Positions 1 through 64,000 of a stretch of DNA of 64,000 nucleotides are shown here, one piece after another. The position numbers and the translations under genes were made by a program. The notes under the pieces were generated by a model. That model saw only the letters and a list, made by a program, of their open reading frames with translations. It searched no databases and had not been told where the DNA came from. The DNA comes from an uncultured Muribaculaceae bacterium (GTDB taxonomy: Bacteria; Bacillota_I; Bacilli_A; RF39; UBA660): the NCBI GenBank assembly GCA_964370755.1, contig CAYJKL010000004.1, forward strand, positions 1,136 through 65,135, in the 5' to 3' direction. Numbering within the stretch: the first letter of the stretch is position 1; every line of letters starts with the position of its first letter.

Positions 1-84
1 TACAGTGAAAAAAAAGGCAGAAAGAACGCCTACTGATATTACTACAATTACAGTCACGTTTAAGTCTCCCGTTGCCTCTTTCAT
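1..84 (-). CDS. Pilin-like protein, paralog of 118..405; only the 5' end is in the window
   Basis: ATG at 84 with GGAG upstream. My translation of the reverse strand gives MKEATGDLNVTVIVVISVGVLSAFFFTV, nearly identical at the N-terminus to the 118..405 product. Confidence 0.5.
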   Translation of the reverse strand, partial: MKEATGDLNVTVIVVISVGVLSAFFFTV

Positions 85-117
85 ATTTATTCTCCTTCGA
101 AATTTTTTTTATGTTAC

Positions 118-405
118 TTATGGCGCGTCAGTTCCACCAGTACCACCAGTACCACCAGTACCTTCTGGACACGAAACATTTGTCTCATCAGTGTCAGTTG
201 CACCATTGCCATCTGCGTCATATGTACAAACTCTATCTGCACCTGTTCCCGTACAAGTACTTGCTATAGCACCATTACAGAACGTTGTTCTATTTAAACT
301 AGTTTGGATAGCTGGCCATACAAATGCGTAAAAAAATGCACCTACTGCTGCAATAGCTACTACTGTAACTACTGTCATATTTAATTCTCCTGTAGCTTCT
401 TTCAT
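118..405 (-). CDS. Candidate Flp/Tad-type major pilin (95 aa)
   Basis: Short charged leader MKEATG, then an acidic residue and about 22 hydrophobic residues. It lies immediately downstream of tadC-like and has RBS GGAGGA. The C-terminal part has 4 Cys and a GTGGTGGTGGT tail. Confidence 0.55.
   Translation of the reverse strand: MKEATGELNMTVVTVVAIAAVGAFFYAFVWPAIQTSLNRTTFCNGAIASTCTGTGADRVCTYDADGNGATDTDETNVSCPEGTGGTGGTGGTDAP
131..162. repeat. In-frame 9-bp tandem repeat (ccaccagta, about 3.5 copies) encoding the (GTG)n tail of the pilin
   Basis: Read directly: ccaccagta at 134-142, 143-151 and 152-160, with partial copies flanking. Confidence 0.9.
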
Positions 406-438
406 ATTCTAATATTCCTCCTTCTATTTTATATATTT

Positions 439-467
439 ATTATACCTAATATTTTATCAAATATCAA
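439..467 (-). promoter_or_regulatory. Sigma-A-type promoter dedicated to the pilin gene(s)
   Basis: Minus strand TTGATA (462-467), 17-nt spacer, TATAAT (439-444), in the 85-nt gap between the tadC-like stop and the pilin start. Confidence 0.45.
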
Positions 468-490
468 TGTTTTTTTTAATATTGTGTAAA

Positions 491-1279
491 CTAACCGTTC
501 ATCATTTGTAATACTGCTAATATTAGTAATATCATCACACCAAGTCCAGTCGCCATTAACATCTTCATTGTTTTTCCTTCCATCTTCTCAAGTCTGTTTT
601 TATACCTTGTATCTCTTGATTTTTGTTGTAAGCTTGATATTGACTTTGAAAATGTAAGCAGCTGTTCTTGTTTTCTTTCTTGTCTACCGAGTGATAGACG
701 GTAAAGTAAACGCATCATTCTCATAGAATCCCTTACTGGATACTTTTTAGCAAAGTTCATATATGGGTCAATTGAATCGTTTCCTGTATTAATTTCGATA
801 ATTAATTCCCTTAATCCTGGTCTAAATATTTCTGGCGCATCGTCTATTGATTTACCAAGAGCTACCGGTATTGTATAATGTTGTATTAATATCTCAATAC
901 TTTTTAAGTAATGAGGTAGCATTTGGTCAATATGAAACATGTTTCTTTTGTAAAAAGTTTTAAGCTGAGAATATGCTTGTTTAAAAATAAAGTAACCAGC
1001 TAGTAATGATATTACTATTGAAAGTGCTGAAAAATCATTTATAAAAAATAACATTGCGACTCCAGCCGCCATTAAACCATTTCTAATTCTTTGATTAAAT
1101 AATGTTGTAGAATTTACGTTATCGCCGTATCTTGCTCTTACATAAAATTCCCAATCTTCTTCTTTTAATCTTCTGAAAATTGCTTCGTTATCACTTACAA
1201 GTTGAGCAATACTTATTTGACCAGATACTGTCATTACAGTGAATATTATGGCTGCTATAATTACTATTTCAATTTGCAT
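491..1279 (-). CDS. tadC: TadC-like pilus assembly membrane protein (T2SSF-like)
   Basis: 262 aa with N- and C-terminal TM segments flanking a cytoplasmic helical domain. It is adjacent to and coupled with the tadB-like gene and the ATPase. Confidence 0.7.
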   Translation of the reverse strand: MQIEIVIIAAIIFTVMTVSGQISIAQLVSDNEAIFRRLKEEDWEFYVRARYGDNVNSTTLFNQRIRNGLMAAGVAMLFFINDFSALSIVISLLAGYFIFKQAYSQLKTFYKRNMFHIDQMLPHYLKSIEILIQHYTIPVALGKSIDDAPEIFRPGLRELIIEINTGNDSIDPYMNFAKKYPVRDSMRMMRLLYRLSLGRQERKQEQLLTFSKSISSLQQKSRDTRYKNRLEKMEGKTMKMLMATGLGVMILLILAVLQMMNG

Positions 1280-1281
1280 AA

Positions 1282-2187
1282 TTATTCGCCTCCTACATCT
1301 TCATTGTAGTATTTTTCCCCCGTTATTAAGAAATAACCGTTAACTAATAAAACAAAATGTAATATTATCTGAACATAAAAAGTCTCTATAAGTTCTAAGT
1401 AGTTATCTACACCAAACATATATTGAAGTGCAAGTACAAGTAAGAATAATATCATACCAAATCTAATAAATCTTCCGTGAAAATTCTTTCTATCTATTTG
1501 ATCTCGATAAACTCCCTCTACAAGTGCGTCTATATCCATTGACATATTTTCTAATGCTTGACCTGAATCCCTTGCTCCTTCTTTTGTAATTTGAAGAAAT
1601 AATTGATTCATGTTTTTCACCATATAAAACGGGTATTTTTCGTTGAAGTAAATTACTGATTCGTCAATTGTACCATTTTCATATGACATATCTATCATTC
1701 TTTTTACATCTGATAATACTGGATCTTCTAATATTCCTGAATCCCTAACTCCTTCGAGTGATTTTATGAAACTTTGAGTTGTATTAAACTCCATAATAAC
1801 GTTAGTAGTATAAATTTGTATTTGCTCAAATATAAATTCACTATATATTCTTTGACTTCTTAAATAAGATAGATAAGGAATAAAAGAAACAGCTAGCACA
1901 GCATAAACTATGCACAATATTAAACTATGAAAGTAAAAATATGATATTAATCCTGCACCACTTGCAAATATTATAACTTGCGTAGAATATTGTCTTGCCG
2001 AAAATTCTTGACCTAAAGCTTTAGTTTTTTCCCTTACTTCTTTATAAGAATATGGTGCGTATTTATCATACACTGTTGATACTCTATCTACTATAAAATT
2101 ATATATATTTTCACCAGGATTTAATCTGTAAAAAATCACAAATACAGTAATTACTAAGAGTATAACTAATTCTAAACTTGTTCCCAT
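1282..2187 (-). CDS. tadB: TadB-like pilus assembly membrane protein (T2SSF-like)
   Basis: 301 aa with the same TM-cytoplasmic domain-TM layout. It starts 12 nt after the ATPase stop. Confidence 0.7.
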   Translation of the reverse strand: MGTSLELVILLVITVFVIFYRLNPGENIYNFIVDRVSTVYDKYAPYSYKEVREKTKALGQEFSARQYSTQVIIFASGAGLISYFYFHSLILCIVYAVLAVSFIPYLSYLRSQRIYSEFIFEQIQIYTTNVIMEFNTTQSFIKSLEGVRDSGILEDPVLSDVKRMIDMSYENGTIDESVIYFNEKYPFYMVKNMNQLFLQITKEGARDSGQALENMSMDIDALVEGVYRDQIDRKNFHGRFIRFGMILFLLVLALQYMFGVDNYLELIETFYVQIILHFVLLVNGYFLITGEKYYNEDVGGE

Positions 2188-2198
2188 ATTATTCCTTT

Positions 2199-3317
2199 CT
2201 AAAGAGTTTCTAACTCTTCTAATTCATTTTGAATATTTTCTTTAGGTATTTTTGTATTAGTTGTTAAATTAAAAATATTATCTTTAAGTTTGACACCTTG
2301 TGCACCTAAATAGTCATGAAGTGCTTTTGATGGATTATTAAAATGATATTCTCCTCCGACACTTTTTTTGAATAATATATTTGCACATGCTTCATTTTCT
2401 TCTGATACATAAAATTCACATACTTCGATTATTTCACGCTGGAATCTTTCGTGCTCTGCACTATAATACCCTTTAACATGTATAGCAAGTTGTACATATC
2501 TGTGTATAGATTTTAAAAACTGATCAATATCTATATTATTTTCAAGCAAACTGTAAAGTCGCATTGGTACATTTCTAGCTCTATCTGAGTGGATTGTTGA
2601 TATGATATTGTGTCCCGATGATATTGAATTTCTTACGGCGGTAACCGCTTCTGCGGTTCTTACTTCTGAAAGTAAAATCCATCTTGGATTTTGTCTCATA
2701 CATGTAACTAGTACATCTGAATATGATGCAATATTATTTGTTTTCATCGCGACTATATCTCTATGCGGAAATATTTTATCAAGATGAAGTTCTAGTGTAT
2801 CTTCTATTGTAATTATTTTTTCGGTTTCACCAGTATGTGATGTTAAGTATTTAACAAGTTCTGTTTTACCTGAACCAGTTTCCCCACTTACTATTATGTT
2901 ACAGTGTCCTTTAACACATGTAATTAAAAAGTCATGAAGTTCTTCTGTAACATATTTTTCAGAAAGTAATTTGTCTTTATTTAATCTTATCTTTGCTGGA
3001 GTTTTACGTATAACACATGCTACTCCATTAGTTGCTATTGATTCATGCACAAAGTTAAGACGAAGCTCAGAACTTTCAGCATCTAAAAAGGGATGCGCCA
3101 TATTAAATGTCGTACCCATTACGTTTGAACACTGGAATGCAAGTTTTTCTAAAAGAGCGTTATTTATATCTGAACGCTCTATTCTATAAACTCCTTTATC
3201 TAGTGTCTTTAAATGTATTTGTCCATTATTTCCATATGAAACGTCTGTTACGTTTTCATCCTCTAAAAATTCTGTTAATGGTCCAAAATCTAATTGTGAA
3301 AATATTGCATCATTCAC
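2199..3317 (-). CDS. cpaF: CpaF/TadA-family type II/IV secretion ATPase
   Basis: Walker A GETGSGKT, followed by the ITIEDTLEL and RQNPRWILLSEVR blocks typical of T2SSE/VirB11-like ATPases. Confidence 0.9.
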   Translation of the reverse strand: MNDAIFSQLDFGPLTEFLEDENVTDVSYGNNGQIHLKTLDKGVYRIERSDINNALLEKLAFQCSNVMGTTFNMAHPFLDAESSELRLNFVHESIATNGVACVIRKTPAKIRLNKDKLLSEKYVTEELHDFLITCVKGHCNIIVSGETGSGKTELVKYLTSHTGETEKIITIEDTLELHLDKIFPHRDIVAMKTNNIASYSDVLVTCMRQNPRWILLSEVRTAEAVTAVRNSISSGHNIISTIHSDRARNVPMRLYSLLENNIDIDQFLKSIHRYVQLAIHVKGYYSAEHERFQREIIEVCEFYVSEENEACANILFKKSVGGEYHFNNPSKALHDYLGAQGVKLKDNIFNLTTNTKIPKENIQNELEELETL

Positions 3318-3339
3318 AAAATCACTCCCTTTTTATTTT

Positions 3340-4131
3340 TTAATCTGATACTGTATTTGTTTTGATTTCAATGTATGTTTTTATTGTTTGACTTGTTACC
3401 GTTGTTTCACCTTCAGAATCTGTATAGTTACTGTTACGTGGAACTGGTATTATTTCCAGTCCGCTTATAAAACTTGCTTGAGTCAGTAGGTTAAATAAAT
3501 TTTTATCATCATCTGAAGGATCGTCCGGTACTGCGAATAACAGTAGTGCTGATTGTCCTGTTTCAGTATTTTCAAATACATCTTCTTGTGATGAATCCCT
3601 AACTGCTAACACTTCTATTTTTTCGATAAACTTACCAAAATTTATTTCTCCTAAGTCATCTGTATATTTGATATATAAATCTATTCTATCTCCTGGATAA
3701 ATTGAGTTACCATAAGTTGAATTATTATTTACCGGTAAAGAAAATAGTGTATAACCTTCTGGTATATCATCAAATACTGCATTAGGTAATTTACTTTTTT
3801 CAACCACCTGAGTTTGATAAAAGAACCCTGACTTAGGTATTGATGTTCCTGTTGTTATGTATTTTCCTACTAATTCATTTACATTTGTCATGATTGGAAT
3901 TGTGGATAACATTCTTTGATTTATTTCTACGTAACCAATGTTATCTTGAATTATTTCCTCTGTTGCACTAATTGCTTCAAGTGCATAAGGAACTGTTGTT
4001 GGCGCAATAGCATCATTAACCCTCATATTATAAAAGAACCATAGTACTATTACTCCAGCAATTACTCCAAGGATTGTAACTGTATTTTTATTAGATATAA
4101 ATCTTTTAAATCCGCCTAGTATATTCCCCAT
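3340..4131 (-). CDS. CpaB/RcpC-like pilus assembly protein (N-terminal TM, SAF-like domain)
   Basis: N-terminal TM segment. The pattern EGYTLFSLPV...IYPGDRIDLYI resembles the CpaB family, and the gene sits directly upstream of the ATPase. Confidence 0.6.
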   Translation of the reverse strand: MGNILGGFKRFISNKNTVTILGVIAGVIVLWFFYNMRVNDAIAPTTVPYALEAISATEEIIQDNIGYVEINQRMLSTIPIMTNVNELVGKYITTGTSIPKSGFFYQTQVVEKSKLPNAVFDDIPEGYTLFSLPVNNNSTYGNSIYPGDRIDLYIKYTDDLGEINFGKFIEKIEVLAVRDSSQEDVFENTETGQSALLLFAVPDDPSDDDKNLFNLLTQASFISGLEIIPVPRNSNYTDSEGETTVTSQTIKTYIEIKTNTVSD

Positions 4132-4149
4132 ATTATTTCATTCCTTTCA

Positions 4150-4560
4150 TTATTCTATTGCTTCTCCTTCAAGTATTGCATCTACAGTATCGACAATATC
4201 AAATGTTTCAGTATCACCTGCTACATTAAATGAACTAGATTTACTTGAGACTTTAACACTGATTTTTGGCGGAGCTTCATATATTTGATAAAATTCAATA
4301 TCATATGTTGTTCCTCCATCGCTAGATTCTGCCATTCTTCTTAAAAAAGTTTCAATAAATTTTTCTTTATTTATTCTTAATTCTCCATATTCTCTATAAT
4401 AAGCATAATCTACAGAATCTACCATTGCAGCTTCCGAAATTTCCCTTACCATTGTATTAGTAATAGTATTACTGTTAGTTAGATTTTGAACTAACAGCAT
4501 TACTACCACAACAAATACTCCTAAAATTATTAACCAATATCCCCAATAAGCATTACTCAT
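4150..4560 (-). CDS. Membrane-anchored hypothetical protein (136 aa) in the Tad operon
   Basis: One N-terminal TM helix and an acidic C-terminus. It starts 13 nt after the 1149-aa gene stop. No family recognised. Confidence 0.5.
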   Translation of the reverse strand: MSNAYWGYWLIILGVFVVVVMLLVQNLTNSNTITNTMVREISEAAMVDSVDYAYYREYGELRINKEKFIETFLRRMAESSDGGTTYDIEFYQIYEAPPKISVKVSSKSSSFNVAGDTETFDIVDTVDAILEGEAIE

Positions 4561-4572
4561 TTATAAAACCTC

Positions 4573-7500
4573 CTATTTCCATGCTGGTCCACCTATAGTA
4601 GACTCTGTTATCTGATTGGGAATTCCCGTTACAAAAAGTTCCCAATAACTACTCGGATCATCTCTATTTATTTGATTGTCATCAGCATCTTTTCCATACT
4701 GGAATTTATCTTTGTGCTCGTCGCTTGTAATCCATTCGCCTAGCGGTTCACTATAGCATAGTAGGTTTTTATAAGTAATTCCATCTACTTTTGCGTTTTG
4801 ACAGTCAAGAGAATTATTTGAGTAACCACCACCTTGATCTTCAACTGTATCAGAACTATTGTAGTTCTTTATTGTATTTACGAGCGCTGGGTCGAGTGTT
4901 ACTGTTAAAAACGGCGTTTCAGCATATATTGCATTGCCTTCAGCTAGTATTCCAGTACTATTTTCATCAATTATCAGATTTCCTGAATTATCAACTCCTG
5001 TAATACCTAGTGTTTTTTGTGCTTTAAGCGAAACAAATCCGTACTTGGTATCTGTTGTATAATTGTAATTCCAGTTATACCCAAGTGGTCTATTATTTGG
5101 ATTAAATGCATCTGGTGAGTATGTTCTATAAACTAAGTTGACTGTTACATCGAATTTACAAGTTGGACAGTAAGGATCTGGTGTATCAAAGTTTCCTTCG
5201 ATATTAATATCACATTCTGGACAATTTATTGGAGCATAACATACATATTCTCCTGTAAATGTGTCTTCTTTTTCCATTACATCATCTACTGATTGATCCG
5301 ATTTATCGTCACCTTTATCCACTAATCTTCCAGTTTCATCACATTCTTCGCTGTAATATTCTCCTAGATTATCAATATTAATTTTATATGTGTATGCACC
5401 ATTTACTGTAGGTCTCATTTCTGTAGGCAAACCGTCTACTACTATCGATTCATCTGTTGCTTCATAAACTATATTTCCATTAGGTACTAGTTGATAATAA
5501 TTTCTTTCGGTTTGATATTTTTCATTATCTGACATAGTCCATTTAATATAATTAGATGTACCTATTGTTATATATTCTTCTGGAAGAGAACATCCTGAAG
5601 TACTACAACTTAGGTATTTGACTTGTTTTGATTGAGCAGTGTAATTTGTAACTAAATTTCCACTACATGTATTATATTCATTACTTCCCAAAGCTCCATC
5701 ACAGTACCATTTTTCTACTGTTGTGGGAGTATTTGTTGTTGATACCATTTCATCTTCAACTTTACTTAAATCATAATATTCTGAATCATATGTATAAGTT
5801 AGTGTTGGATTAAGTTCATAATTAACTGTCCACGTTGAACAAGCTCTGTAATCGCTTATTAATGCGTTAAGTTGATTTTGAAGACTTGTTATTTTTATTG
5901 CTGCGGCTGATGCTGTTGTTTCATAATCGGCTGCCACACTAGTTTGTGTAGTATTTGAACTACAACCCCCTGCAGAAGCTGGATATACTTCACTACTTGA
6001 AGTTGATATTGTAGCCTCCCCATATTCACCAAATGTTATTGAATAGTGTGTATATGTTCCTGAAGAACTATACTTTGTCTTTGATGAAGGTATAGGAAAT
6101 AAACTGCATATCTCCACAGTACCTGCATCATTTTTTAATGAAGTTGCTGTATTGATATTTTTATTATATATATTCATTTGATTAATTAATTCTGTTTGAA
6201 TTGTTTTAATATCACTAACATATTGATCTATTTTAATTTCGCTTGTGTAACATGTTTTTACTCCATATACACTTGCATCTATATTAAAATACCTAGCATT
6301 ATTTACATTTTTTACTGCAGGGAATTTTAAACTATAATCTTCTTTACAGTATACTGCGCAGTAATTATTATTTACTACGGAACCGCCTGATTCAGTTTTT
6401 ATTATACCTGTTTCGCAAGTGTTTTTATATGAATTGCCACCATCATCTAATTTATCAGACCAGGTAGTATCACTTACATTGTCACCTGTTACTGTTGTGG
6501 TTGGAGTCCCTGTAATACATCCTACTATATCAAATGGGTCTTTTACATCAAAATCACCAGTAGAATTTTGATCTATCCATTCATTATCTTCATCTATATC
6601 TGATGGATTTATACAGTAGTTTGGTACTGTTATTTCATTCTTACACATATCTGGACATATTTCAACTTGAGTTGATAAACTTCCATCTATTAAATCTGTA
6701 CCTGTATCTGATCCTTCGTCTAGAAATACTGCAAATGTCTGAACTGCTCCAGTACCAGATAAATACAGAACTTCTGAAGGACTTACATTACCGTTATAAG
6801 AATAATTTATTGTAAAATGAGCGGGTGGACATTCACCATCTGGTATGTTATATACTAATTTGAAATTAATTTCTTTTATAGTATCAAGCGATATGTGTTT
6901 AAGTGCTTCTTCTGCTGCCGCAGTGCTAGTGTATGTTACTTTTGATTCGTCTTTTTTTACAATATCTATATTCATTGTTACTATATTATGTACTTGTGTT
7001 GTGATATAAAGTTTTTGTATATAATTATCACTTTCAAAGTTTGTTGGATTTAAACTTGCTTGAACAACAGATTGTTTTAGTGTTTCATCCACTACATTTG
7101 GTCCTAGTTCATTAACAAATGATGGTGCAGCCGTTACTGAACTACCGTCTTTTTCTTGTTCAATTAAACGAGCTTCTTCTAAAGCAGCATTGATGCCTTT
7201 ACTTATTAATAATTGAATAATAAATGTAAAATAGTTATTTTGATATAAATCATATTTATATCCACCACTTTCCCAAATAGGTGACCCAGATTCATTTAAT
7301 AAAGCACTATGAAAGGTTTTACCAGGGTTATACCAACTTCTTGTTGAGTTAAAATCTTCTTTCATAATATTTACTAAATTTGATAAATCATCAATTGGTT
7401 TATCTGTCATGAATTGTGTTAAATATTTAACATCTTCTTTTTGTTCTGCTGTTGTACTAGGATCATTTGCTATAAACGCCAAATATCCTAGTGCGAAGTC

Positions 7501-8022
7501 TACGTGGGCAGAAGCTGTTGTGCTCCATGTTGAATAACTAGAATCATTAAATATACCAATATAATAGGCTCTTATAGCAACTGATGTAACAAGATATAAT
7601 TCATCATCAGTTAAGGAATAGTTTTTGCCATAAAATTCGAAGTTTTGACTTTCCCCTTGCTTGCTGCCTCCTAAACCGTATTTTAAGATTTCCGCTACTC
7701 CAGCATCCCTAATTCTAGTTTCTTCAAAAGTAACTCCAAAATCATGCTGTTTTAAGTTGTAACCTGACGCGGCTGCTCCAGGATCCAAACAATATGCTGG
7801 TTGATCCAACCATGTACCTATGCTTATTTGATATCTATTTGTTCCATATCCTGACCCAATAGACGTTGCGCTACCGGTGTCTCCAATATTTATTAGTTGA
7901 GTTGTCTTATTACCATAACTTTTCCAAACAGGAGTTTCGTTTATTTCAATGGCATTAACATCATGACTTATAAGTAAAATTGTTAACAATAAAAATAAAT
8001 TATATATTTTAATTTTTTTCAT
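4573..8022 (-). CDS. Large secreted Cys-rich protein (1149 aa), function unknown; candidate pilus-associated adhesin
   Basis: Signal peptide ending HDVNA/IE. Many Cys, including CPECD...CPTCK. No LPXTG motif and no C-terminal TM. The start overlaps the upstream gene by 14 nt. Confidence 0.75.
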   Translation of the reverse strand: MKKIKIYNLFLLLTILLISHDVNAIEINETPVWKSYGNKTTQLINIGDTGSATSIGSGYGTNRYQISIGTWLDQPAYCLDPGAAASGYNLKQHDFGVTFEETRIRDAGVAEILKYGLGGSKQGESQNFEFYGKNYSLTDDELYLVTSVAIRAYYIGIFNDSSYSTWSTTASAHVDFALGYLAFIANDPSTTAEQKEDVKYLTQFMTDKPIDDLSNLVNIMKEDFNSTRSWYNPGKTFHSALLNESGSPIWESGGYKYDLYQNNYFTFIIQLLISKGINAALEEARLIEQEKDGSSVTAAPSFVNELGPNVVDETLKQSVVQASLNPTNFESDNYIQKLYITTQVHNIVTMNIDIVKKDESKVTYTSTAAAEEALKHISLDTIKEINFKLVYNIPDGECPPAHFTINYSYNGNVSPSEVLYLSGTGAVQTFAVFLDEGSDTGTDLIDGSLSTQVEICPDMCKNEITVPNYCINPSDIDEDNEWIDQNSTGDFDVKDPFDIVGCITGTPTTTVTGDNVSDTTWSDKLDDGGNSYKNTCETGIIKTESGGSVVNNNYCAVYCKEDYSLKFPAVKNVNNARYFNIDASVYGVKTCYTSEIKIDQYVSDIKTIQTELINQMNIYNKNINTATSLKNDAGTVEICSLFPIPSSKTKYSSSGTYTHYSITFGEYGEATISTSSSEVYPASAGGCSSNTTQTSVAADYETTASAAAIKITSLQNQLNALISDYRACSTWTVNYELNPTLTYTYDSEYYDLSKVEDEMVSTTNTPTTVEKWYCDGALGSNEYNTCSGNLVTNYTAQSKQVKYLSCSTSGCSLPEEYITIGTSNYIKWTMSDNEKYQTERNYYQLVPNGNIVYEATDESIVVDGLPTEMRPTVNGAYTYKINIDNLGEYYSEECDETGRLVDKGDDKSDQSVDDVMEKEDTFTGEYVCYAPINCPECDINIEGNFDTPDPYCPTCKFDVTVNLVYRTYSPDAFNPNNRPLGYNWNYNYTTDTKYGFVSLKAQKTLGITGVDNSGNLIIDENSTGILAEGNAIYAETPFLTVTLDPALVNTIKNYNSSDTVEDQGGGYSNNSLDCQNAKVDGITYKNLLCYSEPLGEWITSDEHKDKFQYGKDADDNQINRDDPSSYWELFVTGIPNQITESTIGGPAWK

Positions 8023-8743
8023 TTGATTTCTCTCCTATTTTTTTTCTGAATATAATTAAAGAACCTAATAATAATACTACAACAATTATTATTACAATTA
8101 GTAATACGTTATTACTATCATGACTTTCTTCGGTTTCTTCAGCGTCATCTTCTGTCTCAAATTTTTCTTCTTTTAGATCATCTAATTTTTGATAAAAAGA
8201 ATCAGCGGATAAGTTTTCGTTAGTAGTAAATTCTTGACATATTGGTTCATCTTTAAAATCCAAACATTCATCTCTACCACTATACATGTTATATTTTGGC
8301 GTTGTTAAATAAAAAATTTTATTATTCTCGTTAGGGCAGCCTGTTATATCTGAAGTTTTAACTGTAAAAGTATATGTTATTACTTCATTATCATTGTAAC
8401 CTTCCATTGCATATGTTCCTTCAACAAAATCTGTATATAATATAGTTTTTACCTCTGTATTATAATCATTAGTTACTTCTATAGTAAAATTATCTGTCAT
8501 ATTTAATACATTAATACTAATATATGGAACAAATAATTTATAGTCTTCAGCTTCCTCTTCTGTTAAATCTTCTGGTGGTTCGTACATACTAGGATCCAAT
8601 TCTAATTGTAGTATTTCATAATCCACCTTTATTAAATTTGCCTCTGTTTTTAACTCCGATTGCTCCTCTACTGAGCATGCAGAATTTGCATTTACTATTA
8701 GTGGCATTGTTAATAGTAAAAAAGTATATAGTATTTTTTTCAT
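8009..8743 (-). CDS. Secreted acidic protein with a C-terminal TM anchor (244 aa); first gene of the Tad-like operon
   Basis: Signal peptide (LIVNA/NS), an acidic ectodomain, a C-terminal hydrophobic helix and a basic tail (FRKKIGEK). Confidence 0.65.
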   Translation of the reverse strand: MKKILYTFLLLTMPLIVNANSACSVEEQSELKTEANLIKVDYEILQLELDPSMYEPPEDLTEEEAEDYKLFVPYISINVLNMTDNFTIEVTNDYNTEVKTILYTDFVEGTYAMEGYNDNEVITYTFTVKTSDITGCPNENNKIFYLTTPKYNMYSGRDECLDFKDEPICQEFTTNENLSADSFYQKLDDLKEEKFETEDDAEETEESHDSNNVLLIVIIIVVVLLLGSLIIFRKKIGEKSNEKN

Positions 8744-8864
8744 TTAGTTATATCCTACCTTTCTAAATAATTTTAACATAATATATTATTAATTTCAACA
8801 CTCTAATTGTATATTTAGGAAATTTATGGTATTATATTTTTATACTACGAGAGGAAGTTTTCTT

Positions 8865-9677
8865 ATGAAAAAAATTATCATTGTTGTTTTACTTTTATTT
8901 ATTTTATTATTTTTATATACGAGATATGTAGAACTATATCAAATAAATGTAAATGAATATACTATTGAAAATTCTAATATACCGGTTTCTTTTGATGGAA
9001 TTAAAATTGTTCAATTTTCTGATACTTTAATTAGTGAAGTTTATACTTTAGAGCACTTTGAGAAAATAGTTAACGAAATTAACTCTTTAGATGCTGATAT
9101 TGTTATTTTTTCTGGAGATTTAATTGATGATAATTATAAACTAAGTGATAGTGATAAAACTAAATTAATTAAGTTATTATCTAGTATTAAAAGTACCCAA
9201 TTTAATTTTGCTATAGTTGGCGATAATGATCAAAAGATCATTACAGATTATAGTGATATAATGAAGCATAGTGAATTTATTTTGCTAGATAATAAATCTT
9301 ATCCTTTATTTTACAAAGATAACTCACCTATTGTTTTAACTGGTTTAACAGATACTAGTAATTTAACTGAAAGTTATAAAATAGACGATACTATAGATAG
9401 TACTTACAGCATTACTCTAATGCATAAACCTGATGATGCTAGTAAAATTATTGATTATACTGATTTAGTACTTGGGGCACACTCTTTAGGCGGATATATT
9501 AATTTACCTTTTATCGGTCCTGTACTTGAAAAAGATGGAGCCACTAAGTATATTAATGGTTATTATAATTTAAATGATACCCCGATATACGTTAGTAATG
9601 GACTTGGTACTGAGAATACTCACCTTAGATTTAATAACTCTCCTTCAATTAATTTATATAGATTAAAAGTTAGCTAG
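8865..9677 (+). CDS. Membrane-anchored metallophosphoesterase (YkuE-like)
   Basis: Motifs FSGDLID, VGDND and GAHSLGG. I moved the start to MKKIII, which has a GAGAGGAAG RBS. Confidence 0.8.
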   Translation: MKKIIIVVLLLFILLFLYTRYVELYQINVNEYTIENSNIPVSFDGIKIVQFSDTLISEVYTLEHFEKIVNEINSLDADIVIFSGDLIDDNYKLSDSDKTKLIKLLSSIKSTQFNFAIVGDNDQKIITDYSDIMKHSEFILLDNKSYPLFYKDNSPIVLTGLTDTSNLTESYKIDDTIDSTYSITLMHKPDDASKIIDYTDLVLGAHSLGGYINLPFIGPVLEKDGATKYINGYYNLNDTPIYVSNGLGTENTHLRFNNSPSINLYRLKVS

Positions 9678-9726
9678 TATAACTTTTTTTTATTGGTTAA
9701 TAATATTTATGAAAGGATTGATATAT

Positions 9727-9936
9727 ATGGGTAAAGTACCTAAAATGATTTCTACTAAAGATTTATCTTATATAAGTGATATGTTTAACTGGAATATGAT
9801 ACTAGTTAATAAACTTAATTTATTTTTAGAAGAAGTTACTGATGAAGAAATGAAAACATTATTTAGTAATGCTCTTGATATGCATACTAAGCACGCTAAT
9901 AATTTAATTGGAATTTTAAAAGGAGGTAATGAGTAA
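9727..9936 (+). CDS. Small helical protein, possible CotF-like partner
   Basis: Start MGKVPK follows AAAGGA. The stop overlaps the next start as TAATG. Confidence 0.45.
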   Translation: MGKVPKMISTKDLSYISDMFNWNMILVNKLNLFLEEVTDEEMKTLFSNALDMHTKHANNLIGILKGGNE

Positions 9937-10196
9937 TGGATGAAAAATATTATCTATTTGATTTACTAGCTAGCGAAAAGAATATGGGAGTTAATATGGC
10001 TACTGCTATAAATGAGGCAAGCTGTGATTATTTATATAAAAAATATATGACAATGTATAAAGAAGTTAGTGAAATGCAAAAAGATTTATTTAACTATGCT
10101 TATTCTTCAAACTTTTATACACTTGAAGAAGCAGATTCTAAGAAATGTCAAACTGAGGTTGATAAAATGGAAAGTGAAATGAATAACTCAATATAA
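9936..10196 (+). CDS. Coat F domain (CotF-like) spore coat protein
   Basis: DLLASEKNM...AINEASC...pattern typical of the Coat_F domain. RBS AGGAGG lies 9 nt upstream. Confidence 0.6.
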   Translation: MDEKYYLFDLLASEKNMGVNMATAINEASCDYLYKKYMTMYKEVSEMQKDLFNYAYSSNFYTLEEADSKKCQTEVDKMESEMNNSI

Positions 10197-10201
10197 AAAA
10201 A

Positions 10202-10564
10202 TTAGGATTTTTTTCTTCTCCTAATTTTTTTTATTTTAATATAAACAAATTCTGTTATTACAAATATTATACATAATAATCTAGCAACAAAGTATGTATT
10301 TAGTATATATGAAAGTATTCCTGGAAGCATGAAACCTAGTATGAATATGATAATTATAATTATCGATAGTACTATGGATATTATTTCACCAAAAACTATT
10401 TTTAATAAAATATATTCTCTTAAAAGCGGAATCCATACTATATAGGTTCTTTTTTTATAGTGTTTTTCATGTAATTGATTTAGTATTTCTCCGAGTAATC
10501 CATAAAATGCGACTAATATAATAAATATAATTATGTGTGCTGGCACACTTAGATCTAAAAGCAT
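10202..10564 (-). CDS. Hypothetical polytopic membrane protein (120 aa)
   Basis: Three or four hydrophobic helices and a basic tail. No family recognised. Confidence 0.45.
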   Translation of the reverse strand: MLLDLSVPAHIIIFIILVAFYGLLGEILNQLHEKHYKKRTYIVWIPLLREYILLKIVFGEIISIVLSIIIIIIFILGFMLPGILSYILNTYFVARLLCIIFVITEFVYIKIKKIRRRKKS

Positions 10565-10630
10565 AATATCACTTCCTTTACTTCGAAGTTCAATGTTAGT
10601 ATTTATGCCTTAATTATACAAGTAAAAAAG

Positions 10631-13511
<2,881 letters not shown>

Positions 13512-13512
13512 T

Positions 13513-14412
13513 TTAATTCTCCCATAAATTTCTTGGATATTCTCCAGCTTCTATCATTTTATTTATTTCACTTTTGAACCCTTCTAAATCTTCTTTATAT
13601 GTAATTCCCATCCATTTTGAATCTGTAATTACTTCGAATAACTTAATTTTTTCTTTTTTTATGTATTCATTTAAGAATATTGATAATAAACACTCGTTAG
13701 TGTCATTTATATTTTTTAGGAATTCTAAATAATATTCTTCTAAATGTTTAAATATTGAAGTTTTATAAACAAAGAAATTCATTGAACATCCCATATTACC
13801 ATCTACTTCAAATAATTCTTCTTTATCTAGTTCTTTAGCTATGTATTTACCATTTTCTTCTTTTATTACTGATTCTAGTACATTATTAAGGTTTCCTTCA
13901 TTATCTTTATAACAAAGACCTCTTTTAACTTCAAGTGCACCACTTGTAACATTTTTAAGTGGATAATTAATCGTTAAATGTGTATCTTCGTTTAAACTAA
14001 TGTCCATAAATGCTGATGCACTTTCTAAAGCTTTTTCTCCATAAAAGTCATCTGCATTAAGTATTCCAAACGTTCCATCTATAACATTTTTTGCACAAAG
14101 TAATGCATGCACTGTACCAAGCATTTTTGTTCTTGTTTCAGGTATCTTATATTCTGGATATATTTCATTTAACTCTTGAAAAGCAAATGCAATTTCTACT
14201 TTATCTTTATATTTACTAACTATTTTTTCTTCAAAAATTTGCAAGTGCTCTCTTCTAATTATAAATACTATTTTTGTAAAACCATGCTTAATTGCGTTAT
14301 AAATATTGTAATCACTTATTATTTCTCCACTTGGTCCTACTGGTTCAAGTTGTTTTATTCCTCCAAATCTTGATCCCATTCCTGCTGCTAATATTACTAG
14401 CGTCTTTTTCAT
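13513..14412 (-). CDS. Sugar-phosphate nucleotidyltransferase-fold protein (paralog 1)
   Basis: The same AAGMGSRFGGIKQ motif. There is a 1-nt gap to the next paralog. Confidence 0.7.
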   Translation of the reverse strand: MKKTLVILAAGMGSRFGGIKQLEPVGPSGEIISDYNIYNAIKHGFTKIVFIIRREHLQIFEEKIVSKYKDKVEIAFAFQELNEIYPEYKIPETRTKMLGTVHALLCAKNVIDGTFGILNADDFYGEKALESASAFMDISLNEDTHLTINYPLKNVTSGALEVKRGLCYKDNEGNLNNVLESVIKEENGKYIAKELDKEELFEVDGNMGCSMNFFVYKTSIFKHLEEYYLEFLKNINDTNECLLSIFLNEYIKKEKIKLFEVITDSKWMGITYKEDLEGFKSEINKMIEAGEYPRNLWEN

Positions 14413-14431
14413 ATTTTATTTTCTCCTTCTC

Positions 14432-16516
14432 TTATCCTCTTTTTAATCCTTTAAAATCTTTTAGTACTTTTTTATTTCCAAATCTTGCAGAAAAAGCTAT
14501 TGTTACAAATCTATCATCTACACTTGTTACTGTTCCTCTTCCAAAAGTTACATGAAATAATGTTTCTCCAACACTGTACTCTTCTTTGTTTCCATAATAT
14601 ACAGTAGTATCTACTACTTTGTCAATTATTTTTCTTTTTTCTTCTTTTCTTTCTAACAATGAATCATTTATTTCATCAATAAATCTTGATGGCATATTAG
14701 CACTCATTTTACCATATAACATTCTGCGCTCTGCATTTGTTATATAAAGTTTTTCTTTTGCTCTTGTGATTGCTACATAACAAAGTCTTCTTTCTTCTTC
14801 AAGTGCTTCTCTATCAAATAATGAATTTTGATGAGGAAGTATTCCCTCTTCACTACCTATTATAAACACTATCTTAAACTCTAAACCTTTAGATCCATGT
14901 ATTGTCATAAGCGTTACTACATCATCATAATCTTTATGGTCTGTAATGTCTGCTACTAATGAAATATCTTCTAAAAAGTCTTCTAAGTTTACTGACCCAG
15001 TTTCTTTTTGATAATTTTCAGTTATACTTTTAAACTCAAGTAAGTTTTCTATTCTAAGATCTGCTTCAAGCGCTTTTTCACTTTCAAGTTCTTTTAATAT
15101 CCCACTTTTATCAAGTACACAGTCAATAAGCTCAGTGAGTGATAAATTTTCTTTTTCTTTGATAATATCTAATATTATATCTTTAAATACTAACTGTTTT
15201 TTATCTTCTATTGATGCAAACATACTATTATTTTCTAGAGTTGCTTTATCTCTAAGTGTCGCTACTGCTTTTTCTCCAATTCCTCTTTTCGGTACATTTA
15301 TTATTCTTTCAAGTGAAATATCATCACTATTATTTGATATAAGTTTTAAATATGCAAGTAAATCTTTAATTTCTTTACGCTTATAAAAGAAAAAACTTCC
15401 TACTACTTTATATGGTATATTTGCTTTCATCATTGCTTCTTCTATACCTCGTGATTGTGCATTAGTTCTGTAAAATATCGCAATATCTTTTCTGTTATAT
15501 CCACTTGAAACTAAATTTTTAATTTCTTCTGTTACATAACTTACTTCACTATGATCGTTAAACGCTCTATTATATTTTATTTTAAAACCGTCACCAAGTT
15601 CTGAGAATAAATCAACATCTTTTTTATCTTTATTATTTTTTATAACATCATTTGCGGCTTTTAATATTGTTGTTGTACTTCTATAATTTTGATTAAGTGT
15701 TATTACTTTACAATCTTTGAAATCTTTTTCAAAATTTAAAATATTTTTATAATTTGACCATCTAAATGCGTATATACTTTGATTTACATCTCCTACTACA
15801 AATATATTTCCATGCTTTTTAGAAAGTAATCTAACTAATTTATACTGCACTTCATTTGTATCTTGATATTCATCTATTAAGATATATTTAAATCTTTCTT
15901 GGTATGCCTCTAATACATCTGGATTACTCATTAAAAGTTCTACTGGTTTTCTAAGCAAATCATCAAAATCTATTGCGTTATTTTTCTTAAGTATATCTTC
16001 ATATTTATAATAAATTTCTGCTGCTTTTTTATCTATGTAAGATGTAAAGTATTTTTCAACTCCTGCACTTGTTAACATTTCATTTTTTATAAAACTAATT
16101 TTATTTTTTACATATGAAGGACTAATCTCTTTTGGGTCATAACCTAAATCTTTAATTATTTTTTTTATTACATTCGCTGCATCATCTGAATCTATTATAC
16201 TAAAGTTTCTAAGTAGATTCATTTTTTCAAAATTTTCTCTTATAACTTTAACACCAAATGAATGAAATGTTCCAACAAATGCATAATTATCAGGTACTAG
16301 ATGACCTAATCTTTCTCTCATCTCTTTAGCTGCTTTATTTGTAAATGTGATTGCTAAAATATTTCCAGAGTGTTCTCCACTATCAATTAGATTTGCAATT
16401 CTTGTTGTTAATACTTTAGTCTTTCCAGAACCTGCTCCTGCTATAACTAAGCAAGGCCCTTCCTTATGTGTTGCTGCCAATTTTTGATTTTCGTTTAATC
16501 CATCTATATAACTCAT
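14432..16516 (-). CDS. pcrA: ATP-dependent DNA helicase PcrA (UvrD family)
   Basis: Walker A GAGSGKT, DEYQDT, and the helicase motifs VGDVNQSIYAFR and TIHGSKGLEF. Confidence 0.95.
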   Translation of the reverse strand: MSYIDGLNENQKLAATHKEGPCLVIAGAGSGKTKVLTTRIANLIDSGEHSGNILAITFTNKAAKEMRERLGHLVPDNYAFVGTFHSFGVKVIRENFEKMNLLRNFSIIDSDDAANVIKKIIKDLGYDPKEISPSYVKNKISFIKNEMLTSAGVEKYFTSYIDKKAAEIYYKYEDILKKNNAIDFDDLLRKPVELLMSNPDVLEAYQERFKYILIDEYQDTNEVQYKLVRLLSKKHGNIFVVGDVNQSIYAFRWSNYKNILNFEKDFKDCKVITLNQNYRSTTTILKAANDVIKNNKDKKDVDLFSELGDGFKIKYNRAFNDHSEVSYVTEEIKNLVSSGYNRKDIAIFYRTNAQSRGIEEAMMKANIPYKVVGSFFFYKRKEIKDLLAYLKLISNNSDDISLERIINVPKRGIGEKAVATLRDKATLENNSMFASIEDKKQLVFKDIILDIIKEKENLSLTELIDCVLDKSGILKELESEKALEADLRIENLLEFKSITENYQKETGSVNLEDFLEDISLVADITDHKDYDDVVTLMTIHGSKGLEFKIVFIIGSEEGILPHQNSLFDREALEEERRLCYVAITRAKEKLYITNAERRMLYGKMSANMPSRFIDEINDSLLERKEEKRKIIDKVVDTTVYYGNKEEYSVGETLFHVTFGRGTVTSVDDRFVTIAFSARFGNKKVLKDFKGLKRG

Positions 16517-16549
16517 ATTATACCCACCATTCGTATAACTATTATACCA

Positions 16550-16577
16550 AAATAAAAAGGTCTTTTAAACCTTTTTT
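16550..16577 (-). terminator. Rho-independent terminator after the vWA-pilin gene
   Basis: AAAAGGT / ACCTTTT stem with a 7-nt loop, followed by a T-rich run on the minus strand. Confidence 0.55.
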
Positions 16578-16579
16578 GA

Positions 16580-18586
16580 TTAGTTATTGTAATAATATAT
16601 TATTTGAACATCTGAAAAATTTCCATCTAATTTGAGGTAACTATCTATTTTTGTCAAATCTATGCTATCTTTAGTATCGTTTAAAAACTTAATTATGTCA
16701 TTATATTCTGTTGTCTCAAAATATATTTCTTCAGTCTTTGGATTTATAATTGTAAATGGTTTATCAATATCTACTACTATTCCAGGTGTGCTTATTAGTC
16801 CGTTTACTGAGTATGTTGGAATTATTTCTGCTATATCTTCTGTAATATCCTTTAACACTTCTGTTAATTCTTCTGAACCAACACTTGATTCATAATATAG
16901 TTTTTCCCCCTCATCATTTTCGCTTGCAAAATTTTTTAAAAAAGATGAGTTTACAGAATCACCAAGTCCAATAGTATATAATTTATTTATATATTCACTT
17001 TTTAAAGTATCAGCTTCTGTAGTACCATCATTTGAAGATCCATCACTTAAGAATATTACAAAAGAGTTTTCTTTATTAAATTCTTCTGGAGCTCCTTTTA
17101 TTACATTTATTGCTTCTGACAACCCACTAGAAAAACTTGTTCCTCCTGATGCATTCATGTCATTTACTATATCGATTACATCATTTTTATCTTCTAAATA
17201 TTCTCCTGCGGTATGAGCTGAAGAGGAGAATATAACTACAGAAAATATAGTTCCTGGTACATAATCCGTATTATCCATCAATACTTTTACTGCATTTTGT
17301 AAAGCATCTAGACCTCTTCCAGCCATACTTCCTGAATCATCTAGCACAAATACAATATGGGATTTTCCAACAGTATTCATATTGTCTTCGTTATATTTAA
17401 TTAAATTTATACTACGGTCATTAAAATTATATTTTGCAGTAAGCGTTATATTTTCAGTTATGTCTTTTGAACTTACGTCTTTTGAACTTGTAATTTTGTT
17501 TCCTAATTCATCATACCATCCATCAAATGTATATCCGTTTTTTTGTGGTATTGAAAGTGGTATATTTGGATCATTTTTATCAAATAATTTTGTTTCATCT
17601 TCAAATTGAGGATTGTCATAAATTATAGTTATTTTTCCTATATCCATTTCGCTTTTATATTTGTTTCCAACATTATCTATTGCGCATAAATACTGAATTC
17701 CTGTAGTGGTTACACTTATGCTTGATGGTAGTGTATCATTTTCATTAAATGTACAGTCTTCATCTCCTAATTTATAACTTTTAAGTCCTGAACCTACATC
17801 AGATACTTTTATTTCTAGTTCTTGAGTTTCGTCAGTGCTTATTTTTTTTGATGTTACTATAGGAGCTGCTTTATCCACTCTAATTCTAGAATCTGTTACA
17901 AACTGATAATCTTTTTCTTCGTGTGTATATTCTAAAGTTACATAAAAATATGCGTCTAATACATCCGTAGGCATTTCAAAAGTTATTTTTTTTCCATTTT
18001 CTAAACTTTCTGTATTCATGTAATATCCATGGTCACTATACCAAGTTAGTTTTACGTTTGTCGCGGTATTTAAATGCTCATTTATCTCTGTTCGATTTAT
18101 TTCTAAATTAAGTTCATTTAATGTTCCGAGCCAATTTTCACATTCTTTTCCATCACATTTTATTTTTATATCATCTTCTTTTGCTTCAAAATATTCGCAT
18201 GAAAAATCCAAATCTTTACTTTCAATTTCGTCTTCATTTTCTAAAGTTACTATGTACTCTCCGTCTTTATATTCTATTTTATACATTAAACAATTTAATT
18301 TTTTTGAATTATCTCTTGGGTCATATATAAAACCATCTGAGTCATCAGCTATAATGTAACCGCCTTTAATTAGTTCATCAATTGTTACGTATGTTATTTT
18401 AGATGTAGCATTTTCAAAAGCAAAAGTTTTAGCTTTACTTTCAATATTCGTAAGTATATTTGTTAGCTGGTTATCTTCTATATCTCTTTTTATGCTAAGA
18501 AATGAACTCGCTGCTATACTAACTATAATAGCAAGCACAATTATTACCGCTAGTAGTTCTGTTAGTGTAAATCCTTTATTATTCAT
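16580..18586 (-). CDS. Modular type IV pilin-like protein with a C-terminal von Willebrand factor A domain
   Basis: Class III prepilin signal MNNKG/FTLTELLAVIIVLAII. It also has a GYTFDGWYDELGN repeat (Listeria-Bacteroides type) and the vWA MIDAS motif VLDDSGSM. Confidence 0.8.
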   Translation of the reverse strand: MNNKGFTLTELLAVIIVLAIIVSIAASSFLSIKRDIEDNQLTNILTNIESKAKTFAFENATSKITYVTIDELIKGGYIIADDSDGFIYDPRDNSKKLNCLMYKIEYKDGEYIVTLENEDEIESKDLDFSCEYFEAKEDDIKIKCDGKECENWLGTLNELNLEINRTEINEHLNTATNVKLTWYSDHGYYMNTESLENGKKITFEMPTDVLDAYFYVTLEYTHEEKDYQFVTDSRIRVDKAAPIVTSKKISTDETQELEIKVSDVGSGLKSYKLGDEDCTFNENDTLPSSISVTTTGIQYLCAIDNVGNKYKSEMDIGKITIIYDNPQFEDETKLFDKNDPNIPLSIPQKNGYTFDGWYDELGNKITSSKDVSSKDITENITLTAKYNFNDRSINLIKYNEDNMNTVGKSHIVFVLDDSGSMAGRGLDALQNAVKVLMDNTDYVPGTIFSVVIFSSSAHTAGEYLEDKNDVIDIVNDMNASGGTSFSSGLSEAINVIKGAPEEFNKENSFVIFLSDGSSNDGTTEADTLKSEYINKLYTIGLGDSVNSSFLKNFASENDEGEKLYYESSVGSEELTEVLKDITEDIAEIIPTYSVNGLISTPGIVVDIDKPFTIINPKTEEIYFETTEYNDIIKFLNDTKDSIDLTKIDSYLKLDGNFSDVQIIYYYNN

Positions 18587-18641
18587 ATTTTTATTCCTTT
18601 ATTATATATAAATAATACCTTATTTTTGACTTTTTTTCAAT

Positions 18642-18665
18642 AAAAAAATTAGTTTTCACTAATTT
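18642..18665 (-). terminator. Rho-independent terminator after the CotY/Z-like gene
   Basis: AAATTAGT-GAAA-ACTAATT T stem-loop (8 bp, GAAA tetraloop), followed by a T run on the minus strand. Confidence 0.6.
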
Positions 18666-18667
18666 TT

Positions 18668-19105
18668 CTAACAAACGCATTCAACGTATGTATCTGTTAA
18701 ACACCTTAAAGAACATAAACAGTCTGTATTCATAGTGAAGAAAGATGTTGTTGCTACATAAGGATTTAAGCTAGTTGTATCTGGATTTGGAATAAGCACT
18801 CTAAATGTTGCACAGTTACAATCTATTTTTTCTACTCTAAATACTGATGAGCAGTCAGAAGTTATTCCTTGTCCTCCGCAGTCTGTAGTTGTATCCTTAG
18901 AAACAGGCATTGACCATGGTGTTCCATTGCCACAGCATGTATATAACATTACCGGTCTAGTATTACATACTAAACAGTTTGGACCTCCACCTAGTAGTGG
19001 TCTATCACAAGTGTCCATACAGTTTTCTGGACAAGCATTTTCTTGAAGCACTAAGATTACATTTAAGATATCTGTAATACAGCTTGAATTTTTTGTATCG
19101 TTCAT
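18668..19105 (-). CDS. CotY/CotZ/ExsY-family Cys-rich spore coat or crust protein
   Basis: About 20 Cys in 145 aa. The ITDIL..IL.LQE...C...NTRPVMLYT pattern is typical of the CotZ/CotY family. Confidence 0.65.
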   Translation of the reverse strand: MNDTKNSSCITDILNVILVLQENACPENCMDTCDRPLLGGGPNCLVCNTRPVMLYTCCGNGTPWSMPVSKDTTTDCGGQGITSDCSSVFRVEKIDCNCATFRVLIPNPDTTSLNPYVATTSFFTMNTDCLCSLRCLTDTYVECVC

Positions 19106-19133
19106 AATTTCACCCTTTCATATATTTCATTAG

Positions 19134-19160
19134 TAATTTATGTGAAGTTTTTACTTTTGT
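19134..19160 (-). promoter_or_regulatory. Possible sigma-K-type sporulation promoter
   Basis: Minus strand AC, 16 nt, CATAAATTA (consensus AC-16/17-CATAnnnTA), about 30 nt upstream of the CotY/Z-like start. Confidence 0.3.
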
Positions 19161-19241
19161 GATGGTGCTTTACTATTAATTTTATATTTATTGTTTTTTT
19201 TTAGACTAAAATGTAGTATAATTATTTTAGGTGATATGAAA

Positions 19242-19559
19242 ATGGAAATATGGTTACAATATATAATAATAGGTTTTATCTTAGTTATAATTACTTTAGT
19301 AATTGCTAAACTTAATAAAAAAGGCTTTGATGTTGAGGCAAATAAGCTTATTACATATTTAGGTGGAAAAGATAATATAGTTAATGCTGAAGTTAATGTT
19401 AGTAGAATAAGAGTTATTTTAAAAGATGTTTCTAAAGCAGATAAAGAAGCTATTCAAAAACTTGGAGCTAAAGGTGTTGTAGAAATTGATAATCAGCTTA
19501 AAATCATTTTTGATAAAAAAGCTAAGTCATTTAAAAAATATATCGAAGATTTAATCTAA
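19242..19559 (+). CDS. Membrane-anchored PTS EIIB-like domain protein lacking the phospho-Cys
   Basis: LGGKDNIVNAEVNVSRIRVILKD aligns by eye to the EIIB(Glc) motif LGGxxNIxxxxxCxTRLR, with Cys replaced by Val. I moved the start to MEIW after AGGTGA. Confidence 0.5.
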   Translation: MEIWLQYIIIGFILVIITLVIAKLNKKGFDVEANKLITYLGGKDNIVNAEVNVSRIRVILKDVSKADKEAIQKLGAKGVVEIDNQLKIIFDKKAKSFKKYIEDLI

Positions 19560-19571
19560 GATATATTTTTT

Positions 19572-19862
19572 TTATGCAAGTTCAATGTCTAGAATGTCTG
19601 ATATTTTTATTTTTTCACCTTCAAATGTGAGCAAATAATTTCCAACTCTACCTACTATTACTTTTTCAAGAGTTTCACTATTTTTAATTATTCTAACTTT
19701 TTTCTTATAAATGTAACTACTTGAAGCAAAAATATCTTTTATCTTCATTGATAAATTTCTTTTGTCCATATTTCTATTATTATTTTTTGTTGTGCACTCA
19801 CGCTGAAAATTATCAAACTCTTTGTCTATTGGATTTACATATACATTTGGTAAATCTTTCAT
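19572..19862 (-). CDS. Hypothetical protein (96 aa)
   Basis: ORF with an ATG start (MKDLPN) after AAGGGTGA. The track start at 19871 is a GTG lying inside the RBS. Confidence 0.45.
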   Translation of the reverse strand: MKDLPNVYVNPIDKEFDNFQRECTTKNNNRNMDKRNLSMKIKDIFASSSYIYKKKVRIIKNSETLEKVIVGRVGNYLLTFEGEKIKISDILDIELA

Positions 19863-19885
19863 AATTATCACCCTTTGTATAATTT

Positions 19886-20983
19886 ATGTTAAAATTAGGT
19901 ATTTTGTACCATAATAATAGTATGAATGTAAAAAAGGAAATAAAAATACTGTTTTTTATTTTTATTATAATGATTTTTAGTTTACTAAATATGTTTAATG
20001 CATCAGTTACTAATGATCTTTATAGTGATTATTTTATAAAACAATTAGTTTGGTATGTAATAGGTTTTATATGTTTTTTTGTAATGTTTAAAATTAATTT
20101 TAAAACTGTATTTAAACTTAGTTTTTTTCTTTATTTATTTAGTATTTTGCTACTTATTTTAGTACTTATTTTTGGTGTAGAAGTAAATGGCGCTAAAGCA
20201 TGGTTTGATTTTAAGTTTTTTTCTTTTCAGCCAAGTGAGTTCACGAAACTTTCTTTAGCTTTATATTTAACTTATATTACAAATGAATATAATAAAAGTA
20301 ATAAAATAAATGATTTTTTATTTATTGTCAAATTATCTATTTTGACATTAATACCTTCAATATTAGTGTTTATCGAACCTGATACTGGTGCTATTATTTT
20401 TTATTTAATAATTTTATTTGTTTGTTTGGTAAACTCAAAGATAAACAAAAAGTGGTTATTACTTATTCTTGCTTTGGTTTTAGTAGTTTTAGCTGCATTT
20501 AGTTATTTATTTTTTTTTCAAAGTGATCTATTAATAGATTTAATAGGTACTACTTTTTTTTATAGAGTTGATAGACTTATTAACTTTGGTGATAATTATC
20601 AAATTGTAAACGCACTTACTTTAATTGGGTCTAGTGGTTTATTTGGAAGCGGTCTTTATATGAGTTCTTTATATGTACCAGAGGCTCCAACAGATTTTAT
20701 ATTTGCTTATAATATTGGTAATTTTGGACTATTAGGTTTTAGTATAGTTACACTTTCATATCTAATTTTAAATATTTTTCTTATAACAAATGTAAAACAA
20801 GCAACTAATAAATTGCTTGCTTATATCTTTATTTCATTATTTATTTTTCAACAATTATATAATATTTTAATGAATATTGGACTTTTACCTATAATGGGTA
20901 TTCCTCTTCCATTTTTATCTTATGGTGGAACTAGTTTAGTTATTTATTTTGTATTCTTATCTTTTTACTTTAAATCTACTTAA
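19886..20983 (+). CDS. SEDS-family peptidoglycan polymerase (FtsW/RodA/SpoVE)
   Basis: FQPSEFTKL and LPFLSYGGTSL motifs and about 10 TM helices. The start is uncertain (19886 or 19922). Confidence 0.9.
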   Translation: MLKLGILYHNNSMNVKKEIKILFFIFIIMIFSLLNMFNASVTNDLYSDYFIKQLVWYVIGFICFFVMFKINFKTVFKLSFFLYLFSILLLILVLIFGVEVNGAKAWFDFKFFSFQPSEFTKLSLALYLTYITNEYNKSNKINDFLFIVKLSILTLIPSILVFIEPDTGAIIFYLIILFVCLVNSKINKKWLLLILALVLVVLAAFSYLFFFQSDLLIDLIGTTFFYRVDRLINFGDNYQIVNALTLIGSSGLFGSGLYMSSLYVPEAPTDFIFAYNIGNFGLLGFSIVTLSYLILNIFLITNVKQATNKLLAYIFISLFIFQQLYNILMNIGLLPIMGIPLPFLSYGGTSLVIYFVFLSFYFKST

Positions 20984-21216
20984 TATGTTGGATAATAATA
21001 ACTATAGCTTTGGTATCCGTATGGTCTTGGTGGATAGGCTTGCGCTGGTGGATATACGTAAACTGGTCTTGGCCTTGCTACAGATGCTACTGCTCCTCCT
21101 GCAAGTGCTCCAAATAAAAATGGTGCTGCTAAAAAGAATCTATCCCCTTCACCTTGTTTGTAACTCATTTTGTTAATATTATTATATTTCATGTAAGGAT
21201 TGTATGTTTGATTCAT
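20980..21216 (-). CDS. Small Pro/Tyr-rich protein with one hydrophobic Gly/Ala segment (78 aa)
   Basis: ORF with RBS AGGAGG. The tail is RPRPVYVYPPAQAYPPRPYGYQSYSYYYPTY. Confidence 0.45.
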   Translation of the reverse strand: MNQTYNPYMKYNNINKMSYKQGEGDRFFLAAPFLFGALAGGAVASVARPRPVYVYPPAQAYPPRPYGYQSYSYYYPTY

Positions 21217-21261
21217 AAAAAAATCCTCCTTTCTTTATAATATATGAAAGTGAGGATTTTT
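21217..21261 (-). terminator. tyrS terminator hairpin
   Basis: AAAAATCCTC(A)CTTTC ... GAAAGGAGGATTTTTTT on the minus strand. The 3' arm contains the SD of the 78-aa gene. Confidence 0.6.
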
Positions 21262-21263
21262 AC

Positions 21264-22499
21264 TTAGTTGTAAATGCCTAGATAGAAGTTTTTCTTTCCT
21301 TTTTTTATTACTATTACTTTGTTTTCAATAGAGTTTTCTGCTTTTATTATTTCATCATAATTAGTTACTTTTACATTGTTAATTGAAACTGCTCCAGCTT
21401 CAATCATTTCTCTTGCTTCTCTTTTTGATGAACAGATACTATATTTAACAAGTAACTCATTAATAACAAGTTCTTTTTCTTCAATGTTTATTTTTTTAAC
21501 ACCTGAAAGTGAATTTAATATTTCGTTTGCTGTTAATTTGAAAATATTTTCAGTAAACAAACATTCACTTACTTTTTTTGCACTTTCGTAATCTTCTTTA
21601 CTATGAATTTCACTTATAATTTCTTTTGCAAGTGTTTTTTGTGCTAATCTATTTTCTGGCGCTTTTAGATGCTCTTTTTCAATGTCTTCTATTTCTTCTT
21701 TACTTAAGAAAGTATACACTTTAAGATAATTTATAATCATTGAATCATCAAAATTTAGTAAGTATTGGTACATTTCATAACTTGATGTTTTGTTTTTATC
21801 AAGCCACATTGCATTACCTTCTGACTTACCTATTTTATTTCCATTTTTATCTAGTATTAATGGCATTGTAAAACCGTATGCTTCCTTATCATGTTTTTTT
21901 CTAATAAGCTCTATACCTGCTGTGATGTTACCCCACTGGTCAGACCCAGCTGCTTGCACAGTACAACCTTTAGTTTGGTATAAATATTCAAAATCTAAAG
22001 CTTGCATTATCATGTAAGAAAATTCAGTATATGTTATACCTGTATCTAATCTTCTTTTAATAATATCTTTATCAAGCATGTAGTTAACACTAAAATATTT
22101 TCCATAATCTCTTAAAAAGTCTATAAAGTTTATATCTTTTGACCAGTCATAATTATTTACTACCTCTGCTTTTCCTTCTAATATTTTTGTAACTTGTGCT
22201 TTTAACCCTTCTAAATTTTTAGCAACATCTTCTTTTGATATTATACTTCTTTCACTAGATGGTCTTGGGTCTCCAATTAGCCCAGTAGCTCCTCCAATTA
22301 ATAGTATTGGATTATGTCCGTGTTTTGCTAATCTTTTTGCTGTTAAAAGCGACGAATAGTGACCAATGTGAAGACTGTCTGCTGTTGGATCCGTTCCCCA
22401 GTAAAAAGTTATTTTTCCTTCGTTTAATTCTTTTTTTAGTTCTTCTGAAGAGATATCTTTAATCAATCCTCTCCATACTAATTCTTCATATAATTTCAT
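21264..22499 (-). CDS. tyrS: Tyrosine--tRNA ligase
   Basis: HIGH motif (LHIGHY), a KMSKS-like motif (KIGKSEG) and a C-terminal S4-like domain. Confidence 0.97.
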   Translation of the reverse strand: MKLYEELVWRGLIKDISSEELKKELNEGKITFYWGTDPTADSLHIGHYSSLLTAKRLAKHGHNPILLIGGATGLIGDPRPSSERSIISKEDVAKNLEGLKAQVTKILEGKAEVVNNYDWSKDINFIDFLRDYGKYFSVNYMLDKDIIKRRLDTGITYTEFSYMIMQALDFEYLYQTKGCTVQAAGSDQWGNITAGIELIRKKHDKEAYGFTMPLILDKNGNKIGKSEGNAMWLDKNKTSSYEMYQYLLNFDDSMIINYLKVYTFLSKEEIEDIEKEHLKAPENRLAQKTLAKEIISEIHSKEDYESAKKVSECLFTENIFKLTANEILNSLSGVKKINIEEKELVINELLVKYSICSSKREAREMIEAGAVSINNVKVTNYDEIIKAENSIENKVIVIKKGKKNFYLGIYN

Positions 22500-22510
22500 A
22501 TTTTCCTCCC

Positions 22511-23134
22511 TTATAAAACATTTTTTAAATCTTCTATTTTTTTAATACTCTCGTAAATGTTTTCATTATATTCCTTTGATAAAAGTATTGCTCTCATACC
22601 TAGTTTGTGAGGCACTACTATATCACTATTCATGCTATCTCCTATTATTACACATTCTTCATAATTATATGGACTACAAATTTTTTCAAATGTGCTTTCT
22701 AGTGGTTTTGCTCCTATTTTATCAAATCCATTTATACTTGCAAAGTATTTACTTAGATTTGCATTATCCATTCTTGTTGTTTGCTCTTTTTCAAACCAAT
22801 TTGTAAGTGCTACTAATTCATATTTTTCTTTTAAATATTCAAGTGTACTTGGTATATTTTCTTCTAGAAGTGTACTTTTACTTTCATAATAACTTAAAAA
22901 TATTTTTATGTCTTCTGAAGTAAAAGTTTCATCTATATATTTTTTTATGTGATCTAGCAGTGTTTCATAATTATGATTTATATCGTTATCTATAAAATCA
23001 TCTAATATTTTATATAACTCTTCTGGTGCTATATTTAATTTTTTATGAGTTAGATATTCTTTATATGCCTCCTTTGTATCTTTTGATGATGCAAGTAGTG
23101 TGTTATCTATATCAAATATTATTCTTTTTATCAT
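22511..23134 (-). CDS. HAD-superfamily hydrolase
   Basis: DIDNTL (DxDxT) at the N-terminus and IIGDSMNSD near the C-terminus. Confidence 0.8.
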   Translation of the reverse strand: MIKRIIFDIDNTLLASSKDTKEAYKEYLTHKKLNIAPEELYKILDDFIDNDINHNYETLLDHIKKYIDETFTSEDIKIFLSYYESKSTLLEENIPSTLEYLKEKYELVALTNWFEKEQTTRMDNANLSKYFASINGFDKIGAKPLESTFEKICSPYNYEECVIIGDSMNSDIVVPHKLGMRAILLSKEYNENIYESIKKIEDLKNVL

Positions 23135-23149
23135 TTTTCCCTTTCCATT

Positions 23150-23287
23150 AAAAAAATCATAAACTTAGGATAAGGACGAAATTATTTTTCCGCGGTACCA
23201 CCTTAATTTATGACTTGTCATACTCTTTTAGTTTTAACGAAACTTCTCCGATTTAGCTCCAGGGTTGTAAGGCCTTTCATCACTAAC
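23150..23287 (-). promoter_or_regulatory. T-box riboswitch leader (tRNA-sensing, probably tRNA-Tyr)
   Basis: The minus strand contains AAAUUAAGGUGGUACCGCG (23191-23209). An antiterminator is readable: UAAGG/CCUUA with a UGGUACC bulge and GCGG/CGUC. The competing terminator UCAUAAAUUAAGG / CCUAAGUUUAUGA plus U7 is also readable. Confidence 0.85.
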
Positions 23288-23293
23288 ATTTAT

Positions 23294-23322
23294 ATTATAT
23301 AAAATTTTTTTATAATTATCAA
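23294..23322 (-). promoter_or_regulatory. Sigma-A promoter for the T-box/HAD/tyrS operon
   Basis: TTGATA (23317-23322), 17 nt, TATAAT (23294-23299) on the minus strand. Confidence 0.55.
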
Positions 23323-23327
23323 TGGTT

Positions 23328-24044
23328 TTAGTCTAATTTAACATTATGATATATACTAGTTACATCATCTATTTCATCTAATAGTCTATATAATTTTTGG
23401 AAATTTTCTAAATCTTCACCTTCTAAAACAGTTTCTTCTTTAGCAAACATTCCTACTTCATCAAATTCATATGCTATATCTTTGTTAATAGATTCAAGTG
23501 CACTTTTAAGTTTATCATAATCTCTAGGATGAACACTTATTGTTACTATTCCATCTTCATTTTCCATATCTACTGGATCTATGTCATTTTCAATTAATGC
23601 ACTGAAAATTACTTCTTCATCTTCTTTAACTGAAACAATTGCTAAATAATCGTAATTATATGAAACTGAGTTTGTTACTCCTAAACTTTTATTTAGTTTA
23701 TTAAATGATGCTCTAACCATACCAACTGTGCGGTTTACATTATCAGTTAAAGTTTTAATAATAAGGGTTGATGAACCAGGTCCAAAACCTTCATATACTA
23801 CTTCAGTATACTCATCAGTTCCTGCTCCTTTTGCTTTATCTATTGCTCTAACTATGATATCATTTGGAACTTGCTCTTTTTTAGCTTTATCAATCAATCT
23901 TCTAAGTGCGTCATTAGTTTCAGGATCTGGATTACCTTTTTTAGCTAATAAATATATTTCTTTAGCGTATGTTGTATACACTTTTCCTTTTGCTGCTCCT
24001 GTTTTTAAAATACTTGCTTTTCTTACTTCATATGCTCTTCCCAT
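23328..24044 (-). CDS. YebC/PmpR-family DNA-binding regulator
   Basis: The N-terminus MGRAYEVRKASILKTGAAKGKVYTTYAKEIY and a length of 238 aa are typical of the family. Confidence 0.9.
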   Translation of the reverse strand: MGRAYEVRKASILKTGAAKGKVYTTYAKEIYLLAKKGNPDPETNDALRRLIDKAKKEQVPNDIIVRAIDKAKGAGTDEYTEVVYEGFGPGSSTLIIKTLTDNVNRTVGMVRASFNKLNKSLGVTNSVSYNYDYLAIVSVKEDEEVIFSALIENDIDPVDMENEDGIVTISVHPRDYDKLKSALESINKDIAYEFDEVGMFAKEETVLEGEDLENFQKLYRLLDEIDDVTSIYHNVKLD

Positions 24045-24056
24045 AATTACCTCCTG

Positions 24057-25091
24057 TTATAGTATTTTTAATTCTTTAATAAATTTATATACTAATAAAT
24101 CATTGTCTATATTTTTTATTCTTCTAATTTCACTAAAAGAATCATAGACTTTTGCATACTCTGCATTTTCTCTACTTAAAACATATTCAATTGATTTTAA
24201 TATTAAATCTTTATTATTATATGTCATAAAGAATGCTCTTGCTCTTCTTAAAGTTTTTTTAGAAACTCTTCTTGCTAATAAATTATATACCCATTTTGGC
24301 TTTTTTGCAAATACAAACTTATACCCATCTAAATTTTTAAATATTTTTATTGCGTCATAATAACCCATTTCAATATTTTTTTTAATACTCTCTCTGTTTG
24401 TATTAAGCATACCACCAAGTGATCTAGATGGCATTATTTTAATTATTTCAGCATTATTTAATTTCTTTTTTTGTACTCCAATTGCTTTTAAACCAATAAC
24501 ATATATTTTTTTATAACCTTTTTCTTCTAACATGTTTGAAGGGGATACATCATGAAATCCGCCATCTAAGTAATAACTTTCATCATCAAGTTTAATTGGT
24601 TTAAATACTGGTAAATAACAGCTTGCTATTATATAGTCAACAAGTGTTCCTTCAGGCATGTCTTCTTTGAATATATATAAAGGTTTCGAATCTTTTACTT
24701 TATATGTTGCAAGTCCAAAATCTTTGTTACTATTTCTTATTTTTTCTTCGTCAATAAATAATTTTAAATGTTTTCTAAATGGTTCAACATCTATTCCTTC
24801 ATTTTTAATTATACTTAAAACTGGAATTATTGCTTCTTTAATTTCATCAAATACATTTTTCTTTTCGAAGTTTGTATCTTCAATGAATCCTAGTAGGTCA
24901 CTAAGGTTTTCATTTAACCAAAAATCTTCAAGAGCTTTATAGTCATTATTAATAATCATTGCTGCATTAAACGAACCAATAGAAGTACCTGTTGCTCCAT
25001 CAATTTTAATATTACATTCAAGCATAGCTCTATAAACTCCTACTTGATATGCACCTTTAGTACCCCCACCTTCGAGTGCTATACCGGTCAT
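24057..25091 (-). CDS. Patatin-like phospholipase
   Basis: Oxyanion GGGTKG and nucleophile GTSIGS motifs. Confidence 0.85.
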   Translation of the reverse strand: MTGIALEGGGTKGAYQVGVYRAMLECNIKIDGATGTSIGSFNAAMIINNDYKALEDFWLNENLSDLLGFIEDTNFEKKNVFDEIKEAIIPVLSIIKNEGIDVEPFRKHLKLFIDEEKIRNSNKDFGLATYKVKDSKPLYIFKEDMPEGTLVDYIIASCYLPVFKPIKLDDESYYLDGGFHDVSPSNMLEEKGYKKIYVIGLKAIGVQKKKLNNAEIIKIMPSRSLGGMLNTNRESIKKNIEMGYYDAIKIFKNLDGYKFVFAKKPKWVYNLLARRVSKKTLRRARAFFMTYNNKDLILKSIEYVLSRENAEYAKVYDSFSEIRRIKNIDNDLLVYKFIKELKIL

Positions 25092-26020
25092 TTAATTCTC
25101 CTAATTATTAAATATAGTTTACCAAATAACTTTCTAACTCTAATTTTTCTTGCATTATATTTTACTCTGTCTATATAGTTTTCAAATGTATCGTTTTGAT
25201 ACTTCAATATATCATTATACTTGTCAATATCACTACACACTGGTGAATAATAATTTTTATCTAGAAATATATCTGATAATATTAGTTTGTAATTTATTCC
25301 TCTACTTTTTACAGTTTTATTTAGTAAATCACTATATAACATTGTAAAATCTTTGCTACCACCTATATTAATTGCTTTTTTATTTAAAGTTTTAACATTG
25401 TCTAATATTTTTACAAATGCATAACTTGCATCTTCTTTTGTAATACAATTAATCATGCTTTTTTTAGGAATACTGTATATTGCATGTTCTTTTAGATGTG
25501 AATTAAGAACTAGAGGCACTCTTACTATTGTATATTTTGATAGTTTTTCTTTTATCATACGTTCTGCTTTGAATTTATATTCTGAGTAGTATTCACCTTG
25601 CTCATACCCTGTATCACTTTTACTGGTAAATTCTTTATCATCTTTACCATATATTGTTGTAGATGATGCGTAAATTAAGTAACAGTTTGGATTATAGTAA
25701 TTTATTGATCTAATTATATTTTCAAGTGCATCGTACTCTATCATTTTGGTGATACCCCTTTTAATAGATGCTAATGGCGGAAGTATTGACGCTAAATGTA
25801 AAATAAAATCATGATCTTTTACTAATGCTTCAATCAATATTCGATCACATATATCACCATAAATTACATTGACTCTTTTTTTATATTTTTTTAGAAGGCC
25901 ATGTACTTTTTTGTTTTTTAAATCTAAAATAGTTATTTCGTATTTTCCTTCACTTAATAAATACTTTATTGCGTTGTAACCTACCGTTCCTGCTGCTCCT
26001 GTTACTAATATTTTTTTCAT
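25088..26020 (-). CDS. NAD-dependent epimerase/dehydratase family (SDR) protein
   Basis: Rossmann motif TGAAGTVG. 4-nt overlap with the patatin gene. Confidence 0.8.
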   Translation of the reverse strand: MKKILVTGAAGTVGYNAIKYLLSEGKYEITILDLKNKKVHGLLKKYKKRVNVIYGDICDRILIEALVKDHDFILHLASILPPLASIKRGITKMIEYDALENIIRSINYYNPNCYLIYASSTTIYGKDDKEFTSKSDTGYEQGEYYSEYKFKAERMIKEKLSKYTIVRVPLVLNSHLKEHAIYSIPKKSMINCITKEDASYAFVKILDNVKTLNKKAINIGGSKDFTMLYSDLLNKTVKSRGINYKLILSDIFLDKNYYSPVCSDIDKYNDILKYQNDTFENYIDRVKYNARKIRVRKLFGKLYLIIRRIK

Positions 26021-26071
26021 CTACATACTCCTTAAATCTTTATATTATAAATTATATCACGATTTTAACAT

Positions 26072-26094
26072 AAAAAAAAGACCAATTAAGGTCA
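26072..26094 (-). terminator. Weak terminator after the 229-aa TasA-like gene
   Basis: GACC..GGTC short stem followed by T8 on the minus strand. Confidence 0.35.
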
Positions 26095-26105
26095 TATTTT
26101 AGTTA

Positions 26106-26795
26106 TTAAGGAGTTACTGTTGTACAAAGTTCTGAACCTGTTTCAACGAATTCTAAACTTCCACCAAATGTTTTACCAGCATTTACAGTTTGATCGATTG
26201 CTAAATTATAGTATCTAACATCAAATGTCCAAGTAATACTTGAAGATTCGTTTCCATCAACTGCACCTGTTACTGCAAATGTAATAGGTGTTGCATTAAG
26301 ATTTGTTGGAGTTGCTGTACTTATTGTTCCTAAATCATATTCAGGAATTGTAGTAACTGATGATGTTCCACTACCTACTACATTAGCTGTTGCTTGAATA
26401 GTAAATTCACGTAAACTATTAGTTACAGCTTCTGGAGTTGTTACATAAACACCATCTGCTCTTGGAGTATATACTATATTGTAAGAACAAGTTCTTGTTC
26501 CACCTGCTGCACCAACACTATTTTCTAGTTGAATTGTAGCATCTGTATTGTTTTTGTAAACAGAATGATCATTAGCACCATTACCTTGTACCATGTCAGA
26601 TAGTTGAACTACCATTGTAACGTCAGTTGCTGTAGTACTTGTAACGTCTACTGATCTAGTTTGAACGTTTACCTCACTAGCTTCATTAGTTCCTGACGAT
26701 GCTGTAAAGTATGCAAATGTAGCCCCCACAACTGCAACTAAAAGTGTTGCAACAGCTATAACTGTAAGTAATAACGTATTTTTTTTATCCATCAT
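26106..26795 (-). CDS. Secreted protein with a TasA/camelysin/BsaA-type (SipW-cognate-like) signal peptide, paralog A
   Basis: N-terminus MMDKKNTLLLTVIAVATLLVAVVGATFAYFTASSG. I moved the start to 26795 after GGAGAA. It shares CxYxIVYxP, WTFxVxYYN and FGGSL blocks with 26872..27510. Confidence 0.6.
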   Translation of the reverse strand: MMDKKNTLLLTVIAVATLLVAVVGATFAYFTASSGTNEASEVNVQTRSVDVTSTTATDVTMVVQLSDMVQGNGANDHSVYKNNTDATIQLENSVGAAGGTRTCSYNIVYTPRADGVYVTTPEAVTNSLREFTIQATANVVGSGTSSVTTIPEYDLGTISTATPTNLNATPITFAVTGAVDGNESSSITWTFDVRYYNLAIDQTVNAGKTFGGSLEFVETGSELCTTVTP

Positions 26796-26871
26796 AATTT
26801 TTTCTCCTCTCTCTATTATACATATTATCAAATATTATGATTATTTTCAAGTGTTTTTTTAATTTTTTTTG

Positions 26872-27510
26872 TCAATTTATAGTATTTTCACATTCTAGGT
26901 TTTTTATATTAAGAGAACCACCGAATGTAATGTTCCTATTATCGTCTTGATTAAACGTTTGATTGTAGTATGAAACTGTAAATGTCCAATTTTCAATTAA
27001 CTTTTTGTTTACTCCTGTAACACTTATTTTCGAGTTGTCCACTAATACAAATTCACTTGTAATATCAGCTAGACTTATTTCACTTAATGATTTTCCATTT
27101 CTATCAGATGAACCTTTTATAGTATACTCATTTAATTTTGCGGTATTCATTGCACTAGAATTATATGGAGTTGTTGGAACGTATACAATATCATAGTTAC
27201 ATGATAACGTTCCTCCATCTGCTGTTGTTTCAAGTATTATTCTAACTGGATCAACATTTGTTGCTGTAGCTGCTGGTATGACTGGGTCGATGTTTTCATA
27301 CTTCATTACGTCACCGTCAACTAGTAAATCTATATTACTACCTGATTCTGTGTATGCCACACCAAACTCTCTAGATTGTAGTTTAAAATTAGATAACTCT
27401 CCACTACCTGATGCCGTGAAATACGCATAAGTTGCAGATATAGTACTAATTAATACCGTAATTAGTAAAATGATTGCTAAAAGTATTTTTTTATCTACTT
27501 TCTTCTTCAT
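26872..27510 (-). CDS. Secreted protein with a TasA/camelysin/BsaA-type signal peptide, paralog B
   Basis: N-terminus MKKKVDKKILLAIILLITVLISTISATYAYFTASGSG. Conserved blocks are shared with paralog A. Confidence 0.6.
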   Translation of the reverse strand: MKKKVDKKILLAIILLITVLISTISATYAYFTASGSGELSNFKLQSREFGVAYTESGSNIDLLVDGDVMKYENIDPVIPAATATNVDPVRIILETTADGGTLSCNYDIVYVPTTPYNSSAMNTAKLNEYTIKGSSDRNGKSLSEISLADITSEFVLVDNSKISVTGVNKKLIENWTFTVSYYNQTFNQDDNRNITFGGSLNIKNLECENTIN

Positions 27511-27520
27511 GTTTATCCTC

Positions 27521-28621
27521 CTATTTTATTCTTAATTCTTCTTCAACTAATAAATTTAAAGGTATTTCACTATTTGCTGTTATATTTAATTTATAACTTT
27601 CTGGAATAAGCAATTCTTTACCTTTACTTAATTTTACATCATTTGCACTAATTTGTAAATTATTTATTTCTTTTAATTGTGACAATGTTACACCATATGT
27701 AAAGGCAATGCTATAAATATTATCATTTTCTTTTATAGTATGACTCGTAATAAACTTTTCATATGAAATTGTATTTGAAGAACTTACGAATAAATTAGTA
27801 GTATATTTCATTCCAGTTATGTCTTGAATAGTTACTGGATAAACACCAGGTACTATATCGTTTATTGTAAAGTTTCCAGCGGCATCTATAGTTGTTTTGT
27901 ATGAATCGTTTAAAAAACTAATTGTCCCTTCTGATAATGTTACTCCACTCAAATTTCCATTTAAGTTCGCTGTAGGTTCTGAACTTATTTCACTAATATT
28001 TAGTTTAAGCATTATTTCATCGCTTTTATATTCTTCTGGAATACTTTCATCTAACCAAATTTTAATACTTAATGTTTTAGCATTATCTCCTGATGATGCT
28101 CTATTTATTTCATCTGTAAATACTGAGAACATATTATTATATATGTCAGTTGTATCTGTATATTTAAGTGGTGTTTCACTTAAAGATATAACACTGCTTA
28201 CTTGATTTAATTCCTTATTTACTGTGTCAAACTCGAATACTGCTAACTTTATATATTCTAGTGGTATTAAGTTGTCGCCATCAACGAAGTTTTCTTCATT
28301 TATAAAACTATCATAATCATAACCTACTGATATATTATAAAAATTGTTTACTTTACTATTATTTTGAATATATACTGTGCTTTGTGCTGCGCCTTCAAGG
28401 CCTTCTTCATCTGTCAGCACTTTAATATAATCATTATTTAGTGTTGAGCTACTATCTGAATAATTTACTGTAAGATTACCAATATTAATATCTCGATTTG
28501 CATTATTACTACTTACATCTAAAATTGTTGCGTATGATACGCCTATTGTGGTAAGCGTTAAAACGATAACACACACTGCTATAATCATTGTTTCTTTTTT
28601 AAATTTTTTTATTTTATCCAT
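27521..28621 (-). CDS. Secreted or anchored protein with a related N-terminus, a CarboxypepD_reg-like beta-sandwich and a C-terminal LysM domain
   Basis: N-terminal TM/signal ...TTIGVSYATILD. GNFTINDIVPGVYPVTIQD matches the beta-sandwich. The LysM-like segment is YTIKENDNIYSIAFTYGVTLSQLKEINNL (about 27602-27743). Confidence 0.6.
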   Translation of the reverse strand: MDKIKKFKKETMIIAVCVIVLTLTTIGVSYATILDVSSNNANRDINIGNLTVNYSDSSSTLNNDYIKVLTDEEGLEGAAQSTVYIQNNSKVNNFYNISVGYDYDSFINEENFVDGDNLIPLEYIKLAVFEFDTVNKELNQVSSVISLSETPLKYTDTTDIYNNMFSVFTDEINRASSGDNAKTLSIKIWLDESIPEEYKSDEIMLKLNISEISSEPTANLNGNLSGVTLSEGTISFLNDSYKTTIDAAGNFTINDIVPGVYPVTIQDITGMKYTTNLFVSSSNTISYEKFITSHTIKENDNIYSIAFTYGVTLSQLKEINNLQISANDVKLSKGKELLIPESYKLNITANSEIPLNLLVEEELRIK

Positions 28622-28684
28622 AACATATCACCATACTCTATTGATATCTTATCATAAATTTTTGGAATTAACAATTTATTTTGC

Positions 28685-28719
28685 AAAAAAAAAAAAAAAA
28701 CACACTTAATTTTGTGTGT
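28685..28719 (-). terminator. Strong rho-independent terminator
   Basis: ACACAC-AAAATTAA-GTGTGT followed by T16 on the minus strand (A16 at 28685-28700 on plus). The 5' arm overlaps the end of the 60-aa ORF. Confidence 0.8.
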
Positions 28720-28888
28720 CTTCATAACTTATATTTTGAAATTCTTCACTAGAGTAATACTCTGCAGTTTCTCTATAATCATTTAACTCTAAATTATTCC
28801 ATATTGGAATAGATATAATTATAAGAGAAGTTGCTACTATTATTTCTAGTATACTTTCTATAATAAGCCCTTTCTTAGCTTTATCCAT
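28706..28888 (-). CDS. Small membrane peptide (60 aa) with a prepilin-like N-terminus
   Basis: MDKAKKG/LIIESILEIIVATSLIIISIPIW plus an acidic tail. It has a near-consensus promoter, a GGGGGA RBS and a strong terminator. Confidence 0.55.
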   Translation of the reverse strand: MDKAKKGLIIESILEIIVATSLIIISIPIWNNLELNDYRETAEYYSSEEFQNISYEDTQN

Positions 28889-28912
28889 ATCATTTCCCCC
28901 TGATATGCATAT

Positions 28913-28941
28913 ATTATAACATATTTGTTACAAAAAGTCAA
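28913..28941 (-). promoter_or_regulatory. Near-consensus sigma-A promoter for the 60-aa gene
   Basis: TTGACT (28936-28941), 17 nt, TGTTATAAT (extended -10; TATAAT at 28913-28918). Confidence 0.6.
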
Positions 28942-29094
28942 TTTAGCACAAAAAAAGTATTATTTTACTAATACTTATATCTACATTGTAGCTATTACTA
29001 CAACTACTAAACTCACTAAAATTATACAAACTATTTTTGCTGATTTATCCATTAATTACCTCTTGCAAAAATCATTTTACTTTATTTTTGTCTA

Positions 29095-29140
29095 TTGTGC
29101 AAGTTTATTGCACAAAAAAAGTGATACTTTACATCACTTT
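29095..29140 (-). terminator. Tandem terminator hairpins ending the Wzx/Wzy glycan operon
   Basis: AAAGTGAT-GTAAAGT-ATCACTTT plus a T run, then the TTGTGCAA/TTGCACAA hairpin. Confidence 0.65.
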
Positions 29141-30245
29141 AACATTTAAATTTACTTATTATTGCATCTACGATTTGTTTACTTGCAGTTCCATCTCCGT
29201 ATGGATTTGATGCTTTACTCATACTTGCATACTCTTTTTCATCAGTAAGTAGTTTTTTAGTTTCATTATATATAACATCTGAATCTGTTCCTACTAGTTT
29301 TAGAGTTCCAGCTTTAATTCCCTCTGGTCTTTCAGTTGTATCTCTAAGTACTAATACTGGTTTGCCTAAACTTGGAGCTTCTTCTTGAATACCTCCCGAA
29401 TCAGTTAAAATTATATAAGATTTATTTTGGAAATTATGGAAATCAAATACTTCAAGTGGTTCAATAAGTTTTACTCTATCAGTATTTCCAAATACTTCGT
29501 TTGCTACTTCTCTAACTTTTGGATTTAAATGTATAGGGTAAATTACCTTTACATCTTCAAATTCATCTACTATTTTCTTGATACCTGTAAATATATGTTT
29601 CATTGGCTCACCTAAATTTTCTCTTCTGTGAGCAGTAAGTAGAATCAGTTTTTCATTATCTTTTATCCAATCAAGCTCTGGGTGAGTGTAATTTTCATCT
29701 ACAGTTGTAGCCATTGCGTCTATAGCAGTATTTCCTGTTACGTAAATTATTTCTTCTTTCTTACCTTCATTTAATAAATTTTGTTTACTAAGGTTAGTTG
29801 GTGCGAAATGCATATCTGCAATGCATCCTACCATTTGACGGTTCATTTCTTCTGGAAATGGACTATATTTATCATATGTTCTAAGACCTGCTTCAACGTG
29901 ACCTACCGCAACCTGATTATATAGTGCTGCTACTGCACCAGCAAATGTCGTAGTAGTATCACCATGAACAAGTACTATATCAGGATTTACTTCTTTAATT
30001 ACTCCTTCAAGTCCATTAAGGGCTCTAGTTGTTACATCTGCAAGAGTTTGACCTTGCTTCATTATATTTAAATCATGGTCTGGTGTTATATCAAATGTTT
30101 CTAACACTTGATCAAGCATTTCTCTGTGCTGAGCTGTTACACATACAATACTTTCTATTTCTTTTCTTTTTTCTAGTTCTTTTACTAGAGGAGCCATTTT
30201 AATTGCTTCTGGTCTTGTTCCAAAGACACTCATTACTTTAATCAT
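29139..30245 (-). CDS. wecB: UDP-N-acetylglucosamine 2-epimerase (non-hydrolysing)
   Basis: The N-terminus VFGTRPEAIKMAPLV and the HGDTTT and LTDSGGIQEEAP motifs. Confidence 0.92.
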   Translation of the reverse strand: MIKVMSVFGTRPEAIKMAPLVKELEKRKEIESIVCVTAQHREMLDQVLETFDITPDHDLNIMKQGQTLADVTTRALNGLEGVIKEVNPDIVLVHGDTTTTFAGAVAALYNQVAVGHVEAGLRTYDKYSPFPEEMNRQMVGCIADMHFAPTNLSKQNLLNEGKKEEIIYVTGNTAIDAMATTVDENYTHPELDWIKDNEKLILLTAHRRENLGEPMKHIFTGIKKIVDEFEDVKVIYPIHLNPKVREVANEVFGNTDRVKLIEPLEVFDFHNFQNKSYIILTDSGGIQEEAPSLGKPVLVLRDTTERPEGIKAGTLKLVGTDSDVIYNETKKLLTDEKEYASMSKASNPYGDGTASKQIVDAIISKFKC

Positions 30246-31420
30246 ATCTTACCTTCTTTCTTTATTTTAACTTCTACGTATGGATGTATACATAAAAACT
30301 TTAAAATCTTATTTATTTTTTCATAGTCTTCTTTATTTGTAACTTCAACTATGTTAAACCCGTTTTCCATTCTTGATAAAATTATATCATATATTTTATC
30401 TGTTTTACTAGCAAAATATTTTTTTGCAAATATTCTTATATCTTTTCCTTCATATATAGTATCTTCTATTTTATCTATTTTTATTGTTTCTTTTGAATCA
30501 TGATTTTTGTAAAAAGATAACATGCTTAAATATAATTTATCTTCTTTTTCACTTATTAATTCTTTTAGAATTCCATACACTTTTTCTTTTGGAGTTTTTT
30601 CTTTAATAGCATTTATTTTTATTTTACCTGATAAATTTAGTTTTCTAATTCCTCTTTGTCTTAGTAATCTAAATATTGTTTTTTGAAAATTAAAGTTTTT
30701 AATATGATATTTTCCAAGCAAACTTATAAGGGTTCTTATTTCACCATTAAGTGCACAAAATTTCCCTATATCATTTGATATATAATTAGAATCGTGAATT
30801 CGGTATTTAAGTGCTGGATAATTTACTTTTTTTATATTAGGTAAAATATATGGATTATCCATGTTTATCCAAAAAGGTGTATTCCATGTAAGGTAGTTAT
30901 TTTTTATTTGATTTAAGTAAAATTCTTTTTTATGAACTCCTACATCTCCATATATATTTGCACCTTTATTTAATATTAACTTTGCTGGACTATTTTCATG
31001 TCTACTGAAATTCATAGCAGGCCATAAGCCAGTTATTTCATCTTTCTCATTTATAATAACTAAATCCCCAATAATAGAATCTAACTTTTTGTCTAATTTA
31101 AATTCGTTTACAACTTTATCAAAAAAATCTATACTTGGCACTAAATCATCTGAGTGAAGTATGTATATTAAATCACCAGTGATATGATTTAGTCCATTTA
31201 TTATTGCATTTAATTGGTCTTTATTTTCCTGGTATATGTAACTTATGTCATATTTATTTTCTTTAATAAACTTAGTTATAACTTCTTTTGTGTTATCTGT
31301 AGATCCATCATCCACTATAATCCATTCTATGTTTTTATATGCACTTTTAAAAATAGATTTCCCTGTGTTTATAATAGATGATGCATCATTATATGTTGGT
31401 GTTATAATACTTATTTTCAT
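30242..31420 (-). CDS. Family 2 glycosyltransferase with a C-terminal extension (paralog of 33650..34795)
   Basis: MKISIITPTYNDASS...VDDGSTDNT. The C-terminal LCIHPYVEVK block is shared with the paralog. Confidence 0.85.
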   Translation of the reverse strand: MKISIITPTYNDASSIINTGKSIFKSAYKNIEWIIVDDGSTDNTKEVITKFIKENKYDISYIYQENKDQLNAIINGLNHITGDLIYILHSDDLVPSIDFFDKVVNEFKLDKKLDSIIGDLVIINEKDEITGLWPAMNFSRHENSPAKLILNKGANIYGDVGVHKKEFYLNQIKNNYLTWNTPFWINMDNPYILPNIKKVNYPALKYRIHDSNYISNDIGKFCALNGEIRTLISLLGKYHIKNFNFQKTIFRLLRQRGIRKLNLSGKIKINAIKEKTPKEKVYGILKELISEKEDKLYLSMLSFYKNHDSKETIKIDKIEDTIYEGKDIRIFAKKYFASKTDKIYDIILSRMENGFNIVEVTNKEDYEKINKILKFLCIHPYVEVKIKKEGKI

Positions 31421-31423
31421 TTA

Positions 31424-32926
31424 TTACCTCTTCTTTAATATATTAAATCTTGATGTAAAGTCAAACTGTTTTGTTGCTTTATAAAATATTGTAGTAGCCC
31501 CTACAATCACGAAGAAAAATCCTGCTGAATAACCTAAAAATAATAAAAATGAACTATAGTTAGTTGGTGCTAAGAAGTATATTACAGCTCCAAGTACGCT
31601 TGCAAATATTATATTTTTAAATGCCAGTATGTAGTAATTCTTAGTTTTTTGATTTAATATTTTATTTGTTATTACTCTTGGTTTTACAGCGAAGTCTGCA
31701 ATAATTAGTGAGATAATAGTTGCTAGTAATACTCCAGCAATTCCCATTTCTTGTACTAAAATAATTGATAATCCTAAATTAATTATTATTTCTACAATTA
31801 CGAAGTTTTTAATTAGTTTAAATTTACCTGCTCCAAAAACATATACCTTAAGAGGTAATCTTATTATTTGGTAAAATAAAATAATTGTAAATAAAATACT
31901 AAGAGCATTTGTTACTTCGATTTTACCCTCATACCAAATTGATATAAACTGGTTTATACATACTAAGACACTTAAACTAAGCACTGTGCCTATGTAAAAT
32001 ACAAAGTGATTAAACTCTTTAAATATTTCATAACTTTTTTCTTTGTCAGTTACCATTAAGTTACCTACTGATGCCATTGTTGAACCAGTTATTTTATCTA
32101 TGAAAGTTTTAATACCTTCAACAAAATAATTGTATGTTGTGTATATTACTACTGCAGGCAAGCCTATTACTGTTGATATAATTATTACATCAATATTATT
32201 TGTTAGTAAATTACCTAATGTGTTTACAAATAAATGTTTAACATCTTTAAGCATCGAAAAATCTTTTTTATCTTTGCTTTTGCTTTCAATTTTAACAAGT
32301 TTACTGTACTCTTTTTTATAAAAATAATTAAGTACTATATTTGATAAAATAGAAAATACTACTAAAGATGATACTATTGTTAATAGTCCATTTCCTGTTA
32401 AAACTATTATTATTTCTACTATAGATTTTATTATGTTTGATGTTTGAAAAATAATATTTGGAACATATCTTTTTTGATCCGCTTCAAACATTATTCTTTG
32501 AGGTATTGTTAAATAAAATACTGCTTGACCTATTAAATAAATTATAAATACTAACTGCATATAATGATATTTAAAATCTACATTAGTTATAAATAAATCT
32601 AAGTTATACGAAATTATAATTCCTACTAAAACTATTAGTATTCCTATTACGTTAAATATTGTTCTAGAGGCACTCATTAACGAACTTACTTTTTTACTAT
32701 CTTTTCCTGATAGTGGTTTATATAATCTGTATAATAGTGCGCTTCCCACTCCGCCTTCTAGCAATACTAAGTAAGCTACTATTTGAGCATATAACTGGTA
32801 TAAACCTAAAGCATCTGCACCTAGTAAGTCTATAAAAATTTTTATTTTAAATATACCAAGTATAAATATAATTACTTGAGGAAAAGCATCAGATATAAAG
32901 TTTAACATTACTGTTTTAGTTCTCAA
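31424..32926 (-). CDS. Wzx-type (MOP superfamily) polysaccharide flippase
   Basis: 500 aa with about 14 TM helices and an N-terminal Polysacc_synt-like pattern. Confidence 0.8.
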   Translation of the reverse strand: MRTKTVMLNFISDAFPQVIIFILGIFKIKIFIDLLGADALGLYQLYAQIVAYLVLLEGGVGSALLYRLYKPLSGKDSKKVSSLMSASRTIFNVIGILIVLVGIIISYNLDLFITNVDFKYHYMQLVFIIYLIGQAVFYLTIPQRIMFEADQKRYVPNIIFQTSNIIKSIVEIIIVLTGNGLLTIVSSLVVFSILSNIVLNYFYKKEYSKLVKIESKSKDKKDFSMLKDVKHLFVNTLGNLLTNNIDVIIISTVIGLPAVVIYTTYNYFVEGIKTFIDKITGSTMASVGNLMVTDKEKSYEIFKEFNHFVFYIGTVLSLSVLVCINQFISIWYEGKIEVTNALSILFTIILFYQIIRLPLKVYVFGAGKFKLIKNFVIVEIIINLGLSIILVQEMGIAGVLLATIISLIIADFAVKPRVITNKILNQKTKNYYILAFKNIIFASVLGAVIYFLAPTNYSSFLLFLGYSAGFFFVIVGATTIFYKATKQFDFTSRFNILKKR

Positions 32927-32942
32927 TAGATATTCTCCCTTC

Positions 32943-33647
32943 TTATTTTTTAAATTTATATTTTATGTTTCGATAAAATGAATAAATTGCTATATTTCTT
33001 TTGTTACACATTTTCATTCTTAAAAATTCATGAATTCTATTTTTGAGTGGTGAATTATCAAGCCATGTTCCTAAAAATACATGCACTGTTAGTGAATCTT
33101 TTGACGGGTTACATAAAACTCCTTCTTTGTATACTTTAATTCCAGTATTAAGAAGCTGCTCAATATTTCCTTTTTTACATTTATATTTATCTATTAATAA
33201 TTTAGATACTGATAGAGTATTGTTATCCGAAAACTCAAATTTAATTTCTAAACCATCGTAGTAATCAAGCATATCTTTTATAAACGGATGTTTTTTTTCT
33301 GCACCAAAAACTGCTGTGAATGGATAATCTGGATCTTCATAACCTACAAAGGCTTTGTTATCTAAAAGAGAATCTAGTTTATCTATAACAAAAACATCAG
33401 TGTCTAAATAAATTCCACCTTCATTATAAATTGCCCATGCTCTTACATAATCACTAACAAATGCCCATTTCTTATTTTCATAAGCTTTTTTTACAAATGG
33501 ATGAGAGTTTACATCAAAGTTTTCTTCATTCCACTCTATTATTTCATAATCACTTAAATATTTTTTCCATGTTTTCATACATTTTTCGATTTGCTTAGGC
33601 TTTTTTTTACCACCCATCCATACGTAGTGTATTTTTTTTGGTATCAT
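32943..33647 (-). CDS. GT32-like glycosyltransferase (Gly_transf_sug / capsular synthesis type)
   Basis: IPKKIHYVWMGG, FVSDYVR and GGIYLDTDV (DXD) motifs. Confidence 0.8.
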   Translation of the reverse strand: MIPKKIHYVWMGGKKKPKQIEKCMKTWKKYLSDYEIIEWNEENFDVNSHPFVKKAYENKKWAFVSDYVRAWAIYNEGGIYLDTDVFVIDKLDSLLDNKAFVGYEDPDYPFTAVFGAEKKHPFIKDMLDYYDGLEIKFEFSDNNTLSVSKLLIDKYKCKKGNIEQLLNTGIKVYKEGVLCNPSKDSLTVHVFLGTWLDNSPLKNRIHEFLRMKMCNKRNIAIYSFYRNIKYKFKK

Positions 33648-33649
33648 AA

Positions 33650-34795
33650 CTATTTCCTCACTTCAACTTTTACAAATGGGTGTATACATAACATTTCACA
33701 TATTACTTCCATCTTTTCTTTTTCTTCACTATTTATAACAATAATTTTATTAAATCCTTTTTTCATTTCACTAAATAATTCATAATATACTTTTTCAAGA
33801 TTTTCTTCTACTAATTTTTTATTAAATAATCTCATATCTTTTCCGAAATATACTTTGTCTATTTTATTATTTAATGTAAAACTTCTGTTATTTTCATTTT
33901 TATAAAACTCTACTAAAGAATTTAAATACTCATTTTTCCTATAATTTTCATTAAATCTCTTTTCAATCACAAACTTTATTTTTTCATATTTATTTTTTTC
34001 TTCACACTTATTATATAATGGTCTATATAAACTTTCAAGACCCAGTTTATTAAGAACTCTATATTTTAAATACTGTGCTTTATAAAGTGGTAAATTATAA
34101 TCTTTCATAAGATTTACTAAGGTTCTAAGTTCACCATTTATTACATTTAACTTTCCTATTTCACTGTTAATATAGTTTCCTTCAAAAACTCTATACTTAA
34201 GTATAGGAAATGGAGCATTTTTAATATTTCCTATTTTATTTTTTTTAAAATCTATCCAGTGCGGAGTATTCCATGTTAAATAATTATTTTTTACTCTATC
34301 AAGATAAACTTCTTTTTTATAAAATGCTACATCAATGTATAAATTTCTTCCAAGCCATAAATACTGAAGTGGAAGAATGTATTTTGCATCTTTATATTTT
34401 TTAACTTTTTGGTATCCAGTAACTTCATCTTTTTCATTAATAATTATTAAATCTCCAATAAATGCGTCGCATTCATTTTCTTTCATAAATTTTACTGAAT
34501 CCTCAAAAAAATTATTATTTGGTAATAAATCGTCTGAATGTAATATATAAATATAATCACCAGTAATTTTATCAAGTGATGAAAGAATTGCATTAAGCTG
34601 GTCTTCGTTTTCTTTATAGAAGTAATTTATTCTTTTGTCTTTAATACTATTTACAATTTCTTTTGTATTATCAGTAGATCCATCATCCATAATAATAACT
34701 TCAAAATTTTCATAACTTTGACTTAATAAAGACTCAATTGTTTTAACCAAACTATCTGCATCATTATATGTTGGCATTATTACTGATATTTTCAT
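33650..34795 (-). CDS. Family 2 glycosyltransferase with a C-terminal extension (paralog of 30242..31420)
   Basis: MKISVIMPTYNDADS...MDDGSTDNT. C-terminal LCIHPFVKVE block. Confidence 0.85.
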   Translation of the reverse strand: MKISVIMPTYNDADSLVKTIESLLSQSYENFEVIIMDDGSTDNTKEIVNSIKDKRINYFYKENEDQLNAILSSLDKITGDYIYILHSDDLLPNNNFFEDSVKFMKENECDAFIGDLIIINEKDEVTGYQKVKKYKDAKYILPLQYLWLGRNLYIDVAFYKKEVYLDRVKNNYLTWNTPHWIDFKKNKIGNIKNAPFPILKYRVFEGNYINSEIGKLNVINGELRTLVNLMKDYNLPLYKAQYLKYRVLNKLGLESLYRPLYNKCEEKNKYEKIKFVIEKRFNENYRKNEYLNSLVEFYKNENNRSFTLNNKIDKVYFGKDMRLFNKKLVEENLEKVYYELFSEMKKGFNKIIVINSEEKEKMEVICEMLCIHPFVKVEVRK

Positions 34796-34803
34796 TCACT
34801 CAC

Positions 34804-35919
34804 CTATAAACTTTCTATAAATAAAAACCACTCTTCGCTTATACTTTCCTTTGTATATTTTTTTATATACTTTCTTGCATATTCACCAAGTGAATTTCTT
34901 AAAGATTCATTTTCCATTAACTCTTCGATTTTTTCTTGCAATTTATCGTAATTTCTTTCTTCAAGTAAAACGCCATTTTTATTATTTTCTATAATTTCTG
35001 TCACACCTTTTGCATCACTAAACGCTATTACAGGAACTTTATAACTCATTGCTTCTATAAGTACTAGACCAAATGATTCTGATTCACTTGGTAGCACAAA
35101 TAAGCTAGTATCTAAATATAATTTTTCTAATTCTTCTTTAGATTGATAACCTAAAAAATTTACTCTTTTTTCTAAGTTATGTTCTTTAGCTAATTTCTCA
35201 AGAGATTCTTTTTCTAATCCATCTCCTGCTATGTTTAATGTATATTTTGTATTCATTTTTGCAAAAACTTTTATTAACTCATCTATTTTTTTTACTTTCT
35301 CGAGTCTTCCGACACTAAGTATATTATTTGATTTTAAATTACTCGTTTTTTCAGGATAGTTATCTAGCATATGCGAAATATATTTTATTTTAGTATTTTT
35401 TAAAAGCGGTTTATAAAAATCATATAACTCTTTTGATACTGGCATAAAATAATCAATATTATCTAGTGAACTTATTAAACCATTTATATATTTTTGATTA
35501 TTATTATGGTGGTTATGGTCACTTGCAATTTTGATTATGTTTTTACTTGCGTACTTTCCTATTATTTCATTGTGTATTTCTCTTGTTGTAATTATAATAT
35601 CAGATTCAATATTTTTTGCAGCTTTTATCATTGTACTTTTTTTAACATATACAATATGCATTGCTTTTATAAATTCTTTTATCATCTTAAGTATATTTTT
35701 ATTATTTTTAGCTTCATAAAAACTTTTTTTATTTGGTTTAAGTTTAGTTAAATATTTGATTTTAACTTTATCACTTATTTTATATGCAGGCTCTCCTAGT
35801 TTATAAGTTGCTATAATTTCTACATCATATTTTTCACTTAATATATTTGCTAAATTACTTACATAATTTTCAATACCTCCGTGAGATAAGTGAAGTGCAA
35901 TTATTGTTATTTTTTTCAT
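34804..35919 (-). CDS. GT4 (GT-B fold) glycosyltransferase
   Basis: C-terminal ESFGLVLIEAMSYKVPVIAF motif. Confidence 0.85.
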   Translation of the reverse strand: MKKITIIALHLSHGGIENYVSNLANILSEKYDVEIIATYKLGEPAYKISDKVKIKYLTKLKPNKKSFYEAKNNKNILKMIKEFIKAMHIVYVKKSTMIKAAKNIESDIIITTREIHNEIIGKYASKNIIKIASDHNHHNNNQKYINGLISSLDNIDYFMPVSKELYDFYKPLLKNTKIKYISHMLDNYPEKTSNLKSNNILSVGRLEKVKKIDELIKVFAKMNTKYTLNIAGDGLEKESLEKLAKEHNLEKRVNFLGYQSKEELEKLYLDTSLFVLPSESESFGLVLIEAMSYKVPVIAFSDAKGVTEIIENNKNGVLLEERNYDKLQEKIEELMENESLRNSLGEYARKYIKKYTKESISEEWFLFIESL

Positions 35920-37316
35920 ACTGCATCTCCTTTTTTTAATCTATTATAAAGTAGTATTATAATAAATGCTAAATAAGTGCTTACTGCTGGGGCTGATAAT
36001 ACATGACCTGCTACTAATGCTGAAACTAATGCTATTCCTACTGAGAAGCCTAAAAATAAAACTTTAGCATCTAATAATATTTTAATATTTTTTATTATAT
36101 CTTTAATAATAACGATAAGAATAAATATAAGTGGTGCAAAATAAATTATAAATCCTATAATACCTTGGCAAAATAATATATCAAAATAATCCATTTCAAC
36201 TAATTTGAGCGGAGATATTGTTTCTTTATCAACATAACCTATTCCAAATAGTTTTTGAATGTTATCACTATTTTCATATTTTTGTTTATTTACTTCTAAA
36301 AGCCAATCTCTTCCGCTTAATATGTTACTTGTTAATGTAGATGGAACATAATCATCTGGCACTACTACATCTGGAGAAGTTGTTTCTATTTCATCATTTG
36401 ATAGACTTATTACTGGAGTGCTTATTACTCCACTAAAATCTTTTTTAGGTGTATAAATATCTTCAAATGGTGTTATATTTAAGTTTTTTCCTATTGGTGT
36501 AAACCCTATTAATAAACCAATTGATATTACTATTATGAAAAAACTTGCTATTTTAAAGTTGTATTTTTTTTCTTTAGTTTTAACTCTATATATTATACTG
36601 GTTATTAGATAAATAGTTAGTAGTGAGCATAAACCTAAAAATGGTACTTTAGTTCCAAGTTCTAGCGCTGCATATATATATAATATCAACGCTACTAATG
36701 TGTAAATATTTTTTCTAGAAAACTTATTGTCAGCTTTTAAAACTTTGTAGAATAAAAATGATGCAAGAATTGTTATCGTTATTCCTATTTCGTTTGCTGC
36801 ATAATACAATCCTACTGTGCCAAGACTTAACCCTGTAATGTAACTGTTATAGGCAATACCTAGTATTCTTGCTAAAAATATTACAAGAGTGTAACCAGTA
36901 AGCGATATAACAAATGCTCTTTTGTTAATACTTATTTTGTTTTTTAGATTTATAAAATATAAAGATATTAATATTACTGGAAAATAAAATGTTTTTATTA
37001 AACCGTTTAAATGTGTTGTAAAATAAGTTAGGCCTGTACTGTTATACTGTACATATAAAAATATCAAGGCATATAAGCCTATTAGTCCATATATAAGTAA
37101 TTCTATAAATTTATGTTTTCTTGAACTTATGATAAAAGCATAAAGTGCAAATGAAATCATTAAAAGCGTTCTAATTAGCATACCTAAACTAAAATCACCA
37201 TCAGTGTTTCTAGCATATAAAGATGTAATTAAATCTATTACTGGTTGCACACATATATATATGTATAAAAGAGTGCTGAAATCAAAACTTAGTTTGTGCT
37301 TATTTATTGCCTTCAT
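35916..37316 (-). CDS. O-antigen polymerase/ligase-like (Wzy-type) polytopic membrane protein
   Basis: 466 aa with more than 10 TM helices and one large loop, placed in a Wzx-containing operon. Confidence 0.6.
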   Translation of the reverse strand: MKAINKHKLSFDFSTLLYIYICVQPVIDLITSLYARNTDGDFSLGMLIRTLLMISFALYAFIISSRKHKFIELLIYGLIGLYALIFLYVQYNSTGLTYFTTHLNGLIKTFYFPVILISLYFINLKNKISINKRAFVISLTGYTLVIFLARILGIAYNSYITGLSLGTVGLYYAANEIGITITILASFLFYKVLKADNKFSRKNIYTLVALILYIYAALELGTKVPFLGLCSLLTIYLITSIIYRVKTKEKKYNFKIASFFIIVISIGLLIGFTPIGKNLNITPFEDIYTPKKDFSGVISTPVISLSNDEIETTSPDVVVPDDYVPSTLTSNILSGRDWLLEVNKQKYENSDNIQKLFGIGYVDKETISPLKLVEMDYFDILFCQGIIGFIIYFAPLIFILIVIIKDIIKNIKILLDAKVLFLGFSVGIALVSALVAGHVLSAPAVSTYLAFIIILLYNRLKKGDAV

Positions 37317-37382
37317 AATATCCTCTCAAATTTAACTATTTCTACTATATAGAATATCATATTTTGATGTTTATTGCAAATT

Positions 37383-37407
37383 AAAGGCACCAAATTTTAG
37401 TGCCTAA
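37383..37407 (-). terminator. Terminator separating the tagA/tagO unit from the Wzy unit
   Basis: AGGCAC / GTGCCT stem followed by a T-rich tract on the minus strand. Confidence 0.55.
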
Positions 37408-37880
37408 TTATTTATATATTCTTCTATATATTTTATCATTTTACCTGTATTACTTTTATATTTAGCAGGCTTAAATTTTCTTGCTTCATTTATAACTTCA
37501 CTAATTTTATTAAAATTACTAAGTTCTAAAATATAACCATCTCTTTTAAACGTTTCTATTATTTGTTTTTGATGATCATTTGCATGTTCTTTATATTTTT
37601 TTAGTCTTGCTGCTGCAATAACTTTTTTATTATTTTTAAGGCCTGTAATAATTGAGCCTACTCCACCATGAGTTATTAATATATCACATGTAGATATAAA
37701 TTTACTAAATTCATCATATGGAATTAAATCAAGTATTTTCATATGCTCAGAAGTGAATTCAGTAGTACCTGCTTGCACTACTACTTCTTCTGTTATATTA
37801 CCTGCTATAATTTCTTTTTCAAGCGCTTCTAAAAGTCTTACAAAGCTTTTATCTTGCGTTCCAAGTGTTACTAATATCAT
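37404..37880 (-). CDS. Alg13-like (PssE/Cps14G family) glycosyltransferase catalytic subunit
   Basis: MILVTLGTQ...HGGVGS pattern of Glyco_tran_28_C. Confidence 0.8.
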   Translation of the reverse strand: MILVTLGTQDKSFVRLLEALEKEIIAGNITEEVVVQAGTTEFTSEHMKILDLIPYDEFSKFISTCDILITHGGVGSIITGLKNNKKVIAAARLKKYKEHANDHQKQIIETFKRDGYILELSNFNKISEVINEARKFKPAKYKSNTGKMIKYIEEYINN

Positions 37881-37889
37881 ATTACCACC

Positions 37890-38363
37890 TTAATATATCC
37901 AGCCAATGCATTTGGCTTCTGGGTATAAATCAAGCATACTTTCCCACTGTACTATGAATAAATCCGCAATGGGGTAAACAAATGAACCTGATAATGTTTT
38001 TGATGTTTGATTAGCAAATGTTTCAATAAATATAACTCTTTTTCTGAATAATTTTGCTATATAACACATCGGTACTCCAGTATGTGAACCAGTAGTAATT
38101 ATTACTTCTGGTTTAATCTTTAAAAATATAAAGAATGATTTTATACAGTTATATGGAAATTTGAAAAGGTATGAAAAAAAGTGATGTTTGCTTCCAAATA
38201 CTAAGAATGATACTTTGTTTTCAAATTTTTTCAAAAGCGATAAATTTGCTTTAATTTTTTCTGTAACTAGATAATAATCATAATCTTTGAACATTGGTTC
38301 TAGCTGCATAAGCTCATTTAGATGACCACCTGCACTTGCTATAAAAAGAACTCTCTTTTTCAT
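37890..38363 (-). CDS. Alg14-like (PssD/Cps14F family) glycosyltransferase membrane subunit
   Basis: FIASAGGHLNELMQL motif. Paired with the Alg13-like gene. Confidence 0.8.
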   Translation of the reverse strand: MKKRVLFIASAGGHLNELMQLEPMFKDYDYYLVTEKIKANLSLLKKFENKVSFLVFGSKHHFFSYLFKFPYNCIKSFFIFLKIKPEVIITTGSHTGVPMCYIAKLFRKRVIFIETFANQTSKTLSGSFVYPIADLFIVQWESMLDLYPEAKCIGWIY

Positions 38364-38371
38364 AACTCCTC

Positions 38372-39448
38372 CTACTTTAATTTTTTGTTTTTTGATTTTT
38401 CTTCTTTTGCTTTAAATAATATATTTGTTTTAAGCACTAAGAATAATAACATAATCATTAAGAATATGTATATTATTAGTGCAATTTCACCGTCACCTAT
38501 AACATAGAATATTGATACTGCAGAAAAGCAAATATTAATACAATATATTAGTATTACTGTTACTCTTGTTGAAAATTTCATTTTTAGAAGCTGATGATGA
38601 AAATGATCTTTATCTGGTGCTCCTATTGATTCGCCTTTAATAAGTCTTCTTCCTATTGCTAGTAGTGTATCAACTATTGGTATTGATAAAATTAATATTG
38701 GCACTAAAAGTGATGTAAGTGTTGCTGTTTTAAATCCAAGAAGTGATATTACTGCTATCATATATCCTAAAAATAAACTTCCTGAGTCCCCCATAAATAC
38801 AGATGCTGGATTAAAGTTATAAACTAAAAACCCAAGTGTTGAACCAAGCATTATTACTGCAAGTATAACATCTAGTCCGTTTAGCTGATTAAGAATAAGT
38901 GCTATTATTGCGATGGTCGCAAAATATATTGATGAAACACCAGCTGCAAGTCCATCTAGACCGTCTATTAAATTTATTGCATTTGTAATTGCTACTATAA
39001 AAAATATGGTTATTATATGTGTTACTGATTCTGGAAATACAAAATCAAAACCTAGTATACTTATATCTGTTAAAAGCATATTTCCATAAAATACTATAAT
39101 ACAAGCAGCTACTGTTTGAACAATGAATTTAGGTAGTGCCTTAATTGGTTTAATATCATCGAATAAACCTAGCATTATTATTAAAAATCCTCCTAAAAGA
39201 ATTGATAACATTTGCGGTGTTGTATCTGCAAAAAACATATAACCTACTACAAATGCTCCAAATATTCCAAGTCCACCCATTCTAGGCATTGGTTTTTTAT
39301 GAACTTTTCTTTCATTTGGAATATCTATAGCACCTGTATGGTGTGCTACTTTTTTTGCAATTGGTACTAATACTAAACTGCTTATAAATGATACTAATAT
39401 AATTATAAGTACATTGTGTTCATTAACCATGATATTCATTATATACAC
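38372..39448 (-). CDS. tagO: Undecaprenyl-phosphate N-acetylhexosamine-1-phosphate transferase (MraY/WecA/TagO family)
   Basis: NAINLIDGLDGLA motif and 10-11 TM helices. Confidence 0.9.
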   Translation of the reverse strand: MYIMNIMVNEHNVLIIILVSFISSLVLVPIAKKVAHHTGAIDIPNERKVHKKPMPRMGGLGIFGAFVVGYMFFADTTPQMLSILLGGFLIIMLGLFDDIKPIKALPKFIVQTVAACIIVFYGNMLLTDISILGFDFVFPESVTHIITIFFIVAITNAINLIDGLDGLAAGVSSIYFATIAIIALILNQLNGLDVILAVIMLGSTLGFLVYNFNPASVFMGDSGSLFLGYMIAVISLLGFKTATLTSLLVPILILSIPIVDTLLAIGRRLIKGESIGAPDKDHFHHQLLKMKFSTRVTVILIYCINICFSAVSIFYVIGDGEIALIIYIFLMIMLLFLVLKTNILFKAKEEKSKNKKLK

Positions 39449-39455
39449 TTCCTTT

Positions 39456-40163
39456 TTATCTTCTTAAGAAAAACACTAAATTATATTTTATAAATTTTTT
39501 AATTCTTTTTGGTTCACTTACTATTCTGTATAACCATTCTAAATTTGCTTTTCTCATAAACATTGGTGCTCTTTTTTTAGATCCTGATAATACATCAAAG
39601 GATCCTCCAACACCTATAAAAATTCCTTTTTTAAATTTATGTAAGTTATTATATATTAATTTTTCTTGTATTGGAACCCCTAAAGCAACCATTACTACAT
39701 CTGGTTTAAGTTTAGCAATTTTATTAAATTCTTTATTTTTGGCAGTAATGTATCCATTTGAAGTACCTACTACATCTGCATTTGGATATTCTTTTTTTAT
39801 TTTTTCTCTTAATTTGTTTAATACCTCTGGTGTACTTCCGAATAAATAAATACTCTTTTTATGTTTATCACAAAATTCAAAAAGAGTACTTGTAAGTTCT
39901 ATTCCTGGTAATCTATTTTTTATATTTTTATTATACTTTTTACTTTTTTTAACAACACCAATTCCATCTGGTATTAAGTCTATATTTGGGTCAATTAAAA
40001 TCTTATGCATGACTTTATCTATTTCTCCAGTCATCATAATTTCAGAGTTAACTGTTATAATTAACTTTTTTTCTTTATTTACCAAAACCTTTTCTAGATT
40101 ATTTATATAATCCTCTCTAGTCCCAGTATATATGTTTTCATAATACTTTCTTATCTTATTCAT
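39456..40163 (-). CDS. tagA: WecG/TagA/CpsF-family (GT26) N-acetylmannosaminyltransferase-type enzyme
   Basis: GVGGSFDVLSG..KRAP...LEWLYR pattern. Confidence 0.88.
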   Translation of the reverse strand: MNKIRKYYENIYTGTREDYINNLEKVLVNKEKKLIITVNSEIMMTGEIDKVMHKILIDPNIDLIPDGIGVVKKSKKYNKNIKNRLPGIELTSTLFEFCDKHKKSIYLFGSTPEVLNKLREKIKKEYPNADVVGTSNGYITAKNKEFNKIAKLKPDVVMVALGVPIQEKLIYNNLHKFKKGIFIGVGGSFDVLSGSKKRAPMFMRKANLEWLYRIVSEPKRIKKFIKYNLVFFLRR

Positions 40164-40217
40164 ATATAACCTTTATCTTCCCTTATATTCATTATACACA
40201 AATTTTGACAAATAAAA

Positions 40218-40250
40218 AAGATATTTATTAATTTTTTTAATAAATATCTT
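40218..40250 (-). terminator. Perfect 14-bp hairpin terminator
   Basis: AAGATATTTATTAA-loop-TTAATAAATATCTT, then TTTTTAT on the minus strand. It overlaps the stop codon at 40249. Confidence 0.7.
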
Positions 40251-41505
40251 ACTTTACACCATCAATTATTGCTTTTGCTTTTATGCTCCAGTCATTTTCT
40301 TTAGCTTCTTTTTTCAGAAGTTCTATATATTTTTTATCATTTTGTTTTTTTAAAGCTTCTTCAAGTTTTTCTAAGAACTCTTTATGCGTTTTACCAATGA
40401 ATACTGATTTATATTTTCTACATTCATTCATATCAGTAACTACTATTGGTTTTTCAAGCGCCATATATTCAAATATTTTAACTGGACTTGTTGCCTTAGT
40501 TATATCATTTATAATAAATGGTATCGAAAGTATATCAGCTTTTTTAGCATAATTTTTGAGCACTTTATAATCCCTTGGTCCTAAAAAATATATGTTCTTT
40601 TCATCACTTATATTTTCATCATATGATTCATCATACTTAATACCAAATAATACGATGCTATACTTATTTGTTTTAGCAATTTTTTTTAGTAAATCATAGT
40701 CAAACCACTTTGCAAGCGCTCCATAATACATTATAACTGGTTTTCCCTTATCTAAAATATCTGTAAACTCCTTTTCATATTCGAAGTTTTTATCAAAAGT
40801 TTCAAAAAAATTATAATCTACTCCGTTTGATGAATAAATTAAATTTTTAGTACCTCTTTTACTTACTACATCTTCTTTTAAAAGATCTGCTGTTACAACT
40901 ATGTAAGTTTCATCATTATTCATAACATAATCATATTTTTCAGTAATATTTTTAGGTAGTTCTTTAGTTCCTGCTAATACCGGTGATATATCATCAATAT
41001 ACTCATATATAAATTTAAGCCCTTTGCTCATGTAATCTTCTATATTTTTAACGCTTAATTTCCAGTCAGTTGAATATAATTGTACAAATTTTGGTTTATT
41101 TATTTTACTAAGTTCTTCCATAAGTATTTTATTTAATACTATATTGTTAAAATTAATTAAATACATATTGTCATACTGTTTTTTTATTATTTTAACTTTA
41201 TCTGTCATCGTAGTTACTTCATAGAATACTAAACATTTTTGTTTTGCTAAGTTTCTTGATATATGCTGCGGCCTTTGATAAAGCGGAACATTGTAACCAA
41301 AACTACTTCTCCAAAGAATGATTCTGTCATATTTTAATGATAATATTTTTTTTATTTCTTTTCTGTAATGGTTTCTCCTAATAAAAGTAACTGGACTTAT
41401 TTTATTTAAGTAGTTTGCTACAATATATGCGTATAGTTTTTTACAAAATCCAGTGAAGCCATATTTTTTATAGACGTTTGTCAATTTTGATATTTTTTCT
41501 CTCAT
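40249..41505 (-). CDS. Glycosyltransferase with a GT-B C-terminal domain (paralog of 44390..45688)
   Basis: QRPQHI block, and the C-terminal SPVKIFEYMALEKPIVVT motif. Confidence 0.7.
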   Translation of the reverse strand: MREKISKLTNVYKKYGFTGFCKKLYAYIVANYLNKISPVTFIRRNHYRKEIKKILSLKYDRIILWRSSFGYNVPLYQRPQHISRNLAKQKCLVFYEVTTMTDKVKIIKKQYDNMYLINFNNIVLNKILMEELSKINKPKFVQLYSTDWKLSVKNIEDYMSKGLKFIYEYIDDISPVLAGTKELPKNITEKYDYVMNNDETYIVVTADLLKEDVVSKRGTKNLIYSSNGVDYNFFETFDKNFEYEKEFTDILDKGKPVIMYYGALAKWFDYDLLKKIAKTNKYSIVLFGIKYDESYDENISDEKNIYFLGPRDYKVLKNYAKKADILSIPFIINDITKATSPVKIFEYMALEKPIVVTDMNECRKYKSVFIGKTHKEFLEKLEEALKKQNDKKYIELLKKEAKENDWSIKAKAIIDGVK

Positions 41506-41545
41506 GGTTTACCTCTTAAATCTATTATACACAATTTTTTACAAG

Positions 41546-41577
41546 AAAAAAAGCAAATACTTATTTATTTTGCTTTT
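41546..41577 (-). terminator. Terminator after the ABC-route operon
   Basis: AAAGCAAA / TTTGCTTT 8-bp stem with an 11-nt loop and a T run on the minus strand. Confidence 0.5.
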
Positions 41578-41924
41578 TATCTTTTTATTCCTAGTAATAC
41601 AACTCCTGCAATTATTAGTATTATTCCAATAACGTTGAAAATTGTTACTTTTTCTTTAAATATTACAAGTGCAATTACAACTACTGCAACTTGAACGATG
41701 CCTGTTAATACTGGCACAATTATGGATATATTTGAAGTTACTATAATCTTTTGCCATAAAATAAAACTTACTATGTAACAAATAAAACCTAATAATGTTA
41801 CATAACCTATTTTAAAAGAAAAAATATCTTTTGTGGTAATGTTAAGCGAGTCTCCACCTAACTTCATAAAAGTTATACCACTTACTGTAAATAATAAATA
41901 TAAAATATATATTATGTAATTCAT
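41577..41924 (-). CDS. Small 4-TM DMT/EamA-like protein (ArnE/F- or GtrA-like lipid-sugar flippase candidate)
   Basis: 115 aa with four hydrophobic helices. ATGA overlap with the DUF2304-like gene. Confidence 0.5.
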   Translation of the reverse strand: MNYIIYILYLLFTVSGITFMKLGGDSLNITTKDIFSFKIGYVTLLGFICYIVSFILWQKIIVTSNISIIVPVLTGIVQVAVVVIALVIFKEKVTIFNVIGIILIIAGVVLLGIKR

Positions 41925-42262
41925 TTTTCCTCCGTATTTTTTTTAATTTTAGATACTTCTTGTATAAGTAATCTAATTTTTTCATTTTGGGCAGTTACTA
42001 TTATTGTTAAAGAAAGGCTTATTAGCAACAATATTATTATAACTATTACAAATAACATATTTGATAATGTTTCAAAATTAAAAAACACTGATATTTTTTC
42101 TAGAGTACTCGGAAATATTGAAGAAAATAATATAAATAAACTTGATAATATCCATATCATTGAATATTTTAGTGATATTAAGCCCTTTTTTACTATAAGG
42201 ATTATTATTACTATTAGAAATATTGAACCTAATATCATTTCAAATTGAAGTAATGGTGTCAT
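41921..42262 (-). CDS. DUF2304-like small membrane protein
   Basis: 113 aa with three TM helices and a C-terminal amphipathic helix. TAATG overlap with the GT2 fusion. This family typically accompanies polyprenyl-P GT2 genes. Confidence 0.55.
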   Translation of the reverse strand: MTPLLQFEMILGSIFLIVIIILIVKKGLISLKYSMIWILSSLFILFSSIFPSTLEKISVFFNFETLSNMLFVIVIIILLLISLSLTIIVTAQNEKIRLLIQEVSKIKKNTEEK

Positions 42263-44397
42263 TATTTTCCTCCTTTCATATTAGTAATTATCATCAATAA
42301 TATTACATTAATCATGTAGTATACACTTTTCCAAGATTTTATTGATGATTCTCCATTTTCTCTAGCGTGCATTTTTACTGCAACTTCTTCTATTTTTAAA
42401 TTATATTTTTTTAATATTATCGGACATATTGGTTCTGGATACTCTATTGGATACTTTTCAGCAAATATTTTTATTACATTCTTATTTGCTGCTCTAAATC
42501 CACTTGTTGGATCTGTTATTGTTTGATTCGATATTAATTTTATAAATTTTGAAATTATTTTTATCCCTACTTGTCTCATAGCAGTTGATTTAAATTCACT
42601 TGAGTTTATATCTACGAATCTTGAGCCAATCACAAAATCGGCGCCTGATTTAATTGGTTTAATTAATTCCTTAACGTAATTAACGTCATGCTGTCCATCT
42701 CCGTCAAATTGTATGGCAACATCATAATTATTTACTAGTGCATACTTATAACCAGTTTGTACTGCTCCTCCAATACCCAAATTATGTATTAGATTAATTG
42801 TATTAAAATTATTTTTCGCACAAATTTCTTTGGTTTTATCTGTTGATCCATCATTTATGATTATATAATCAATATTTTGTTTAGACTTTTCTATACTATT
42901 AATAGTTTTTACAATATTTTCTTCTTCATTATAAGCTGGTATAATTAATAATATTTTCTCTGCTTTTTTTTGTGTTTCCATTTCTTCTTTTGTATTCATT
43001 TTAATTTTTTCAACTTGATTCTTATTTGCTGCTATTATAATCAGTAATAATATTGCCGGGAAACTATATCTGCCATTTAGAACCACTAATAAATTAGATA
43101 ATATGTATCCTACTGTAAACAACTGCAATATTATGAGTTTGTGATTATTATTTTTTATATTTGAGTATACTGCAATTATAGAAAATGATATTATTGCAGT
43201 ATATATTATTAAATTTACATTATTTATTGTTTCGTAATTTTTTTGTACTATTGCTAAGCTCTCTTCGTCAATAATATATGATACATAATCTAGTGATGTG
43301 TTATGCGTAGTCCATAGTGATGTATATTTACAATTCATTAGTTCACTCGTTCCACTAATTCCATAACTTTTGTATCTATTAATTGTTTCATCAATTAAAA
43401 TACTACTTCCATTTTTTTCTTCTAATATCTCAAATGCATATTCAGAATCTTCTACTGTCCAACTTCCACAGTATTCTTTGTTTGCACCAAAATATAGTGA
43501 CCATTCAGTTGCACCTGGTCTAAGTTCCATATCTAATCGATTTTCAATATAAATGTTAATTAAACTACTTGTTATTGTATATGTAAGTATTATAATTACT
43601 AAACTTAGTATTTCTCTTAATTTCTTAATTGTCAAAATATAATAGATTACAAGTGCGATTAATAATATTAACATTATAGGTCTAATATTATTGCTCACTG
43701 CCATTATTATTCCAAGTAATATTATATAAAGTATACTTTTTTTATTCACTTCAAGTGTTTCTAAATTTTTAATTTTTTCTAATATTATTATTGTTAGTAT
43801 TAAAAACAGCATAAATATTGTTTCTGTTGCTACTAAAAAATTTGTAAATATTACTACTGGCATTATGAAATATAAACCACTAAGTAAAGTTCCAACCGGT
43901 TTTGACGTATACTTAATTATAACTTTATAAAGTAACAAGGTTGTTATTATCTGAACAATTACATTCCCAATTATAACTGAACTTACTCCTTTGCCAAATA
44001 GAAATAAAAAGAAGGCGAAAATGTTAGAAACCATTACAACATATCCATTGAATGCTAGATATGCATTATTAAAATTTTCTCCATTTAGTATTGAAATTGC
44101 GGTTTCATAATATAATAAGAAATCTGATTCTAATTCAAAATTTAAATTCAAGAAATAGTAACCTCTGATAATTAAACCTACAATTATAAATGAAATGAGT
44201 ATATATTTACTATTTTTATTGTTTATGAGATTTTTTTTATATAAAAAATAGAATGAGAATATCAGTATTATCACTACTATTCCTTCAATCGAAAAATAGT
44301 TCATATTGAATTTATGTAAATTCAAACCTAATATATATACTAATAATATTAGCAGTATAATTTGTATTACTTTTTTTAGTATATTCATACTATTCAC
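42262..44397 (-). CDS. Fusion protein: N-terminal GT-C-like polytopic domain plus C-terminal GT2 polyprenyl-phosphate glycosyltransferase (GtrB/ArnC/Dpm1-like)
   Basis: Residues 1 to about 455 have at least 12 TM helices, with ELESDFLLYYETA in the first loop. From about residue 475 on: LLIIPAYNEEENI, INDGSTDKT and QFDGDGQH. Confidence 0.75.
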   Translation of the reverse strand: MNSMNILKKVIQIILLILLVYILGLNLHKFNMNYFSIEGIVVIILIFSFYFLYKKNLINNKNSKYILISFIIVGLIIRGYYFLNLNFELESDFLLYYETAISILNGENFNNAYLAFNGYVVMVSNIFAFFLFLFGKGVSSVIIGNVIVQIITTLLLYKVIIKYTSKPVGTLLSGLYFIMPVVIFTNFLVATETIFMLFLILTIIILEKIKNLETLEVNKKSILYIILLGIIMAVSNNIRPIMLILLIALVIYYILTIKKLREILSLVIIILTYTITSSLINIYIENRLDMELRPGATEWSLYFGANKEYCGSWTVEDSEYAFEILEEKNGSSILIDETINRYKSYGISGTSELMNCKYTSLWTTHNTSLDYVSYIIDEESLAIVQKNYETINNVNLIIYTAIISFSIIAVYSNIKNNNHKLIILQLFTVGYILSNLLVVLNGRYSFPAILLLIIIAANKNQVEKIKMNTKEEMETQKKAEKILLIIPAYNEEENIVKTINSIEKSKQNIDYIIINDGSTDKTKEICAKNNFNTINLIHNLGIGGAVQTGYKYALVNNYDVAIQFDGDGQHDVNYVKELIKPIKSGADFVIGSRFVDINSSEFKSTAMRQVGIKIISKFIKLISNQTITDPTSGFRAANKNVIKIFAEKYPIEYPEPICPIILKKYNLKIEEVAVKMHARENGESSIKSWKSVYYMINVILLMIITNMKGGK

Positions 44398-45688
44398 CTT
44401 CCTTTGATTTCAGATAACTTAATATTATTTCGCATTTTTTTAACCATGAGTTTTCATTTGCTTCTTTCTCTAATAGTTTCAAATATTTTTTATCTTTGGT
44501 TAGCTTTAATGCTTCATCTAATTTATCCATAAAATCATCATGATTTTTACCTATTAATACGCTTTCGTGTTTCATACACTCGTGCATAGCTGTTGTTACA
44601 GAAGGTTTTCCTAGGGCCATATATTCATATAACTTTAGAGGCGATGTTGCTTGTGTTATTTCGTTTATCAAAAATGGTATTGTACATACATCAAACTCCT
44701 TAGCATAATAAGGTAATATATTGTAATCAATTGATCCTATAAAGTGAATATTTTTTAGTTCATGAATATTGTGTTTATCATATTCTTCGTCATATTTTAC
44801 TCCAATTAATACAAATTCATAATCTGGTCTTTTTTTAGCGAATTCTTTTAAAAGATCATAATCAAACCAAACGGCAAGTGCTCCATAATAACCGATGATA
44901 GGTTTATTAAGTTTAATTATTTTTTGCATTTCTACACTTAGTTTAGTTTTTTTATTTAAATTTGTAAAATGATTGATATCTACACCATTTGAAGAATAGA
45001 CATATTCATCTCTATATTTTTTTACATCATCCATTATGTTGTCAGCTGTAACCACTACAATACAATTTTCTGTGTCTGACATTGCATAATTATATTTTTC
45101 TTCAACATTTTTTGGAAGTCTTTTAGCGTTTGATATCGCAGGGCTTAAGTCATCTATATAATCATAAATAATTTTATAACCTTTTTTAATATACTGTTTC
45201 ATCTTTTTAACTGTAAGTGATAACTCAGTAGAAAATAGATATATATATTTTGGTTTATCAATTTCATCTATCTTTTTATATAATGCTTTAACAAAATCTT
45301 TACTATACGTGAAATTTATAAGATATAAATTTTTTTCAAGTTTTGAACATAGTTCTATGTTATCTGAAAATATATTAACTTCATATAAGAATAATGTATT
45401 GTTTCTAGCCATTGCTCTAGCTATATGCTGTGGTCTTTGAAATAGTTTTGCATTCCATCCAAAACTATCATTTTTCCATATAACTATTCTATCAAAACTT
45501 TTTTCATTATCAAATATTTTTGCGATTTCTTTATTTATTTTTTCAAAATATTTTTTCCTGTCTTTTTGTTTTTCAATGAACTGACTTATTTTATTTATCA
45601 ATCTTCTTACTTTTCTTTTTATTATAGCAATTGGTTTTAATATTAGATGCCATCTTAAATACTTTAATACTTTAATAATAAATTTCAT
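44390..45688 (-). CDS. Glycosyltransferase with a GT-B C-terminal domain (paralog of 40249..41505)
   Basis: QRPQHI block and SPLKLYEYMALGKPSVTT. Confidence 0.7.
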   Translation of the reverse strand: MKFIIKVLKYLRWHLILKPIAIIKRKVRRLINKISQFIEKQKDRKKYFEKINKEIAKIFDNEKSFDRIVIWKNDSFGWNAKLFQRPQHIARAMARNNTLFLYEVNIFSDNIELCSKLEKNLYLINFTYSKDFVKALYKKIDEIDKPKYIYLFSTELSLTVKKMKQYIKKGYKIIYDYIDDLSPAISNAKRLPKNVEEKYNYAMSDTENCIVVVTADNIMDDVKKYRDEYVYSSNGVDINHFTNLNKKTKLSVEMQKIIKLNKPIIGYYGALAVWFDYDLLKEFAKKRPDYEFVLIGVKYDEEYDKHNIHELKNIHFIGSIDYNILPYYAKEFDVCTIPFLINEITQATSPLKLYEYMALGKPSVTTAMHECMKHESVLIGKNHDDFMDKLDEALKLTKDKKYLKLLEKEANENSWLKKCEIILSYLKSKEGE

Positions 45689-45689
45689 T

Positions 45690-46457
45690 TTATACCTCTT
45701 CTTTCATTATTGTTCGATAGTATTCATCACACACAGTTATATCCCCTATTTTTTTAACTTTACCTTTTTCTAACCAAATAACTTTATCACATATTTTTTT
45801 TACTTGTTCAAGCGAATGAGATACAAACAAAACTGTCGTTCCACCTGTTATCATTTCCATCATTTTGTTTTCACTCTTACTTTGAAATGCTATATCTCCA
45901 ACTGATAAAATTTCATCTACTATTAATATTTCTGGATCTACTATAGTAGCTATTGAAAATGCAAGTCTAGCTATCATTCCCGAAGAGTAATTTTGGACTG
46001 GTACATCTAAAAATTCTTTTAACTCTGAAAATTCTACTATTTCATCAAATTTATTATCGATTAGATCTTTTGAATAACCCATCACTGCCCCATTTAAATA
46101 GATATTTTCACGTGCTGTAAGTTCCATATCGAATCCTGCTCCAAGTTCTATCATAGGACAAATATTACCATATGTTTCCATTTTTCCTTCAGTAGGTTTC
46201 ATAACTCCTGCAATTATTTTTAATAGTGTTGATTTTCCAGCACCATTTGCACCTATGAAACCAACTACTTCGCCACTTTTTATTTCAAAGCTTACATTAT
46301 TAATTGCTTTAAATTCCATTTTTTTCTTTTTTTCTTTTCTCTTAGTAATGTTTACAAACCACTGTTTAAATGAAAATGTTTTTTCTATTCCTAGATTAAA
46401 TTTCATTGTGATTTTTTCCAACTTGATCATTATTTTTTTTTGATTTTCCATATTCAC
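45690..46457 (-). CDS. tagH: Polysaccharide/teichoic acid export ABC transporter ATP-binding protein
   Basis: Walker A GANGAGKST, signature YSSGM and Walker B ILIVDE. Confidence 0.9.
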   Translation of the reverse strand: MNMENQKKIMIKLEKITMKFNLGIEKTFSFKQWFVNITKRKEKKKKMEFKAINNVSFEIKSGEVVGFIGANGAGKSTLLKIIAGVMKPTEGKMETYGNICPMIELGAGFDMELTARENIYLNGAVMGYSKDLIDNKFDEIVEFSELKEFLDVPVQNYSSGMIARLAFSIATIVDPEILIVDEILSVGDIAFQSKSENKMMEMITGGTTVLFVSHSLEQVKKICDKVIWLEKGKVKKIGDITVCDEYYRTIMKEEV

Positions 46458-46459
46458 CT

Positions 46460-47245
46460 CTAAACGTAATATATAAATTTGTCTTGTTTTTTTCTAAAGA
46501 CAAATATACCTATAAATAATGCTATTATTGCTGATAAAAAGCATATTAAAAATTGAAAGCCAGATGGCATATTACCAAAAAGTATTATTTCTCTAGCAAA
46601 ATCTATAAATTGATACAGTGGATTAAATTTCATAAAATCTTGTAGAGGCATTTCTATAATATTAATGTCATACATTATTGGTGTTAAATACATTAAAATT
46701 GTAGTTAATATACCATAAATATAAAACATATCTCTTAAAAACACTGACACAGTTGATAAAATTAAACCTACTCCTAATGTAAATAAAAATAAACATAAGA
46801 ATATAAATGGTAATAACAAATGATATACATTAAGTGAGTGACCTGTTGCTAATATTACTATATAAAGTGGAATTAAAGTTAATATAAAGTTAATTCCTAT
46901 GAAAAGGCATTTTGCCAAAGGGAAAATGTATTTTGGTATATATACTTTGTTAATCAAACTAAAATTACCTACAACTGATCCCATTGCTAGATTAGATGCT
47001 TCTGAAAAATAATTGAAAAAAGTAAGTCCTATTAGTAAATATGTTATATAACTAATGCCTGGTGTAGAAAATTTAAATACATTTGAAAAAACTACTGCCA
47101 TCACACTCATCATTAAAATTGGATACAGTAAACTCCATAATACGCCTAGTACACTTCTTTTATATTTTACTTTAAAATCTCGAATAATTAATTGTTTTAG
47201 TAAAAAGTTATATTTTTGATATGTATATTTTAAGTTTTTAATCAT
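46460..47245 (-). CDS. tagG: ABC-2 type polysaccharide/teichoic acid export permease
   Basis: Six TM helices with an ABC2_membrane-like pattern. I moved the start to MIKNLKY after GAGGAG, which removes the overlap with the upstream gene. Confidence 0.85.
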   Translation of the reverse strand: MIKNLKYTYQKYNFLLKQLIIRDFKVKYKRSVLGVLWSLLYPILMMSVMAVVFSNVFKFSTPGISYITYLLIGLTFFNYFSEASNLAMGSVVGNFSLINKVYIPKYIFPLAKCLFIGINFILTLIPLYIVILATGHSLNVYHLLLPFIFLCLFLFTLGVGLILSTVSVFLRDMFYIYGILTTILMYLTPIMYDINIIEMPLQDFMKFNPLYQFIDFAREIILFGNMPSGFQFLICFLSAIIALFIGIFVFRKKQDKFIYYV

Positions 47246-47270
47246 TGTTATATTACTCCTCATATGTTTA

Positions 47271-48728
47271 TTATACACTATTTTTTCTTTTATTAGCAAG
47301 ATTTCTTTTATTATTACCCTTATTTTCTTCAAATTCTATAAACATAAAAAGACTTACTAATAAAAGTGGCACTAACTGATTAAAAATATTTCCACTTAGA
47401 TACGCTATAAAAAATGTAATCGCACATATTGATGCTTTTATAAAATGATAATATTTATTTGTTTTAAAATATGCAAATGTCATCTTAAAAGTTTGATATA
47501 TATATATTCCTAAAAATAGTATTAACCCAATTATTCCATACGCATAGTACTGAAGAGTTATATCACTTTCTATATTAAATATATTTTGAACTCTAGAGTT
47601 AGTTATACCAAAAAATACATCATTATTATTATCGTTTATTTCTATTACTCTTTTAATCATTTCTGTTTCTAAATATCTATAATTTGTTCTAGAACTTTCG
47701 TCTTGCTGAAGTATTTCATACCAAAAATCAGGGTCGTACTGATATGGGTATCTGTTTATAATAAAATTTGCATTAATTTTTAATTCTTCGTAATTTTCTT
47801 CAATATATTCTTCTTTTGATAATTCTTTTTTTTCTTCCAATTTTTCTTCGTATGCAAGTATATAAGTTGTTTTAGCATTTAACAAATCATAAGTTTCCAC
47901 TCGTCTAATACTTGGGGAATATGGAAGCAGTATTCCGAATAATATCATTAAGCTTATTGTTTTTAAAATATCTTTTTTTGAATAATCAATTTGTTTAGTT
48001 ATCTTATATAAAATGGTAAATATAAAAACTACTATGAAAATTGCAGCCAGTCCGATACTAGATACTCTTGTACCTAACATAAGACTTGCTATAATAATTA
48101 AGATTATATAATTAAAATTTATTTTTTTGTTTATAAAGTAGTAGAAACTTATTACGAATAGTATATTTAATATTAAACATATTTGATTTGCATACATAAA
48201 ATAACCTTTACTAGCTAAGTCTGCATAGTAATAACCATTGCTGAACCATGAAAAAATATTGCCTTTTATTATTTGATCTGCATAACTACTTTCTGATATT
48301 ACAAATATGTTAGTTATTACTATACTACCTGCGACAAATAAAATATAGTATTTTATTAGCTTAATAAAAAACATTTTATTTATTTTTGTGTGTCTAATTA
48401 TGTAGATAAATAATATAGGTACACATAATTTGGCGATTTGCAATATTTCATCATATAAATTGTAATTGAAATTCCCTGGAACTAGAGAATTAAAATTATT
48501 AGAGTTTAAGTGATGAAATATATAATATACTAGCACAATACTAAAATATGCAATAATGTACTTCACATTTTTTCTTGATCCTTTATTTGTATATAATAAC
48601 ATTATAAAAAGCATTACTACTGTTATTAATAATGCTAGTGTAACTATTGAATTATAAAAACTCCCTAATAAAAATATAGGTAAAGTAATAAGTAACATAT
48701 TTAATAATTTTGCATATAGATTATTCAT
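47271..48728 (-). CDS. O-antigen ligase/polymerase-like polytopic membrane protein
   Basis: 485 aa with more than 10 TM helices and a large hydrophilic loop (about residues 290-370). Confidence 0.55.
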   Translation of the reverse strand: MNNLYAKLLNMLLITLPIFLLGSFYNSIVTLALLITVVMLFIMLLYTNKGSRKNVKYIIAYFSIVLVYYIFHHLNSNNFNSLVPGNFNYNLYDEILQIAKLCVPILFIYIIRHTKINKMFFIKLIKYYILFVAGSIVITNIFVISESSYADQIIKGNIFSWFSNGYYYADLASKGYFMYANQICLILNILFVISFYYFINKKINFNYIILIIIASLMLGTRVSSIGLAAIFIVVFIFTILYKITKQIDYSKKDILKTISLMILFGILLPYSPSIRRVETYDLLNAKTTYILAYEEKLEEKKELSKEEYIEENYEELKINANFIINRYPYQYDPDFWYEILQQDESSRTNYRYLETEMIKRVIEINDNNNDVFFGITNSRVQNIFNIESDITLQYYAYGIIGLILFLGIYIYQTFKMTFAYFKTNKYYHFIKASICAITFFIAYLSGNIFNQLVPLLLVSLFMFIEFEENKGNNKRNLANKRKNSV

Positions 48729-48815
48729 AATATACTCTTTTCTTAAAATATTTTATCATATTAGGCATTAAAAATCTATATTTGACATCAAATCTTTTCT
48801 TTAAGATAAATTTAG

Positions 48816-48843
48816 TAAAAAAATAAGCGATTTTTTCGCTTAT
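48816..48843 (-). terminator. Rho-independent terminator
   Basis: ATAAGCGA-AAAAA-TCGCTTAT followed by a T run on the minus strand. Confidence 0.7.
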
Positions 48844-48855
48844 CTTATTTTTTGT

Positions 48856-50535
48856 CTATAGTCCGTAATGTGCTAAACCAAATTTGATTAATTCAATTAT
48901 TCCAGGTATATTTATTGCGATTAATGAAACTATTAATAGGTAATAAATGATTATTTTAAATTTCAATTTATTTTTTAATAACTTTTCTATTAGCATAATT
49001 ATTAGTATTATATACGCCCAGGAAAAGTATAATGAATATAGTATCAAACCATTTTCTGATGTTCCCCAACCAACTAGGCATAACATAACGAAGGAAAATA
49101 TTACCCAAGAAAAACATATTTTACATAATTTTTCTTTATAATTTAAAATAAATGATATTATAACGAGTAGTATTATCCCAACGCCTATATAATTTACTTT
49201 TAAAGAATCTTCTAACTGATATACTATATTTCCGTGTTTGTTTATTTCTATTATTGTATCTAATTTATAAAAACAATTCGCAACAAAATCTGTGAATTGA
49301 TAAAATTTTTCATAAAAATATAATTCTTTTCCTGTATAATGAGTAGTATAAATTGTTAGCAATTGTATTGCATCTAATAATTTTGGTAACTGACCAAATA
49401 TTGATATAGTTGTTATTGTATTAATAAATAAATAAACTAAATTTATTATTTTGTCTTTTAATTTTTTCGAACTAATAGTCAACGGAAATAATATTCCACT
49501 TGTTAATAGTGTACCTGTTGAACAGATATAAAGTTCGTCTTTATTTTTCTTATCTTTTATATATGCATTAATTAACATTATTAGCCAAAAAAATGCTATT
49601 ATGTATTGCTCTATATTTAACACAAATAGTAAAAATGGATAAGATACAAAGAATATAAATAAAAATATTTTTTTAGTAAGATTATCAAAATTTAGTAATT
49701 TACTTAAGGTTACTGCGCTAAATATTAATAACATACAATGTAAGATTGCCGTTGTAATAAAATATATATTTGGTACAAACGGTAATGTATTTGACACTGC
49801 TTTTACAAAAACTGTAAACGGTAGCGCTATTATACCAAATAAAGGTTGTCTTAAATCATTTTCATGGGCATTTACATAATAATATGTGTCTGTGTATAGT
49901 AAAAAACCTGTGTCTGTTGTATATACAACATCATAAGGAATACTATTGCCATAATCGTCTACTGGTTGATAAAATACTGTTGTGTTATTATAAATAATTA
50001 TAATTAATATAGATATTATAATTGTCATAATTATAAATAGTTTTTTTTCTTTTTTTTCGAATCCAACAAAATCTTCAATTATATCTCTTATAATTTTTGT
50101 GTAGAAAAAGTTCGTTGCTACATATACTGCGAAAAAAGAAAGCAGTGTAAATAATTCTAAAAATAGTAATGCTCGATCTACTGAAAAGTTAAAATTATGG
50201 ATATTATCATTAATAAAAGTTTGTACAAAAATGTTATCTATATAATTTTGCGAAACTGCGTAAGTAAGTAGAACTGACCATAGTAGAACTGGATAGTTTA
50301 TTCCTTTTTCAAATATTTTTTTCAAAAAGTTCTTTTTAAACGCTAAATAACAAACTGTAATTAGAGATATAACTAAAGTTACAAAAGTATATAAATACGG
50401 CAGCTTATACCCTATAAGTGAAAATGTTAAAATTAGTCCTGATAATATAAATATTACTTCAAGAACTGTGGTTTTTGATAGTTTAATAACTATACTATCA
50501 ACTTTATCTCTTAATTTTTTTATTATAGTTTTCAT
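48856..50535 (-). CDS. Large polytopic membrane protein, GT-C-like candidate glycosyltransferase
   Basis: About 14 TM helices. One loop contains VDDYGNSIPYD...HENDLRQPLFG. I moved the start to MKTIIKK after AGGGAGG. Confidence 0.55.
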   Translation of the reverse strand: MKTIIKKLRDKVDSIVIKLSKTTVLEVIFILSGLILTFSLIGYKLPYLYTFVTLVISLITVCYLAFKKNFLKKIFEKGINYPVLLWSVLLTYAVSQNYIDNIFVQTFINDNIHNFNFSVDRALLFLELFTLLSFFAVYVATNFFYTKIIRDIIEDFVGFEKKEKKLFIIMTIIISILIIIIYNNTTVFYQPVDDYGNSIPYDVVYTTDTGFLLYTDTYYYVNAHENDLRQPLFGIIALPFTVFVKAVSNTLPFVPNIYFITTAILHCMLLIFSAVTLSKLLNFDNLTKKIFLFIFFVSYPFLLFVLNIEQYIIAFFWLIMLINAYIKDKKNKDELYICSTGTLLTSGILFPLTISSKKLKDKIINLVYLFINTITTISIFGQLPKLLDAIQLLTIYTTHYTGKELYFYEKFYQFTDFVANCFYKLDTIIEINKHGNIVYQLEDSLKVNYIGVGIILLVIISFILNYKEKLCKICFSWVIFSFVMLCLVGWGTSENGLILYSLYFSWAYIILIIMLIEKLLKNKLKFKIIIYYLLIVSLIAINIPGIIELIKFGLAHYGL

Positions 50536-51505
50536 AAATACCTCCCTTGAATGCATAGTTTTTCATTAGTAAGAAAGTAACTGGAACACCGAGAGCTACT
50601 GCTATTATATAGGAATATACTTCACTGATTCCAATAATATTATAAAATAAAAACACTACAATATTTTGAATTAAAAAATTAGGGATATATGATATTACAA
50701 ATTTTATAAATTTTTTAGTTGAATAATTAGTTTTGAATGTAATACTTGTATTTAAAATATAAGATATTATTAAACTTGTGATATATCCTAATATGAAACT
50801 AATATTAGCATTACTAATTATGTTGGAATATAAAATTGCAAATAATACTCCATTTATTGCATTTATTCCACCTACAAATAAAAATTTTAAAAATTCTTTA
50901 TTTATAAATTGTTTTTGTGTTTTTTGCATTAGTGAACTTCTATTATACTCCCAGTCACTTATATCATTCCCCTCCACGATAAAAGATTTTTTCGCTAACT
51001 TGGCCAATGGTTCATCTGAATATGAATCAGAGTAAAATTCATTTATTTTTGCATTTGGATATGCAATCTTAAACCTAAATACTTTTTCTTTGCCATAACA
51101 ATTTAACCCTGTATACGTACCTGTTTTCATATCTACTATAGACGCTAACACATTGTTTACACCAAGCCTTTTCATCATTGGCTTTACTAAAAATTCTGGA
51201 GAAGCTGATATGATAATATCACTTTCTTTTGTTTGCTTTAAATAATATTCTAAAATATTTTTTTCCTTAGCATCCCAAAATTTTTCAACTAGTTTTTTTG
51301 TGTTTCTACTCTTAGTTAGAAATACATAAAACTTTTCTTTGAATTCAGTTTTTGTATATATTTTAAATATATACTTTATAAAGGCAATACCTTGTTTTGG
51401 AAGGCATAGTAATATTTTTGGGTTATTTTTTATACAAAAAAAATAAAAATCCTTTGTTGAATCATTTTTATAGATTGTTTTATCAAAATCATATACATTA
51501 ATCAT
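50504..51505 (-). CDS. HAD phosphatase::GtrA-like flippase fusion protein
   Basis: N-terminal YDFDKT (DxDxT) with a HAD-IB-like body. The C-terminal 130 aa form a 4-TM GtrA-like domain (FLKFLFVGGINAINGVLF). Confidence 0.75.
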   Translation of the reverse strand: MINVYDFDKTIYKNDSTKDFYFFCIKNNPKILLCLPKQGIAFIKYIFKIYTKTEFKEKFYVFLTKSRNTKKLVEKFWDAKEKNILEYYLKQTKESDIIISASPEFLVKPMMKRLGVNNVLASIVDMKTGTYTGLNCYGKEKVFRFKIAYPNAKINEFYSDSYSDEPLAKLAKKSFIVEGNDISDWEYNRSSLMQKTQKQFINKEFLKFLFVGGINAINGVLFAILYSNIISNANISFILGYITSLIISYILNTSITFKTNYSTKKFIKFVISYIPNFLIQNIVVFLFYNIIGISEVYSYIIAVALGVPVTFLLMKNYAFKGGIYENYNKKIKR

Positions 51506-52566
51506 TTTAACTCCTTAAACTTTTCTGTGAAAGCAAACATATTTCCTATAATTGATGATAATATAATTGATATTATACAACATATTATAAAAAATAGAAT
51601 TTCAATTATTATATTATCATTTAGCATTGCATCTAAATTAAGTGTATACATTATAAATACAAATACTAGTGGATGAAATAAGTATATCACAAATACATTA
51701 TTTTTATATGAACTTATTAAATTTTTAGTTAACTTTTTATGCGATAAATATTCTATAAGATTATTAATTTTATCGGAAAGTAAATATATTAATACCATAC
51801 TTGAACATGAGTATAAGAAAAAAATCATATTTGGTGGAAATTTGTTATTTTGCATAATCAGACTTATTCCTGTTGCGCTAGAAAAAATTAGTATTAATAT
51901 TATAAAAACCGTAACTAATTTTAATACGCTTCTTGCGGATATTTTTTGTTTACTATGACTATTATAAAATAAACCCAGGTATGTAAAAAATATATAAAAT
52001 ATTATATTTATAAGTATGTCATTTACAAATATACCTTTTATATTTAGTAAAGTGCTTAACATTATTAGACCTGTTGTTATATAAAATATTATATATTTTG
52101 TTTTTATATTATTTTTAAGTTTTTTTAATAATGGTATCATTAACATTATTCCGATATATACTGGTATAAACCATAATGCGTATGTTAGATAAGGAACATT
52201 TGATATTGAATATTGACTAGGTAATATCCAGCTTGTTATAAAATAAAAGTTGTTTTCTATTTCTAATCCATAGTATTCATTCCAGATTAAGTTTATTATC
52301 ATTGCAGCGTGAGAATAAACAATAATTGGTACTGCAATTCTTAGCATTTTATTTTTAAGATATAAAGAGTATTTTTTTGTACTTGATAATGAATTTGAAG
52401 CACCAGTTAGATAAAAAAATAACGACATTTCTATTAGGAGTAATGATTTAATAACCATACCTAGTTCATCCACAAATACTGGTATCCAAAATAAGCAATG
52501 AATAAATATAACATGCATTATTGCAAATGTTCTTAAATTGTCTATTTTATTATCTCTTAACTTCAT
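51502..52566 (-). CDS. Acyltransferase_3 family membrane O-acyltransferase
   Basis: N-terminal DNLRTFAIMHVIFIHC and about 10 TM helices. Confidence 0.8.
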   Translation of the reverse strand: MKLRDNKIDNLRTFAIMHVIFIHCLFWIPVFVDELGMVIKSLLLIEMSLFFYLTGASNSLSSTKKYSLYLKNKMLRIAVPIIVYSHAAMIINLIWNEYYGLEIENNFYFITSWILPSQYSISNVPYLTYALWFIPVYIGIMLMIPLLKKLKNNIKTKYIIFYITTGLIMLSTLLNIKGIFVNDILINIIFYIFFTYLGLFYNSHSKQKISARSVLKLVTVFIILILIFSSATGISLIMQNNKFPPNMIFFLYSCSSMVLIYLLSDKINNLIEYLSHKKLTKNLISSYKNNVFVIYLFHPLVFVFIMYTLNLDAMLNDNIIIEILFFIICCIISIILSSIIGNMFAFTEKFKELK

Positions 52567-52580
52567 TTTTCCCCCTGGTA

Positions 52581-53450
52581 TCAGAAATAAATTAAAAATA
52601 TTAATATCCCTGAAAATAGCGTTGATAATAGTAGTAGGCCTTTATCTTTAAATAACACCTCTACTGGATCTCCATCTGAGTCTCCTTCTACTTGTAAACT
52701 GTACTTCATACATATTAGAATTAGTATTGGTACACTGTAAATTAAATTATTTGAACCTATCGCCTTTATTGTATTTTGATCTATTGTCCATAATGTATAA
52801 AATGCTATAGATAGTGTAAGATTCATATACATATTTTTATCTAAAAAATCTTTGTTGTAATGTTTTAATACATCTCTTACTTTGTCTGATTTATTAACTC
52901 TTATTAATTCATTTCTTCTTTTTCCTAAACCTAGGTAAAATGCAAATGTAATTACTGTAAGATAAAGCCAATTTGATATTTCAATATTTGTTATCATCGA
53001 ACCAAATAATATTCTAAATATAAAACCTGATACTAAAATTGCAACATCAACTATAGGTATATTTTTTAGGCCAAAACTATAAGCTATATTAAATATAAAA
53101 TATGAACTAATAATTATATACGGATATATATTGCTTTTCGATGCTATAGCTGCAACTACTAGCGCTGATATAAATAAAATTGAACCTAATATACATGCTT
53201 TTTTTACTGAAACACTTCCATTTGCTATAGGTCTATTTTTTTTAGTTGGATGTTTACTATCTTTTTCTTTATCTCTAATATCATTTATTATGTATACAAC
53301 TGATGAAATTAAACTAAATGAAATAAATCCTAGAAAACCAATTTTTAATATTTCTATATTAGTTATATTTCCACTGAATATTATCGGCAGTAGTATTAAT
53401 AAATTTTTTATATAGTGCTTTATTCTCATTAACTTCAAATATTTTTTCAT
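52581..53450 (-). CDS. UbiA-family prenyl-phosphate phosphoribosyltransferase-like (DPPR synthase-like)
   Basis: NDIRDKEKDSKHPTKKNRPIANG motif and 8-9 TM helices. I moved the start to MKKYLK after GTGAGGA. Confidence 0.78.
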   Translation of the reverse strand: MKKYLKLMRIKHYIKNLLILLPIIFSGNITNIEILKIGFLGFISFSLISSVVYIINDIRDKEKDSKHPTKKNRPIANGSVSVKKACILGSILFISALVVAAIASKSNIYPYIIISSYFIFNIAYSFGLKNIPIVDVAILVSGFIFRILFGSMITNIEISNWLYLTVITFAFYLGLGKRRNELIRVNKSDKVRDVLKHYNKDFLDKNMYMNLTLSIAFYTLWTIDQNTIKAIGSNNLIYSVPILILICMKYSLQVEGDSDGDPVEVLFKDKGLLLLSTLFSGILIFLIYF

Positions 53451-53523
53451 TACAAAAATCCTCACTTTACTTGTTAATTATAACAAATTTTCTATTATTG
53501 TCAAAATATAGTTAGGCTTTATT

Positions 53524-53552
53524 AAAAAAAAATACGACTTAAAAATCGTATT
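53524..53552 (-). terminator. Terminator after the cohesin-protein gene
   Basis: AATACGA-TTTTTAAG-TCGTATT followed by T9 on the minus strand. It overlaps the stop codon. Confidence 0.65.
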
Positions 53553-54933
53553 CATCTTTCTTCTTTTTCTTTTTTTCTTTTTTTACTTTTTCTTTTTTAG
53601 GTTTACTATCTTTATTATTTTCTTTTTCTTCACCATCAAAAGAATGTTTTTTTGAAGTTTTTTTGTTTTTTCTCATAAGTCCGAATATTATAATAAATAA
53701 AAGTATTATGAAACCAGATAGACCCATGATTACATAAAGATACAATTCTTTATCGTCATTTACTTCGTCTACGTTTTGAGCATCATAAGCAATTACTGAT
53801 TCATTTTTACTATCATATGTGTAAAAACCTTCTTCTCCAGTTATTACACTTTTTCCATATACTACCCAAAACTCTGAATTTGCTTCTAGTTTTAAAACTT
53901 CCGCACTGTTACCAAAAATTGTTTCTGTGTATTTAGTATATCCATCAAGTGTCTTAGTAGTTTCTATTGGAACTATCATTAATCCATTAAATTTATATTC
54001 GATATACTTTGTGTAAGTGTTTTTACTTTCATCATAGATATAAAGTTCTACTAACCCTTCATCATCTTTAAGACCTACTAAAGTGTAACTTAGTTTATCG
54101 TTAGTGTATGTCGGTATTTCAAACTCACCCATTACTAGTGTTGACTCAACAAAGTTAGTAGGTGCTACTAGTTGCTCACGAAGTTTAACAACTGTTTTAT
54201 TATCACCTTCTACTGTTACTGGTATTGGATTTTGATCTATTACATTTACTGTTAATTTATAAACTCTTTCAGAACCATTTTGTGCCCGAACAGTTATATC
54301 AAAATTATTTATACCAGGTGTTACTGCAAGAGTACCTGCACCTTCTACTGAAGACCTTGAGTCATTTACACTTGCTCCTATGTTTATCTCTTTTGTTCCT
54401 TCAGGAACTTCTACTGTGTACTCTGATGTATCTTTATCAAATGCTGGTGATATTTCATAACCTTCTACAGTTAATCCTTTTAAATAATTATCTTTTGAAT
54501 AACTTGCTTCTATTTCAGCTTGAGTTTTTACTGTAATTGTTCTTGATGATGAACTTATTTGCATTTCACTCATATCATTTGCTATTACTTGATAACTATT
54601 TACTGCTAAATTTGTGCTCCCTGTTTTAAGTGTTTTAAATTTAAAAGTATAATCTTTATATGTAATACCTGCACTTGAATTTGCCATTCTAGTTCCACCA
54701 GCTTCTGCTGATGATGAAGTAAGTTGTAAGACACTTGGATCATATGATAAATCCATTATCCATGACCCTATTGCAGTACTACTTGATAACTTTACCGTTA
54801 CTGTTACCGTGTTTCCCTTTACAACCGTCGTGGCATTTGACGAAACACTAATACTTCCTGATGCGGCACTTACTATATTTGGAAATATTACTCCTGCTAT
54901 TAAAAGTAATAATAAATATTTTATTTTTCTCAT
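53539..54933 (-). CDS. Membrane-anchored surface protein: cohesin-like domain, cadherin-like beta-sandwich and a C-terminal TM with a Lys-rich tail
   Basis: Signal peptide ...NIVSA/AS. Cohesin-like GNTVTVTVKLSSSTAIGSWIMDLSYDPSVLQL. Cadherin-like YLKGLTVEGYEISPAFDKDTSEYTVEV. TM segment LYLYVIMGLSGFIILLFIIIFGL. Confidence 0.7.
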   Translation of the reverse strand: MRKIKYLLLLLIAGVIFPNIVSAASGSISVSSNATTVVKGNTVTVTVKLSSSTAIGSWIMDLSYDPSVLQLTSSSAEAGGTRMANSSAGITYKDYTFKFKTLKTGSTNLAVNSYQVIANDMSEMQISSSSRTITVKTQAEIEASYSKDNYLKGLTVEGYEISPAFDKDTSEYTVEVPEGTKEINIGASVNDSRSSVEGAGTLAVTPGINNFDITVRAQNGSERVYKLTVNVIDQNPIPVTVEGDNKTVVKLREQLVAPTNFVESTLVMGEFEIPTYTNDKLSYTLVGLKDDEGLVELYIYDESKNTYTKYIEYKFNGLMIVPIETTKTLDGYTKYTETIFGNSAEVLKLEANSEFWVVYGKSVITGEEGFYTYDSKNESVIAYDAQNVDEVNDDKELYLYVIMGLSGFIILLFIIIFGLMRKNKKTSKKHSFDGEEKENNKDSKPKKEKVKKEKKKKKKDEYDF

Positions 54934-54948
54934 TTTATTCCTTTCTTT

Positions 54949-56652
54949 TTATTGAACTATTGTATATGTTCCTAAGATGTTTTTTTGAACTTGTAATAAG
55001 TCAAAAGCATCTATTACTCCATCTTTTGTTGGATCTGCTGCTTTAGAGTAAACATCTACTAAACTATATGTTCCTAAAATACTTTTTTGTACTTGAAGTA
55101 AGTCTAGGGCATCTATATTTCCATCACCTGATGTATCTCCATATATTACTACTGATAAAACTTCTGTTCCAGCTTCTGATTTAATTGATATTTTATCTCC
55201 TGTTGCTAACTTTCCAGTTGTTTTTACATTTTCATTTTTATCCATAATTACTACGTTACCATGACCAGCAGCACCTTCAAGAGTACCTTTCATTGTTTCT
55301 GCTGTTGTTTCTGGAACTACTTTTGATATTGTTGTTGATGTATAGTCAAATCCACTTGATACTACTAGAGTACTTACTGGCATTTCAGATAAATCGTTAT
55401 CTGGATTTTCTCCAGTTGCTCCAGAGCCAGTATTGTCAATAATTGTGTCCATGTTATTGTAAACTGGAATCTTGAACATGTATGCATTATTTAAGAAGTT
55501 TGTATCTCTATAATTAGCATAAACTGTCTTAGCTTCACTCATCGGAGCTTGTATATTTGTCATGTACTGATTTAAATATAACTTATTTGCACTAGTAGGA
55601 ACTACATTAAACTTTTGTAAGTATGTTGTGTACTGTCCTACTGATATATATTTTGTTGCTAAGAAGTTAGAACCTCCTTGAAGTGCTTCATCTACTGAGT
55701 CCCATCCATAATTTCTAGCGTATGTTAGACCACAGTATGTTGTACCATTTTGTTTTACACAATCATCTGATACTCCTATGTTGTAAAAATTGTAAAGTCC
55801 ATAATATCCATCTGTTACTCCACTGTAAAGATTGTAAAGTGATGTTCCAGAACCTAATTCTTGTCTTATTCTTGACGCTAAGAAAGTTGGATTAACATCC
55901 GTACTTTTCCCTGCATTTAATACCATATTTGTAAAATCTAAGCCTTTTCCAGTATGATATGTGTAAAAAGATGCTCCCGAGAATATCGATGATATAACAT
56001 GCGTGTACTGACTTTCAAGTGATGCTTCGTATTTTAAGTATTCGAACTGAAATATAAAGTTTTCTCCTAAGAAGTTTCTTGGGTCTAAATAGTATGCTAC
56101 AGCCTCTTTTGTAGGTGGCTCCCATCCTGAATATCCATAACTACATGTTGAATCTATATAATTTGTATTACTTGTATAAAATAAACTAATACCGCAGTTA
56201 CTTTCTGCTTGCACAGCTGATGCCCATTCTAGATTTGTTGGAATTGCTTCGAATTGCCAGTTTGGGTGCTGCTCTTTAATAAAGCATAAATACGGAATAT
56301 AACTGCTTGGAAATCCTGCATTTTTCATATCTACTTCGCACTGTGTACTACCAGTTGCGTCTCCATAATTTATATACGGAATTGCATAGTTTGCAGATAC
56401 ATATCCTATTTTTCCAGTAGCTGGATCTTTTACTTTCCACCAATTACCTTCATATTTTGTTGTATCTACTAAATCAAGTATTGCATCAGCATAAAAGGTT
56501 TCTGAATAACTTGACCAACCATATGGACTTGAATGTAAATCTGCCCATCCATTAATATCTACTATTCTAACGTGATAAGTTTTTGCAAAGACATCAGAAG
56601 CTAATATGAAATATAAACATAATAAAAATACTAAATATACTACTTTTTTCAT
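54949..56652 (-). CDS. Secreted SH3b, glucosaminidase-like (GH73/LytD-type) protein with a C-terminal type I dockerin
   Basis: Signal peptide. SH3b-like WWKVKDPATGKIGYVSANY. AYYLDPRNFL and NPTFLASRIRQELG blocks. Two dockerin repeats, DTSGDGNIDALDLLQVQKSILG and DPTKDGVIDAFDLLQVQKNILG (54952-55143). Confidence 0.8.
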   Translation of the reverse strand: MKKVVYLVFLLCLYFILASDVFAKTYHVRIVDINGWADLHSSPYGWSSYSETFYADAILDLVDTTKYEGNWWKVKDPATGKIGYVSANYAIPYINYGDATGSTQCEVDMKNAGFPSSYIPYLCFIKEQHPNWQFEAIPTNLEWASAVQAESNCGISLFYTSNTNYIDSTCSYGYSGWEPPTKEAVAYYLDPRNFLGENFIFQFEYLKYEASLESQYTHVISSIFSGASFYTYHTGKGLDFTNMVLNAGKSTDVNPTFLASRIRQELGSGTSLYNLYSGVTDGYYGLYNFYNIGVSDDCVKQNGTTYCGLTYARNYGWDSVDEALQGGSNFLATKYISVGQYTTYLQKFNVVPTSANKLYLNQYMTNIQAPMSEAKTVYANYRDTNFLNNAYMFKIPVYNNMDTIIDNTGSGATGENPDNDLSEMPVSTLVVSSGFDYTSTTISKVVPETTAETMKGTLEGAAGHGNVVIMDKNENVKTTGKLATGDKISIKSEAGTEVLSVVIYGDTSGDGNIDALDLLQVQKSILGTYSLVDVYSKAADPTKDGVIDAFDLLQVQKNILGTYTIVQ

Positions 56653-56791
56653 ATAGCCTCCAATCATACTATATCATTATAACATTTTTTGTCGAATATT
56701 TGGTGATAAATTTATGAAAATTTTAACTTTTTGTAAAACAACCCTAGTTTTTTTTTAATCTTTATAATATAATTAAGTTGGTGAGAGATAT

Positions 56792-57400
56792 ATGCTTGGA
56801 AATAGTTATGATAAAATTGATTTTGTTTTTATATCATTAATAACACTTTATTTAGTTGTTTTACTAATATTAGTTTTATTTTTATTGATGAGACCAAGCA
56901 AGAAAGATGACAACAAAAATATAGAAGAAATTAATAAAATTAAAAATATTAAGAAGGTTAGAACTAAAGAATTTAAGATGCCAACTTTTGAATTACCTAA
57001 ACTTAATAGACCTGTTTGGCTAGATAAATTTATTTTACTTATGAAAGAACCTATTATTAAGAAGGTTGTTGTTAGCGAAACAAAAAAAGTTGCTTCTGCT
57101 AGCGTAATTATTAGTCCCGATAATATAAATACTAATAATGTTGAACCTAAAGTTAAAACTAACGCTAAAAACAAAGAGGAAAATACTGTTAAAAATAAAG
57201 AAGAAATTACGAAAAAGAAAACTTCGAAAATTAGTAATGCTACTAAAAATAAAACTACTTCTACTAAAAAACCAAGTAGTACTAAAAAAGCTTCTGCTAC
57301 TAAAAAAACAACTAATACTACAGTTAAAACTACCACTAAGAAAAAACCAACTAGAAAGAAAACTCCTAAAACTTATCATAAAAACAAAAAGAAAAAGTAA
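56792..57400 (+). CDS. Membrane-anchored Lys/Thr/Asn-rich low-complexity protein
   Basis: RBS GGTGAGAG, an N-terminal TM helix and an extremely basic KKT/TKK-rich tail. Both antisense frames are also open, so the strand call rests on the RBS and TM helix. Confidence 0.45.
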   Translation: MLGNSYDKIDFVFISLITLYLVVLLILVLFLLMRPSKKDDNKNIEEINKIKNIKKVRTKEFKMPTFELPKLNRPVWLDKFILLMKEPIIKKVVVSETKKVASASVIISPDNINTNNVEPKVKTNAKNKEENTVKNKEEITKKKTSKISNATKNKTTSTKKPSSTKKASATKKTTNTTVKTTTKKKPTRKKTPKTYHKNKKKK

Positions 57401-57427
57401 CTTAGATATTATTCTAAATTACTTTTT

Positions 57428-59359
57428 TTATTCTGTAACCATATCATTTACATTCGGATCTACTTCATCATCAGTTGGTTTTTGGTCCTCTTCTTCGTCT
57501 TCTTCTGGTTCCTCTTCAATAATTTCTCCATTTATGTAAAAGTCTATACTTTTAAATGTACCTATTAACTGATTTATATGAATACTTTGGTCACCAATTA
57601 AATTACTATCCACTGAACTATTATACTCATCTTGTGTTGAATCAACGGTTATAAAGTCACAACTTAAATTATAGTCATTACAAAAGTCTTGTGCTTTTGA
57701 TTTAGATAGACCAATGAAACTTGGCATAACTTCGTACGTTCTGTCTTTAGTGTATCCAGAACCAGCTATAGTTGTTTCGTAAACTTCGTTTCCTGAAAAA
57801 CTAAATGTCTTGATGTTTTCATGTGTTTCAAGTTCTAAATTTATTTTCATCATTTTTATAATATTATCAAGTGAGTCTTGATAATACCCAAGTGATTCTG
57901 CTTCTCTACCACTTGAAGGTAAATAAACTCTTAAGTTGTAGTACTCTAAGTAACTTTTTTCGATATTAATTAGTTCTTCCCCTGCTAGTGAGTTTAGTAA
58001 AGCGTCTTTCATTACTTCATAACCCGATAACATTTGCTCTGGACTCATATTTGTTATGATATTATCTGATACTGTATTTAATACTTTTTCAAAATCACTA
58101 AAACTATTTAATGTTGTTACTTTATTTGCTATAGCTGTAACCACTTCTTGTTGATGTCTATTTCTATCTATATCTGATAACATATATAAATTTCTATTTC
58201 TAGCATATGCAAGCGCTTGTTCTCCGTTAAGTGTTTGATATCCAGTATCCATACATATTAAATGTACACCTGTGTATCTATCTGAATTTTGCTCACATAC
58301 TTGTCCATCATACGTATCATAGTCAGGTTCTTCAACATTTACATTTACTCCACCCAGTGCATCTACTAGTTCTACAACACCTTTAAAGTTTATTTTTATA
58401 TAATAATCTACATCTACATCTGTAAGTTTTTCTACTGTTTCAATAACACATTCTGTTCCATACGCTGCAGATGAATTAATTTTAGAAACACTATTATTAT
58501 TACATGTAATAGGTACTAAAATATCTCTTGGCATACTAAACATTGTTGCATTAAGAGTCGTTGGATTAAACGTAATAAGCATTAAAGTATCCCCATTAAA
58601 TGCTGCATTTGCATCAAGTCCATCTTCTGCTGAATCTACACCCATTATTAAGAATGTTAATGGTTCATCAAAATCTTTAGTAGCAACTATAGTTTTATCC
58701 GTATTTTCCATTTTTTCTTTATATGAATATAACACTATAGTATCTGCTGCTATATTTTCAAAACCTTCTTCACTACCTAATAATGAAACATAATTACTTT
58801 GCATGAATGCACCATCAATTTCACCACTATATAGATCATCTAACATCATTATATAACTATCGTATTTTACTATTTCATTTGTAAGCGATTCTTCAGTCAT
58901 TATTTTTTTTGCTAAAGTATAACCTTCTATATCACTAGTATTAGTAATCATACCAATTTTACTATCTTCTGTTAAATTTCCATCAGTTAAAGTAACTAGA
59001 TATGATGTATACTCTACTTCATCTCTTTCTCCAAAACCAGAAATTCCTTCATATATTGCATCTATATAAAAACTTCCAACTCCTAAAAAAATTGATGATA
59101 TAGTTATCATAACCGCACTTACTACAAATCTTTTATATTTTCTTTTAACTATTCTTGATGCACTCATTATAAAATAGTGAACTGCACTTCCAAATAAAAG
59201 TGCTATACCAATATACCTAAAAAGAGTTTCTACACCTTCTAAACTTAGTAAACTTCTAGTAAAAAGTATAAAGGTCACTAAGTACGCAATTAATGTAACT
59301 GCATATATTACTAGATATATTTTTTTTCTGCGAGCTAGTTTTCTTATTATACTTTTCAT
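57428..59359 (-). CDS. LytR-CpsA-Psr (LCP) family glycopolymer ligase with a C-terminal PASTA-like module and acidic tail
   Basis: N-terminal TM helices. LCP core FLIMGVDS...GDTLMLITFNP...SMPRD. Tail EEEPEEDEEEDQ. Confidence 0.85.
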   Translation of the reverse strand: MKSIIRKLARRKKIYLVIYAVTLIAYLVTFILFTRSLLSLEGVETLFRYIGIALLFGSAVHYFIMSASRIVKRKYKRFVVSAVMITISSIFLGVGSFYIDAIYEGISGFGERDEVEYTSYLVTLTDGNLTEDSKIGMITNTSDIEGYTLAKKIMTEESLTNEIVKYDSYIMMLDDLYSGEIDGAFMQSNYVSLLGSEEGFENIAADTIVLYSYKEKMENTDKTIVATKDFDEPLTFLIMGVDSAEDGLDANAAFNGDTLMLITFNPTTLNATMFSMPRDILVPITCNNNSVSKINSSAAYGTECVIETVEKLTDVDVDYYIKINFKGVVELVDALGGVNVNVEEPDYDTYDGQVCEQNSDRYTGVHLICMDTGYQTLNGEQALAYARNRNLYMLSDIDRNRHQQEVVTAIANKVTTLNSFSDFEKVLNTVSDNIITNMSPEQMLSGYEVMKDALLNSLAGEELINIEKSYLEYYNLRVYLPSSGREAESLGYYQDSLDNIIKMMKINLELETHENIKTFSFSGNEVYETTIAGSGYTKDRTYEVMPSFIGLSKSKAQDFCNDYNLSCDFITVDSTQDEYNSSVDSNLIGDQSIHINQLIGTFKSIDFYINGEIIEEEPEEDEEEDQKPTDDEVDPNVNDMVTE

Positions 59360-59964
59360 GACTCTTCTCCAGTTGAAAATTCAATTACATCAAGTCTATC
59401 TTCTTCTAAAATTATTGTTACTACTCCAGCTGTATCATATCCTAAATTTTTTACATAACTCCAAGTCATATTTACTTCATAACTTTTATAAGTTAATTCC
59501 CCTAATAAGTATTCACTCTCAGTTACTTCTAATTTTGAAATTTCGCTAACTTCAGGTAAATTACTTTTTTCTTCTTCAGCGATATATTTATACATTGTAT
59601 CAATTACTTTTAAATCATGATTTTCTCTAAAATCAAGTTTTACATAATCACTTCCACCAACATCGTATTTACTAACTTTATTACTAATTGTATATAAATC
59701 TATAATATATAGCGCTGCTAAGTTTTTAGCGTATGATTCATAATTTATACTATCTTTTGTTAATATACTTTTTAAATTTTCGTAGTAGTCGTTAAATAAT
59801 TCTGTATCTCTATCTTCAAGAGTATAGCCGTATTTATCTATAGTATCAAGAACTAAAATATCTTTTTCTCCGCCTCTAAGAATAAAAATTAGTCCTACGT
59901 ATATTAACCCCCCTATAATTAGTAATACTATAAGTGCTAGTATTATTTTATTCTTCCTCTTCAT
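59356..59964 (-). CDS. Membrane-anchored extracytoplasmic hypothetical protein (202 aa)
   Basis: A single N-terminal TM. Translationally coupled on both sides (17-nt and 4-nt overlaps). Confidence 0.55.
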   Translation of the reverse strand: MKRKNKIILALIVLLIIGGLIYVGLIFILRGGEKDILVLDTIDKYGYTLEDRDTELFNDYYENLKSILTKDSINYESYAKNLAALYIIDLYTISNKVSKYDVGGSDYVKLDFRENHDLKVIDTMYKYIAEEEKSNLPEVSEISKLEVTESEYLLGELTYKSYEVNMTWSYVKNLGYDTAGVVTIILEEDRLDVIEFSTGEES

Positions 59965-61984
59965 CAGTTCCCTTCCTTAATCCTTCTTTAAGAATTAAAT
60001 CATGTACTATTATTGAGTTAGAAATATCCAACTCTTCCTCTGCTATTTTTATAAGATTACTAATATAATCGTCTGTTAATATTGTTCCTTCTTTAAGAAT
60101 TTTATAATCTCCAGTTGAATTATTATAGTATATTTGTTCTGTTATAAAACTTGCATTTGGAAATATAACGTGATTATTTTCTTTGTATTCAAATATATCA
60201 TTTCCAAGAGCATATGAATTTTCTAAATTCATCATATTAAGTATTGTTGGTGATATATCTATCATACCCATTGGATATGTTATTTCACCTTGAAGTTCTT
60301 TTCTAAGTTCCTCATTTTTTGTCCATATTATTAAAGGAGTCTTTTTATTTACTTCGTGGTCAAAGCTATCATACTCAATGTATCCTTCTTCATCTTCTTC
60401 AGTAAATATTCCAGTTTCTTGATTATAATTTATAAGCTCCGCTAAATCATTTCTAGAAAATTTAGCGTCATGGTCCCCGTAAAATACGAATACAGTGTCA
60501 TTGAAATTTTCACTTGTTCTAACCATTTCCATAAATTCACCTAATGCTTGGTCTGCAAAATGTGCACTTTTAATATATCTACCAATTGATTCTTCACTAA
60601 GTGGATCAACTACAGTTTCTACTAAATTTCCATTTTCATCTTCTTCAGTAATTGTCGTAGATAAATCATATTCAGCATATCTGCTTACATCTTCAAATGG
60701 TGAATGGTTAGATAATGTAATTATTGTCCCCATATAACTTTCATTATTGTTTTCGATATTTTTTAAGTGTTCAAATGACTGACTAAAGAATAAAGAATCA
60801 TTAATTCCTAATCCCACTACGTCTTCATCGGTAAAATCATACTCAGTTTTGTAATAAAATTCTTGGTATCCTAAAGATGGATGAGCATAACTTCTGTTCC
60901 ACATACTAAAGTTATTACCATGCATACTAAACGATGTGTATCCTTCAGCACCTAAAATTTTAGGTAAAGTTTCATAATATCTATCGTAGTAACTTACAAA
61001 TACAGTTCCACTTGCTGCTGGGTATAATCCTGATAATAAACTAAATTCTGAGTCAGATGATGTACCTGTTGATATTTGTGGATAAAAGTTTGAAAAATAC
61101 ATTCCTTCATCTATTAACTGTTTTGTGTAAGGAAGAACATCTTCTCCATTAAATGACATATCTAAAAGGAATGTTTGTATACTTTCCATATGAACAAATA
61201 TTACATTTTTACCTTCCATAATACCCGTGTACTCATTAGGTTCTTTTGCTGGTAAATTTTCGTAATATTCATTAAACTTTTCAGCTGCTTCTTCATAACC
61301 AAATAAACTAGTAAATCTAGGTGTTAAAGTTTGTATTAAATCATTTACTTGATAAAACATTATTCCAAATCTCTCAACATTTAGATTTCTGTTCCACTGC
61401 TTTGCAAGTCTACTATAGTCAGTTGGCGTTGATGTTGCTAAAATAAATACTATCATTCCTAAACCAACTAAGAATGTTGATAATACCATTTTTTTAGTTT
61501 TTTCTATTTTTTCTATGAAATTATAATATGTTGATTTACTTAATTTTCTATGTATTACGTAAAATATTATTGGAAAAATTATGAACATTATATCTAAAGC
61601 TGATACTCTATCAAATATTGAATCTGCTACTGTTTCAGTTTGCCCTGCTGTTGCTAAGTCGCCAAATGATGCAAATGATGTATAAAATTTATAATATATT
61701 GTATTAACTATTTGTAAAGCACAAAAAACAATCATCCATACAAATAAGTAATTGAATCTTCTTTTAGCTTTTACTAAATATCCAAAAGATCCTATTATTA
61801 TAATTATTCCTGTGTTTGCAATGAATGACCTAAGAGTTATAAAATCTCCCAAAGTAAAATATCTAACTAGACACATTCCTATTAACGAAAGTATTACATA
61901 CGTTATAAATAGCCTACTAGTTAGTATATATTCAATAATAAATTTACGAAATTTCCTTAGATTTTTACTAATTTTCTTTTTCAT
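59948..61984 (-). CDS. ltaS: Lipoteichoic acid synthase family (LtaS, sulfatase-fold) protein
   Basis: Five N-terminal TM helices and an extracellular sulfatase-like domain (FVHMESIQ, GTSSDSEF, YGDHD). I moved the start to MKKKISK after AGAAGG. Confidence 0.88.
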   Translation of the reverse strand: MKKKISKNLRKFRKFIIEYILTSRLFITYVILSLIGMCLVRYFTLGDFITLRSFIANTGIIIIIGSFGYLVKAKRRFNYLFVWMIVFCALQIVNTIYYKFYTSFASFGDLATAGQTETVADSIFDRVSALDIMFIIFPIIFYVIHRKLSKSTYYNFIEKIEKTKKMVLSTFLVGLGMIVFILATSTPTDYSRLAKQWNRNLNVERFGIMFYQVNDLIQTLTPRFTSLFGYEEAAEKFNEYYENLPAKEPNEYTGIMEGKNVIFVHMESIQTFLLDMSFNGEDVLPYTKQLIDEGMYFSNFYPQISTGTSSDSEFSLLSGLYPAASGTVFVSYYDRYYETLPKILGAEGYTSFSMHGNNFSMWNRSYAHPSLGYQEFYYKTEYDFTDEDVVGLGINDSLFFSQSFEHLKNIENNNESYMGTIITLSNHSPFEDVSRYAEYDLSTTITEEDENGNLVETVVDPLSEESIGRYIKSAHFADQALGEFMEMVRTSENFNDTVFVFYGDHDAKFSRNDLAELINYNQETGIFTEEDEEGYIEYDSFDHEVNKKTPLIIWTKNEELRKELQGEITYPMGMIDISPTILNMMNLENSYALGNDIFEYKENNHVIFPNASFITEQIYYNNSTGDYKILKEGTILTDDYISNLIKIAEEELDISNSIIVHDLILKEGLRKGTDEEEE

Positions 61985-62038
61985 CTTACCTTCTCGCATT
62001 GTAATTATATCAAAATTTTATTTTTTTTTCAATTATTC

Positions 62039-62067
62039 TTGATTAATTTATAAAATTTTGATACAAT
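62039..62067 (+). promoter_or_regulatory. Sigma-A promoter for tRNA-Gly
   Basis: TTGATT (62039-62044), 17 nt, TACAAT (62062-62067), about 10 nt upstream of the tRNA 5' end. Confidence 0.5.
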
Positions 62068-62077
62068 TTTGTTACAT

Positions 62078-62152
62078 GCAGGTGTAGTATAATGGTTAAT
62101 ATGCGGCCTTGCCAAGGCTGAGATGGGAGTTCGATTCTCCTCACTTGCTCCA
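62078..62152 (+). tRNA. tRNA-Gly (anticodon GCC) with encoded CCA
   Basis: Cloverleaf read by eye: acceptor GCAGGTG/CACTTGC, anticodon stem CGGCC/GGCTG with loop TTGCCAA, T-arm GGGAG-TTCGATT-CTCCT, discriminator T, then CCA. Confidence 0.9.
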
Positions 62153-62198
62153 AATTTATAGGAAACTCGGACTAATAGTCTTCCGAGAGTAATAAATG

Positions 62199-62222
62199 CT
62201 AACAGAAATGTTAGTTTTTTTT
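62199..62222 (+). terminator. Rho-independent terminator after the tRNA
   Basis: CTAACA-GAAA-TGTTAG followed by T8. It is preceded by another hairpin, CTCGGA..TCCGAG (62167-62188). Confidence 0.7.
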
Positions 62223-62240
62223 GTCTAAAGGAGTGATTAT

Positions 62241-62393
62241 ATGTTAACGATTGAAATTAAAAGAATTGAAATAAGCCAAGTATTTAAAAGAAAAATTGAA
62301 ATGCTAGGTAAATTTACAAATACTAACCCTATTATATTAAATGGTGAAGTAATGAATATTAAAGGCACTAATATCAAAAAATGCATTTTCTGA
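62241..62393 (+). CDS. Small ORF (50 aa), unknown function
   Basis: Below the track cutoff. AAAGGAG RBS 8 nt upstream of the ATG. My translation is MLTIEIKRIEISQVFKRKIEMLGKFTNTNPIILNGEVMNIKGTNIKKCIF. Confidence 0.3.
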   Translation: MLTIEIKRIEISQVFKRKIEMLGKFTNTNPIILNGEVMNIKGTNIKKCIF

Positions 62394-62553
62394 TATCAAT
62401 TTCGCAAGTGCGAAATAAGAGTTGCACATATATAAATCCTTATAAAATAAGGTGTTATGATATATGTATGTGCAATTTCCCTTATCCTGTTTTTAAAATT
62501 CTAGGTAAATTCGAATATTTTTATTAAATATAAATACTAGAAATTAAGAATAA

Positions 62554-62582
62554 TTGAATTAATAATAAAAAAAGTGTATAAT
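62554..62582 (+). promoter_or_regulatory. Sigma-A promoter upstream of the S51 fusion gene
   Basis: TTGAAT (62554-62559), 17 nt, TGTATAAT (extended -10; TATAAT at 62577-62582). Confidence 0.45.
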
Positions 62583-62717
62583 AAAAGCAATTGAAAGGAT
62601 AATAGAATTTAATATGGATACAAGTACAATTAATATATTAACTGAATTAGGTATTAGTTTAAGTTCATTAGCGGTCAAAGAAACAAAAGAAATAAATATG
62701 ATAGGAGATGAATATAT

Positions 62718-63938
62718 ATGAGATTATTTATATGCGGCGGTGGTTCTGGTGACCAAACTACTATAGCAAACAATAGATTTAACGAAATCATTAATAATGA
62801 TAAGAGACCTTTATTATATATCCCATTCGCCATGACTAAATTTCCTCTTGAAAGCTGTTATGAGTGGATTAAAGGTGAATTGCAAGATGTAAATATTTCA
62901 TCAATAAAAATGGTTAAAAGTGTTGAAGAACTAGAAAAAGAAAATTTTGAAAATTATTGTGGGATTTTCATCGGTGGTGGTAATACTTATTTATTACTAT
63001 CTTTATTAAAAAGTAATTCATCTTTTGAAAAACTTAAAAACTACGCTATGAATGATGGAATAATATTCGGTGGAAGTGCTGGCGCTGTAATATGTGGCAA
63101 TGACATAGATACAATAAAATTAATGGATAATAATGATGTCAATTTAGTTGATACAAAAGGTTTAAATTTATTAAATGGATTTTCTATTTATCCACATTAT
63201 ACGAATAAATCAGAAGACTTTGAAAAAAAAGCAACAAATCATTTAATGGATTTTGATACTAAAGTATTCGCACTACCGGAGGAAGTAACATTATACATTG
63301 AAAATGGTAAATGTGAAATTTTAGGTAACAAATCATTTTATGTGTTTGATGCTCATGAAAAAATTGAATTTAACACTGCTAACAATAATAGAATTTTTGA
63401 ATTTAAAAACTTAAAAACAGATAACGAGTTAATGAATTTTATGAATAAAAATATTACTTACGGTTGGTTAGATGCAAATAATAATTTACACTTTAATAAT
63501 CTATTTAATTTCAGAAAAAATTACAAAGTAAGTTCTATTAAAGAAATATTAGAATTTGGTGTTGGTACTTGTATTGAACAAGCTAAATTAATAAAATACT
63601 TTTTTGATATGATAGGCTTAGAAAACAGATTGTTTTGTCATAGAACATACGAAAACGAAGACAATATAATTAACGAAGTAAAAATGCATTGTATAGTTTT
63701 ATTCAGTTACAATAATGCATGGTATCATTTTGAGCATTCTAATCAACCTAAACGAGGAATACATAAATATGATGATGTGGATTCTGCCTTAATTAATATA
63801 ACAAGTGAATTTGAAAAAAATGATATTAGAGTATTAAGCGAAATTAGTGAAATTCCAGATGGTTTTTCTTTTAAACAATTTAATGACTATGTTAATAGTT
63901 TCCCAGAATATAAACATTCAGAAAATAAAATTAAATAG
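62718..63938 (+). CDS. Peptidase S51 (dipeptidase E/cyanophycinase-like)::transglutaminase-like cysteine peptidase fusion
   Basis: The N-terminal half has FIGGGNTY and GGSAGAV (the S51 nucleophile elbow). The C-terminal half has GVGTCIEQA, with downstream His and polar residues (MHCIVLF, WYHFEHS) resembling a Cys-His-Asp core. Confidence 0.65.
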   Translation: MRLFICGGGSGDQTTIANNRFNEIINNDKRPLLYIPFAMTKFPLESCYEWIKGELQDVNISSIKMVKSVEELEKENFENYCGIFIGGGNTYLLLSLLKSNSSFEKLKNYAMNDGIIFGGSAGAVICGNDIDTIKLMDNNDVNLVDTKGLNLLNGFSIYPHYTNKSEDFEKKATNHLMDFDTKVFALPEEVTLYIENGKCEILGNKSFYVFDAHEKIEFNTANNNRIFEFKNLKTDNELMNFMNKNITYGWLDANNNLHFNNLFNFRKNYKVSSIKEILEFGVGTCIEQAKLIKYFFDMIGLENRLFCHRTYENEDNIINEVKMHCIVLFSYNNAWYHFEHSNQPKRGIHKYDDVDSALINITSEFEKNDIRVLSEISEIPDGFSFKQFNDYVNSFPEYKHSENKIK

Positions 63939-64000
63939 ATTGCGATTTGTTTAACTTTATTATATAATTAAATCAGTTAGTAGTTATTACTATCTATAAT

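Follow-up and report, generated by a model that had tools for sequence, protein, structure and literature searches.

The first 8,743 nt of the window, as we call the whole 64,000-nt stretch of DNA analyzed here, probably (at a rough probability of 0.6) belong to an operon of 13 to 15 genes, of which they make up the leading two-thirds and which, judging from sequence, would encode a divergent monoderm Tad-like pilus with a variable Cys-rich adhesin. The host is a one-membrane, walled, spore-forming gut bacterium. Among uncultured gut Bacilli, at least 194 species-level genomes carry the operon, and each of its core proteins has thousands of metagenomic homologs. For comparison, 78 related loci were drawn from the 194 species-level genomes encoding a DUF5411 relative.

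ORF calling at positions 1–8743 yields eight complete genes, all on the minus strand. In the order of transcription, they encode a 244-aa protein with a signal peptide, a C-terminal TM segment and a pI of 4.1 (8009–8743), a 1149-aa protein with a signal peptide and 25 Cys residues (4573–8022), a 136-aa DUF5411 protein with one N-terminal TM helix (4150–4560), a 263-aa CpaB/RcpC-like protein with an N-terminal TM segment (3340–4131), a 372-aa CpaF/TadA-like secretion ATPase with the Walker A motif GETGSGKT (2199–3317), two polytopic membrane proteins of 301 aa (1282–2187, four hydrophobic segments) and 262 aa (491–1279, three hydrophobic segments) in the TadB and TadC positions, respectively, and pilin-like protein 1, 95 aa long, with an MKEATG leader (118–405). 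Intergenic distances range from -14 to 33 nt, the sole exception being the 85 nt ahead of the first pilin gene. The second pilin gene, the ninth in the row, starts at 84 and is represented by its first 28 codons only (1–84, minus strand), being cut by the window start at base 1. Thus, the operon is incomplete within the window, and of the nine co-directional minus-strand genes described in the sequence-only reading all are real, with the ninth present as a truncated 5' end.

Two promoter-like sites are present on the minus strand. The first, TTGAAA-17-(TGT)TAAAAT, lies at 8770–8798, 26 nt upstream of the 244-aa gene, where the sequence-only reading had placed it. Taken alone, this site is no better than chance in AT-rich DNA; the region contains 52 promoter-like sites versus 54 expected by chance. 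A version with a TG-extended -10 element, TTGnnA-17-TGn-TAnAAT, is found about 25 nt from the start codon of the 244-aa gene in about half of 30 related loci. The second site, TTGATA-17-TATAAT (439–467), is internal to the operon and located 33 nt upstream of pilin gene 1. In 28 of 40 related loci the site is unchanged, and in 37 of the 40 it matches at 10 or more of 12 positions; it keeps a fixed distance of ~30 nt from the start codon as the length of the spacer varies from 47 to 177 nt.

Two components typical of Tad systems, a TadA/CpaF-type ATPase and a CpaB/RcpC protein, are both encoded here. The ATPase matches the Pfam family T2SSE (E = 4.8e-29). Among solved structures its nearest relative is CpaF (1.3e-18), followed by FlaI and VirB11; it also matches archaeal GspE-like proteins. 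The 263-aa protein matches RcpC (E = 1.2e-5) and TIGR03177 (E = 2.2e-6), both under the curated cut-offs, and within its family RcpC is matched by 40 of 40 members and SAF by 10 of 40. No secretin domain (RcpA) is present among the operon products in Pfam or NCBIfam searches, as expected because the host is monoderm. Together with the genomic context of a walled spore-former, these results bear out the earlier assignment of the locus to a monoderm Tad variant.

In Tad/type IVc systems, TadB and TadC each carry a T2SSF domain, and the Flp prepilin is processed at G/XXXXEY. No sequence match to T2SSF and no such Flp motif was found. The 301-aa and 262-aa polytopic proteins occupying the TadB/TadC positions are presumed platform subunits; neither matches T2SSF, so the labels 'TadB-like' and 'TadC-like' given to them earlier are without HMM support. 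They have no sequence match in Pfam, NCBIfam or PDB at all, and comparison of the two families with hhalign revealed no detectable paralogy between them. A transitive search with the 262-aa profile matched 619 representatives, of which 10 remote ones were scanned in Pfam, and none of these 10 contains T2SSF. The 301-aa profile aligns to the N-terminal half of remote relatives of 496 aa and 613 aa, the C-terminal half of which matches the 262-aa family; fused two-part relatives of the presumed platform pair exist. The AlphaFold model of the 262-aa protein is all-helical (pLDDT 70). Foldseek found nothing significant for it, the only specific pointers being 5nbg (probability 0.91, E 0.93) and 3c1q, which are cytoplasmic domains of the GspF family, from OutF and EpsF. 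From the model, this may be taken as a weak structural hint of a GspF-type platform.

The pilin-like proteins are similarly unorthodox. The product of the first gene reads MKEATG/ELNMTVVTVVAIAAVG... and ends in a small Cys-containing C-terminal part; its 6-residue leader is followed by Glu at +1 (MKEATG/ELNMTVV). The product of the second gene opens with MKEATGDLNVTVIVVISVGVLSAFFFTV..., and its full-length orthologs in relatives are 73–97 aa long. The pilin 1 orthologs share invariant E7, L8, F25, P31, C43 and C79. Each of the four pilin-like families of the operon opens with M-[KR]-E-x-x-G, and a hydrophobic helix comes next; at residues 1–6, the leader M[KR]E..G is present in 50/53 (the pilin 1 orthologs), 34/45, 46/49 and 30/39 members. 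None of 46 pilin members matches Flp_Fap, and the EY of the G/XXXXEY processing motif is absent from them. Five of the 46 match the archaeal Pilin_N model weakly.

The operon continues past pilin gene 2 in the related loci, from which alone the downstream genes could be read, the window stopping inside that gene. Two paralogous minor-pilin-like genes, a ~330-aa gene and small T4SS_pilin-like genes follow there, with tight intergenic gaps all along the operon. In the closest relative, the machinery of which is 87–90% identical, and in most sufficiently long loci, three dedicated genes, namely the two minor-pilin-like ones and the ~330-aa one, stand directly after pilin 2, where the window ends. 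Among the loci with at least 9 kb downstream of DUF5411, minor pilin 1 is present in 42 of 49 and the 330-aa gene in 39 of 49. The minor pilins (140 to 190 aa, M[KR]E..G leader) are mutually paralogous (hhalign 100%, E 5.6e-47). Neither they nor the 330-aa family have an assignable match in Pfam, NCBIfam or PDB; for the minor-pilin family, Pfam gives only weak matches to DUF4320 (4 of 40 members) and Tad PF13400 (2 of 40).

TadZ/CpaE combines a receiver-like domain with a ParA/MinD-type domain that has an atypical Walker A. The AlphaFold model of the 330-aa protein likewise contains two alpha/beta domains (pLDDT 74.7). Its Foldseek matches are HypB, ParA, MinD, UreG and FlhG at E values of 1e-5 to 5e-3, and full-length TadZ (3FKQ) is matched at E 1.6e-3 with a probability of 0.95. 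The P-loop reads ..HAGSTT.., a degenerate Walker A without the lysine. In a profile comparison by hhalign, the family showed no relation to E. coli MinD; the ParA fold was visible in the structure model only. Based on the model, the 330-aa protein appears to be TadZ-like, with a C-terminal domain of the ParA/MinD fold. The sequence-only reading had noted the lack of pseudopilins and of a ParA-like gene. This holds inside the window only, where neither is encoded; past the window edge, relatives carry minor-pilin-like genes and a TadZ-like candidate. Because the operon continues in the 78 related loci, their absence is largely an effect of that edge. Accordingly, the suggestion that the three leading genes substitute for TadZ and the minor pilins is not supported, as relatives have dedicated minor-pilin-like and TadZ-like genes directly after pilin 2.

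The locus can thus be compared with the secretin-less Tad pili of monoderms such as Bifidobacterium breve and Bulleidia extructa, with Caulobacter Cpa as the structural reference. Shared features are the CpaF/TadA-type ATPase, the CpaB/RcpC-type protein, two separate membrane proteins after the ATPase, very short pilins and the lack of a secretin, to which the relatives may add a pair of paralogous minor-pilin-like proteins and, judging from its model, a two-domain TadZ-like protein of the ParA fold whose Walker A is atypical. Unlike in Tad systems, no component is recognized by the Flp_Fap, TadE, T2SSF or TadZ models, the pilins start with the six-residue leader MKEATG and Glu at +1 instead of showing the G/XXXXEY Flp motif, the gene order is different and a three-gene cassette (244 aa, 1149 aa and DUF5411) heads the operon.

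The third product of this cassette, the 136-aa protein considered unassignable in the sequence-only reading, is a member of Pfam DUF5411 (PF17424, E = 4e-51), matched over residues 1–132 of 136 at 172.9 bits against a cut-off of 30. It has no PDB match. At the N-terminus it reads MSNAYWGYW (MKESYWGYW in the family consensus), a loose likeness to the pilin leaders, and hhalign aligns DUF5411 with the minor-pilin family over the first 21 columns only, with a probability of 21%. The 244-aa protein has no match in Pfam, NCBIfam or PDB. It is acidic and hypervariable, and contains four invariant Cys and a TTPRYNxY motif. The 1149-aa protein is most variable in its N-terminal ~450 aa, and residues 450–1149 hold 23 of its 25 Cys. 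It has no wall-anchor motif and no NCBIfam match, and none of 38 family members matches Pfam or PDB. Since only the query itself came back when the full 1149-aa sequence was used in a word-indexed homolog search, the relatives were gathered by synteny. A large Cys-rich ORF occupies the corresponding slot in every visible locus, including 16 where phmmer fails, and the family spans 720 to 1970 aa. The extreme C-terminus, GP[AS]WK, is conserved in the family; in 15 of the 16 phmmer-negative ORFs the end consists of an aromatic residue and K/R, most commonly as GP[AS]WK. Identity to the closest relative is 41% for the 244-aa protein and 34% for the 1149-aa protein versus 89% for DUF5411, which evolves as slowly as the machinery (87–90%), unlike its cassette partners.

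The cassette accompanies the locus. In all 52 loci with enough upstream DNA, the 244-aa gene and the Cys-rich ORF precede DUF5411, and 59 of the 64 loci with at least 3.5 kb downstream of DUF5411 carry the ATPase. The cassette occurs in tandem copies in six loci (L009, L041, L047, L048, L055 and L062). In L013 and L021 (Mycoplasma sp. CAG:472), as well as in two extra copies, L052 and L079, the cassette or DUF5411 is found without nearby machinery. Accessory functions had been ascribed to the trio earlier. Localization and minor-pilin roles are not supported, as described above, and a tip, adhesin or cargo role is plausible and strengthened, because the trio is present wherever the locus is visible, is duplicated as a unit and has two hypervariable members.

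In the pilus that we favor, an A24 prepilin peptidase encoded outside the locus would cleave the pilin-like proteins behind Gly6, after which the ATPase and platform would polymerize them into a thin pilus that passes through the wall with no secretin. The leading trio would act as one functional cassette. The 1149-aa Cys-rich protein, in which the N-terminal half is variable and the C-terminal half, with its GP[AS]WK end, is conserved, would be exported by Sec and serve as the variable surface-binding part, DUF5411 with its pilin-like N-terminal helix would link this large protein to the conserved machine or the filament tip, and the membrane-anchored 244-aa protein may be its co-varying partner, acting as a holder or chaperone. 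Such a machine would yield an adhesive pilus whose tip or cargo protein diversifies rapidly. Tips of type IV filaments can consist of minor pilins and a large non-pilin adhesin (PilY1/PilC with PilVWX-FimU), and pilins themselves can be modular, as in Streptococcus sanguinis PilB with its vWA module. By analogy, and in possible working only, the operon resembles PilY1/PilC-type tips in that a large variable binding protein is encoded together with small pilin-like adaptors and would be displayed by the filament. No sequence or fold relation to those tips was found; the large protein of the operon comes from an orphan family rich in Cys and has a Sec signal of its own, and its coupling to the filament is inferred.

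The same components could instead work as a type II-like secretion system, in which a short MKEATG pseudopilus drives the 1149-aa protein, after its export by Sec, and perhaps also the 244-aa ectodomain through the thick wall, the large protein being released cargo. The large protein indeed has its own Sec signal peptide without a wall-anchor motif and is always encoded alongside the machine. Furthermore, Miller et al. 2022 predicted DUF5411 operons in the Clostridia Roseburia, Ruminococcus and Eubacterium and labelled them 'secretion-related' (PMC9523054). Those operons comprise 8–9 genes, among them one for an internalin-like protein and only one for a PilC-like protein, of ~434 aa (PMC9523054). 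Similarly to the locus described here, they combine DUF5411, a CpaF-like ATPase, a PilC/GspF-like membrane protein and unannotated genes in Gram-positive gut hosts (PMC9523054); by contrast, and as far as a comparison by description only goes, the present locus belongs to uncultured Bacilli, its membrane component is split into two proteins, and it includes a CpaB-like protein as well as the Cys-rich family of 720 to 1970 aa. We consider the secretion scenario unlikely, since the strong conserved promoter of the pilins fits a bulk filament subunit, the CpaB and TadZ-like parts are typical of pilus-type Tad systems, and hypervariability of the 1149-aa protein fits surface-exposed binding, although the latter does not separate tip from cargo.

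It is less likely still that the leading trio is a self-sufficient surface module, co-transcribed with or parked beside the pilus genes and having no physical link to the filament. In L013 and L021, the cassette is intact although no machinery lies within 9 kb, extra copies reside on other contigs (e.g. L079), and the 244-aa and 1149-aa proteins are devoid of pilin features. However, genomes with an orphan cassette can carry a complete locus elsewhere (L078/L079, L052/L059). The constancy of the association in the 52 and 64 loci counted above also argues against such independence, as do the gaps to neighbor genes of only -4 to about 20 nt and the evolutionary rate of DUF5411, which is that of the machinery rather than of its cassette partners.

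The lack of an A24 peptidase, pointed out in the sequence-only reading, extends to the 64-kb window and to within 10 kb of all 78 loci, so that cleavage of the pilins is assumed. TadV was found neither in the window nor in the related loci. The GxGDxK motif is absent from the window and the examined loci except for chance matches in L007, L055 and L069, none of which is a plausible peptidase, and the polytopic ORFs of the window lack GxGD and GxAD. Other Pfam assignments exist for all these ORFs but three, namely the presumed platform pair and an ORF of 120 aa. A canonical prepilin, MNNKG/FTLTE, is encoded in the window at 16580–18586; since it needs an A24 peptidase, the enzyme should exist elsewhere. 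The Tad operon of Bulleidia, unlike the present locus, begins with tadV (PMC12786226), and tadV may be encoded apart from Tad loci (PMC6668835). A gene for a CPBP/Rce1-type intramembrane protease, with intact EExxxR, FxxxH and HxxxN motifs, adjoins the operon divergently in 44 related loci and is absent from the window. This protease was considered as the missing peptidase; its conserved place beside the operon in relatives, however, is shared by an unrelated Metallophos gene, and it was retained only for the scheme given next.

We give slight credence to a scheme in which the operon would constitute a separate type IV filament branch, not a drifted Tad system, with a non-T2SSF platform, where MKEATG pilins would be cut by the CPBP/Rce1-type protease instead of an A24 aspartyl peptidase and DUF5411 would be an adaptor recognizing GP[AS]WK of a hypervariable, metal- or disulfide-stabilized giant protein, either mounted or exported. 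Archaeal type IV pili (Epd/Aap-type) are the proposed ancestors of Tad. The operon resembles them in the FlaI and archaeal GspE-like matches of its ATPase, the weak Pilin_N matches and the paired, presumed platform proteins, and differs in its bacterial hosts, the CpaB-like protein and, unlike in usual archaeal prepilins, a leader without a basic residue before the Gly.

Finally, a scheme unrelated to Tad, either type IV secretion of the Gram-positive conjugation type or a DNA-uptake pilus, can hardly be credited and was rejected because its partner genes are lacking: no VirB4, VirD4, VirB6, relaxase or ComEA/ComEC-type match was found among the operon products and the downstream proteins scanned in three related loci, the nearest solved ATPase is CpaF, the CpaB/RcpC protein and prepilin-type N-termini are features of type IV filaments, and the locus is chromosomal and syntenic across the lineage rather than on a mobile element, with no plasmid match by megablast. 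What could be read in its favor are the best NCBIfam scores of the ATPase, namely VirB11 (111 bits against a cut-off of 250), then a TadA family associated with conjugal transfer and TrbB, none of them reaching its cut-off or any equivalog cut-off, and one to three PF18895 'T4SS_pilin' genes after the operon in relatives.

The operon is among the most conserved large gene clusters of a big group of uncultured gut Bacilli, yet unstudied. Some contigs of 1.0–1.2 Mb suggest very small genomes. That such reduced genomes retain ~13 kb for a surface filament and its rapidly diversifying giant partner suggests a central function in binding to the host, to mucus or to other microbes. To research on type IV filaments, the Tad-like pilus proposed here offers a natural test case for how far such a system can drift, given a platform missed by the T2SSF model, a TadZ-like protein without the P-loop lysine, no Flp motif and no peptidase in the locus. 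It also gives DUF5411 and two orphan protein families a context and a testable role. The GC content of the operon, 30–33%, is slightly above that of the comparison DNA (24–28%); despite this difference, recent horizontal acquisition was rejected, as the flanks of the operon are syntenic across the lineage.

The pilus operon lies on the minus strand at the start of the window. Eight complete co-directional genes were identified at 118–8743 (−) by ORF listing and direct reading, and a ninth gene starts at base 84 and leaves the window after 28 codons. Intergenic distances in the operon range from −14 to 33 nt, with the exception of 85 nt ahead of the first pilin gene. The genes of the nine-gene operon described in the sequence-only reading are real and co-directional, but the ninth is truncated by the window edge and the operon is incomplete: it runs past the edge, and absences of parts hold only inside the window. 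The 244-aa product has a pI of 4.1, a signal peptide and a single C-terminal hydrophobic segment; the 1149-aa product, likewise with a signal peptide, contains 25 cysteines. One N-terminal hydrophobic segment is present in each of the 136-aa, 263-aa and pilin products, whereas the 301-aa and 262-aa products contain four and three segments, respectively. The G+C content of the operon (window 1–8000) is 30–33%, versus 24–28% in most of the remaining window. This contrast was not taken as a sign of recent transfer, given that synteny of the flanks extends over the lineage.

The system is conserved and found very widely across an uncultured lineage of bacteria with small genomes; its components have diverged too far for the standard models. 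More than 6,600 homologs of the 262-aa protein, with 65–100% identity, are found in public data. Scanning one genome per species with an alignment of the DUF5411 family, to which the 136-aa protein belongs, returned 194 genomes and 78 loci. All come from MAGs of uncultured gut bacteria, with labels such as Bacilli bacterium, Mycoplasma sp. CAG:472, Tenericutes and Erysipelotrichaceae; one related protein carries the name Candidatus Onthocola. The loci were annotated with the window proteins and those from three further loci. The conserved order begins with the 244-aa gene, a large Cys-rich gene, DUF5411, the CpaB-like gene, the ATPase, membrane proteins of ~300 and ~262 aa, pilin 1 and pilin 2. 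In relatives, these are followed by two proteins of ~150 to 180 aa, a ~330-aa protein and one to three PF18895 (T4SS_pilin-like) genes, and the flank on the opposite strand holds Metallophos and an Rce1-like CPBP protease. Gaps are tight across the whole operon in related loci, and in the closest relative the genes downstream of the second pilin encode 155, 150, 337 and 120 aa. The minor-pilin, ~330-aa and PF18895 families are all missing from the 64-kb window, as is the Rce1-like gene; for the downstream families this fits an operon that continues beyond base 1. P0126, a 337-aa protein on a 9.4-kb NCBI contig, is 79% identical to the 337-aa protein of the closest relative, and, as a guess, it may belong to the window genome's own continuation of the operon.

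In most relatives the PF18895 genes (e.g. L003 10879–11241 and L004 5258–5650), possible members of the system, are co-directional and 3′ of the ~330-aa gene, at a median gap of 71 nt; their products are two-helix membrane proteins of 107 to 514 aa (E down to 5e-7). In 44 related loci the Rce1-like protease gene (e.g. L001 616–1290 (−) and L006 5325–5945 (−)), with intact EExxxR, FxxxH and HxxxN motifs, is divergent and separates Metallophos from the 244-aa gene; in L054 it is still adjacent despite a rearrangement. In the window, Metallophos (8826–9677) directly abuts the operon without an intervening Rce1-like gene.

Among the machinery proteins, the 372-aa ATPase has a T2SSE domain (E 4.8e-29). 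Its closest solved structure is Caulobacter CpaF (1.3e-18), with archaeal FlaI and VirB11 ranking behind; in NCBIfam, VirB11, a TadA family and TrbB score alike, all far under their cut-offs. ATPase length among the loci (L001 7716–9086 and others) varies from 360 to 532 aa. This variation is due to a low-complexity C-terminal tail rich in Asn, Gln and Pro, which some relatives have and the 372-aa protein of the window lacks. The 263-aa protein matches RcpC and TIGR03177 CpaB slightly under the cut-offs. Since RcpC is matched by 40 of 40 orthologs and SAF by 10 of 40, assignment to the CpaB/RcpC family is sound. The 136-aa protein had been considered unassignable; instead, it is a member of DUF5411 (Pfam) over its full length (E 4e-51), a family of unknown function. 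The 244-aa, 1149-aa, 301-aa, 262-aa and pilin products have no match in Pfam, NCBIfam or PDB.

The 301-aa and 262-aa families, with a mean column identity of 74–78%, match neither T2SSF nor any PDB sequence and show no mutual similarity by hhalign. Their place after the ATPase, topology and extreme conservation suggest that they are the TadB and TadC equivalents, their platform function being read from context. Searching all 1.84 billion representatives with the 262-aa profile yielded 619 relatives, and T2SSF was not matched by any of the 10 remote ones examined. Three remote relatives, P0357, P0359 and P0380, are 486–613 aa long. For P0359 and P0380, the two that were tested (496 and 613 aa), the 301-aa profile aligns with the N-terminal half (hhalign 48–67%). 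Distant relatives thus appear to carry a single polypeptide that joins a 301-aa-like and a 262-aa-like part, the arrangement known from PilC/GspF, which indicates that the pair make up one unit. The AlphaFold model of the 262-aa protein is all-helical (pLDDT 70) and retrieves nothing significant in Foldseek, the sole specific pointers being the cytoplasmic domains of OutF (probability 0.91, E 0.93, target TM 0.48) and EpsF. The earlier labels TadB-like and TadC-like are therefore backed by position and topology, but not by a T2SSF match, and the structural matches to OutF and EpsF are weak.

Pilin 1 (118–405, 95 aa) belongs to a family of 73–100 aa, in which M1, E7, L8, F25, P31, C43 and C79 are invariant and K2, E3, A4, T5, G6 and C60 nearly so. 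A leader M-[KR]-E-x-x-G at residues 1–6, followed by a hydrophobic helix, is present in 50/53, 34/45, 46/49 and 30/39 members of the four pilin-like families. Relative to the presumed cut, Glu is at +1 instead of +5 and there is no Tyr, so the sequence departs from the Flp motif. The archaeal Pilin_N model weakly matches 5 of 46 family members. Both promoter-like sites proposed earlier were located; in such an AT-rich stretch the count of these sites equals chance expectation. One of them, TTGATA-17-TATAAT, is in the 85-nt gap before pilin 1, and about 30 nt from the start codon the site is exact in 28 of 40 related loci and matches at 10 or more of 12 positions in 37 of 40. With the spacer ahead of pilin 1 varying from 47 to 177 nt, this conservation is good comparative evidence for an internal promoter raising pilin expression.

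The canonical parts reported as missing fall into two categories. The absence of minor pilins and a TadZ-like protein is mostly an effect of the window edge, since both are present in relatives, but the prepilin peptidase is indeed absent from the locus. The two genes following the pilins in relatives are mutual paralogs (hhalign 100%, E 5.6e-47). They are predicted prepilin-like minor subunits, because they share with both pilins the M-[KR]-E-x-x-G leader and hydrophobic helix. TadE models do not match these families, and in Pfam there are only weak matches to DUF4320 (4/40 members) and Tad PF13400 (2/40). For the ~330-aa protein, no relation was detected by sequence methods. Its AlphaFold model (63 homologs, pLDDT 74.7) consists of two alpha/beta domains with a disordered linker between them. 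Foldseek places it in the ParA/MinD/HypB/UreG/FlhG class (E 1e-5 to 5e-3), and the match to full-length Eubacterium rectale TadZ (3FKQ) has E 1.6e-3 and probability 0.95. The P-loop position reads HAGSTT; ParA proteins have GKT at the corresponding position. This is consistent with TadZ, for which an atypical Walker A has been described (PMC6668835). By its model, the protein is probably TadZ-like in architecture, a likeness that does not extend to a claim of orthology.

An A24 peptidase was not found in the 64-kb window or in the examined related loci. GxGDxK is absent from both except for chance matches in three loci (L007, L055, L069), with no plausible peptidase among them. None of the polytopic ORFs of the window has GxGD or GxAD, and nearly all are otherwise assigned, mostly to cell-envelope polysaccharide functions. 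The canonical monoderm Tad operon of Bulleidia begins with tadV (PMC12786226), and Tad models permit tadV to be encoded elsewhere (PMC6668835). The window also encodes a modular type IV pilin of 668 aa at 16580–18586 (−), with the leader MNNKG followed by FTLTELLAVIIV (beginning FTLTE; N_methyl E 1.5e-5), a Listeria-Bacteroides repeat and a vWA domain (E 6.7e-19). Similar prepilins are found near the locus in two relatives. The presence of this canonical prepilin argues that a canonical A24 prepilin peptidase is likely encoded elsewhere in these genomes. Flanked by a UvrD/PcrA-like helicase on one side and a 145-aa Cys-rich ORF on the other, the 668-aa gene stands alone, without adjoining pilus machinery.

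The three genes heading the operon are a genuine addition that is conserved and still lacks an explanation. All 52 loci with sufficient upstream DNA contain the 244-aa gene, and in every such case the next slot is occupied by a large ORF (720–1972 aa overall). Sixteen of these ORFs were missed by phmmer; they contain 20–86 cysteines, and 15 have a C-terminal aromatic residue followed by Lys or Arg, GP[AS]WK being the commonest ending. The trio travels with tad-like genes in the great majority of genomes, the ATPase being found in 59 of 64 loci with enough downstream DNA. In six loci (L009, L041, L047, L048, L055, L062), tandem copies of it precede a single machinery set, and extra or orphan copies are found in L013, L021 and L079, some in genomes with a complete locus elsewhere. 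The trio thus behaves as a cassette variable in copy number. Copies without machinery nearby are present in L013, L021, L052 and L079, and in Mycoplasma sp. CAG:472 a sortase gene directly follows the orphan trio.

Members of the cassette differ in their conservation. Compared to the closest relative, the 244-aa protein is 41% and the 1149-aa protein 34% identical, and pilin 1 60%, whereas DUF5411 is 89% identical, comparable to the machinery (87–90%). Variability of the 1149-aa protein is highest in the first ~450 residues, while residues 450–1149 contain 23 of the 25 cysteines and conserved blocks. Despite a family mean column identity of ~17%, the C-terminal GP[AS]WK (codons at window 4573–4590) is nearly invariant, with G1145 invariant and P1146, W1148 and K1149 nearly so, which suggests a possible recognition or docking signal. 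DUF5411 has only the first ~21 residues in common with the minor pilins (MKESYWGYW versus MKEAIGGTW; hhalign probability 21%). The variable members of the cassette would face outside, and DUF5411, the conserved member, would tie them to the conserved machine or filament. Neither the 136-aa nor the 244-aa protein is an ordinary homolog of TadE/F/G or TadZ. The proposal that the trio supplies minor-pilin and localisation functions fares poorly, since dedicated minor-pilin and TadZ-like genes exist besides.

In kind, the system remains a type IV filament, and the earlier view of a monoderm Tad variant is right in outline. It resembles the secretin-less Tad pili of monoderms in its working and is most simply filed beside them. 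Unlike these, it lacks the Flp motif, and its T2SSF, TadE/F and TadV membership is unconfirmed by models, which makes it a variant rather than a member of Tad. The only published trace that we found is in Miller et al. 2022 (PMC9523054): in Roseburia, Ruminococcus and Eubacterium, operons in which DUF5411 occurs with a CpaF-like ATPase and a PilC-like protein were flagged as a secretion-related system that had not been characterised. Both composition and host set those operons apart from the present one. Nothing was found on DUF4320 or RFN20 pili.

Other features of the window concern the host. A Coat_F spore-coat gene (E 8e-12), a DUF3231-like fragment and the 145-aa Cys-rich ORF, at 9709–10196 (+) and 18668–19105 (−), point to a probable spore-former. 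In relatives, spoVA and sigma-factor genes are close to the locus. A long co-directional block at about 31000–53500 (−) includes cell-envelope polysaccharide genes, encoding a Polysacc_synt membrane protein, two O-antigen-ligase-like proteins, a glycosyltransferase 4, an acyltransferase, GtrA, UbiA and an ABC-2 transporter. Two NTP_transferase paralogs are arranged in tandem at 12618–14412.

Follow-up and report, generated by a model that had tools for sequence, protein, structure and literature searches.

Tandem pilin-like genes behind a Tad-like operon of uncultured gut Bacilli: putative fibre subunits that may lack a cleavable leader

Leader cleavage is regarded as a defining step of the type IV filament superfamily and the basis of pilin motif searches, and because cleavage defines this filament class, pilins without a leader would be unusual. 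The first genes of the stretch of DNA analysed here (the window, 64,000 nucleotides) raise the question of whether their short conserved tag, MKEATG, is a leader that is cut off or the beginning of the subunit as it is used. Two pilin-like genes lie there in tandem, on the same strand and 3' of a CpaB/TadA/TadB/TadC-like operon. The original prediction had described both genes, had placed their N-termini outside the G/xxxxEY and G/FTLxE patterns and had proposed either a new class of prepilin leader or an uncleaved anchor. The features concerned are as follows.

1..84, minus strand: 5' part of pilin 2 (major), start MKEATGDLN (MKEATGDLNVTVIVVISVGVLSAFF), running past the window edge
118..405, minus strand: pilin 1 (major), an open reading frame of 95 aa, start MKEATGELN (MKEATGELNMTVVTVVAIAAVGAFF)
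129..162, minus strand: 9-bp in-frame tandem repeat of the CAGTACCAC type, encoding GTGGTGGTGGT in the C-terminal tail of pilin 1
417..421, minus strand: Shine-Dalgarno sequence GGAGG, placed 11 nt before the ATG of pilin 1
439..467, minus strand: predicted promoter of the sigma-70 type, TTGATA-17-TATAAT, within the 85 nt that separate pilin 1 from the TadC-like gene
491..1279, minus strand: TadC-like platform protein, 262 aa, with synteny kept in all related loci
1282..2187, minus strand: TadB-like platform protein, 301 aa, from a tblastn match and its occurrence in the bacterial family
2199..3317, minus strand: TadA/CpaF/VirB11-type secretion ATPase, 372 aa (PF00437, E=5e-29)
3340..4131, minus strand: CpaB/RcpC-like protein, 263 aa (PF16976, E=1e-5, at 25.7 bits just under the cut-off of 28.8 bits; TIGR03177, E=2e-6)
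4150..4560, minus strand: DUF5411 protein, 136 aa, with an N-terminal transmembrane helix (PF17424, E=4e-51)
4573..8743, minus strand: the two leading operon genes, open reading frames of 244 aa (an anchored acidic protein) and 1149 aa (a secreted Cys-rich protein)

The reading frame of pilin 1 opens at the first start codon past a stop and has no in-frame start further upstream, while the whole gene of pilin 2 encodes 80 aa (contig C4:977-1219). Pilin 1 consists of a predicted helix (residues 10-45), a Cys-rich variable C-terminal part and a (GTG)n tail (EGTGGTGGTGGTDAP), with four Cys (C43, C51, C60 and C79) and an Asp-rich stretch (DADGNGATDTDE). The four Cys, the Asp-rich stretch and the tail had been pointed out before, as had the 9-bp repeat behind the tail, which spans 129-162 in three copies and one partial copy. 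The N9-x-T11 sequon that follows the Glu or Asp was considered as a bacterial N-glycosylation site and rejected because it lies inside the hydrophobic helix and because the genome has no STT3/PglB homologue. Downstream of both pilins are two larger pilin-like genes, of 157 aa (MKEGIGG) and 143 aa (MKQAVGS).

The Tad gene company in which Flp/Fap pilins occur, i.e., a TadA/CpaF ATPase, a TadB/TadC-type platform and CpaB, is thus found at the locus. The ATPase also matches the NCBIfam VirB11 and TadA-family models, in both cases under the cut-off. The TadB-like protein matches a Priestia plasmid gene annotated as 'type II secretion system F family protein' (tblastn, E=3e-4, 82% coverage), and 43 of the 49 genomes sampled from the bacterial family carry its gene; the TadC-like protein, which has no Pfam match, is assigned solely by position and synteny. 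About 50 loci in different genera share the order DUF5411, CpaB-like, TadA, TadB-like, TadC-like, followed by a single small pilin or a pair and by one or two pilin-like genes of 135-170 aa. The original prediction was right in placing pilin-like genes behind a Tad-like machine. The only VirB-type gene downstream of the operon in this genome is VirB2-like, and a tblastn search of plasmids with the DUF5411 protein gave no match. From this company and from the protein features described below, it is very probable that the two genes specify fibre subunits, those of a divergent pilus of the Tad type (type IVc-like).

The promoter noted earlier in the tadC-pilin gap also holds. Matching at 11 of 12 positions, it ranks first among the sites within the first 9 kb; promoter-like sites as a whole are no more numerous than in shuffled sequence. 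The corresponding gap has a median length of 75 nt in 44 related loci, 31 of which contain a promoter pair that matches at 10 or more of 12 positions, the -10 box usually ending about 24-44 nt ahead of the ATG. This conservation supports the promoter call. An internal promoter ahead of the pilin genes would provide the subunit in excess over the machinery.

The pilins belong to a large family without annotation: 1,894 clusters at 90% identity, all with the conserved N-terminus, and no fewer than 438 genes in the representative species genomes of gut Bacilli with small genomes. The tag is indeed conserved among tad-linked homologues, as MKEATG in 115 of 120 and always with the same length. The synonymous codons at positions 3-6 vary freely, Ala, Thr and Gly each being encoded by all four of their codons, and selection is therefore at the protein level. 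The number of Cys is even in 118 of 120 homologues. The Asp-rich D-x-[DN]-x-[DN]-G loop, which had been likened to Ca-binding loops, is present in only 11 of 120 homologues; the Ca-binding idea fits just a sub-clade and is not confirmed for the family in general. Tandem repeats occur in 5 of 120 homologues, and low-complexity tails are gained and lost between species; the length differences inside one 90% cluster are explained by its containing both paralogues and do not reflect tail variation.

The pilins match none of the motifs or profiles of the pilin classes with which they were compared. The class III motif G/xxxxEY is absent from pilin 1, in which no Tyr follows the Glu, and Pfam Flp_Fap (PF04964) does not match pilin 1, pilin 2 or 28 diverse family members even at E<=10; a canonical Flp of the same bacterial class scores 56 bits against this model. 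The type IVa motif G/F-T-L-x-E is absent as well, and neither N_methyl (PF07963) nor other Pfam or NCBIfam models match the pilins. Pfam Flp1_like (PF16982) finds nothing above its cut-off anywhere in the class, a single faint match to it being disregarded, and the faint matches of PF07790 in 8 of the 28 members (best E=0.016) do not place the pilins with the archaeal Pilin_N/Class_IIIsignal type (PF07790/PF04021).

AlphaFold2, applied to single chains, predicts one long helix for pilin 1 (residues 10-45, with pLDDT >90 for residues 11-30) and, for the 143-aa minor subunit, a long N-terminal helix (residues 3-47) together with another helix and a sheet of three strands (pLDDT 81.5, pTM 0.72). 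The order of secondary structure in both predicted models is pilin-like. Foldseek searches of the PDB gave no match for the pilin 1 model and nothing significant for the minor-subunit model (best E=0.27). In a PDB profile search with pilin 1 the weak top matches are type IV pilins (8pfb, PilE1, E=0.023), and another profile search of solved structures returned nothing. The weak alignments to type IVa pilins set Gly6 near position 1, which would correspond to cleavage just before or after Gly6.

A different register is provided by distant Tad-like loci of the same class, which encode proteins of 46-60 aa that start with MKAFFEEYG or MKEILQEYGG, so that the Flp "EYG" motif is preceded by a short Met-Lys start and no leader. 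A profile search with this MKxF(F/L)EEYG family matched 361 cluster representatives; among the matches listed, 145 bear the motif, which starts at residue 1 in 141 of them, with M1 in 145, K2 in 142, E7 in 140, Y8 in 143 and G9 in 145, while position 6 is E, Q, S, D, G, N or A. Bridging starts, MKEFIGEYG and MKEFLGEYG, are also found, one of them directly 5' of a T2SSE ATPase and a fused platform gene. When a 58-aa MKAFFEEYG pilin served as query, the word-index search for homologues returned just two proteins, and tblastn of an MKAFFEEYG pilin against plasmids gave no match.

By hhalign, the window pilin family aligns with the MKxF(F/L)EEYG family ungapped from Met1 (E=1.8e-4, 48% probability), and the latter aligns with canonical Flp by EEYGL on VEYGL (E=1.1e-3, 21% probability), both alignments being short and of only moderate significance; a direct profile comparison of the window family with canonical Flp is not significant. 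The window pilins share with the MKxFxEEYG type the Met-Lys start, Glu7, one hydrophobic helix and Tad-like ATPase and platform neighbours; Tyr8-Gly9 is absent from them, and the hydrophobic segment past Glu7 is about six residues longer. Glu7 of the window pilins, aligned with Glu7 of this family and thence with Flp Glu+5, is thus probably the counterpart of the latter, in which case Gly6 would be mature position +4 and not -1.

Based on this register, we propose that the window pilins may be leaderless Flp-type pilins, which have lost the class III leader and are used uncut in the filament, and we put the chance of this at about even. Translation would then start just two residues, Met-Lys, before the canonical Flp mature N-terminus, with Glu7 as the counterpart of the Flp/type IV Glu+5 and Leu8-Asn9 in place of Flp Tyr6-Gly7. 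The subunit would be inserted into the membrane by its single hydrophobic helix; extraction and polymerisation by the TadA ATPase and the TadB/TadC-like platform would then need no prior cut by a prepilin peptidase. The extra positive charges of the N-terminal amine and Lys2 would be offset by Glu3 and Glu7, so that the N-terminus would be net neutral. The hypervariable C-terminal part, with its even number of Cys and sometimes a low-complexity tail, would form the exposed surface of the fibre, and the two larger downstream genes would provide minor subunits. A broader proposal, to which we give somewhat less than an even chance, is that of a whole leaderless branch of type IV pilins with peptidase-independent assembly, comprising the RF39-type MKEATGE and Erysipelotrichaceae-type MKxFxEEYG pilins and possibly the modules of Gram-positive plasmids.

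The main competing explanation, which we consider less likely, is that the tag is a short new class III leader that a housekeeping A24 peptidase of the PilD/ComC type cuts after Gly6 (MKEATG/E), leaving a mature pilin with Glu or Asp as the first residue and without Glu5. We know of no precedent for a mature pilin that has Glu first and no Glu5. Gly6 is shared by the four pilin-like genes of the operon and kept by almost every major homologue, and the six-residue tag with Lys2 has the length of a type IVa/Com leader. The register of the weak type IVa pilin alignments, the longer hydrophobic segment and the missing Foldseek matches mentioned above also count against the leaderless reading.

An enzyme is also available. 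The single A24 peptidase of the genome is of the PilD type, with A24_N_bact and Peptidase_A24 domains (the bifunctional type), and its gene adjoins a PilC-like gene on another contig. Such a peptidase is found in 149 of 151 genomes of the bacterial family, so that cleavage would always be possible, and in every pilin-positive genome of at least 90% completeness; the pilin itself is found in 104 of the 151. However, A24 is as frequent in the genomes without the pilin, and its co-occurrence with pilins, tried as a discriminator, is therefore uninformative, as it also is for five genomes with MKAFFEEYG pilins. No A24 gene lies in this locus or in the related loci examined, and a dedicated peptidase of the TadV/CpaA type was not found near the locus. 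In canonical Flp loci of the same class, the A24 gene adjoins the pilin genes, and the same is seen in Bulleidia extructa (PMC12786226).

The sequences around the putative cleavage site argue against a cut after Gly6. All six recognisable A24 substrates of the genome read [NKS][KN]G followed by F/L-[TS]-x-x-E, from which the Tad-like pilins differ at -2, +1 and +5. Gly6 itself is replaced in natural paralogues and homologous families while Glu7 stays across the majors. The homologues of pilin 2 in relatives, for instance, start with MKEATGELNA, MKQAVGELNA, MKEATQEVNM or MKEAISELNL, i.e., with Q or S at position 6 in two major-type paralogues; the minor pilins keep Gly6 in 48 of 55 cases and have S or N in 7; the plasmid DUF4320 homologues have Q or N (MSEAIQY, MSEGVNV); and other homologous families have E or Q. 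Residues 1-5 also vary much less than true leaders do in these organisms: among 39 homologues of a canonical prepilin of this genome the mature sequence FTLIELLAVI is invariant, whereas the leaders have 4-11 residues and 26 distinct sequences. That the tag is near-invariant and of fixed length suggests that it behaves as mature sequence. The notion of Gly6 as position -1 of a new prepilin leader class is thus probably wrong, as the wider family keeps Met1, Lys2 and Glu7 and not Gly6; of the uncleaved-anchor option, the uncleaved N-terminus is retained, with Glu7 set on Flp Glu+5, and the mere membrane anchor gives way to a filament subunit.

That the proteins are not filament subunits, and are instead anchored small bitopic membrane proteins or secreted Cys-rich peptides with a signal- or leader-like N-terminus similar to bacteriocin precursors, seems improbable. 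The first 30 residues are conserved and the Cys-rich C-terminal part is hypervariable, a pattern of conserved leader and variable core, but some members, at 47-58 aa, extend only about 15 residues past the helix, which is the size of Flp. Many homologues carry Lys or Arg directly after the hydrophobic helix, which together with the missing Foldseek matches of both models to solved pilins would be compatible with such proteins. Against this stand the fixed place of the genes directly behind those of the ATPase and platform in about 50 loci, the homology to a family with the Flp EYG motif, the N-terminal pattern shared with minor subunits that have a helix-plus-sheet model, and the lack of an AxA-type signal-peptidase site after the helix. 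Least probable is processing elsewhere or by another enzyme, i.e., removal of only Met-Lys or cutting by a protease encoded outside the locus, which would fit the invariance of Met1-Lys2 in both families and the charge bookkeeping after loss of Met-Lys, but for which the loci hold no conserved candidate enzyme, methionine aminopeptidase being inactive before Lys and A24 peptidases requiring Gly or Ala at -1.

If leaderless Flp-type pilins are indeed used uncut, pilin-finding tools miss this family in hundreds of gut species; the bacteria concerned are uncultured and common in the gut communities of humans and animals. What the leader does for orientation and against premature assembly would have to be achieved otherwise, here maybe by the net-neutral N-terminus, and a small filament may also be the product of the unrecognised VirB11-linked modules on pLS20 and other conjugative plasmids of Gram-positive bacteria.

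Among known systems, the closest are the Flp pilins of Tad (type IVc) pili, i.e., Aggregatibacter Flp1, Caulobacter PilA and those of the canonical Flp/TadV loci of Erysipelotrichales. Like the predicted window pilins, they have a conserved Glu where the hydrophobic helix begins, and their genes are accompanied by those for a CpaF/TadA ATPase, a TadB/TadC platform, CpaB and larger TadE/F-like minor subunits and by an internal promoter for high pilin expression. A mature Flp subunit is a single helix of about 40-60 aa; pilin 1, with one long helix in its model, has 95 aa including a Cys-rich extension, and some members of the window family have 47-58 aa. A cryo-EM structure is available for Caulobacter PilA (PMC10710030). 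The window pilins differ from Flp in having Met-Lys only in place of a leader, Leu-Asn for Tyr6-Gly7, neither the G/xxxxEY motif nor a Flp_Fap match and, in many members, a disulfide-rich variable C-terminal part; their locus has no TadV gene and additionally encodes the DUF5411 protein, a large secreted adhesin-like protein, a 337-aa protein and the VirB2-like protein. The undescribed MKxF(F/L)EEYG family of Erysipelotrichaceae-type genomes, in which all members are annotated as 'hypothetical protein', shares the Met-Lys start and Glu7 and is likewise encoded with CpaB, TadA and a separate or fused TadB/C and no peptidase gene, but has Tyr-Gly after Glu7, Glu and not Gly at position 6, a shorter helix and no Cys-rich part. 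The type IVa/Com prepilins (N_methyl, PF07963), six of which occur in this genome together with their peptidase, also have a short tag ending in Gly ahead of a hydrophobic helix, but their leaders vary in length, end in K/N-G and precede a mature F/L-T-L-x-E, whereas the window proteins have T/I-G followed by E, G or S and no Glu at +5.

The same gene order, i.e., a large adhesin, a small transmembrane protein (DUF5411), (SAF/CpaB), a VirB11/CpaF ATPase, two polytopic proteins and small proteins with one transmembrane helix, is found in genes 34-41 of pLS20, a conjugative plasmid of Bacillus subtilis (gene table in PMC8557374), in pBMB67 and in a Priestia koreensis plasmid. The plasmid homologues of the minor pilins (DUF4320) start with MSEAIQ or MSEGVN. 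These plasmid modules lie within a conjugation operon with VirB4, VirD4, VirB6 and VirB8, whereas the window operon is chromosomal, is conserved across the bacterial family and is followed by the VirB2-like gene only.

The window spans positions 1136-65135 of contig C4 in the source genome G000 (1.2 Mb, G+C 27.6%), and all genes of the pilin finding lie on its minus strand. The start of C4 overlaps that of contig C31 in reverse complement, and the operon runs on there (C31:16-1473; locus L025).

Genes of the Tad-like locus of G000
118-405, minus strand: pilin 1, 95 aa, MKEATGELNMTVVTVVAIAAVGAFFYAFVWPAIQTSLNRTTFCNGAIASTCTGTGADRVCTYDADGNGATDTDETNVSCPEGTGGTGGTGGTDAP
from 84, minus strand, cut by the window edge: pilin 2, 80 aa on the contig, starting MKEATGDLNVTVIVV
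downstream, minus strand: pilin-like gene, 157 aa, starting MKEGIGGVFLF
downstream, minus strand: pilin-like gene, 143 aa, starting MKQAVGSTWTF
upstream of the pilin genes, minus strand: TadC-like, TadB-like, TadA/CpaF/VirB11-type ATPase, CpaB-like and DUF5411 genes
further upstream, minus strand: genes for a 1149-aa secreted protein and a 244-aa anchored protein
C31, past window position 1: 337-aa gene, MNVI[IV]SNK...ILD[IV]TAIK, kept in all related loci
C31, after the 337-aa gene: 129-aa two-helix protein, Pfam T4SS_pilin (VirB2-like; E=2e-5, 25 bits against a cut-off of 26.6)

Confirmed as originally described are the Asp-rich stretch and four cysteines of pilin 1, its 9-bp repeat (129-162) and the TTGATA-17-TATAAT pair (467..439); a GGAGG ribosome-binding site is also present. 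This promoter is supported by comparison: 31 of 44 TadC-pilin gaps (median gap 75 nt) contain -35 and -10 boxes that together match at 10 or more of 12 positions, and the end of the -10 box mostly falls some 24-44 nt 5' of the start codon. A terminator-like hairpin with a T-run at 15-31 of the window (minus strand) falls in the part of pilin 2 coding for GVLSAFFF and is probably a chance match from Phe codons. The 337-aa protein of C31 has no family match. Many relatives (L005:8719-10722 and L007:3077-6046, among other loci) have, after the pilin module, one or two small genes of VirB2-like type and a membrane protein of 670-990 aa matching TrbL_4 (VirB6-like; E=3e-10), an extension that G000 lacks.

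Homologues of pilin 1 form 1,894 clusters at 90% identity, none with a Pfam domain or a name beyond "hypothetical protein". In contigs taken from one genome per species there are at least 587 instances of the pattern MKEA[TAS]GE[AL]N, of which 438 were confirmed as relatives, and its recorded hosts are uncultured Bacilli, Tenericutes and Mollicutes, Candidatus Coprovivens, and Clostridium sp. CAG:628, CAG:609 and CAG:1000. Within the window's bacterial family the pilin was found in 104 of 151 sampled genera and the TadB-like gene in 43 of 49 genomes of a separate sample, and the order DUF5411, CpaB, TadA, TadB, TadC, small pilin(s), larger pilin-like genes is constant across about 50 loci. Residues M1, K2, E3, A4, G6, E7, N9 and T11 of the major pilins are invariant or nearly so across genera, which bears out the proposed conservation of G-[ED] among tad-linked homologues; the C-terminal part is unalignable except for its cysteines. 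Every synonymous codon is used at codons 3-6, so selection acts on the protein. Of 120 homologues, 118 have an even number of cysteines, as would fit extracellular disulfides. The suggested calcium-loop likeness of the Asp-rich stretch is not a general trait: C-[ST]-Y-D-x-[DN]-G-[DN]-G, a motif that resembles the calcium-binding loop DxDxDG, marks a sub-clade only (11/120 homologues) and sits in a low-confidence stretch of the pilin 1 model. Tandem low-complexity tails (GTG, GT, GA, GS or Asn runs) are found in 5 of 120 homologues, and tails rich in G/S/T/N/P/A/Q in 12 of 75 loci; this patchiness indicates gain and loss between species. The nearly invariant Glu/Asp-x-Asn-x-Thr at residues 7-11 (373-387 of the window, minus strand, in pilin 1) matches the extended bacterial N-glycosylation sequon, and no STT3/PglB homologue was found in the G000 genome (93% complete).

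Genomic context and architecture, rather than a matching fold, are our grounds for calling pilins 1 and 2 and the larger downstream proteins pilin-like. The AlphaFold2 model of pilin 1 (90-sequence alignment) has one confident helix, residues 10-45, and an unreliable C-terminal part. In the model of the 143-aa protein (pLDDT 81.5), a long helix at the N-terminus is followed by a short one and by a sheet of three strands, which is how type IV pilins are ordered. Foldseek against the PDB found no pilin for either model; the best PDB matches of the pilin sequence profile are type IV pilins, albeit weak (E=0.023).

Class-wide searches with TadB-like proteins uncovered divergent Tad-like loci in other families, whose pilin genes encode 46-60 aa and start MKAFFEEYGLV, MKAFIEEYG, MKLFIEEYG or MKEILQEYGG. 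These MKxFxEEYG proteins carry the Flp motif Glu-Tyr-Gly-Leu with Met-Lys alone before the would-be mature residue 1, and no Gly precedes that residue. A profile built from 14 of them matched 361 representatives among 1.84 billion proteins; in the 145 listed motif-bearing matches the motif lies at residue 1 in 141, with M1 in 145, K2 in 142, E7 in 140, Y8 in 143 and G9 in 145, and position 6 is E in 131 and otherwise Q, S, D, G, N or A. All named members are "hypothetical protein", for example in metagenome-assembled Erysipelotrichaceae genomes, and neither motif string was found in the literature searched. About 25 of the 150 best proteins have 150-400 aa (P0201, P0211, P0222 and P0226 among them) and, by their sequences, appear to join a leaderless Flp-like N-terminus to a large C-terminal part.

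There is about an even chance, in our judgement, that the window's pilins are likewise used without a leader peptide, Glu7 being equivalent to Flp Glu+5. In hhalign the window's family aligns with MKxFxEEYG ungapped from Met1, Glu7 on Glu7 (E=1.8e-4, probability 48%), and MKxFxEEYG aligns with canonical Flp of the same class, EEYGL on VEYGL, which makes Glu7 equal to Flp Glu+5 (E=1.1e-3, probability 21%). Compared directly as profiles, the window's family and canonical Flp gave no significant match, so the register depends on this two-step chain and on bridging sequences. The latter, MKEFIGEYG and MKEFLGEYG, combine the Gly6-Glu7 of the window's pilins with the Flp Tyr-Gly, and one such gene lies directly 5' of genes for a T2SSE ATPase and a fused platform protein; taking their Gly6 as position -1 would destroy the G/xxxxEY spacing. 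The metagenome contig encoding the MKEFLGEYG pilin also has a gene for signal peptidase I (Peptidase_S26; L101:5867-6403), which lies some 3.6 kb upstream on the same strand, amid small unannotated genes. The tag MKEATG also evolves like mature sequence: it forms the first six residues, at fixed length, in 115 of the 120 best homologues of pilin 1, whereas among 39 homologues of a canonical G000 prepilin the mature FTLIELLAVI is invariant and the leaders span 4-11 residues in 26 distinct forms, a fair comparison in that both samples are top matches from the same kind of search, each biased to similar sequences.

Cleavage after Gly6 by the A24 prepilin peptidase is a possible but less probable alternative. 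Against use without a leader stand the very strong conservation of Gly6, a tag as long as a type IVa leader, the constant presence of a suitable enzyme, and a hydrophobic stretch past Glu7 about six residues longer than in MKxFxEEYG. Solved type IVa pilins also align, though weakly, in a register at most one residue from a cut at Gly6. Yet Gly6 is replaced in two major-type paralogues (MKEATQEVN and MKEAISELN), by Ser or Asn in 7 of 55 minor pilins, and in plasmid homologues of the latter (Pfam DUF4320; MSEAIQY, MSEGVNV), while Glu7 is retained by all major pilins seen; Gly6 is thus not obligatory even inside the family. G000 has a single A24 gene, of PilD/ComC type with the bacterial N-terminal domain, adjoining a PilC-like gene on C5, together with six canonical N_methyl prepilins (MNNKG/FTLTE, MKFIKSSKG/FTLIE and MKLNNKG/LSIVE among them). 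These six, one a 664-aa modular pilin, are scattered (C1:~10643, C10:~1118, C15:~21535, C20:~6162, C45:~3232 and window 16580-18586). Since 149 of the 151 family genomes encode a PilD-type peptidase, whether or not they have Tad-like pilins, its presence argues neither for nor against cleavage. A peptidase gene is absent from every Tad-like locus of this type examined; in canonical Flp loci of the same class, as confirmed for G404 and G312, it lies directly beside the Flp genes (...DESGQG/MVEYGL), and in the published tad operon of Bulleidia extructa tadV comes first (PMC12786226). A canonical Flp (...KRGQ/ALVEY) also exists in a genome of the window's own family, G138, so both pilin types can coexist there; its locus (L093, G138:C16:23737-25575) includes two TadE-like genes starting MMKKGQ/ALVEF and a ParA/TadZ-like gene. 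Other processing or a non-filament role takes up the remaining probability. The original prediction is confirmed in what it observed and partly supported in its interpretation, Gly6 as position -1 being given lower weight than use without a leader.

Under leaderless use, the subunit would be inserted with its short N-terminus intracellular and its Cys-rich part outside. Positive charges on the amine and Lys2 would offset negative ones on Glu3 and Glu7 (Glu6 and Glu7 in MKxFxEEYG), leaving the N-terminus net neutral, so that it could move uncut into the hydrophobic core of the filament. [quoted passage not shown]

The machinery is a Tad variant. For its TadB-like protein there is a plasmid match (E=3e-4) to a gene bearing the annotation type II secretion F family protein, and the gene order of the operon is the same on a Priestia koreensis plasmid and on pBMB67 of B. 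thuringiensis: a large adhesin-like protein, DUF5411, SAF/CpaB, sometimes a TadZ-like ATPase, CpaF/VirB11, a T2SS-F-like protein, a second polytopic protein and small proteins with one transmembrane helix. Genes 34-41 in the published table of pLS20 have matching sizes and topologies, and its authors describe that plasmid as being without pilus components (PMC8557374). Pilins without a leader peptide would be an unusual and testable feature on a variant of a known machine.

Follow-up and report, generated by a model that had tools for sequence, protein, structure and literature searches.

A secreted, Cys-rich protein of a pilus-type operon in small-genome gut bacteria is probably an unanchored adhesin

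The locus studied here raises the question of what a large, secreted, Cys-rich protein that bears no wall or membrane anchor does beside a set of pilus-type genes, and how it might be held on the cell. The locus lies in a 64,000-nt stretch of DNA (the window) and includes two minus-strand genes, one encoding a 244-aa partner protein (P244, 8009..8743, an ORF at the position given by an earlier note on this DNA) and one encoding a 1149-aa secreted Cys-rich member of an unannotated protein family (BIG, 4573..8022). Our preferred reading, to which we assign a probability of about 0.55, is that both genes belong to a Tad-like operon and that BIG joins a thioester-type adhesin head to a core that retains it without a sortase anchor. 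P244 and BIG would then open, as a translationally coupled pair, a lineage-specific Tad-like (type IV filament) operon carried by uncultured gut Bacilli with genomes of ~1 Mb, and BIG, exported by Sec, would comprise two parts, the head and the core.

The coordinates confirm the minus-strand placement and the 14-nt ORF overlap (8009-8022) described in the earlier note. Its proposal of translational coupling is also upheld: in most of 79 related loci the P244 stop shares 4 nt (ATGA) with the BIG start, and because the overlap recurs so widely, the coupling is not a matter of chance. By sequence reading, a candidate σ70-type promoter (TTGAAA-17-TAAAAT, 8770..8798, minus strand) sits upstream of the P244 gene, in the divergent intergenic region ahead of the operon's first gene.

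BIG begins with MKKIKIYNLFLLLTILLISHDVNA/IE, a Sec signal peptide with an AXA-type site (residues 1-24, ...VNA/IE, 7951..8022, minus strand) whose A24 hardly varies across the family, and it ends in ...GGPAWK. Sequence inspection found neither a TM helix at the C-terminus nor LPXTG, and no wall-binding Pfam domain was present in BIG or 64 relatives. The C-terminal end carries a conserved motif of its own, GP(A/S)WK-COOH (4576..4590, minus strand; G1145 and P1146 invariant, W1148 and K1149 nearly so). With 25 Cys (2.18%), BIG stands well above the mean of 0.96% for the genome's ORFs of at least 150 aa and above its signal-peptide-like ORFs (mean 0.69%, 90th percentile 1.67%). The earlier note had thus rightly described an exported, unanchored and unusually Cys-rich protein, and the motifs that it had singled out are all found (CPECD...CPTCK at 934-955, AYCLDPG at 76-82 and LVTSVAIRAYY at 144-154). 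Its account of P244 as a protein with a signal peptide, an acidic segment and a C-terminal TM anchor fits equally well: the signal peptide is followed by an ectodomain of ~170 aa with four invariant Cys (C23, C136, C160 and C169), an acidic linker, the TM helix and an RKK tail. The BIG family numbers at least 815 representative clusters at E ≤ 1e-3, none of them annotated; BIG itself had no sequence match in Pfam, NCBIfam or PDB, and P244 had no relative in the same three databases.

We next asked how firmly the pair is tied to pilus-type genes. The gene order P244 - BIG - DUF5411 - CpaB - TadA/VirB11-like ATPase - TadB - TadC - pilins was kept in 16/16 loci of the same family and in ~75/79 loci from GTDB species genomes, with P244 directly upstream of BIG in ~75/79, and the link to a Tad-like locus drawn in the earlier note is thereby substantiated. 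Next to BIG, all on the minus strand, lie genes for a 136-aa DUF5411 protein with an N-terminal TM helix (4150..4560; Pfam PF17424, E 4e-51), a 263-aa CpaB/RcpC-like protein (3340..4131; assigned by its conserved position and by sub-cut-off matches to RcpC, 1.2e-5, and TIGR03177, 2.2e-6) and a 372-aa secretion ATPase of the TadA/CpaF/VirB11 family (2199..3317; Pfam T2SSE 4.8e-29, and NCBIfam), the closest plasmid relatives of which are found on Gram-positive conjugative plasmids. Two polytopic membrane proteins of 301 and 262 aa (491..2187) gave no Pfam match and are placed as TadB and TadC by position and conservation. The first of two short pilin-like genes, with an MKEATGELN leader, follows at 118..405; the second and two TadE-like genes lie on the same contig before the window begins, and the gene for a prepilin peptidase is found at another place in the genome. 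The operon is almost confined to one family: its most conserved accessory gene, DUF5411 (mean column identity 64%), was present in 89/101 genera of that family and in only 2 of ~265 genomes from the class's other families.

Such strict synteny with machinery genes, at the first position of an operon whose locus is near-universal in the family, would also suit a BIG that serves the Tad-like machine structurally, as a wall-spanning sheath, conduit or tip scaffold, and not as an adhesin. It would stand in for parts missing in monoderms, the Cys and Gln of its head would be structural or metal-binding, and the head would vary from exposure to phage or immune pressure. We consider this improbable. 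The P244-BIG pair is sometimes encoded away from the tad genes, and in four loci it is duplicated as a unit, P244 together with BIG, with both members diverging in step (37-60% and 36-74% identity); a machine part of fixed stoichiometry would not usually behave this way.

The two parts of BIG differ sharply in conservation, which bears on the same alternative from both sides. Pairwise identity among family members was 31-42% for the core (residues 453-1149, 4576..6666, minus strand), with many invariant Cys, compared with a mean of 19-22% for the head (residues ~44-440, 6703..7893, minus strand), and short family members of 399-428 aa seemingly consist of core segments alone; both observations favor a structural role. 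Head swapping and hypervariability, on the other hand, are typical of receptor-binding modules: in genera without a BIG profile match, the slot is still occupied by a P244-like gene and a large ORF that retains core segments only, with a different head. It also speaks for an adhesin that the head's sole invariant residues are a Cys/Gln pair in motifs like those of thioester domains (TEDs), and that TIEpLS20, the relative that has been tested, is an adhesin.

The core is structurally new and has no known domain. It combines a beta domain of CKEDY type with two long helices, a beta-rich region and an alpha/beta domain at the C-terminus, and it yielded no consistent Pfam match across 64 members and nothing significant in Foldseek. 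Within it, a CPxC...CPxC loop (residues 934-955, 5158..5223, minus strand) has the motif and conservation of a zinc-ribbon-like element or disulfide knot. Its C934, C937, C952 and C955 show complete or near-complete conservation, its modeled pLDDT is below 50, and its sole Pfam match is weak (Zn_ribbon_DUF2089, E 0.0055-0.018, below cut-off). In the adhesin reading, the core would most likely hold BIG on the cell via P244, DUF5411 or the pilus, replacing a sortase anchor.

The hypervariable head, assigned as thioester-domain-like from AF2 secondary structure, TED matches and covariation, would be a fast-evolving, swappable module descended from Gram-positive thioester domains. AF2 models of moderate confidence only (pLDDT 76) gave it a beta/helical/beta topology (pTM 0.72), placing Cys78 at a strand end, an ATxxAxR motif within a helix and Gln428 at a strand start. 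Cys78 (codon 7789..7791, minus strand), in AYCLDP, is the candidate thioester Cys; it was invariant in 128/128, 73/73 and 63/63 sequences and is the only Cys within the first 397 residues of BIG. The candidate thioester Gln, Gln428 (AVQTFAV, codon 6739..6741, minus strand; family consensus Q-R-[FY]-Φ-Φ), was invariant in 63/63 and 73/73 aligned relatives (alignments A3 and A4) and present in 124/128 representatives (A2). Across 63 heads sharing 11-24% identity no other column was invariant, and a Cys and a Gln as sole fully conserved residues is the pattern reported for TEDs (PMC4450167). Between them, the helix motif LYLVTSVAIRAY (7564..7599, minus strand; family consensus YxATxxAxRx[YF], with A149 and R151 nearly invariant) aligns by hhalign with YxATQxLIW of class I TEDs and is the counterpart of their TQxxΦW helix.

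Profile searches support a distant relationship of the head's Cys half to TEDs, as the earlier note had supposed from the [YF]C..[DN] and T.xA motifs. Pfam TED (PF08341) was matched weakly by 10/63 members, any other Pfam family by at most 3 of 63, and genome searches with PF08341 also reached BIG-sized ORFs; the core showed no comparable signal among 64 members. With signal peptides removed, hhalign matched the head to same-clade class I TEDs (66 columns, E 2.2e-4, running from YC through GY to YxAT) and to a pLS20-family TIE homologue (E 1.6e-6, probability 90%, 42 columns, 40% identity). An initial hhalign result of 95% had been produced by signal peptides, and with a first, cruder alignment the match collapsed to 12 columns of motif. 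For the Gln half, neither class I nor class II TEDs gave a significant profile match. In mean-field DCA, 4 pairs between the 74-82 and 425-435 strands fell in the top 100 of 46,931 (0.21 expected), among the covarying pairs being 80-429, 76-432 and 79-431. Pair 80-429 ranked 5th, and 23rd-25th in 70% subsamples, and further contacts to the ATxxAxR helix placed Cys strand, Gln strand and helix together. The analysis drew on only ~170 effective sequences, and since scores at near-invariant columns (78, 149, 151 and 428) are unreliable, only pairs of variable neighboring columns count.

Could the TED-like features be chance motif matches in an unrelated helical-plus-Ig-like module? BIG itself reached no TED model in Pfam or NCBIfam, and the individual statistics are all weak (Pfam E 2.3e-5 at best, reached by a single member; hhalign probability 45-90%, 42-66 columns). 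Foldseek against PDB, the check that the earlier note had proposed, recovered no TED fold: neither model had a match at E ≤ 1e-3, the top 50 contained no thioester-domain entry, and the best high-probability matches were generic Ig-like adhesin domains (AgI/II C123, probability 0.92-0.97). This negative also fits a structural part. Chance is nevertheless a very remote explanation, given recurrent Pfam matches for head and not core, two profile-profile matches in the same register, agreement of invariance, secondary-structure context and covariation on the same residues, and a TED adhesin that also adjoins a homologous ATPase module on plasmids.

A head of TED ancestry that no longer forms a thioester, any adhesion then being non-covalent, is a more serious alternative but still a doubtful one. 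Cys78 would form a disulfide, for example with Cys398, or act as a catalytic or metal-binding residue. C398 is indeed conserved in 110/128 members (86%); it is missing from 14%, however, whereas C78 is invariant, Q428 is conserved as strongly as C78, and the head holds no conserved His or Asp able to complete a protease or transglutaminase triad. The TQxxΦW helix is altered to T[SNT]xAxR, on which the earlier note had argued that the Gln position is Ser and a canonical thioester therefore unlikely. That argument considered the wrong Gln: in real TEDs the Gln that forms the bond lies in a later beta-strand motif (ΦQζΦΦ) and not in the TQxA(I/V)W helix, whose own Gln and Trp the bond does not require (PMC4450167). 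Loss is further favored by the Foldseek result, by the lack of a profile match for the Gln region and by the Cys-Gln spacing, at 350 residues twice the usual (~150-190 in known TEDs), so that a large helical insertion must be assumed; covariation nonetheless sets the Cys and Gln strands side by side. We retain the thioester reading, in which an internal thioester most likely links Cys78 to Gln428 and would react with a nucleophile on the target surface, giving covalent adhesion. Of the earlier note's adhesin or pilus proposal, the tie of an adhesin-like protein to a pilus locus stands, while its Gln argument is not supported and Foldseek recovered no TED fold.

Among known systems, the head appears closest to the class II type represented by TIEpLS20 (p34) of the Bacillus subtilis conjugative plasmid pLS20, a TED adhesin with a YCID motif, Cys68 and Gln256 that has no LPXTG and is sortase-independent (PMC8092201). 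The head profile matches a plasmid homologue of this protein, the hhalign partner above, which is that of pBamB1895. Both proteins have a Sec signal peptide, an N-terminal head and a Cys motif of the [YF]CIDP type with YDxG..IL..G[YF] after it, and both are without LPXTG or a C-terminal TM helix (PMC8092201 for TIEpLS20). In both loci the gene for this protein lies just upstream of a CpaF/VirB11-type ATPase gene (two genes upstream on a pLS20-family plasmid), behind which come polytopic membrane proteins and small pilin-like genes. The ATPases are ~30% identical, the DUF5411 profile weakly matches a 128-aa plasmid protein (E 1.6e-3) and the 301-aa TadB-like protein a 267-aa one (E 0.004). P244, CpaB and the TadC-like protein had no detected counterpart on the pLS20-family plasmid, and tblastn of BIG and DUF5411 against 72,556 plasmids returned nothing. 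TIEpLS20 is also smaller (778 aa), with a CnaB/MucBP-type stalk, a single Cys and a Cys-Gln spacing of 188 residues, whereas the 1149-aa BIG has a Cys-rich core ending GPSWK. The plasmid locus is a conjugation operon with VirD4; the BIG locus is chromosomal, belongs to the core gene set of an entire bacterial family, and includes CpaB as well as clear pilin genes.

Class I TEDs (SfbI, Cpa, CpTIE; PF08341), found in sortase-anchored TIE and pilus-tip adhesins, share with BIG the YC[ILV][DE]P motif, GY turn and YxAT helix in matching order and spacing, the beta/helical/beta topology, and a head placed distally, at the N-terminus of a large surface protein. BIG differs in its helix motif, in ~160 aa of extra helical insertion and in lacking a sortase signal. 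Canonical TED proteins bearing (V/I)PNTG sorting signals are encoded separately in the same genomes, and BIG is therefore a distinct paralogous lineage.

With Tad/Flp (type IVc) pili, including monoderm versions, the BIG locus shares a TadA/CpaF-type ATPase, a CpaB-like protein, two platform-like membrane proteins, short pilins and TadE-like minor pilins, as well as the prepilin peptidase encoded outside the locus. Unlike them, it has neither TadZ nor a secretin, its pilin leader (MKEATG/ELN) fits neither the Flp nor the type IVa consensus, and Tad systems offer no counterpart of its DUF5411 and P244. With PilY1, a non-pilin tip adhesin of type IVa pili, BIG shares a general logic: a large non-pilin exported by Sec, its N-terminal module variable and its C-terminal part conserved, whose gene adjoins those of the pilus. 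The two proteins show no similarity in sequence or fold.

We find that BIG, a 1149-aa secreted protein, is most likely an unanchored adhesin in which a diverged, class II-like thioester domain (TED) head (residues 25–452) is joined to a new Cys-rich core (residues 453–1149). Its gene (4573–8022, minus strand) overlaps by 14 nt the gene of its 244-aa partner, P244 (8009–8743, minus strand), as the earlier note had reported, and is preceded by the Shine-Dalgarno sequence AGGAGA 8 nt before the start; the P244 gene has AGGTAGGA ahead of its own start and a promoter-like TTGAAA-17-TAAAAT upstream. BIG begins with a Sec signal peptide (cleavage …HDVNA/IE), ends in …GGPAWK and, in agreement with that note, contains neither an LPXTG motif nor a TM helix. 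The Cys-richness it had described is also borne out, with 25 Cys (2.18%) against a mean of 0.69% in signal-peptide-like ORFs of the same genome, and Cys78 is the sole Cys in the first 397 residues. P244 shows the expected signal peptide, acidic linker and C-terminal TM helix followed by RKK, along with four Cys that are invariant among its relatives; matches to EssA and LPXTG_anchor were rejected as sub-threshold and spanning only the TM helix and basic tail. Every motif quoted earlier was found in the sequence, and the observation on the gene pair is confirmed.

The P244-BIG pair stands at the head of a Tad-like operon that is specific to this lineage. The source genome (1.2 Mb, 93% complete, ~26% GC) carries the window on contig C4, where BIG is followed on the same strand by genes for a DUF5411 protein (Pfam E = 4e-51), a CpaB/RcpC-like protein, a TadA/CpaF/VirB11-family ATPase, two polytopic membrane proteins and a short pilin-like protein, beyond which lie a second pilin and two TadE-like genes ahead of the contig end. 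As markers of Tad/Flp type IVc systems we took a TadA/CpaF ATPase, TadB/TadC, CpaB/RcpC, a Flp-type pilin with G/xxxxEY, a TadV peptidase and TadZ. The ATPase was recognized by a T2SSE match (4.8e-29), CpaB/RcpC by a weak match below the cut-off, and TadB and TadC from position only; TadZ was not found within the operon locus. Under an operational definition made in this analysis, a DUF5411-type operon comprises genes for a P244-like protein, a large secreted protein, DUF5411, CpaB and the ATPase on one strand, all of which are present from window position 8743 down to 2199. The TANB77 pilus cluster (PMC11680825) was ruled out as the same system because its gene set differs (TadZ/CpaE, fused TadB/C). 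The two short pilin-like genes lie in tandem (window 118–405 and C4:977–1219, the latter before the window start) and share the leader MKEATG(E/D)LN, which departs from both the Flp (G/xxxxEY) and the type IVa consensus; the tail of the first is rich in GTGGTGGTGG. A prepilin peptidase (PF01478) is encoded away from the operon, on contig C5. GC content in the operon region (window 1–10000) is 30–33%, compared with 23–28% across most of the window.

The order P244 - BIG - DUF5411 - CpaB - ATPase - TadB - TadC - pilins hardly varies among 16 loci of other genera in the GTDB family or among 79 loci recovered from GTDB species genomes. Record titles of related loci name uncultured Bacilli, Tenericutes or Mycoplasma MAGs and Clostridium sp. 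CAG:609, with human, rabbit, mouse, goat and chicken guts as sources. In most of these loci the P244 stop overlaps the BIG start by 4 nt, and where second copies occur P244 and BIG have been duplicated and have diverged jointly. The co-occurrence of the pair with tad loci, on which the earlier note had made its reading depend, is supported by these loci. A few P244-BIG pairs have no adjoining tad genes in the stretch fetched; the same is true of one BIG gene that stands without P244. Among 101 genera of the family, 89 have DUF5411, and among ~265 genomes sampled from other families in the class only 2 do, which makes the locus a hallmark of the lineage: a near-universal, lineage-specific surface organelle of widespread, uncultured, genome-reduced gut Bacilli. 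In some genera DUF5411 is duplicated or fused to a C-terminal extension of 100–400 aa (proteins of 234–533 aa), and in one subclade CpaB is duplicated (L041, L046, L047, L055, L056, L059, L069, L077, L078 and L012/L013/L016 for these variants).

We recovered 8 relatives of BIG by word-indexed search and 815 representative clusters by exhaustive profile search, 426 of them at E ≤ 1e-30. Searches with family members returned no Pfam, NCBIfam or PDB sequence match, and a PDB profile search with the BIG, P244 and DUF5411 alignments gave nothing meaningful. Pairwise identity among members was 19–22% in the head and 31–42% in the core. Most of the invariant Cys are in the core, which also has a CPxC…CPxC loop and ends in an invariant GP(S/A)WK. 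In 20 genomes that were negative with the first BIG profile, the slot before DUF5411 usually held a large ORF behind a P244-sized gene, and the P244 profile matched 13 of these smaller genes. Many of the slot ORFs, searched with filters off, had only core segments in common with BIG and carried other heads, and we therefore regard BIG as a conserved core with an exchangeable head; one such ORF retains an …ALCLDH… motif. An exchangeable adhesin head that would bind covalently points to attachment to host or partner cells, and the head could mark strain-level target specificity. At loci L129–L147, from genera in which the BIG profile gives no match, quite different large Cys-rich proteins (399–1288 aa) are encoded between the P244-like gene and DUF5411, several with a repeated N-terminal pattern like '...I(T/E)GWA(L/F)VH...' in place of the YC head; this looks like cassette-style head replacement.

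We compared the head with TEDs using the Pfam models PF08341 (class I) and PF20610 (class II). BIG itself (query P0001) had no match to a curated TED model in Pfam or NCBIfam at E ≤ 0.1. Among its relatives, PF08341 matched 10 of 63 at E ≤ 1 (best 2.3e-5); Pfam TED was the only family recurrently matched by BIG heads, and the cores gave no signal of this kind. BIG-sized ORFs matching PF08341 in whole-genome searches all fell under the 22-bit cut-off (best 19.9 bits). Ordinary TED adhesins with a (V/I)PNTG sorting signal also occur in the same genomes, and from these we built a class I TED profile. An initial hhalign comparison of the head with class I TEDs (95% probability) was discarded because signal peptides made up most of the aligned block. 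After trimming and re-alignment, head and class I TEDs aligned over 66 columns, from YC through GY to YxAT(Q), with E = 2.2e-4, and a homologue of the TIE adhesin of the pLS20 family aligned with the head over 42 columns (40% identity, E = 1.6e-6, probability 90%). The Gln half of the head had no significant profile match to class I TEDs or to the plasmid TIE. On contig C11 of the same genome (L128:1327–2823) we also observed a canonical class I TED adhesin of 498 aa with YCIEPG, ATQYLIW, a conserved SQ and a C-terminal IPNTS...TM...KRKK sorting signal; its relatives have (V/I)PNTG variants, so that in this clade a PNTG-type sortase motif is in use next to the BIG family, which lacks an anchor.

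Only the Cys and a Gln in a later β-strand motif (Φ-Q-ζ-Φ-Φ) are fully conserved in TEDs; this Gln, and not that of the TQxxΦW helix, forms the bond, and the helix residues are dispensable (PMC4450167). In BIG the Cys lies in AYCLDP (family consensus [YF]C[LRIM][DN][PA]), and Cys78 is invariant in 128 of 128 sequences and ends strand 71–78 in both AlphaFold2 models. In 63 heads with 11–24% identity, the only invariant columns were Cys78 and Gln428. The latter (V-Q-T-F-A; consensus Q-R-[FY]-Φ-Φ) is invariant in alignments A3 and A4 (73 and 63 sequences), is found in 124 of 128 sequences of alignment A2 and stands at the start of strand 429–434, 350 aa from the Cys, with no significant profile alignment to the TED Gln. 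The helix motif YxATxxAxR has nearly invariant A149 and R151. The earlier note considered a thioester unlikely in canonical form because the Gln of TQxA is Ser in BIG; this objection fails because it was made for the wrong Gln, and Gln428 is a candidate for the later-strand Gln. Cys78 might instead belong to a cysteine protease or transglutaminase, a reading that we dropped because the head has no conserved His or Asp.

We next considered the TED reading at the level of structure, where a TED would be expected to show a β-sandwich or barrel, a helical subdomain inserted into it, and a Cys and a Gln whose side chains lie close enough to bond. AlphaFold2 gave a pLDDT of 76 for both models (pTM 0.58 for full length, 0.72 for the head) and a head of strands (44–78), helices (100–292, with ATxxAxR helical) and strands (295–453), the β/helical/β order of TEDs. 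The main weakness of the TED reading is the negative Foldseek result: neither model had a PDB match at E ≤ 1e-3, and the 50 best rows included no TED. Full-length rows (a diphtheria-toxin homologue, S-layer) were dismissed as noise (E ≥ 6e-3, TM < 0.1). Head-only rows were Kir channels, matches that stem from a helical bundle set into an Ig-like sandwich, and AgI/II Ig-like domains, with Ig-like adhesin domains (~155 columns) the better supported. Covariation spoke for the TED arrangement. Mean-field DCA on 186 heads (Neff 170) placed 4 pairs between strands 74–82 and 425–435 in the top 100 of 46,931, against 0.21 expected, in a count that leaves out near-invariant columns, where scores are unreliable. 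Pair 80–429 ranked 5 (23–25 in 70% subsamples), pairs 76–432 and 79–431 are consistent with an antiparallel ladder, and both strands couple to the motif helix, H2 (80–154, 77–146, 154–431). Taken together, these pairs place the Cys strand, Gln strand and motif helix in mutual contact, as described for TEDs, whose thioester is buried between helical and β subdomains with the motif helix bonded to the Cys backbone (PMC4450167). We consider a Cys78–Gln428 thioester in BIG plausible and predict it at about even odds.

With at least 815 clusters, the family at this locus is a large natural one in which a TED-like head is fused to a new Cys-rich core, and its architecture departs from that of known thioester adhesins. 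To our knowledge, these are otherwise known only as sortase-anchored wall proteins or sortase-pilus tips, with TIEpLS20 as the one unanchored case. While sortase-anchored TIE proteins end in an LPXTG-type signal, BIG has no LPXTG, PNTG or C-terminal TM helix; and while CnaB/isopeptide or ester domains make up the stalk of TIE proteins, 64 BIG-family cores gave no match to a domain of the Cna, isopeptide or ester type, the only stalk-like hint being a generic Ig-like resemblance of residues ~295–450 to AgI/II C123 domains (Foldseek). From translational coupling, co-duplication and the conservation gradient, we infer that BIG is retained through P244, DUF5411 or the pilus. Because gene context ties this core firmly to a Tad-like motor, to a tail-anchored partner and to DUF5411, retention becomes a testable question.

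A broader possibility, to which we assign a probability of roughly 0.3, is that a type IV filament (Tad-like) machine, and not sortase, displays the BIG family, which would then be the first covalent (thioester) adhesin of this kind. Tail-anchored P244 or the DUF5411 protein would pass Sec-exported BIG to the filament, the hand-over running via the conserved Cys-rich core and its GPSWK end, and the same module of an ATPase-driven filament plus an unanchored TED adhesin would also work in pLS20-type conjugative plasmids. If true, this would explain how TIEpLS20, an experimentally supported class II TED adhesin (YCID, Cys68, modelled Gln256) that lacks LPXTG and needs no sortase (PMC8092201), stays on the donor cell. 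A tblastn search of BIG and DUF5411 against 72,556 plasmids gave no match. The best plasmid relatives of the operon ATPase (~30% identity) belong to Gram-positive conjugative plasmids. In pBamB1895, whose annotation includes a pLS20_p028-family conjugation gene, the genes run 252 aa, 767 aa, 169 aa, 128 aa, CpaF/VirB11, 267 aa, 243 aa and small genes. P244, the CpaB-like and the TadC-like proteins had no detectable counterpart among the neighbours of its TED adhesin. Matches of the 767-aa protein to TED_2 and TED are weak; the DUF5411 profile and the 128-aa protein align along 100 columns (E = 1.6e-3), and the TadB-like protein aligned with the 267-aa protein (E = 0.004). pBamB1895 (L149, 2722–3903) also encodes, two genes upstream of its TED adhesin, a 393-aa hypothetical protein with a near-threshold match to Pfam Endotoxin_C2 (Cry1Aa domain IV-like; 29.5 bits, cut-off 30.7).

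Follow-up and report, generated by a model that had tools for sequence, protein, structure and literature searches.

A candidate modular type IV pilin with a vWA head and scattered assembly genes in an uncultured gut bacterium

In the 1.2 Mb genome of an uncultured gut bacterium we identified a gene whose product is probably a modular minor type IV pilin with an adhesive vWA head, carried on a filament that would be built by a separately encoded PilB/PilC set, a reading drawn from sequence profiles and structure models. The gene lies in a stretch of 64,000 nucleotides, referred to here as the window. An initial annotation had taken the product for a minor or tip pilin with an adhesive function that depends on distant machinery, and this proposal is supported by pilin homology, by a conserved MIDAS site and by a genome that encodes both the machinery and partner pilins. 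From these data we infer that the protein is cleaved, enters a filament, sits at its tip and adheres to a ligand of the kinds named below. The prepilin would insert into the membrane, the single A24 prepilin peptidase would cut the five-residue leader off after Gly5, and the mature protein would join, through its N-terminal small-pilin module, a filament of the genome's small pilins built by a PilB-type ATPase and a PilC platform encoded on other contigs. Roughly 550 residues lie beyond the pilin module, so a tip position fits best and the vWA head is probably located there, where its MIDAS would bind a host protein, a dietary protein or another cell.

The gene is an intact open reading frame, and a stop codon is reached after only four codons upstream of its ATG, which fixes the leader as MNNKG. 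It is flanked by the following features, listed in the direction of transcription:

18641 to 18670, minus strand, hairpin AAAAAUUAGU-GAAA-ACUAAUUUUU followed by a U tract, 3′ of the upstream cotZ-like gene
18612 to 18640, minus strand, promoter-like site TTGAAA-17-TATTAT (−35 at 18635 to 18640, −10 at 18612 to 18617), 10 of 12 consensus matches
18594 to 18599, minus strand, ribosome-binding site AAGGAA, read from the sequence, 7 nt before the ATG
16580 to 18586, minus strand, vWA pilin gene, 668 codons, ATG start
16549 to 16577, minus strand, A+T-rich hairpin and U tract, beginning 3 nt past the TAA stop codon

The gene had initially been assigned its own promoter and terminator hairpins on both sides, of which the second part stands and the first carries little weight. 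TTGAAA-17-TATTAT is indeed present, yet as the promoter of this gene it is only suggestive, since such sites are equally common in shuffled sequence (16 in the region around the gene vs. 14.1 ± 3.4 in shuffles). Both hairpins exist and fold better than shuffled sequence: the downstream one has a folding energy of −12.4 kcal/mol (z −3.6, with none of 200 shuffles as stable), the upstream one of −11.8 kcal/mol (centroid −10.6, z −2.5). Judged by folding energy alone, the former is likely the intrinsic terminator of the vWA pilin gene and the latter likely a terminator that insulates it. A G+C-based terminator scan called no terminator at either flank, because both hairpins are A+T-rich with U tracts. 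The downstream hairpin also overlaps a promoter-like TTTAAA-17-TATAAT with TG (16569 to 16541) for the downstream UvrD/PcrA-type helicase gene. An origin by horizontal transfer or from a mobile element was considered and rejected, as the G+C of the gene (0.27–0.30) equals that of its neighbours and flanking repeats were not found.

Along the protein, we distinguished seven parts:

18572 to 18586, minus strand, leader peptide MNNKG (residues 1–5), class III signal, predicted cleavage after Gly5
18227 to 18571, minus strand, pilin module (residues 6–120), from the AF2 model, alignment to the genome's small pilins and profile
17867 to 18181, minus strand, first beta-sandwich stalk domain (residues about 136–240), AF2 strands 140–238
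17612 to 17866, minus strand, second Ig-like stalk domain (residues about 241–325), from AF2 and conserved columns
17390 to 17596, minus strand, Listeria-Bacteroides unit of the Flg_new/InlB B-repeat type (residues about 331–399), GYTFDGWYDELGN, PF09479 and TIGR02543
16832 to 17365, minus strand, vWA domain (residues about 408–585), Pfam VWA with E 6.7e-19 over residues 411–568
16583 to 16828, minus strand, C-terminal beta domain (residues 587–668) ending in YYY, AF2 pLDDT about 85–92

The N-terminus reads MNNKG/FTLTELLAVIIVLAIIVSIAASSF (MNNKG/FTLTE, the slash marking the predicted cleavage) and qualifies as a class III signal. The signal and the pilin-like head that had been noted from the sequence are both borne out by profile searches, the protein scoring over cut-off for N_methyl (PF07963, 24.8 bits vs. 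21.2) and TIGR02532 (27.5 vs. 16.3), whilst the front-end profile recovered Geopilin (4.6e-10) and S. sanguinis PilE1 (1.1e-9 over 93 positions) among PDB sequences, together with MshA, PilA and GspG. In the AF2 model (mean pLDDT 80) the module consists of a hydrophobic alpha1N with Glu at +5, an alpha1 helix of 51 residues (8–58) and a head formed by a small beta-sheet (strands 65–115), with pLDDT of about 66–87 for helix and strands. Residues 1–120 align over their full length with small pilins of 120–150 residues encoded on contigs C1, C10 and C45, and over the first 36 residues identity to the small pilin on C20 is 64%. A Foldseek search with the N-terminal 330-residue model returned no pilin among the top 50, only Ig/FnIII stalk matches; the pilin fold therefore rests on the sequence profiles and predicted secondary structure, by which the front 120 residues are a complete small-pilin module.

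The protein has six cysteines (99, 130, 144, 149, 278 and 301). The first of these is conserved inside the pilin module and has a conserved partner, Cys130, in the linker just past it. Three beta domains (residues about 136–399) separate the pilin module from the vWA domain. The first stalk domain carries a CDGKEC pair (Cys144/149) and conserved Trp152 and Trp182, the second a conserved D263-x-GSG motif and Cys278/Cys301, and the latter is in some relatives the counterpart of Pfam DUF7743, which is matched by 7 of 69 relatives, in P0176 at the equivalent position. What had been described as Cys-containing Ig-like segments are thus two beta-sandwich domains in the AF2 model, and Foldseek matched them to the tandem Ig/FnIII stalks of adhesins (ScpA, SiiE, intimin). 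Pfam likewise confirmed both a Flg_new element (PF09479, E 1.6e-8 over residues 335–385; TIGR02543, 4.1e-7; AF2 strands 331–399) and the VWA domain of the initial annotation, although the supposed repeat is a single unit and not an array. Structure prediction further confirmed the vWA fold, with 336 PDB matches at E<1e-3 by Foldseek, the best 50 of which all contain a vWA domain, the TM reaching 0.82 for the ANTXR2 vWA. All five MIDAS residues are present: D416, S418, S420, T483 and D515, in DDSGS at 416, GGTSF at 481 and LSDGS at 513. The nearest sequences and folds among the matches listed are mussel PTMP1, collagen VI, ITIH, the LapA vWFA and ANTXR2. The C-terminal beta domain has no Pfam match; its columns P601, P610, F611, D648 and Y664–666 are conserved, in vWA-bearing orthologues only.

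An exhaustive HMMER search revealed a wider family, to which a second, word-indexed search with the orthologue alignment contributed hardly anything. The MIDAS site is retained in about nine divergent orthologue clusters (27–36% identity). Across ten orthologue representatives that share only 27–34% identity overall, D416 and S418 are invariant, whilst conservation is at least 90% for S420, T483 and D515. Beyond these, at least 83 prepilin clusters have either the front end of about 310 residues with other C-terminal modules or the pilin head only. Uncultured gut Bacilli contribute dozens of clusters that share this carrier of about 310 residues, a pilin with two Ig-like domains, and tandem arrays of such paralogues are frequent; a description of the carrier was not found in the literature searched. 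In two other genomes, L016 and L010, the orthologues are followed by a gene for a small, conserved membrane protein of 263–279 residues, for which tblastn gave nothing better than E 0.75 in the genome of the vWA pilin, a point against the main reading.

A minimal set of assembly genes and seven further prepilin-type genes were found outside the window:

Contig C5, 34483 to 35289, A24 prepilin peptidase (PF01478 at 34615 to 34935, 46 bits)
Contig C5, 35249 to 36826, PilC platform with two T2SSF domains (PF00482 twice at 35282 to 36268)
Contig C7, 4947 to 6278, PilB/GspE-type ATPase (PF00437 at 4968 to 6149, 400 bits)
Contig C15, three minor-pilin-like genes
Contigs C1, C10, C20 and C45, four small pilins with the same G/FT..E leader as the vWA pilin

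Machinery encoded elsewhere had been predicted, and the absence from the genome of an A24 peptidase, PilB or PilC had been named as what would count against the proposal; a PilD-type A24 peptidase (the only one found in the genome) and PilC are present on C5 and a PilB-type ATPase on C7. Their best NCBIfam matches are GspE/PilB and GspF/PilC, all below equivalog cut-offs. Each of the 81 genera sampled from the bacterial family has a prepilin peptidase, and 71 of the 81 have pilin-head matches. The gene had also been called orphan and monocistronic, and isolated from pil genes it is, yet the pilin genes of this genome are all dispersed in this way, so that orphan status is the local norm and nothing special.

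The form of the filament is less certain. PilM has no genome match over cut-off (a sub-threshold one only), a second, PilT-like ATPase was not found in the genome, and ComEC is encoded, from which it follows that the host filament, instead of being long and adhesive, may be short and of the competence type. Taken further, the protein could be a cell-surface adhesin held by its alpha1N as a membrane anchor, or by a very short wall-spanning pseudopilus, with no long pilus at all and with the two Ig-like domains serving as the stalk by which the vWA head is pushed across the peptidoglycan. The minimal Com/T2SS-like machinery, in which the ATPase on C7 also lacks the N-terminal domains of the PilB/GspE models, favours such an arrangement, as does the protein's own stalk of about 290 residues, which would be less needed atop a long fibre. 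Nonetheless we consider it unlikely, as at least four small pilins of the major type, matching in alpha1N, are retained in the genome, and CofB and TcpB are large stalked tip pilins on long pili (PMC8179133).

The same ComEC and Com-like set of type IV pilus genes would also suit a non-adhesive vWA head, engaged in pilus priming, in mechanosensing or in the DNA-uptake roles of a competence pilus, and such a role has been proposed for the vWA domain of PilY1, which published accounts link to surface sensing (PMC9210963, PMC8806160). We regard this as improbable, more so than the short pseudopilus: the nearest vWA matches listed are of extracellular matrix and adhesin types, and sister proteins on the same carrier bear typical binding modules (TSP1, Flg_new arrays, Ig-like domains). 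The vWA pilin also falls far under the ComG equivalog cut-offs (ComGC 25.3 vs. 75, ComGD 22 vs. 70, ComGE 17.6 vs. 49, ComGF 12.4 vs. 80), its matches to the ComGC–ComGG models covering the N-terminal helix only. An adhesive head on a type IV filament remains the preferred reading.

Within the 64-kb window PilB, PilC and PilD were not found, and the only filament machinery is a Tad-like locus, as the initial annotation had observed:

118 to 405, minus strand, Tad pilin, N-terminus MKEATG/ELNMTVV (MKEATG/ELNMTVVTVVAIAAV)
491 to 8743, Tad-like locus with a TadA-type ATPase and an RcpC/CpaB-like gene, 7.8 kb from the vWA pilin gene
2199 to 3317, Tad-type T2SSE ATPase, the only T2SSE ATPase within the window

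Minor pilins of the TadG/CpaL type in Tad systems also bear vWA domains. With such a locus close by, the protein might be a large minor pilin of this kind, assembled by the Tad ATPase and cleaved by a shared peptidase; the one A24 peptidase of the genome would indeed have to serve both Tad and type IV systems. We nevertheless find co-option by the Tad machine, which had been raised as a possibility, poorly supported and the least probable of the readings considered here. The N-terminus of the vWA pilin (FTLTELLAVIIVLAII) closely resembles those of the small non-Tad pilins and is unrelated to that of the Tad pilin, and no TadE/Tad signature (PF07811/PF13400) was found in the protein even at E<=1. 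The different leader had been pointed out before. At least seven unrelated genes lie between the locus and the vWA pilin gene, and the relatives inspected (L008, L012, L016) have housekeeping neighbours, with no Tad or other T2SSE-type ATPase gene evident beside them.

We also put forward a broader scheme tentatively, as less likely true than not. The 310-residue unit could define an undescribed, cassette-like family of tip pilins, confined to uncultured gut Bacilli with small genomes. Exchangeable heads would be displayed there by one minimal PilB/PilC/PilD set that is kept universally and may be the competence machine. If so, the heads would include vWA domains, thrombospondin-like Cys-rich ends and Ig-like arrays, and the pilus would serve these bacteria with reduced genomes as their main organ of attachment, one that diversifies rapidly. 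The genomes of this lineage span 0.5–1.4 Mb and none of its members has ever been cultured, and the vWA pilin therein provides a concrete candidate for gut attachment, a putative metal-dependent adhesin on a pilus, with a binding module amenable to recombinant production.

Among known systems, the TadG/CpaL proteins of Tad (type IVc) pili resemble the vWA pilin in being large, pilin-like and vWA-bearing, and a Tad-like locus shares its window; the vWA pilin differs in its N_methyl G/FTLxE N-terminus, in a gene outside the Tad operon and in an alpha1N that matches non-Tad pilins. CofB of ETEC CFA/III and TcpB of V. cholerae TCP are large, tip-located minor pilins thought to start or cap the filament (PMC8179133), and they share with the vWA pilin the succession of pilin module, beta-domain stalk (in their case a beta-repeat and a beta-sandwich) and distal binding function. 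They are however type IVb pilins of diderm hosts, have no vWA and are encoded within pilus operons, and no sequence similarity of the vWA pilin to either was detected.

The closest parallel is the vWA pilin PilB of S. sanguinis, which has been placed at the tip by modelling and has been shown to bind host proteins (PMC8179133). Both proteins combine a class III signal (short leader, Glu5) with a small-pilin module and a C-terminal vWA with complete MIDAS, both belong to monoderm hosts and both are expected at the tip as adhesins. PilB, at 461 residues, is bimodular, with a short loop joining vWA to pilin, whilst in the vWA pilin additional beta domains of about 290 residues intervene between the modules and a C-terminal domain of 80 residues follows; S. 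sanguinis pilB lies within a pil locus of a system with PilT, in contrast to the scattered genes of the present genome, in which PilT was not found. Orthology was rejected and an analogous architecture alone retained, as the vWA is not detectably orthologous and no PilB chain occurs among the PDB sequence matches of the vWA pilin (E<=0.01) or the best 60 of 64 PDB matches of the orthologue profile (E<=0.1). The vWA domain therefore looks like a graft made independently of S. sanguinis PilB, so that the design of a pilin with a grafted module recurs here, its carrier conserved and stalked and its heads exchangeable. Modular pilins, described as a class in 2021, comprise more than 1,200 proteins in 264 architectures (IPR012902 plus an extra domain), with vWA (IPR002035) among the effectors (PMC8179133). 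The vWA pilin follows the same design of a pilin carrier with a grafted effector module and adds a sound but fairly ordinary example rather than a new principle, set apart within the class by a carrier that is itself a conserved unit of about 310 residues with varying C-terminal modules.

The gene is one intact frame on the minus strand of the window (16580-18586, ATG start) encoding 668 amino acids, and because no more than four codons separate the ATG from the preceding in-frame stop, its product begins MNNKG/FTLTELLAVIIVLAIIVSIAASSF. The class III signal claimed in the initial annotation is borne out by the prepilin N-terminal methylation motif, which exceeds its cut-off in both Pfam (PF07963, 24.8 bits against 21.2) and NCBIfam (TIGR02532, 27.5 against 16.3). 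An AlphaFold2 model (19 aligned relatives as input, mean pLDDT 80) and a Pfam/NCBIfam scan divide the protein as follows.

Parts of the vWA pilin (residues; E-values from the scan, otherwise modelled)
8-58: alpha1 helix, 51 residues
65-115: small beta head
about 140-240 and 243-323: two beta-sandwich domains
335-385: one Listeria-Bacteroides/Flg_new unit (E 1.6e-8), modelled extent 331-399
411-568: vWA domain (E 6.7e-19), modelled as an alpha/beta domain, 410-585
587-666: C-terminal beta domain

The vWA module first proposed has a complete MIDAS of D416, S418 and S420 (DDSGS), T483 (GGTSF) and D515 (LSDG), and a Foldseek search of the PDB with the model returned 336 matches at E<1e-3, the top 50 being vWA-containing proteins such as mussel PTMP1, complement factor B, ANTXR2 (TM 0.82) and the LapA vWFA domain. 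Residues 1-330, modelled on their own, matched tandem Ig/FnIII adhesin stalks (C5a peptidase Fn3 domains, SiiE, intimin), in agreement with the Ig-like segments originally described; the top 50 for this model contained no pilin, which we count as a weakness and attribute to the two Ig-like domains dominating the search. Residues 1-120 align full-length with the complete small pilins that this genome encodes on contigs C10 (~120 aa), C1 (123 aa) and C45 (152 aa), all with the motif LI..GY...DD...NP, and the first 36 residues share 64% identity with the small pilin on C20. Among solved type IV pilins, a head-region profile matched Geopilin (4.6e-10), the Streptococcus sanguinis major pilin PilE1 (1.1e-9, 93 positions), MshA, PilA, GspG and others. 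The C20 small pilin (C20:6147-6551) begins VNNKG/FTLTELLAVIIILAVV, almost identical to the N-terminus of the vWA pilin.

When 1.84 billion representatives were searched exhaustively with HMMER, about nine clusters (645-736 aa, 30-36% identity) matched the vWA pilin in its full architecture. Across ten aligned full-architecture proteins D416 and S418 are invariant and S420, T483 and D515 at least 90% conserved, and such conservation of the MIDAS at 27-34% overall identity suggests that the metal site is under selection. Just one other species-representative genome, a MAG of uncultured Bacilli recovered from a Hadza gut sample, encodes a full-length relative (32% identity), with neighbouring genes unrelated to those of the vWA pilin gene and no pilus machinery gene evident beside it. 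Prepilins made up 83 of the best 148 representatives, many resembling the vWA pilin over the first ~310 residues and then diverging, a few being short small pilins or alike in the pilin head only. A Pfam scan of 69 of these prepilins found N_methyl in 67, vWA in nine, DUF7743 in seven, Flg_new in six and thrombospondin type 1 in four, with Big_13, fn3 and a chitinase N-terminal domain once each. Large pilins in other genomes form tandem paralogue arrays with identical or near-identical front ends (first 300 residues) and different back ends.

Tandem large-pilin arrays at loci of other genomes
L008:3997-12406: 665, 987 and 801 aa
L012:10001-14846: 755 and 643 aa

The C-termini of these paralogues are of differing Cys-rich or repeat type, and between or after the paralogues come single-pass membrane proteins 189-285 aa in length. 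Another conserved single-pass membrane protein (263-279 aa) lies directly 3' of vWA-pilin orthologues in two other genomes (L016:7943-8734, L010:2301-3140), with no detectable homologue in the genome carrying our gene. One metagenomic protein from the HMMER search (P0143, 1202 aa) is a prepilin (MKKKG/F...) with N_methyl and nine Flg_new repeats, then a pretoxin-HINT domain (968-1097, E 5e-17) and a ~105-residue tail, and may represent polymorphic-toxin-type cargo on a type IV pilin.

Of the gene's own promoter and terminator hairpins, as initially annotated, both hairpins are present and more stable than their shuffled versions (z -2.5 and -3.6), a G+C-based terminator scan having missed them because they are A+T-rich; the TTGAAA-17-TATTAT site (18640-18612, minus strand) is also present, but is only suggestive as a promoter, since such sites are no commoner in the surrounding A+T-rich stretch than in shuffles (16 vs 14.1 +/- 3.4). 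The ATG is preceded at 7 nt by an AAGGAA ribosome-binding site, and we predict that the gene is likely a monocistronic unit. Its G+C content is that of neighbouring genes, and no flanking repeats hinting at a mobile element were found around it. Within 16541-16577 (minus strand) the pilin gene's likely terminator shares sequence with a good promoter-like site (TTTAAA-17-TATAAT, extended TG), which would serve the downstream UvrD/PcrA-type helicase gene (14432-16516). The upstream neighbour (18668-19105, minus strand) encodes a Cys-rich spore coat protein of the CotZ type (Pfam 2.6e-11), Spo0A is encoded on contig C1 (87056-87364, 135 bits) and SpoIVA lies beside the large pilins of L012; an endospore programme seems to be retained in this very small (1.2-Mb) genome.

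The genome (1.21 Mb, 67 contigs, 27% G+C, 93% completeness) does encode a peptidase, PilC and a PilB-type ATPase, in line with the proposal that the machinery lies elsewhere. The initial annotation had named a genome lacking such machinery or an A24 peptidase as a refuting outcome, and that outcome did not occur.

Type IV filament genes on other contigs of the genome
C5:34483-35289: A24 prepilin peptidase (single), overlapping the end of the PilC/GspF gene
C5:35249-36826: PilC/GspF platform gene
C7:4947-6278: PilB/GspE-type ATPase (400 bits to T2SSE)
C15:19837-22047: three adjacent minor-pilin-like genes
C1, C10, C20, C45: four small pilins

This set is minimal: the PilB/GspE models have N-terminal domains that are missing from the C7 ATPase, PilM gave nothing above cut-off in the genome, and there is no PilT, the Tad enzyme in the window being the sole further T2SSE ATPase. 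With ComEC also encoded, the gene content suggests that the filament may be a competence-type pilus doubling as a display pilus. The gene stands apart from the machinery, as its description as an orphan implied, but is not special in this, since every pilin gene of the genome is scattered among housekeeping genes (that on C20 between ruvA-like and ruvB-like genes) and an orphan position is the local rule. A 364-aa minor-pilin-like protein (C15:20423-21517) and a 331-aa protein adjoining the region downstream of pilB (C7:11833-12828) share a '...F.G.YWRI...' block. In a sample of 81 genera from the family to which this genome belongs (genome sizes 0.5-1.5 Mb), the A24 peptidase is universal and nearly always single-copy, even in 0.5-0.8 Mb genomes; pilin-head matches occur in 71, and the full 295-position carrier in only five. 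Two sampled genomes (G056, G067) hold 22-26 pilin-head matches, many within open frames of 400-1377 aa.

A Tad-like locus (window 491-8743; TadA-type ATPase, RcpC/CpaB-like gene, DUF5411 gene) ends 7.8 kb from the gene, and because vWA domains do occur in TadG/CpaL-type minor pilins, we retain as an improbable alternative that the protein is such a minor pilin of this system; however, the Tad pilin (118-405, minus strand) has, as already noted, a different leader, its start MKEATG/ELNMTVVTVVAIAAV being unrelated to the vWA pilin N-terminus, and a TadE/TadG signature is missing from the vWA pilin even with the cut-off relaxed to E<=1.

The observation of a vWA pilin is confirmed, and its interpretation as an adhesive minor or tip pilin served by machinery elsewhere is supported by the genes on C5 and C7. 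We consider it probable that the vWA pilin acts at the tip as a metal-dependent adhesin and that the scattered PilB/PilC/PilD set assembles it: the prepilin leader would be cleaved, the protein incorporated into the filament, presumably at the tip, and the vWA module would there engage a ligand. It belongs to a modular pilin design already described, of which more than 1,200 members in 264 architectures have been counted (PMC8179133). In S. sanguinis PilB, the characterised vWA module on a small pilin is modelled at the tip, its MIDAS holds Mg/Mn, and the protein binds fibrinogen and fibronectin (PMC8179133). Orthology to PilB was rejected, there being no PilB chain among the PDB sequence matches of the vWA pilin or the orthologue profile (best 60 of 64). 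The two share the plan of a vWA domain on a small pilin; unlike PilB, the vWA pilin has an extra C-terminal domain after the vWA domain, is encoded outside any pil operon, and carries a stalk of ~290 residues from pilin to vWA domain, a stalk being a feature it has in common with CofB and TcpB.
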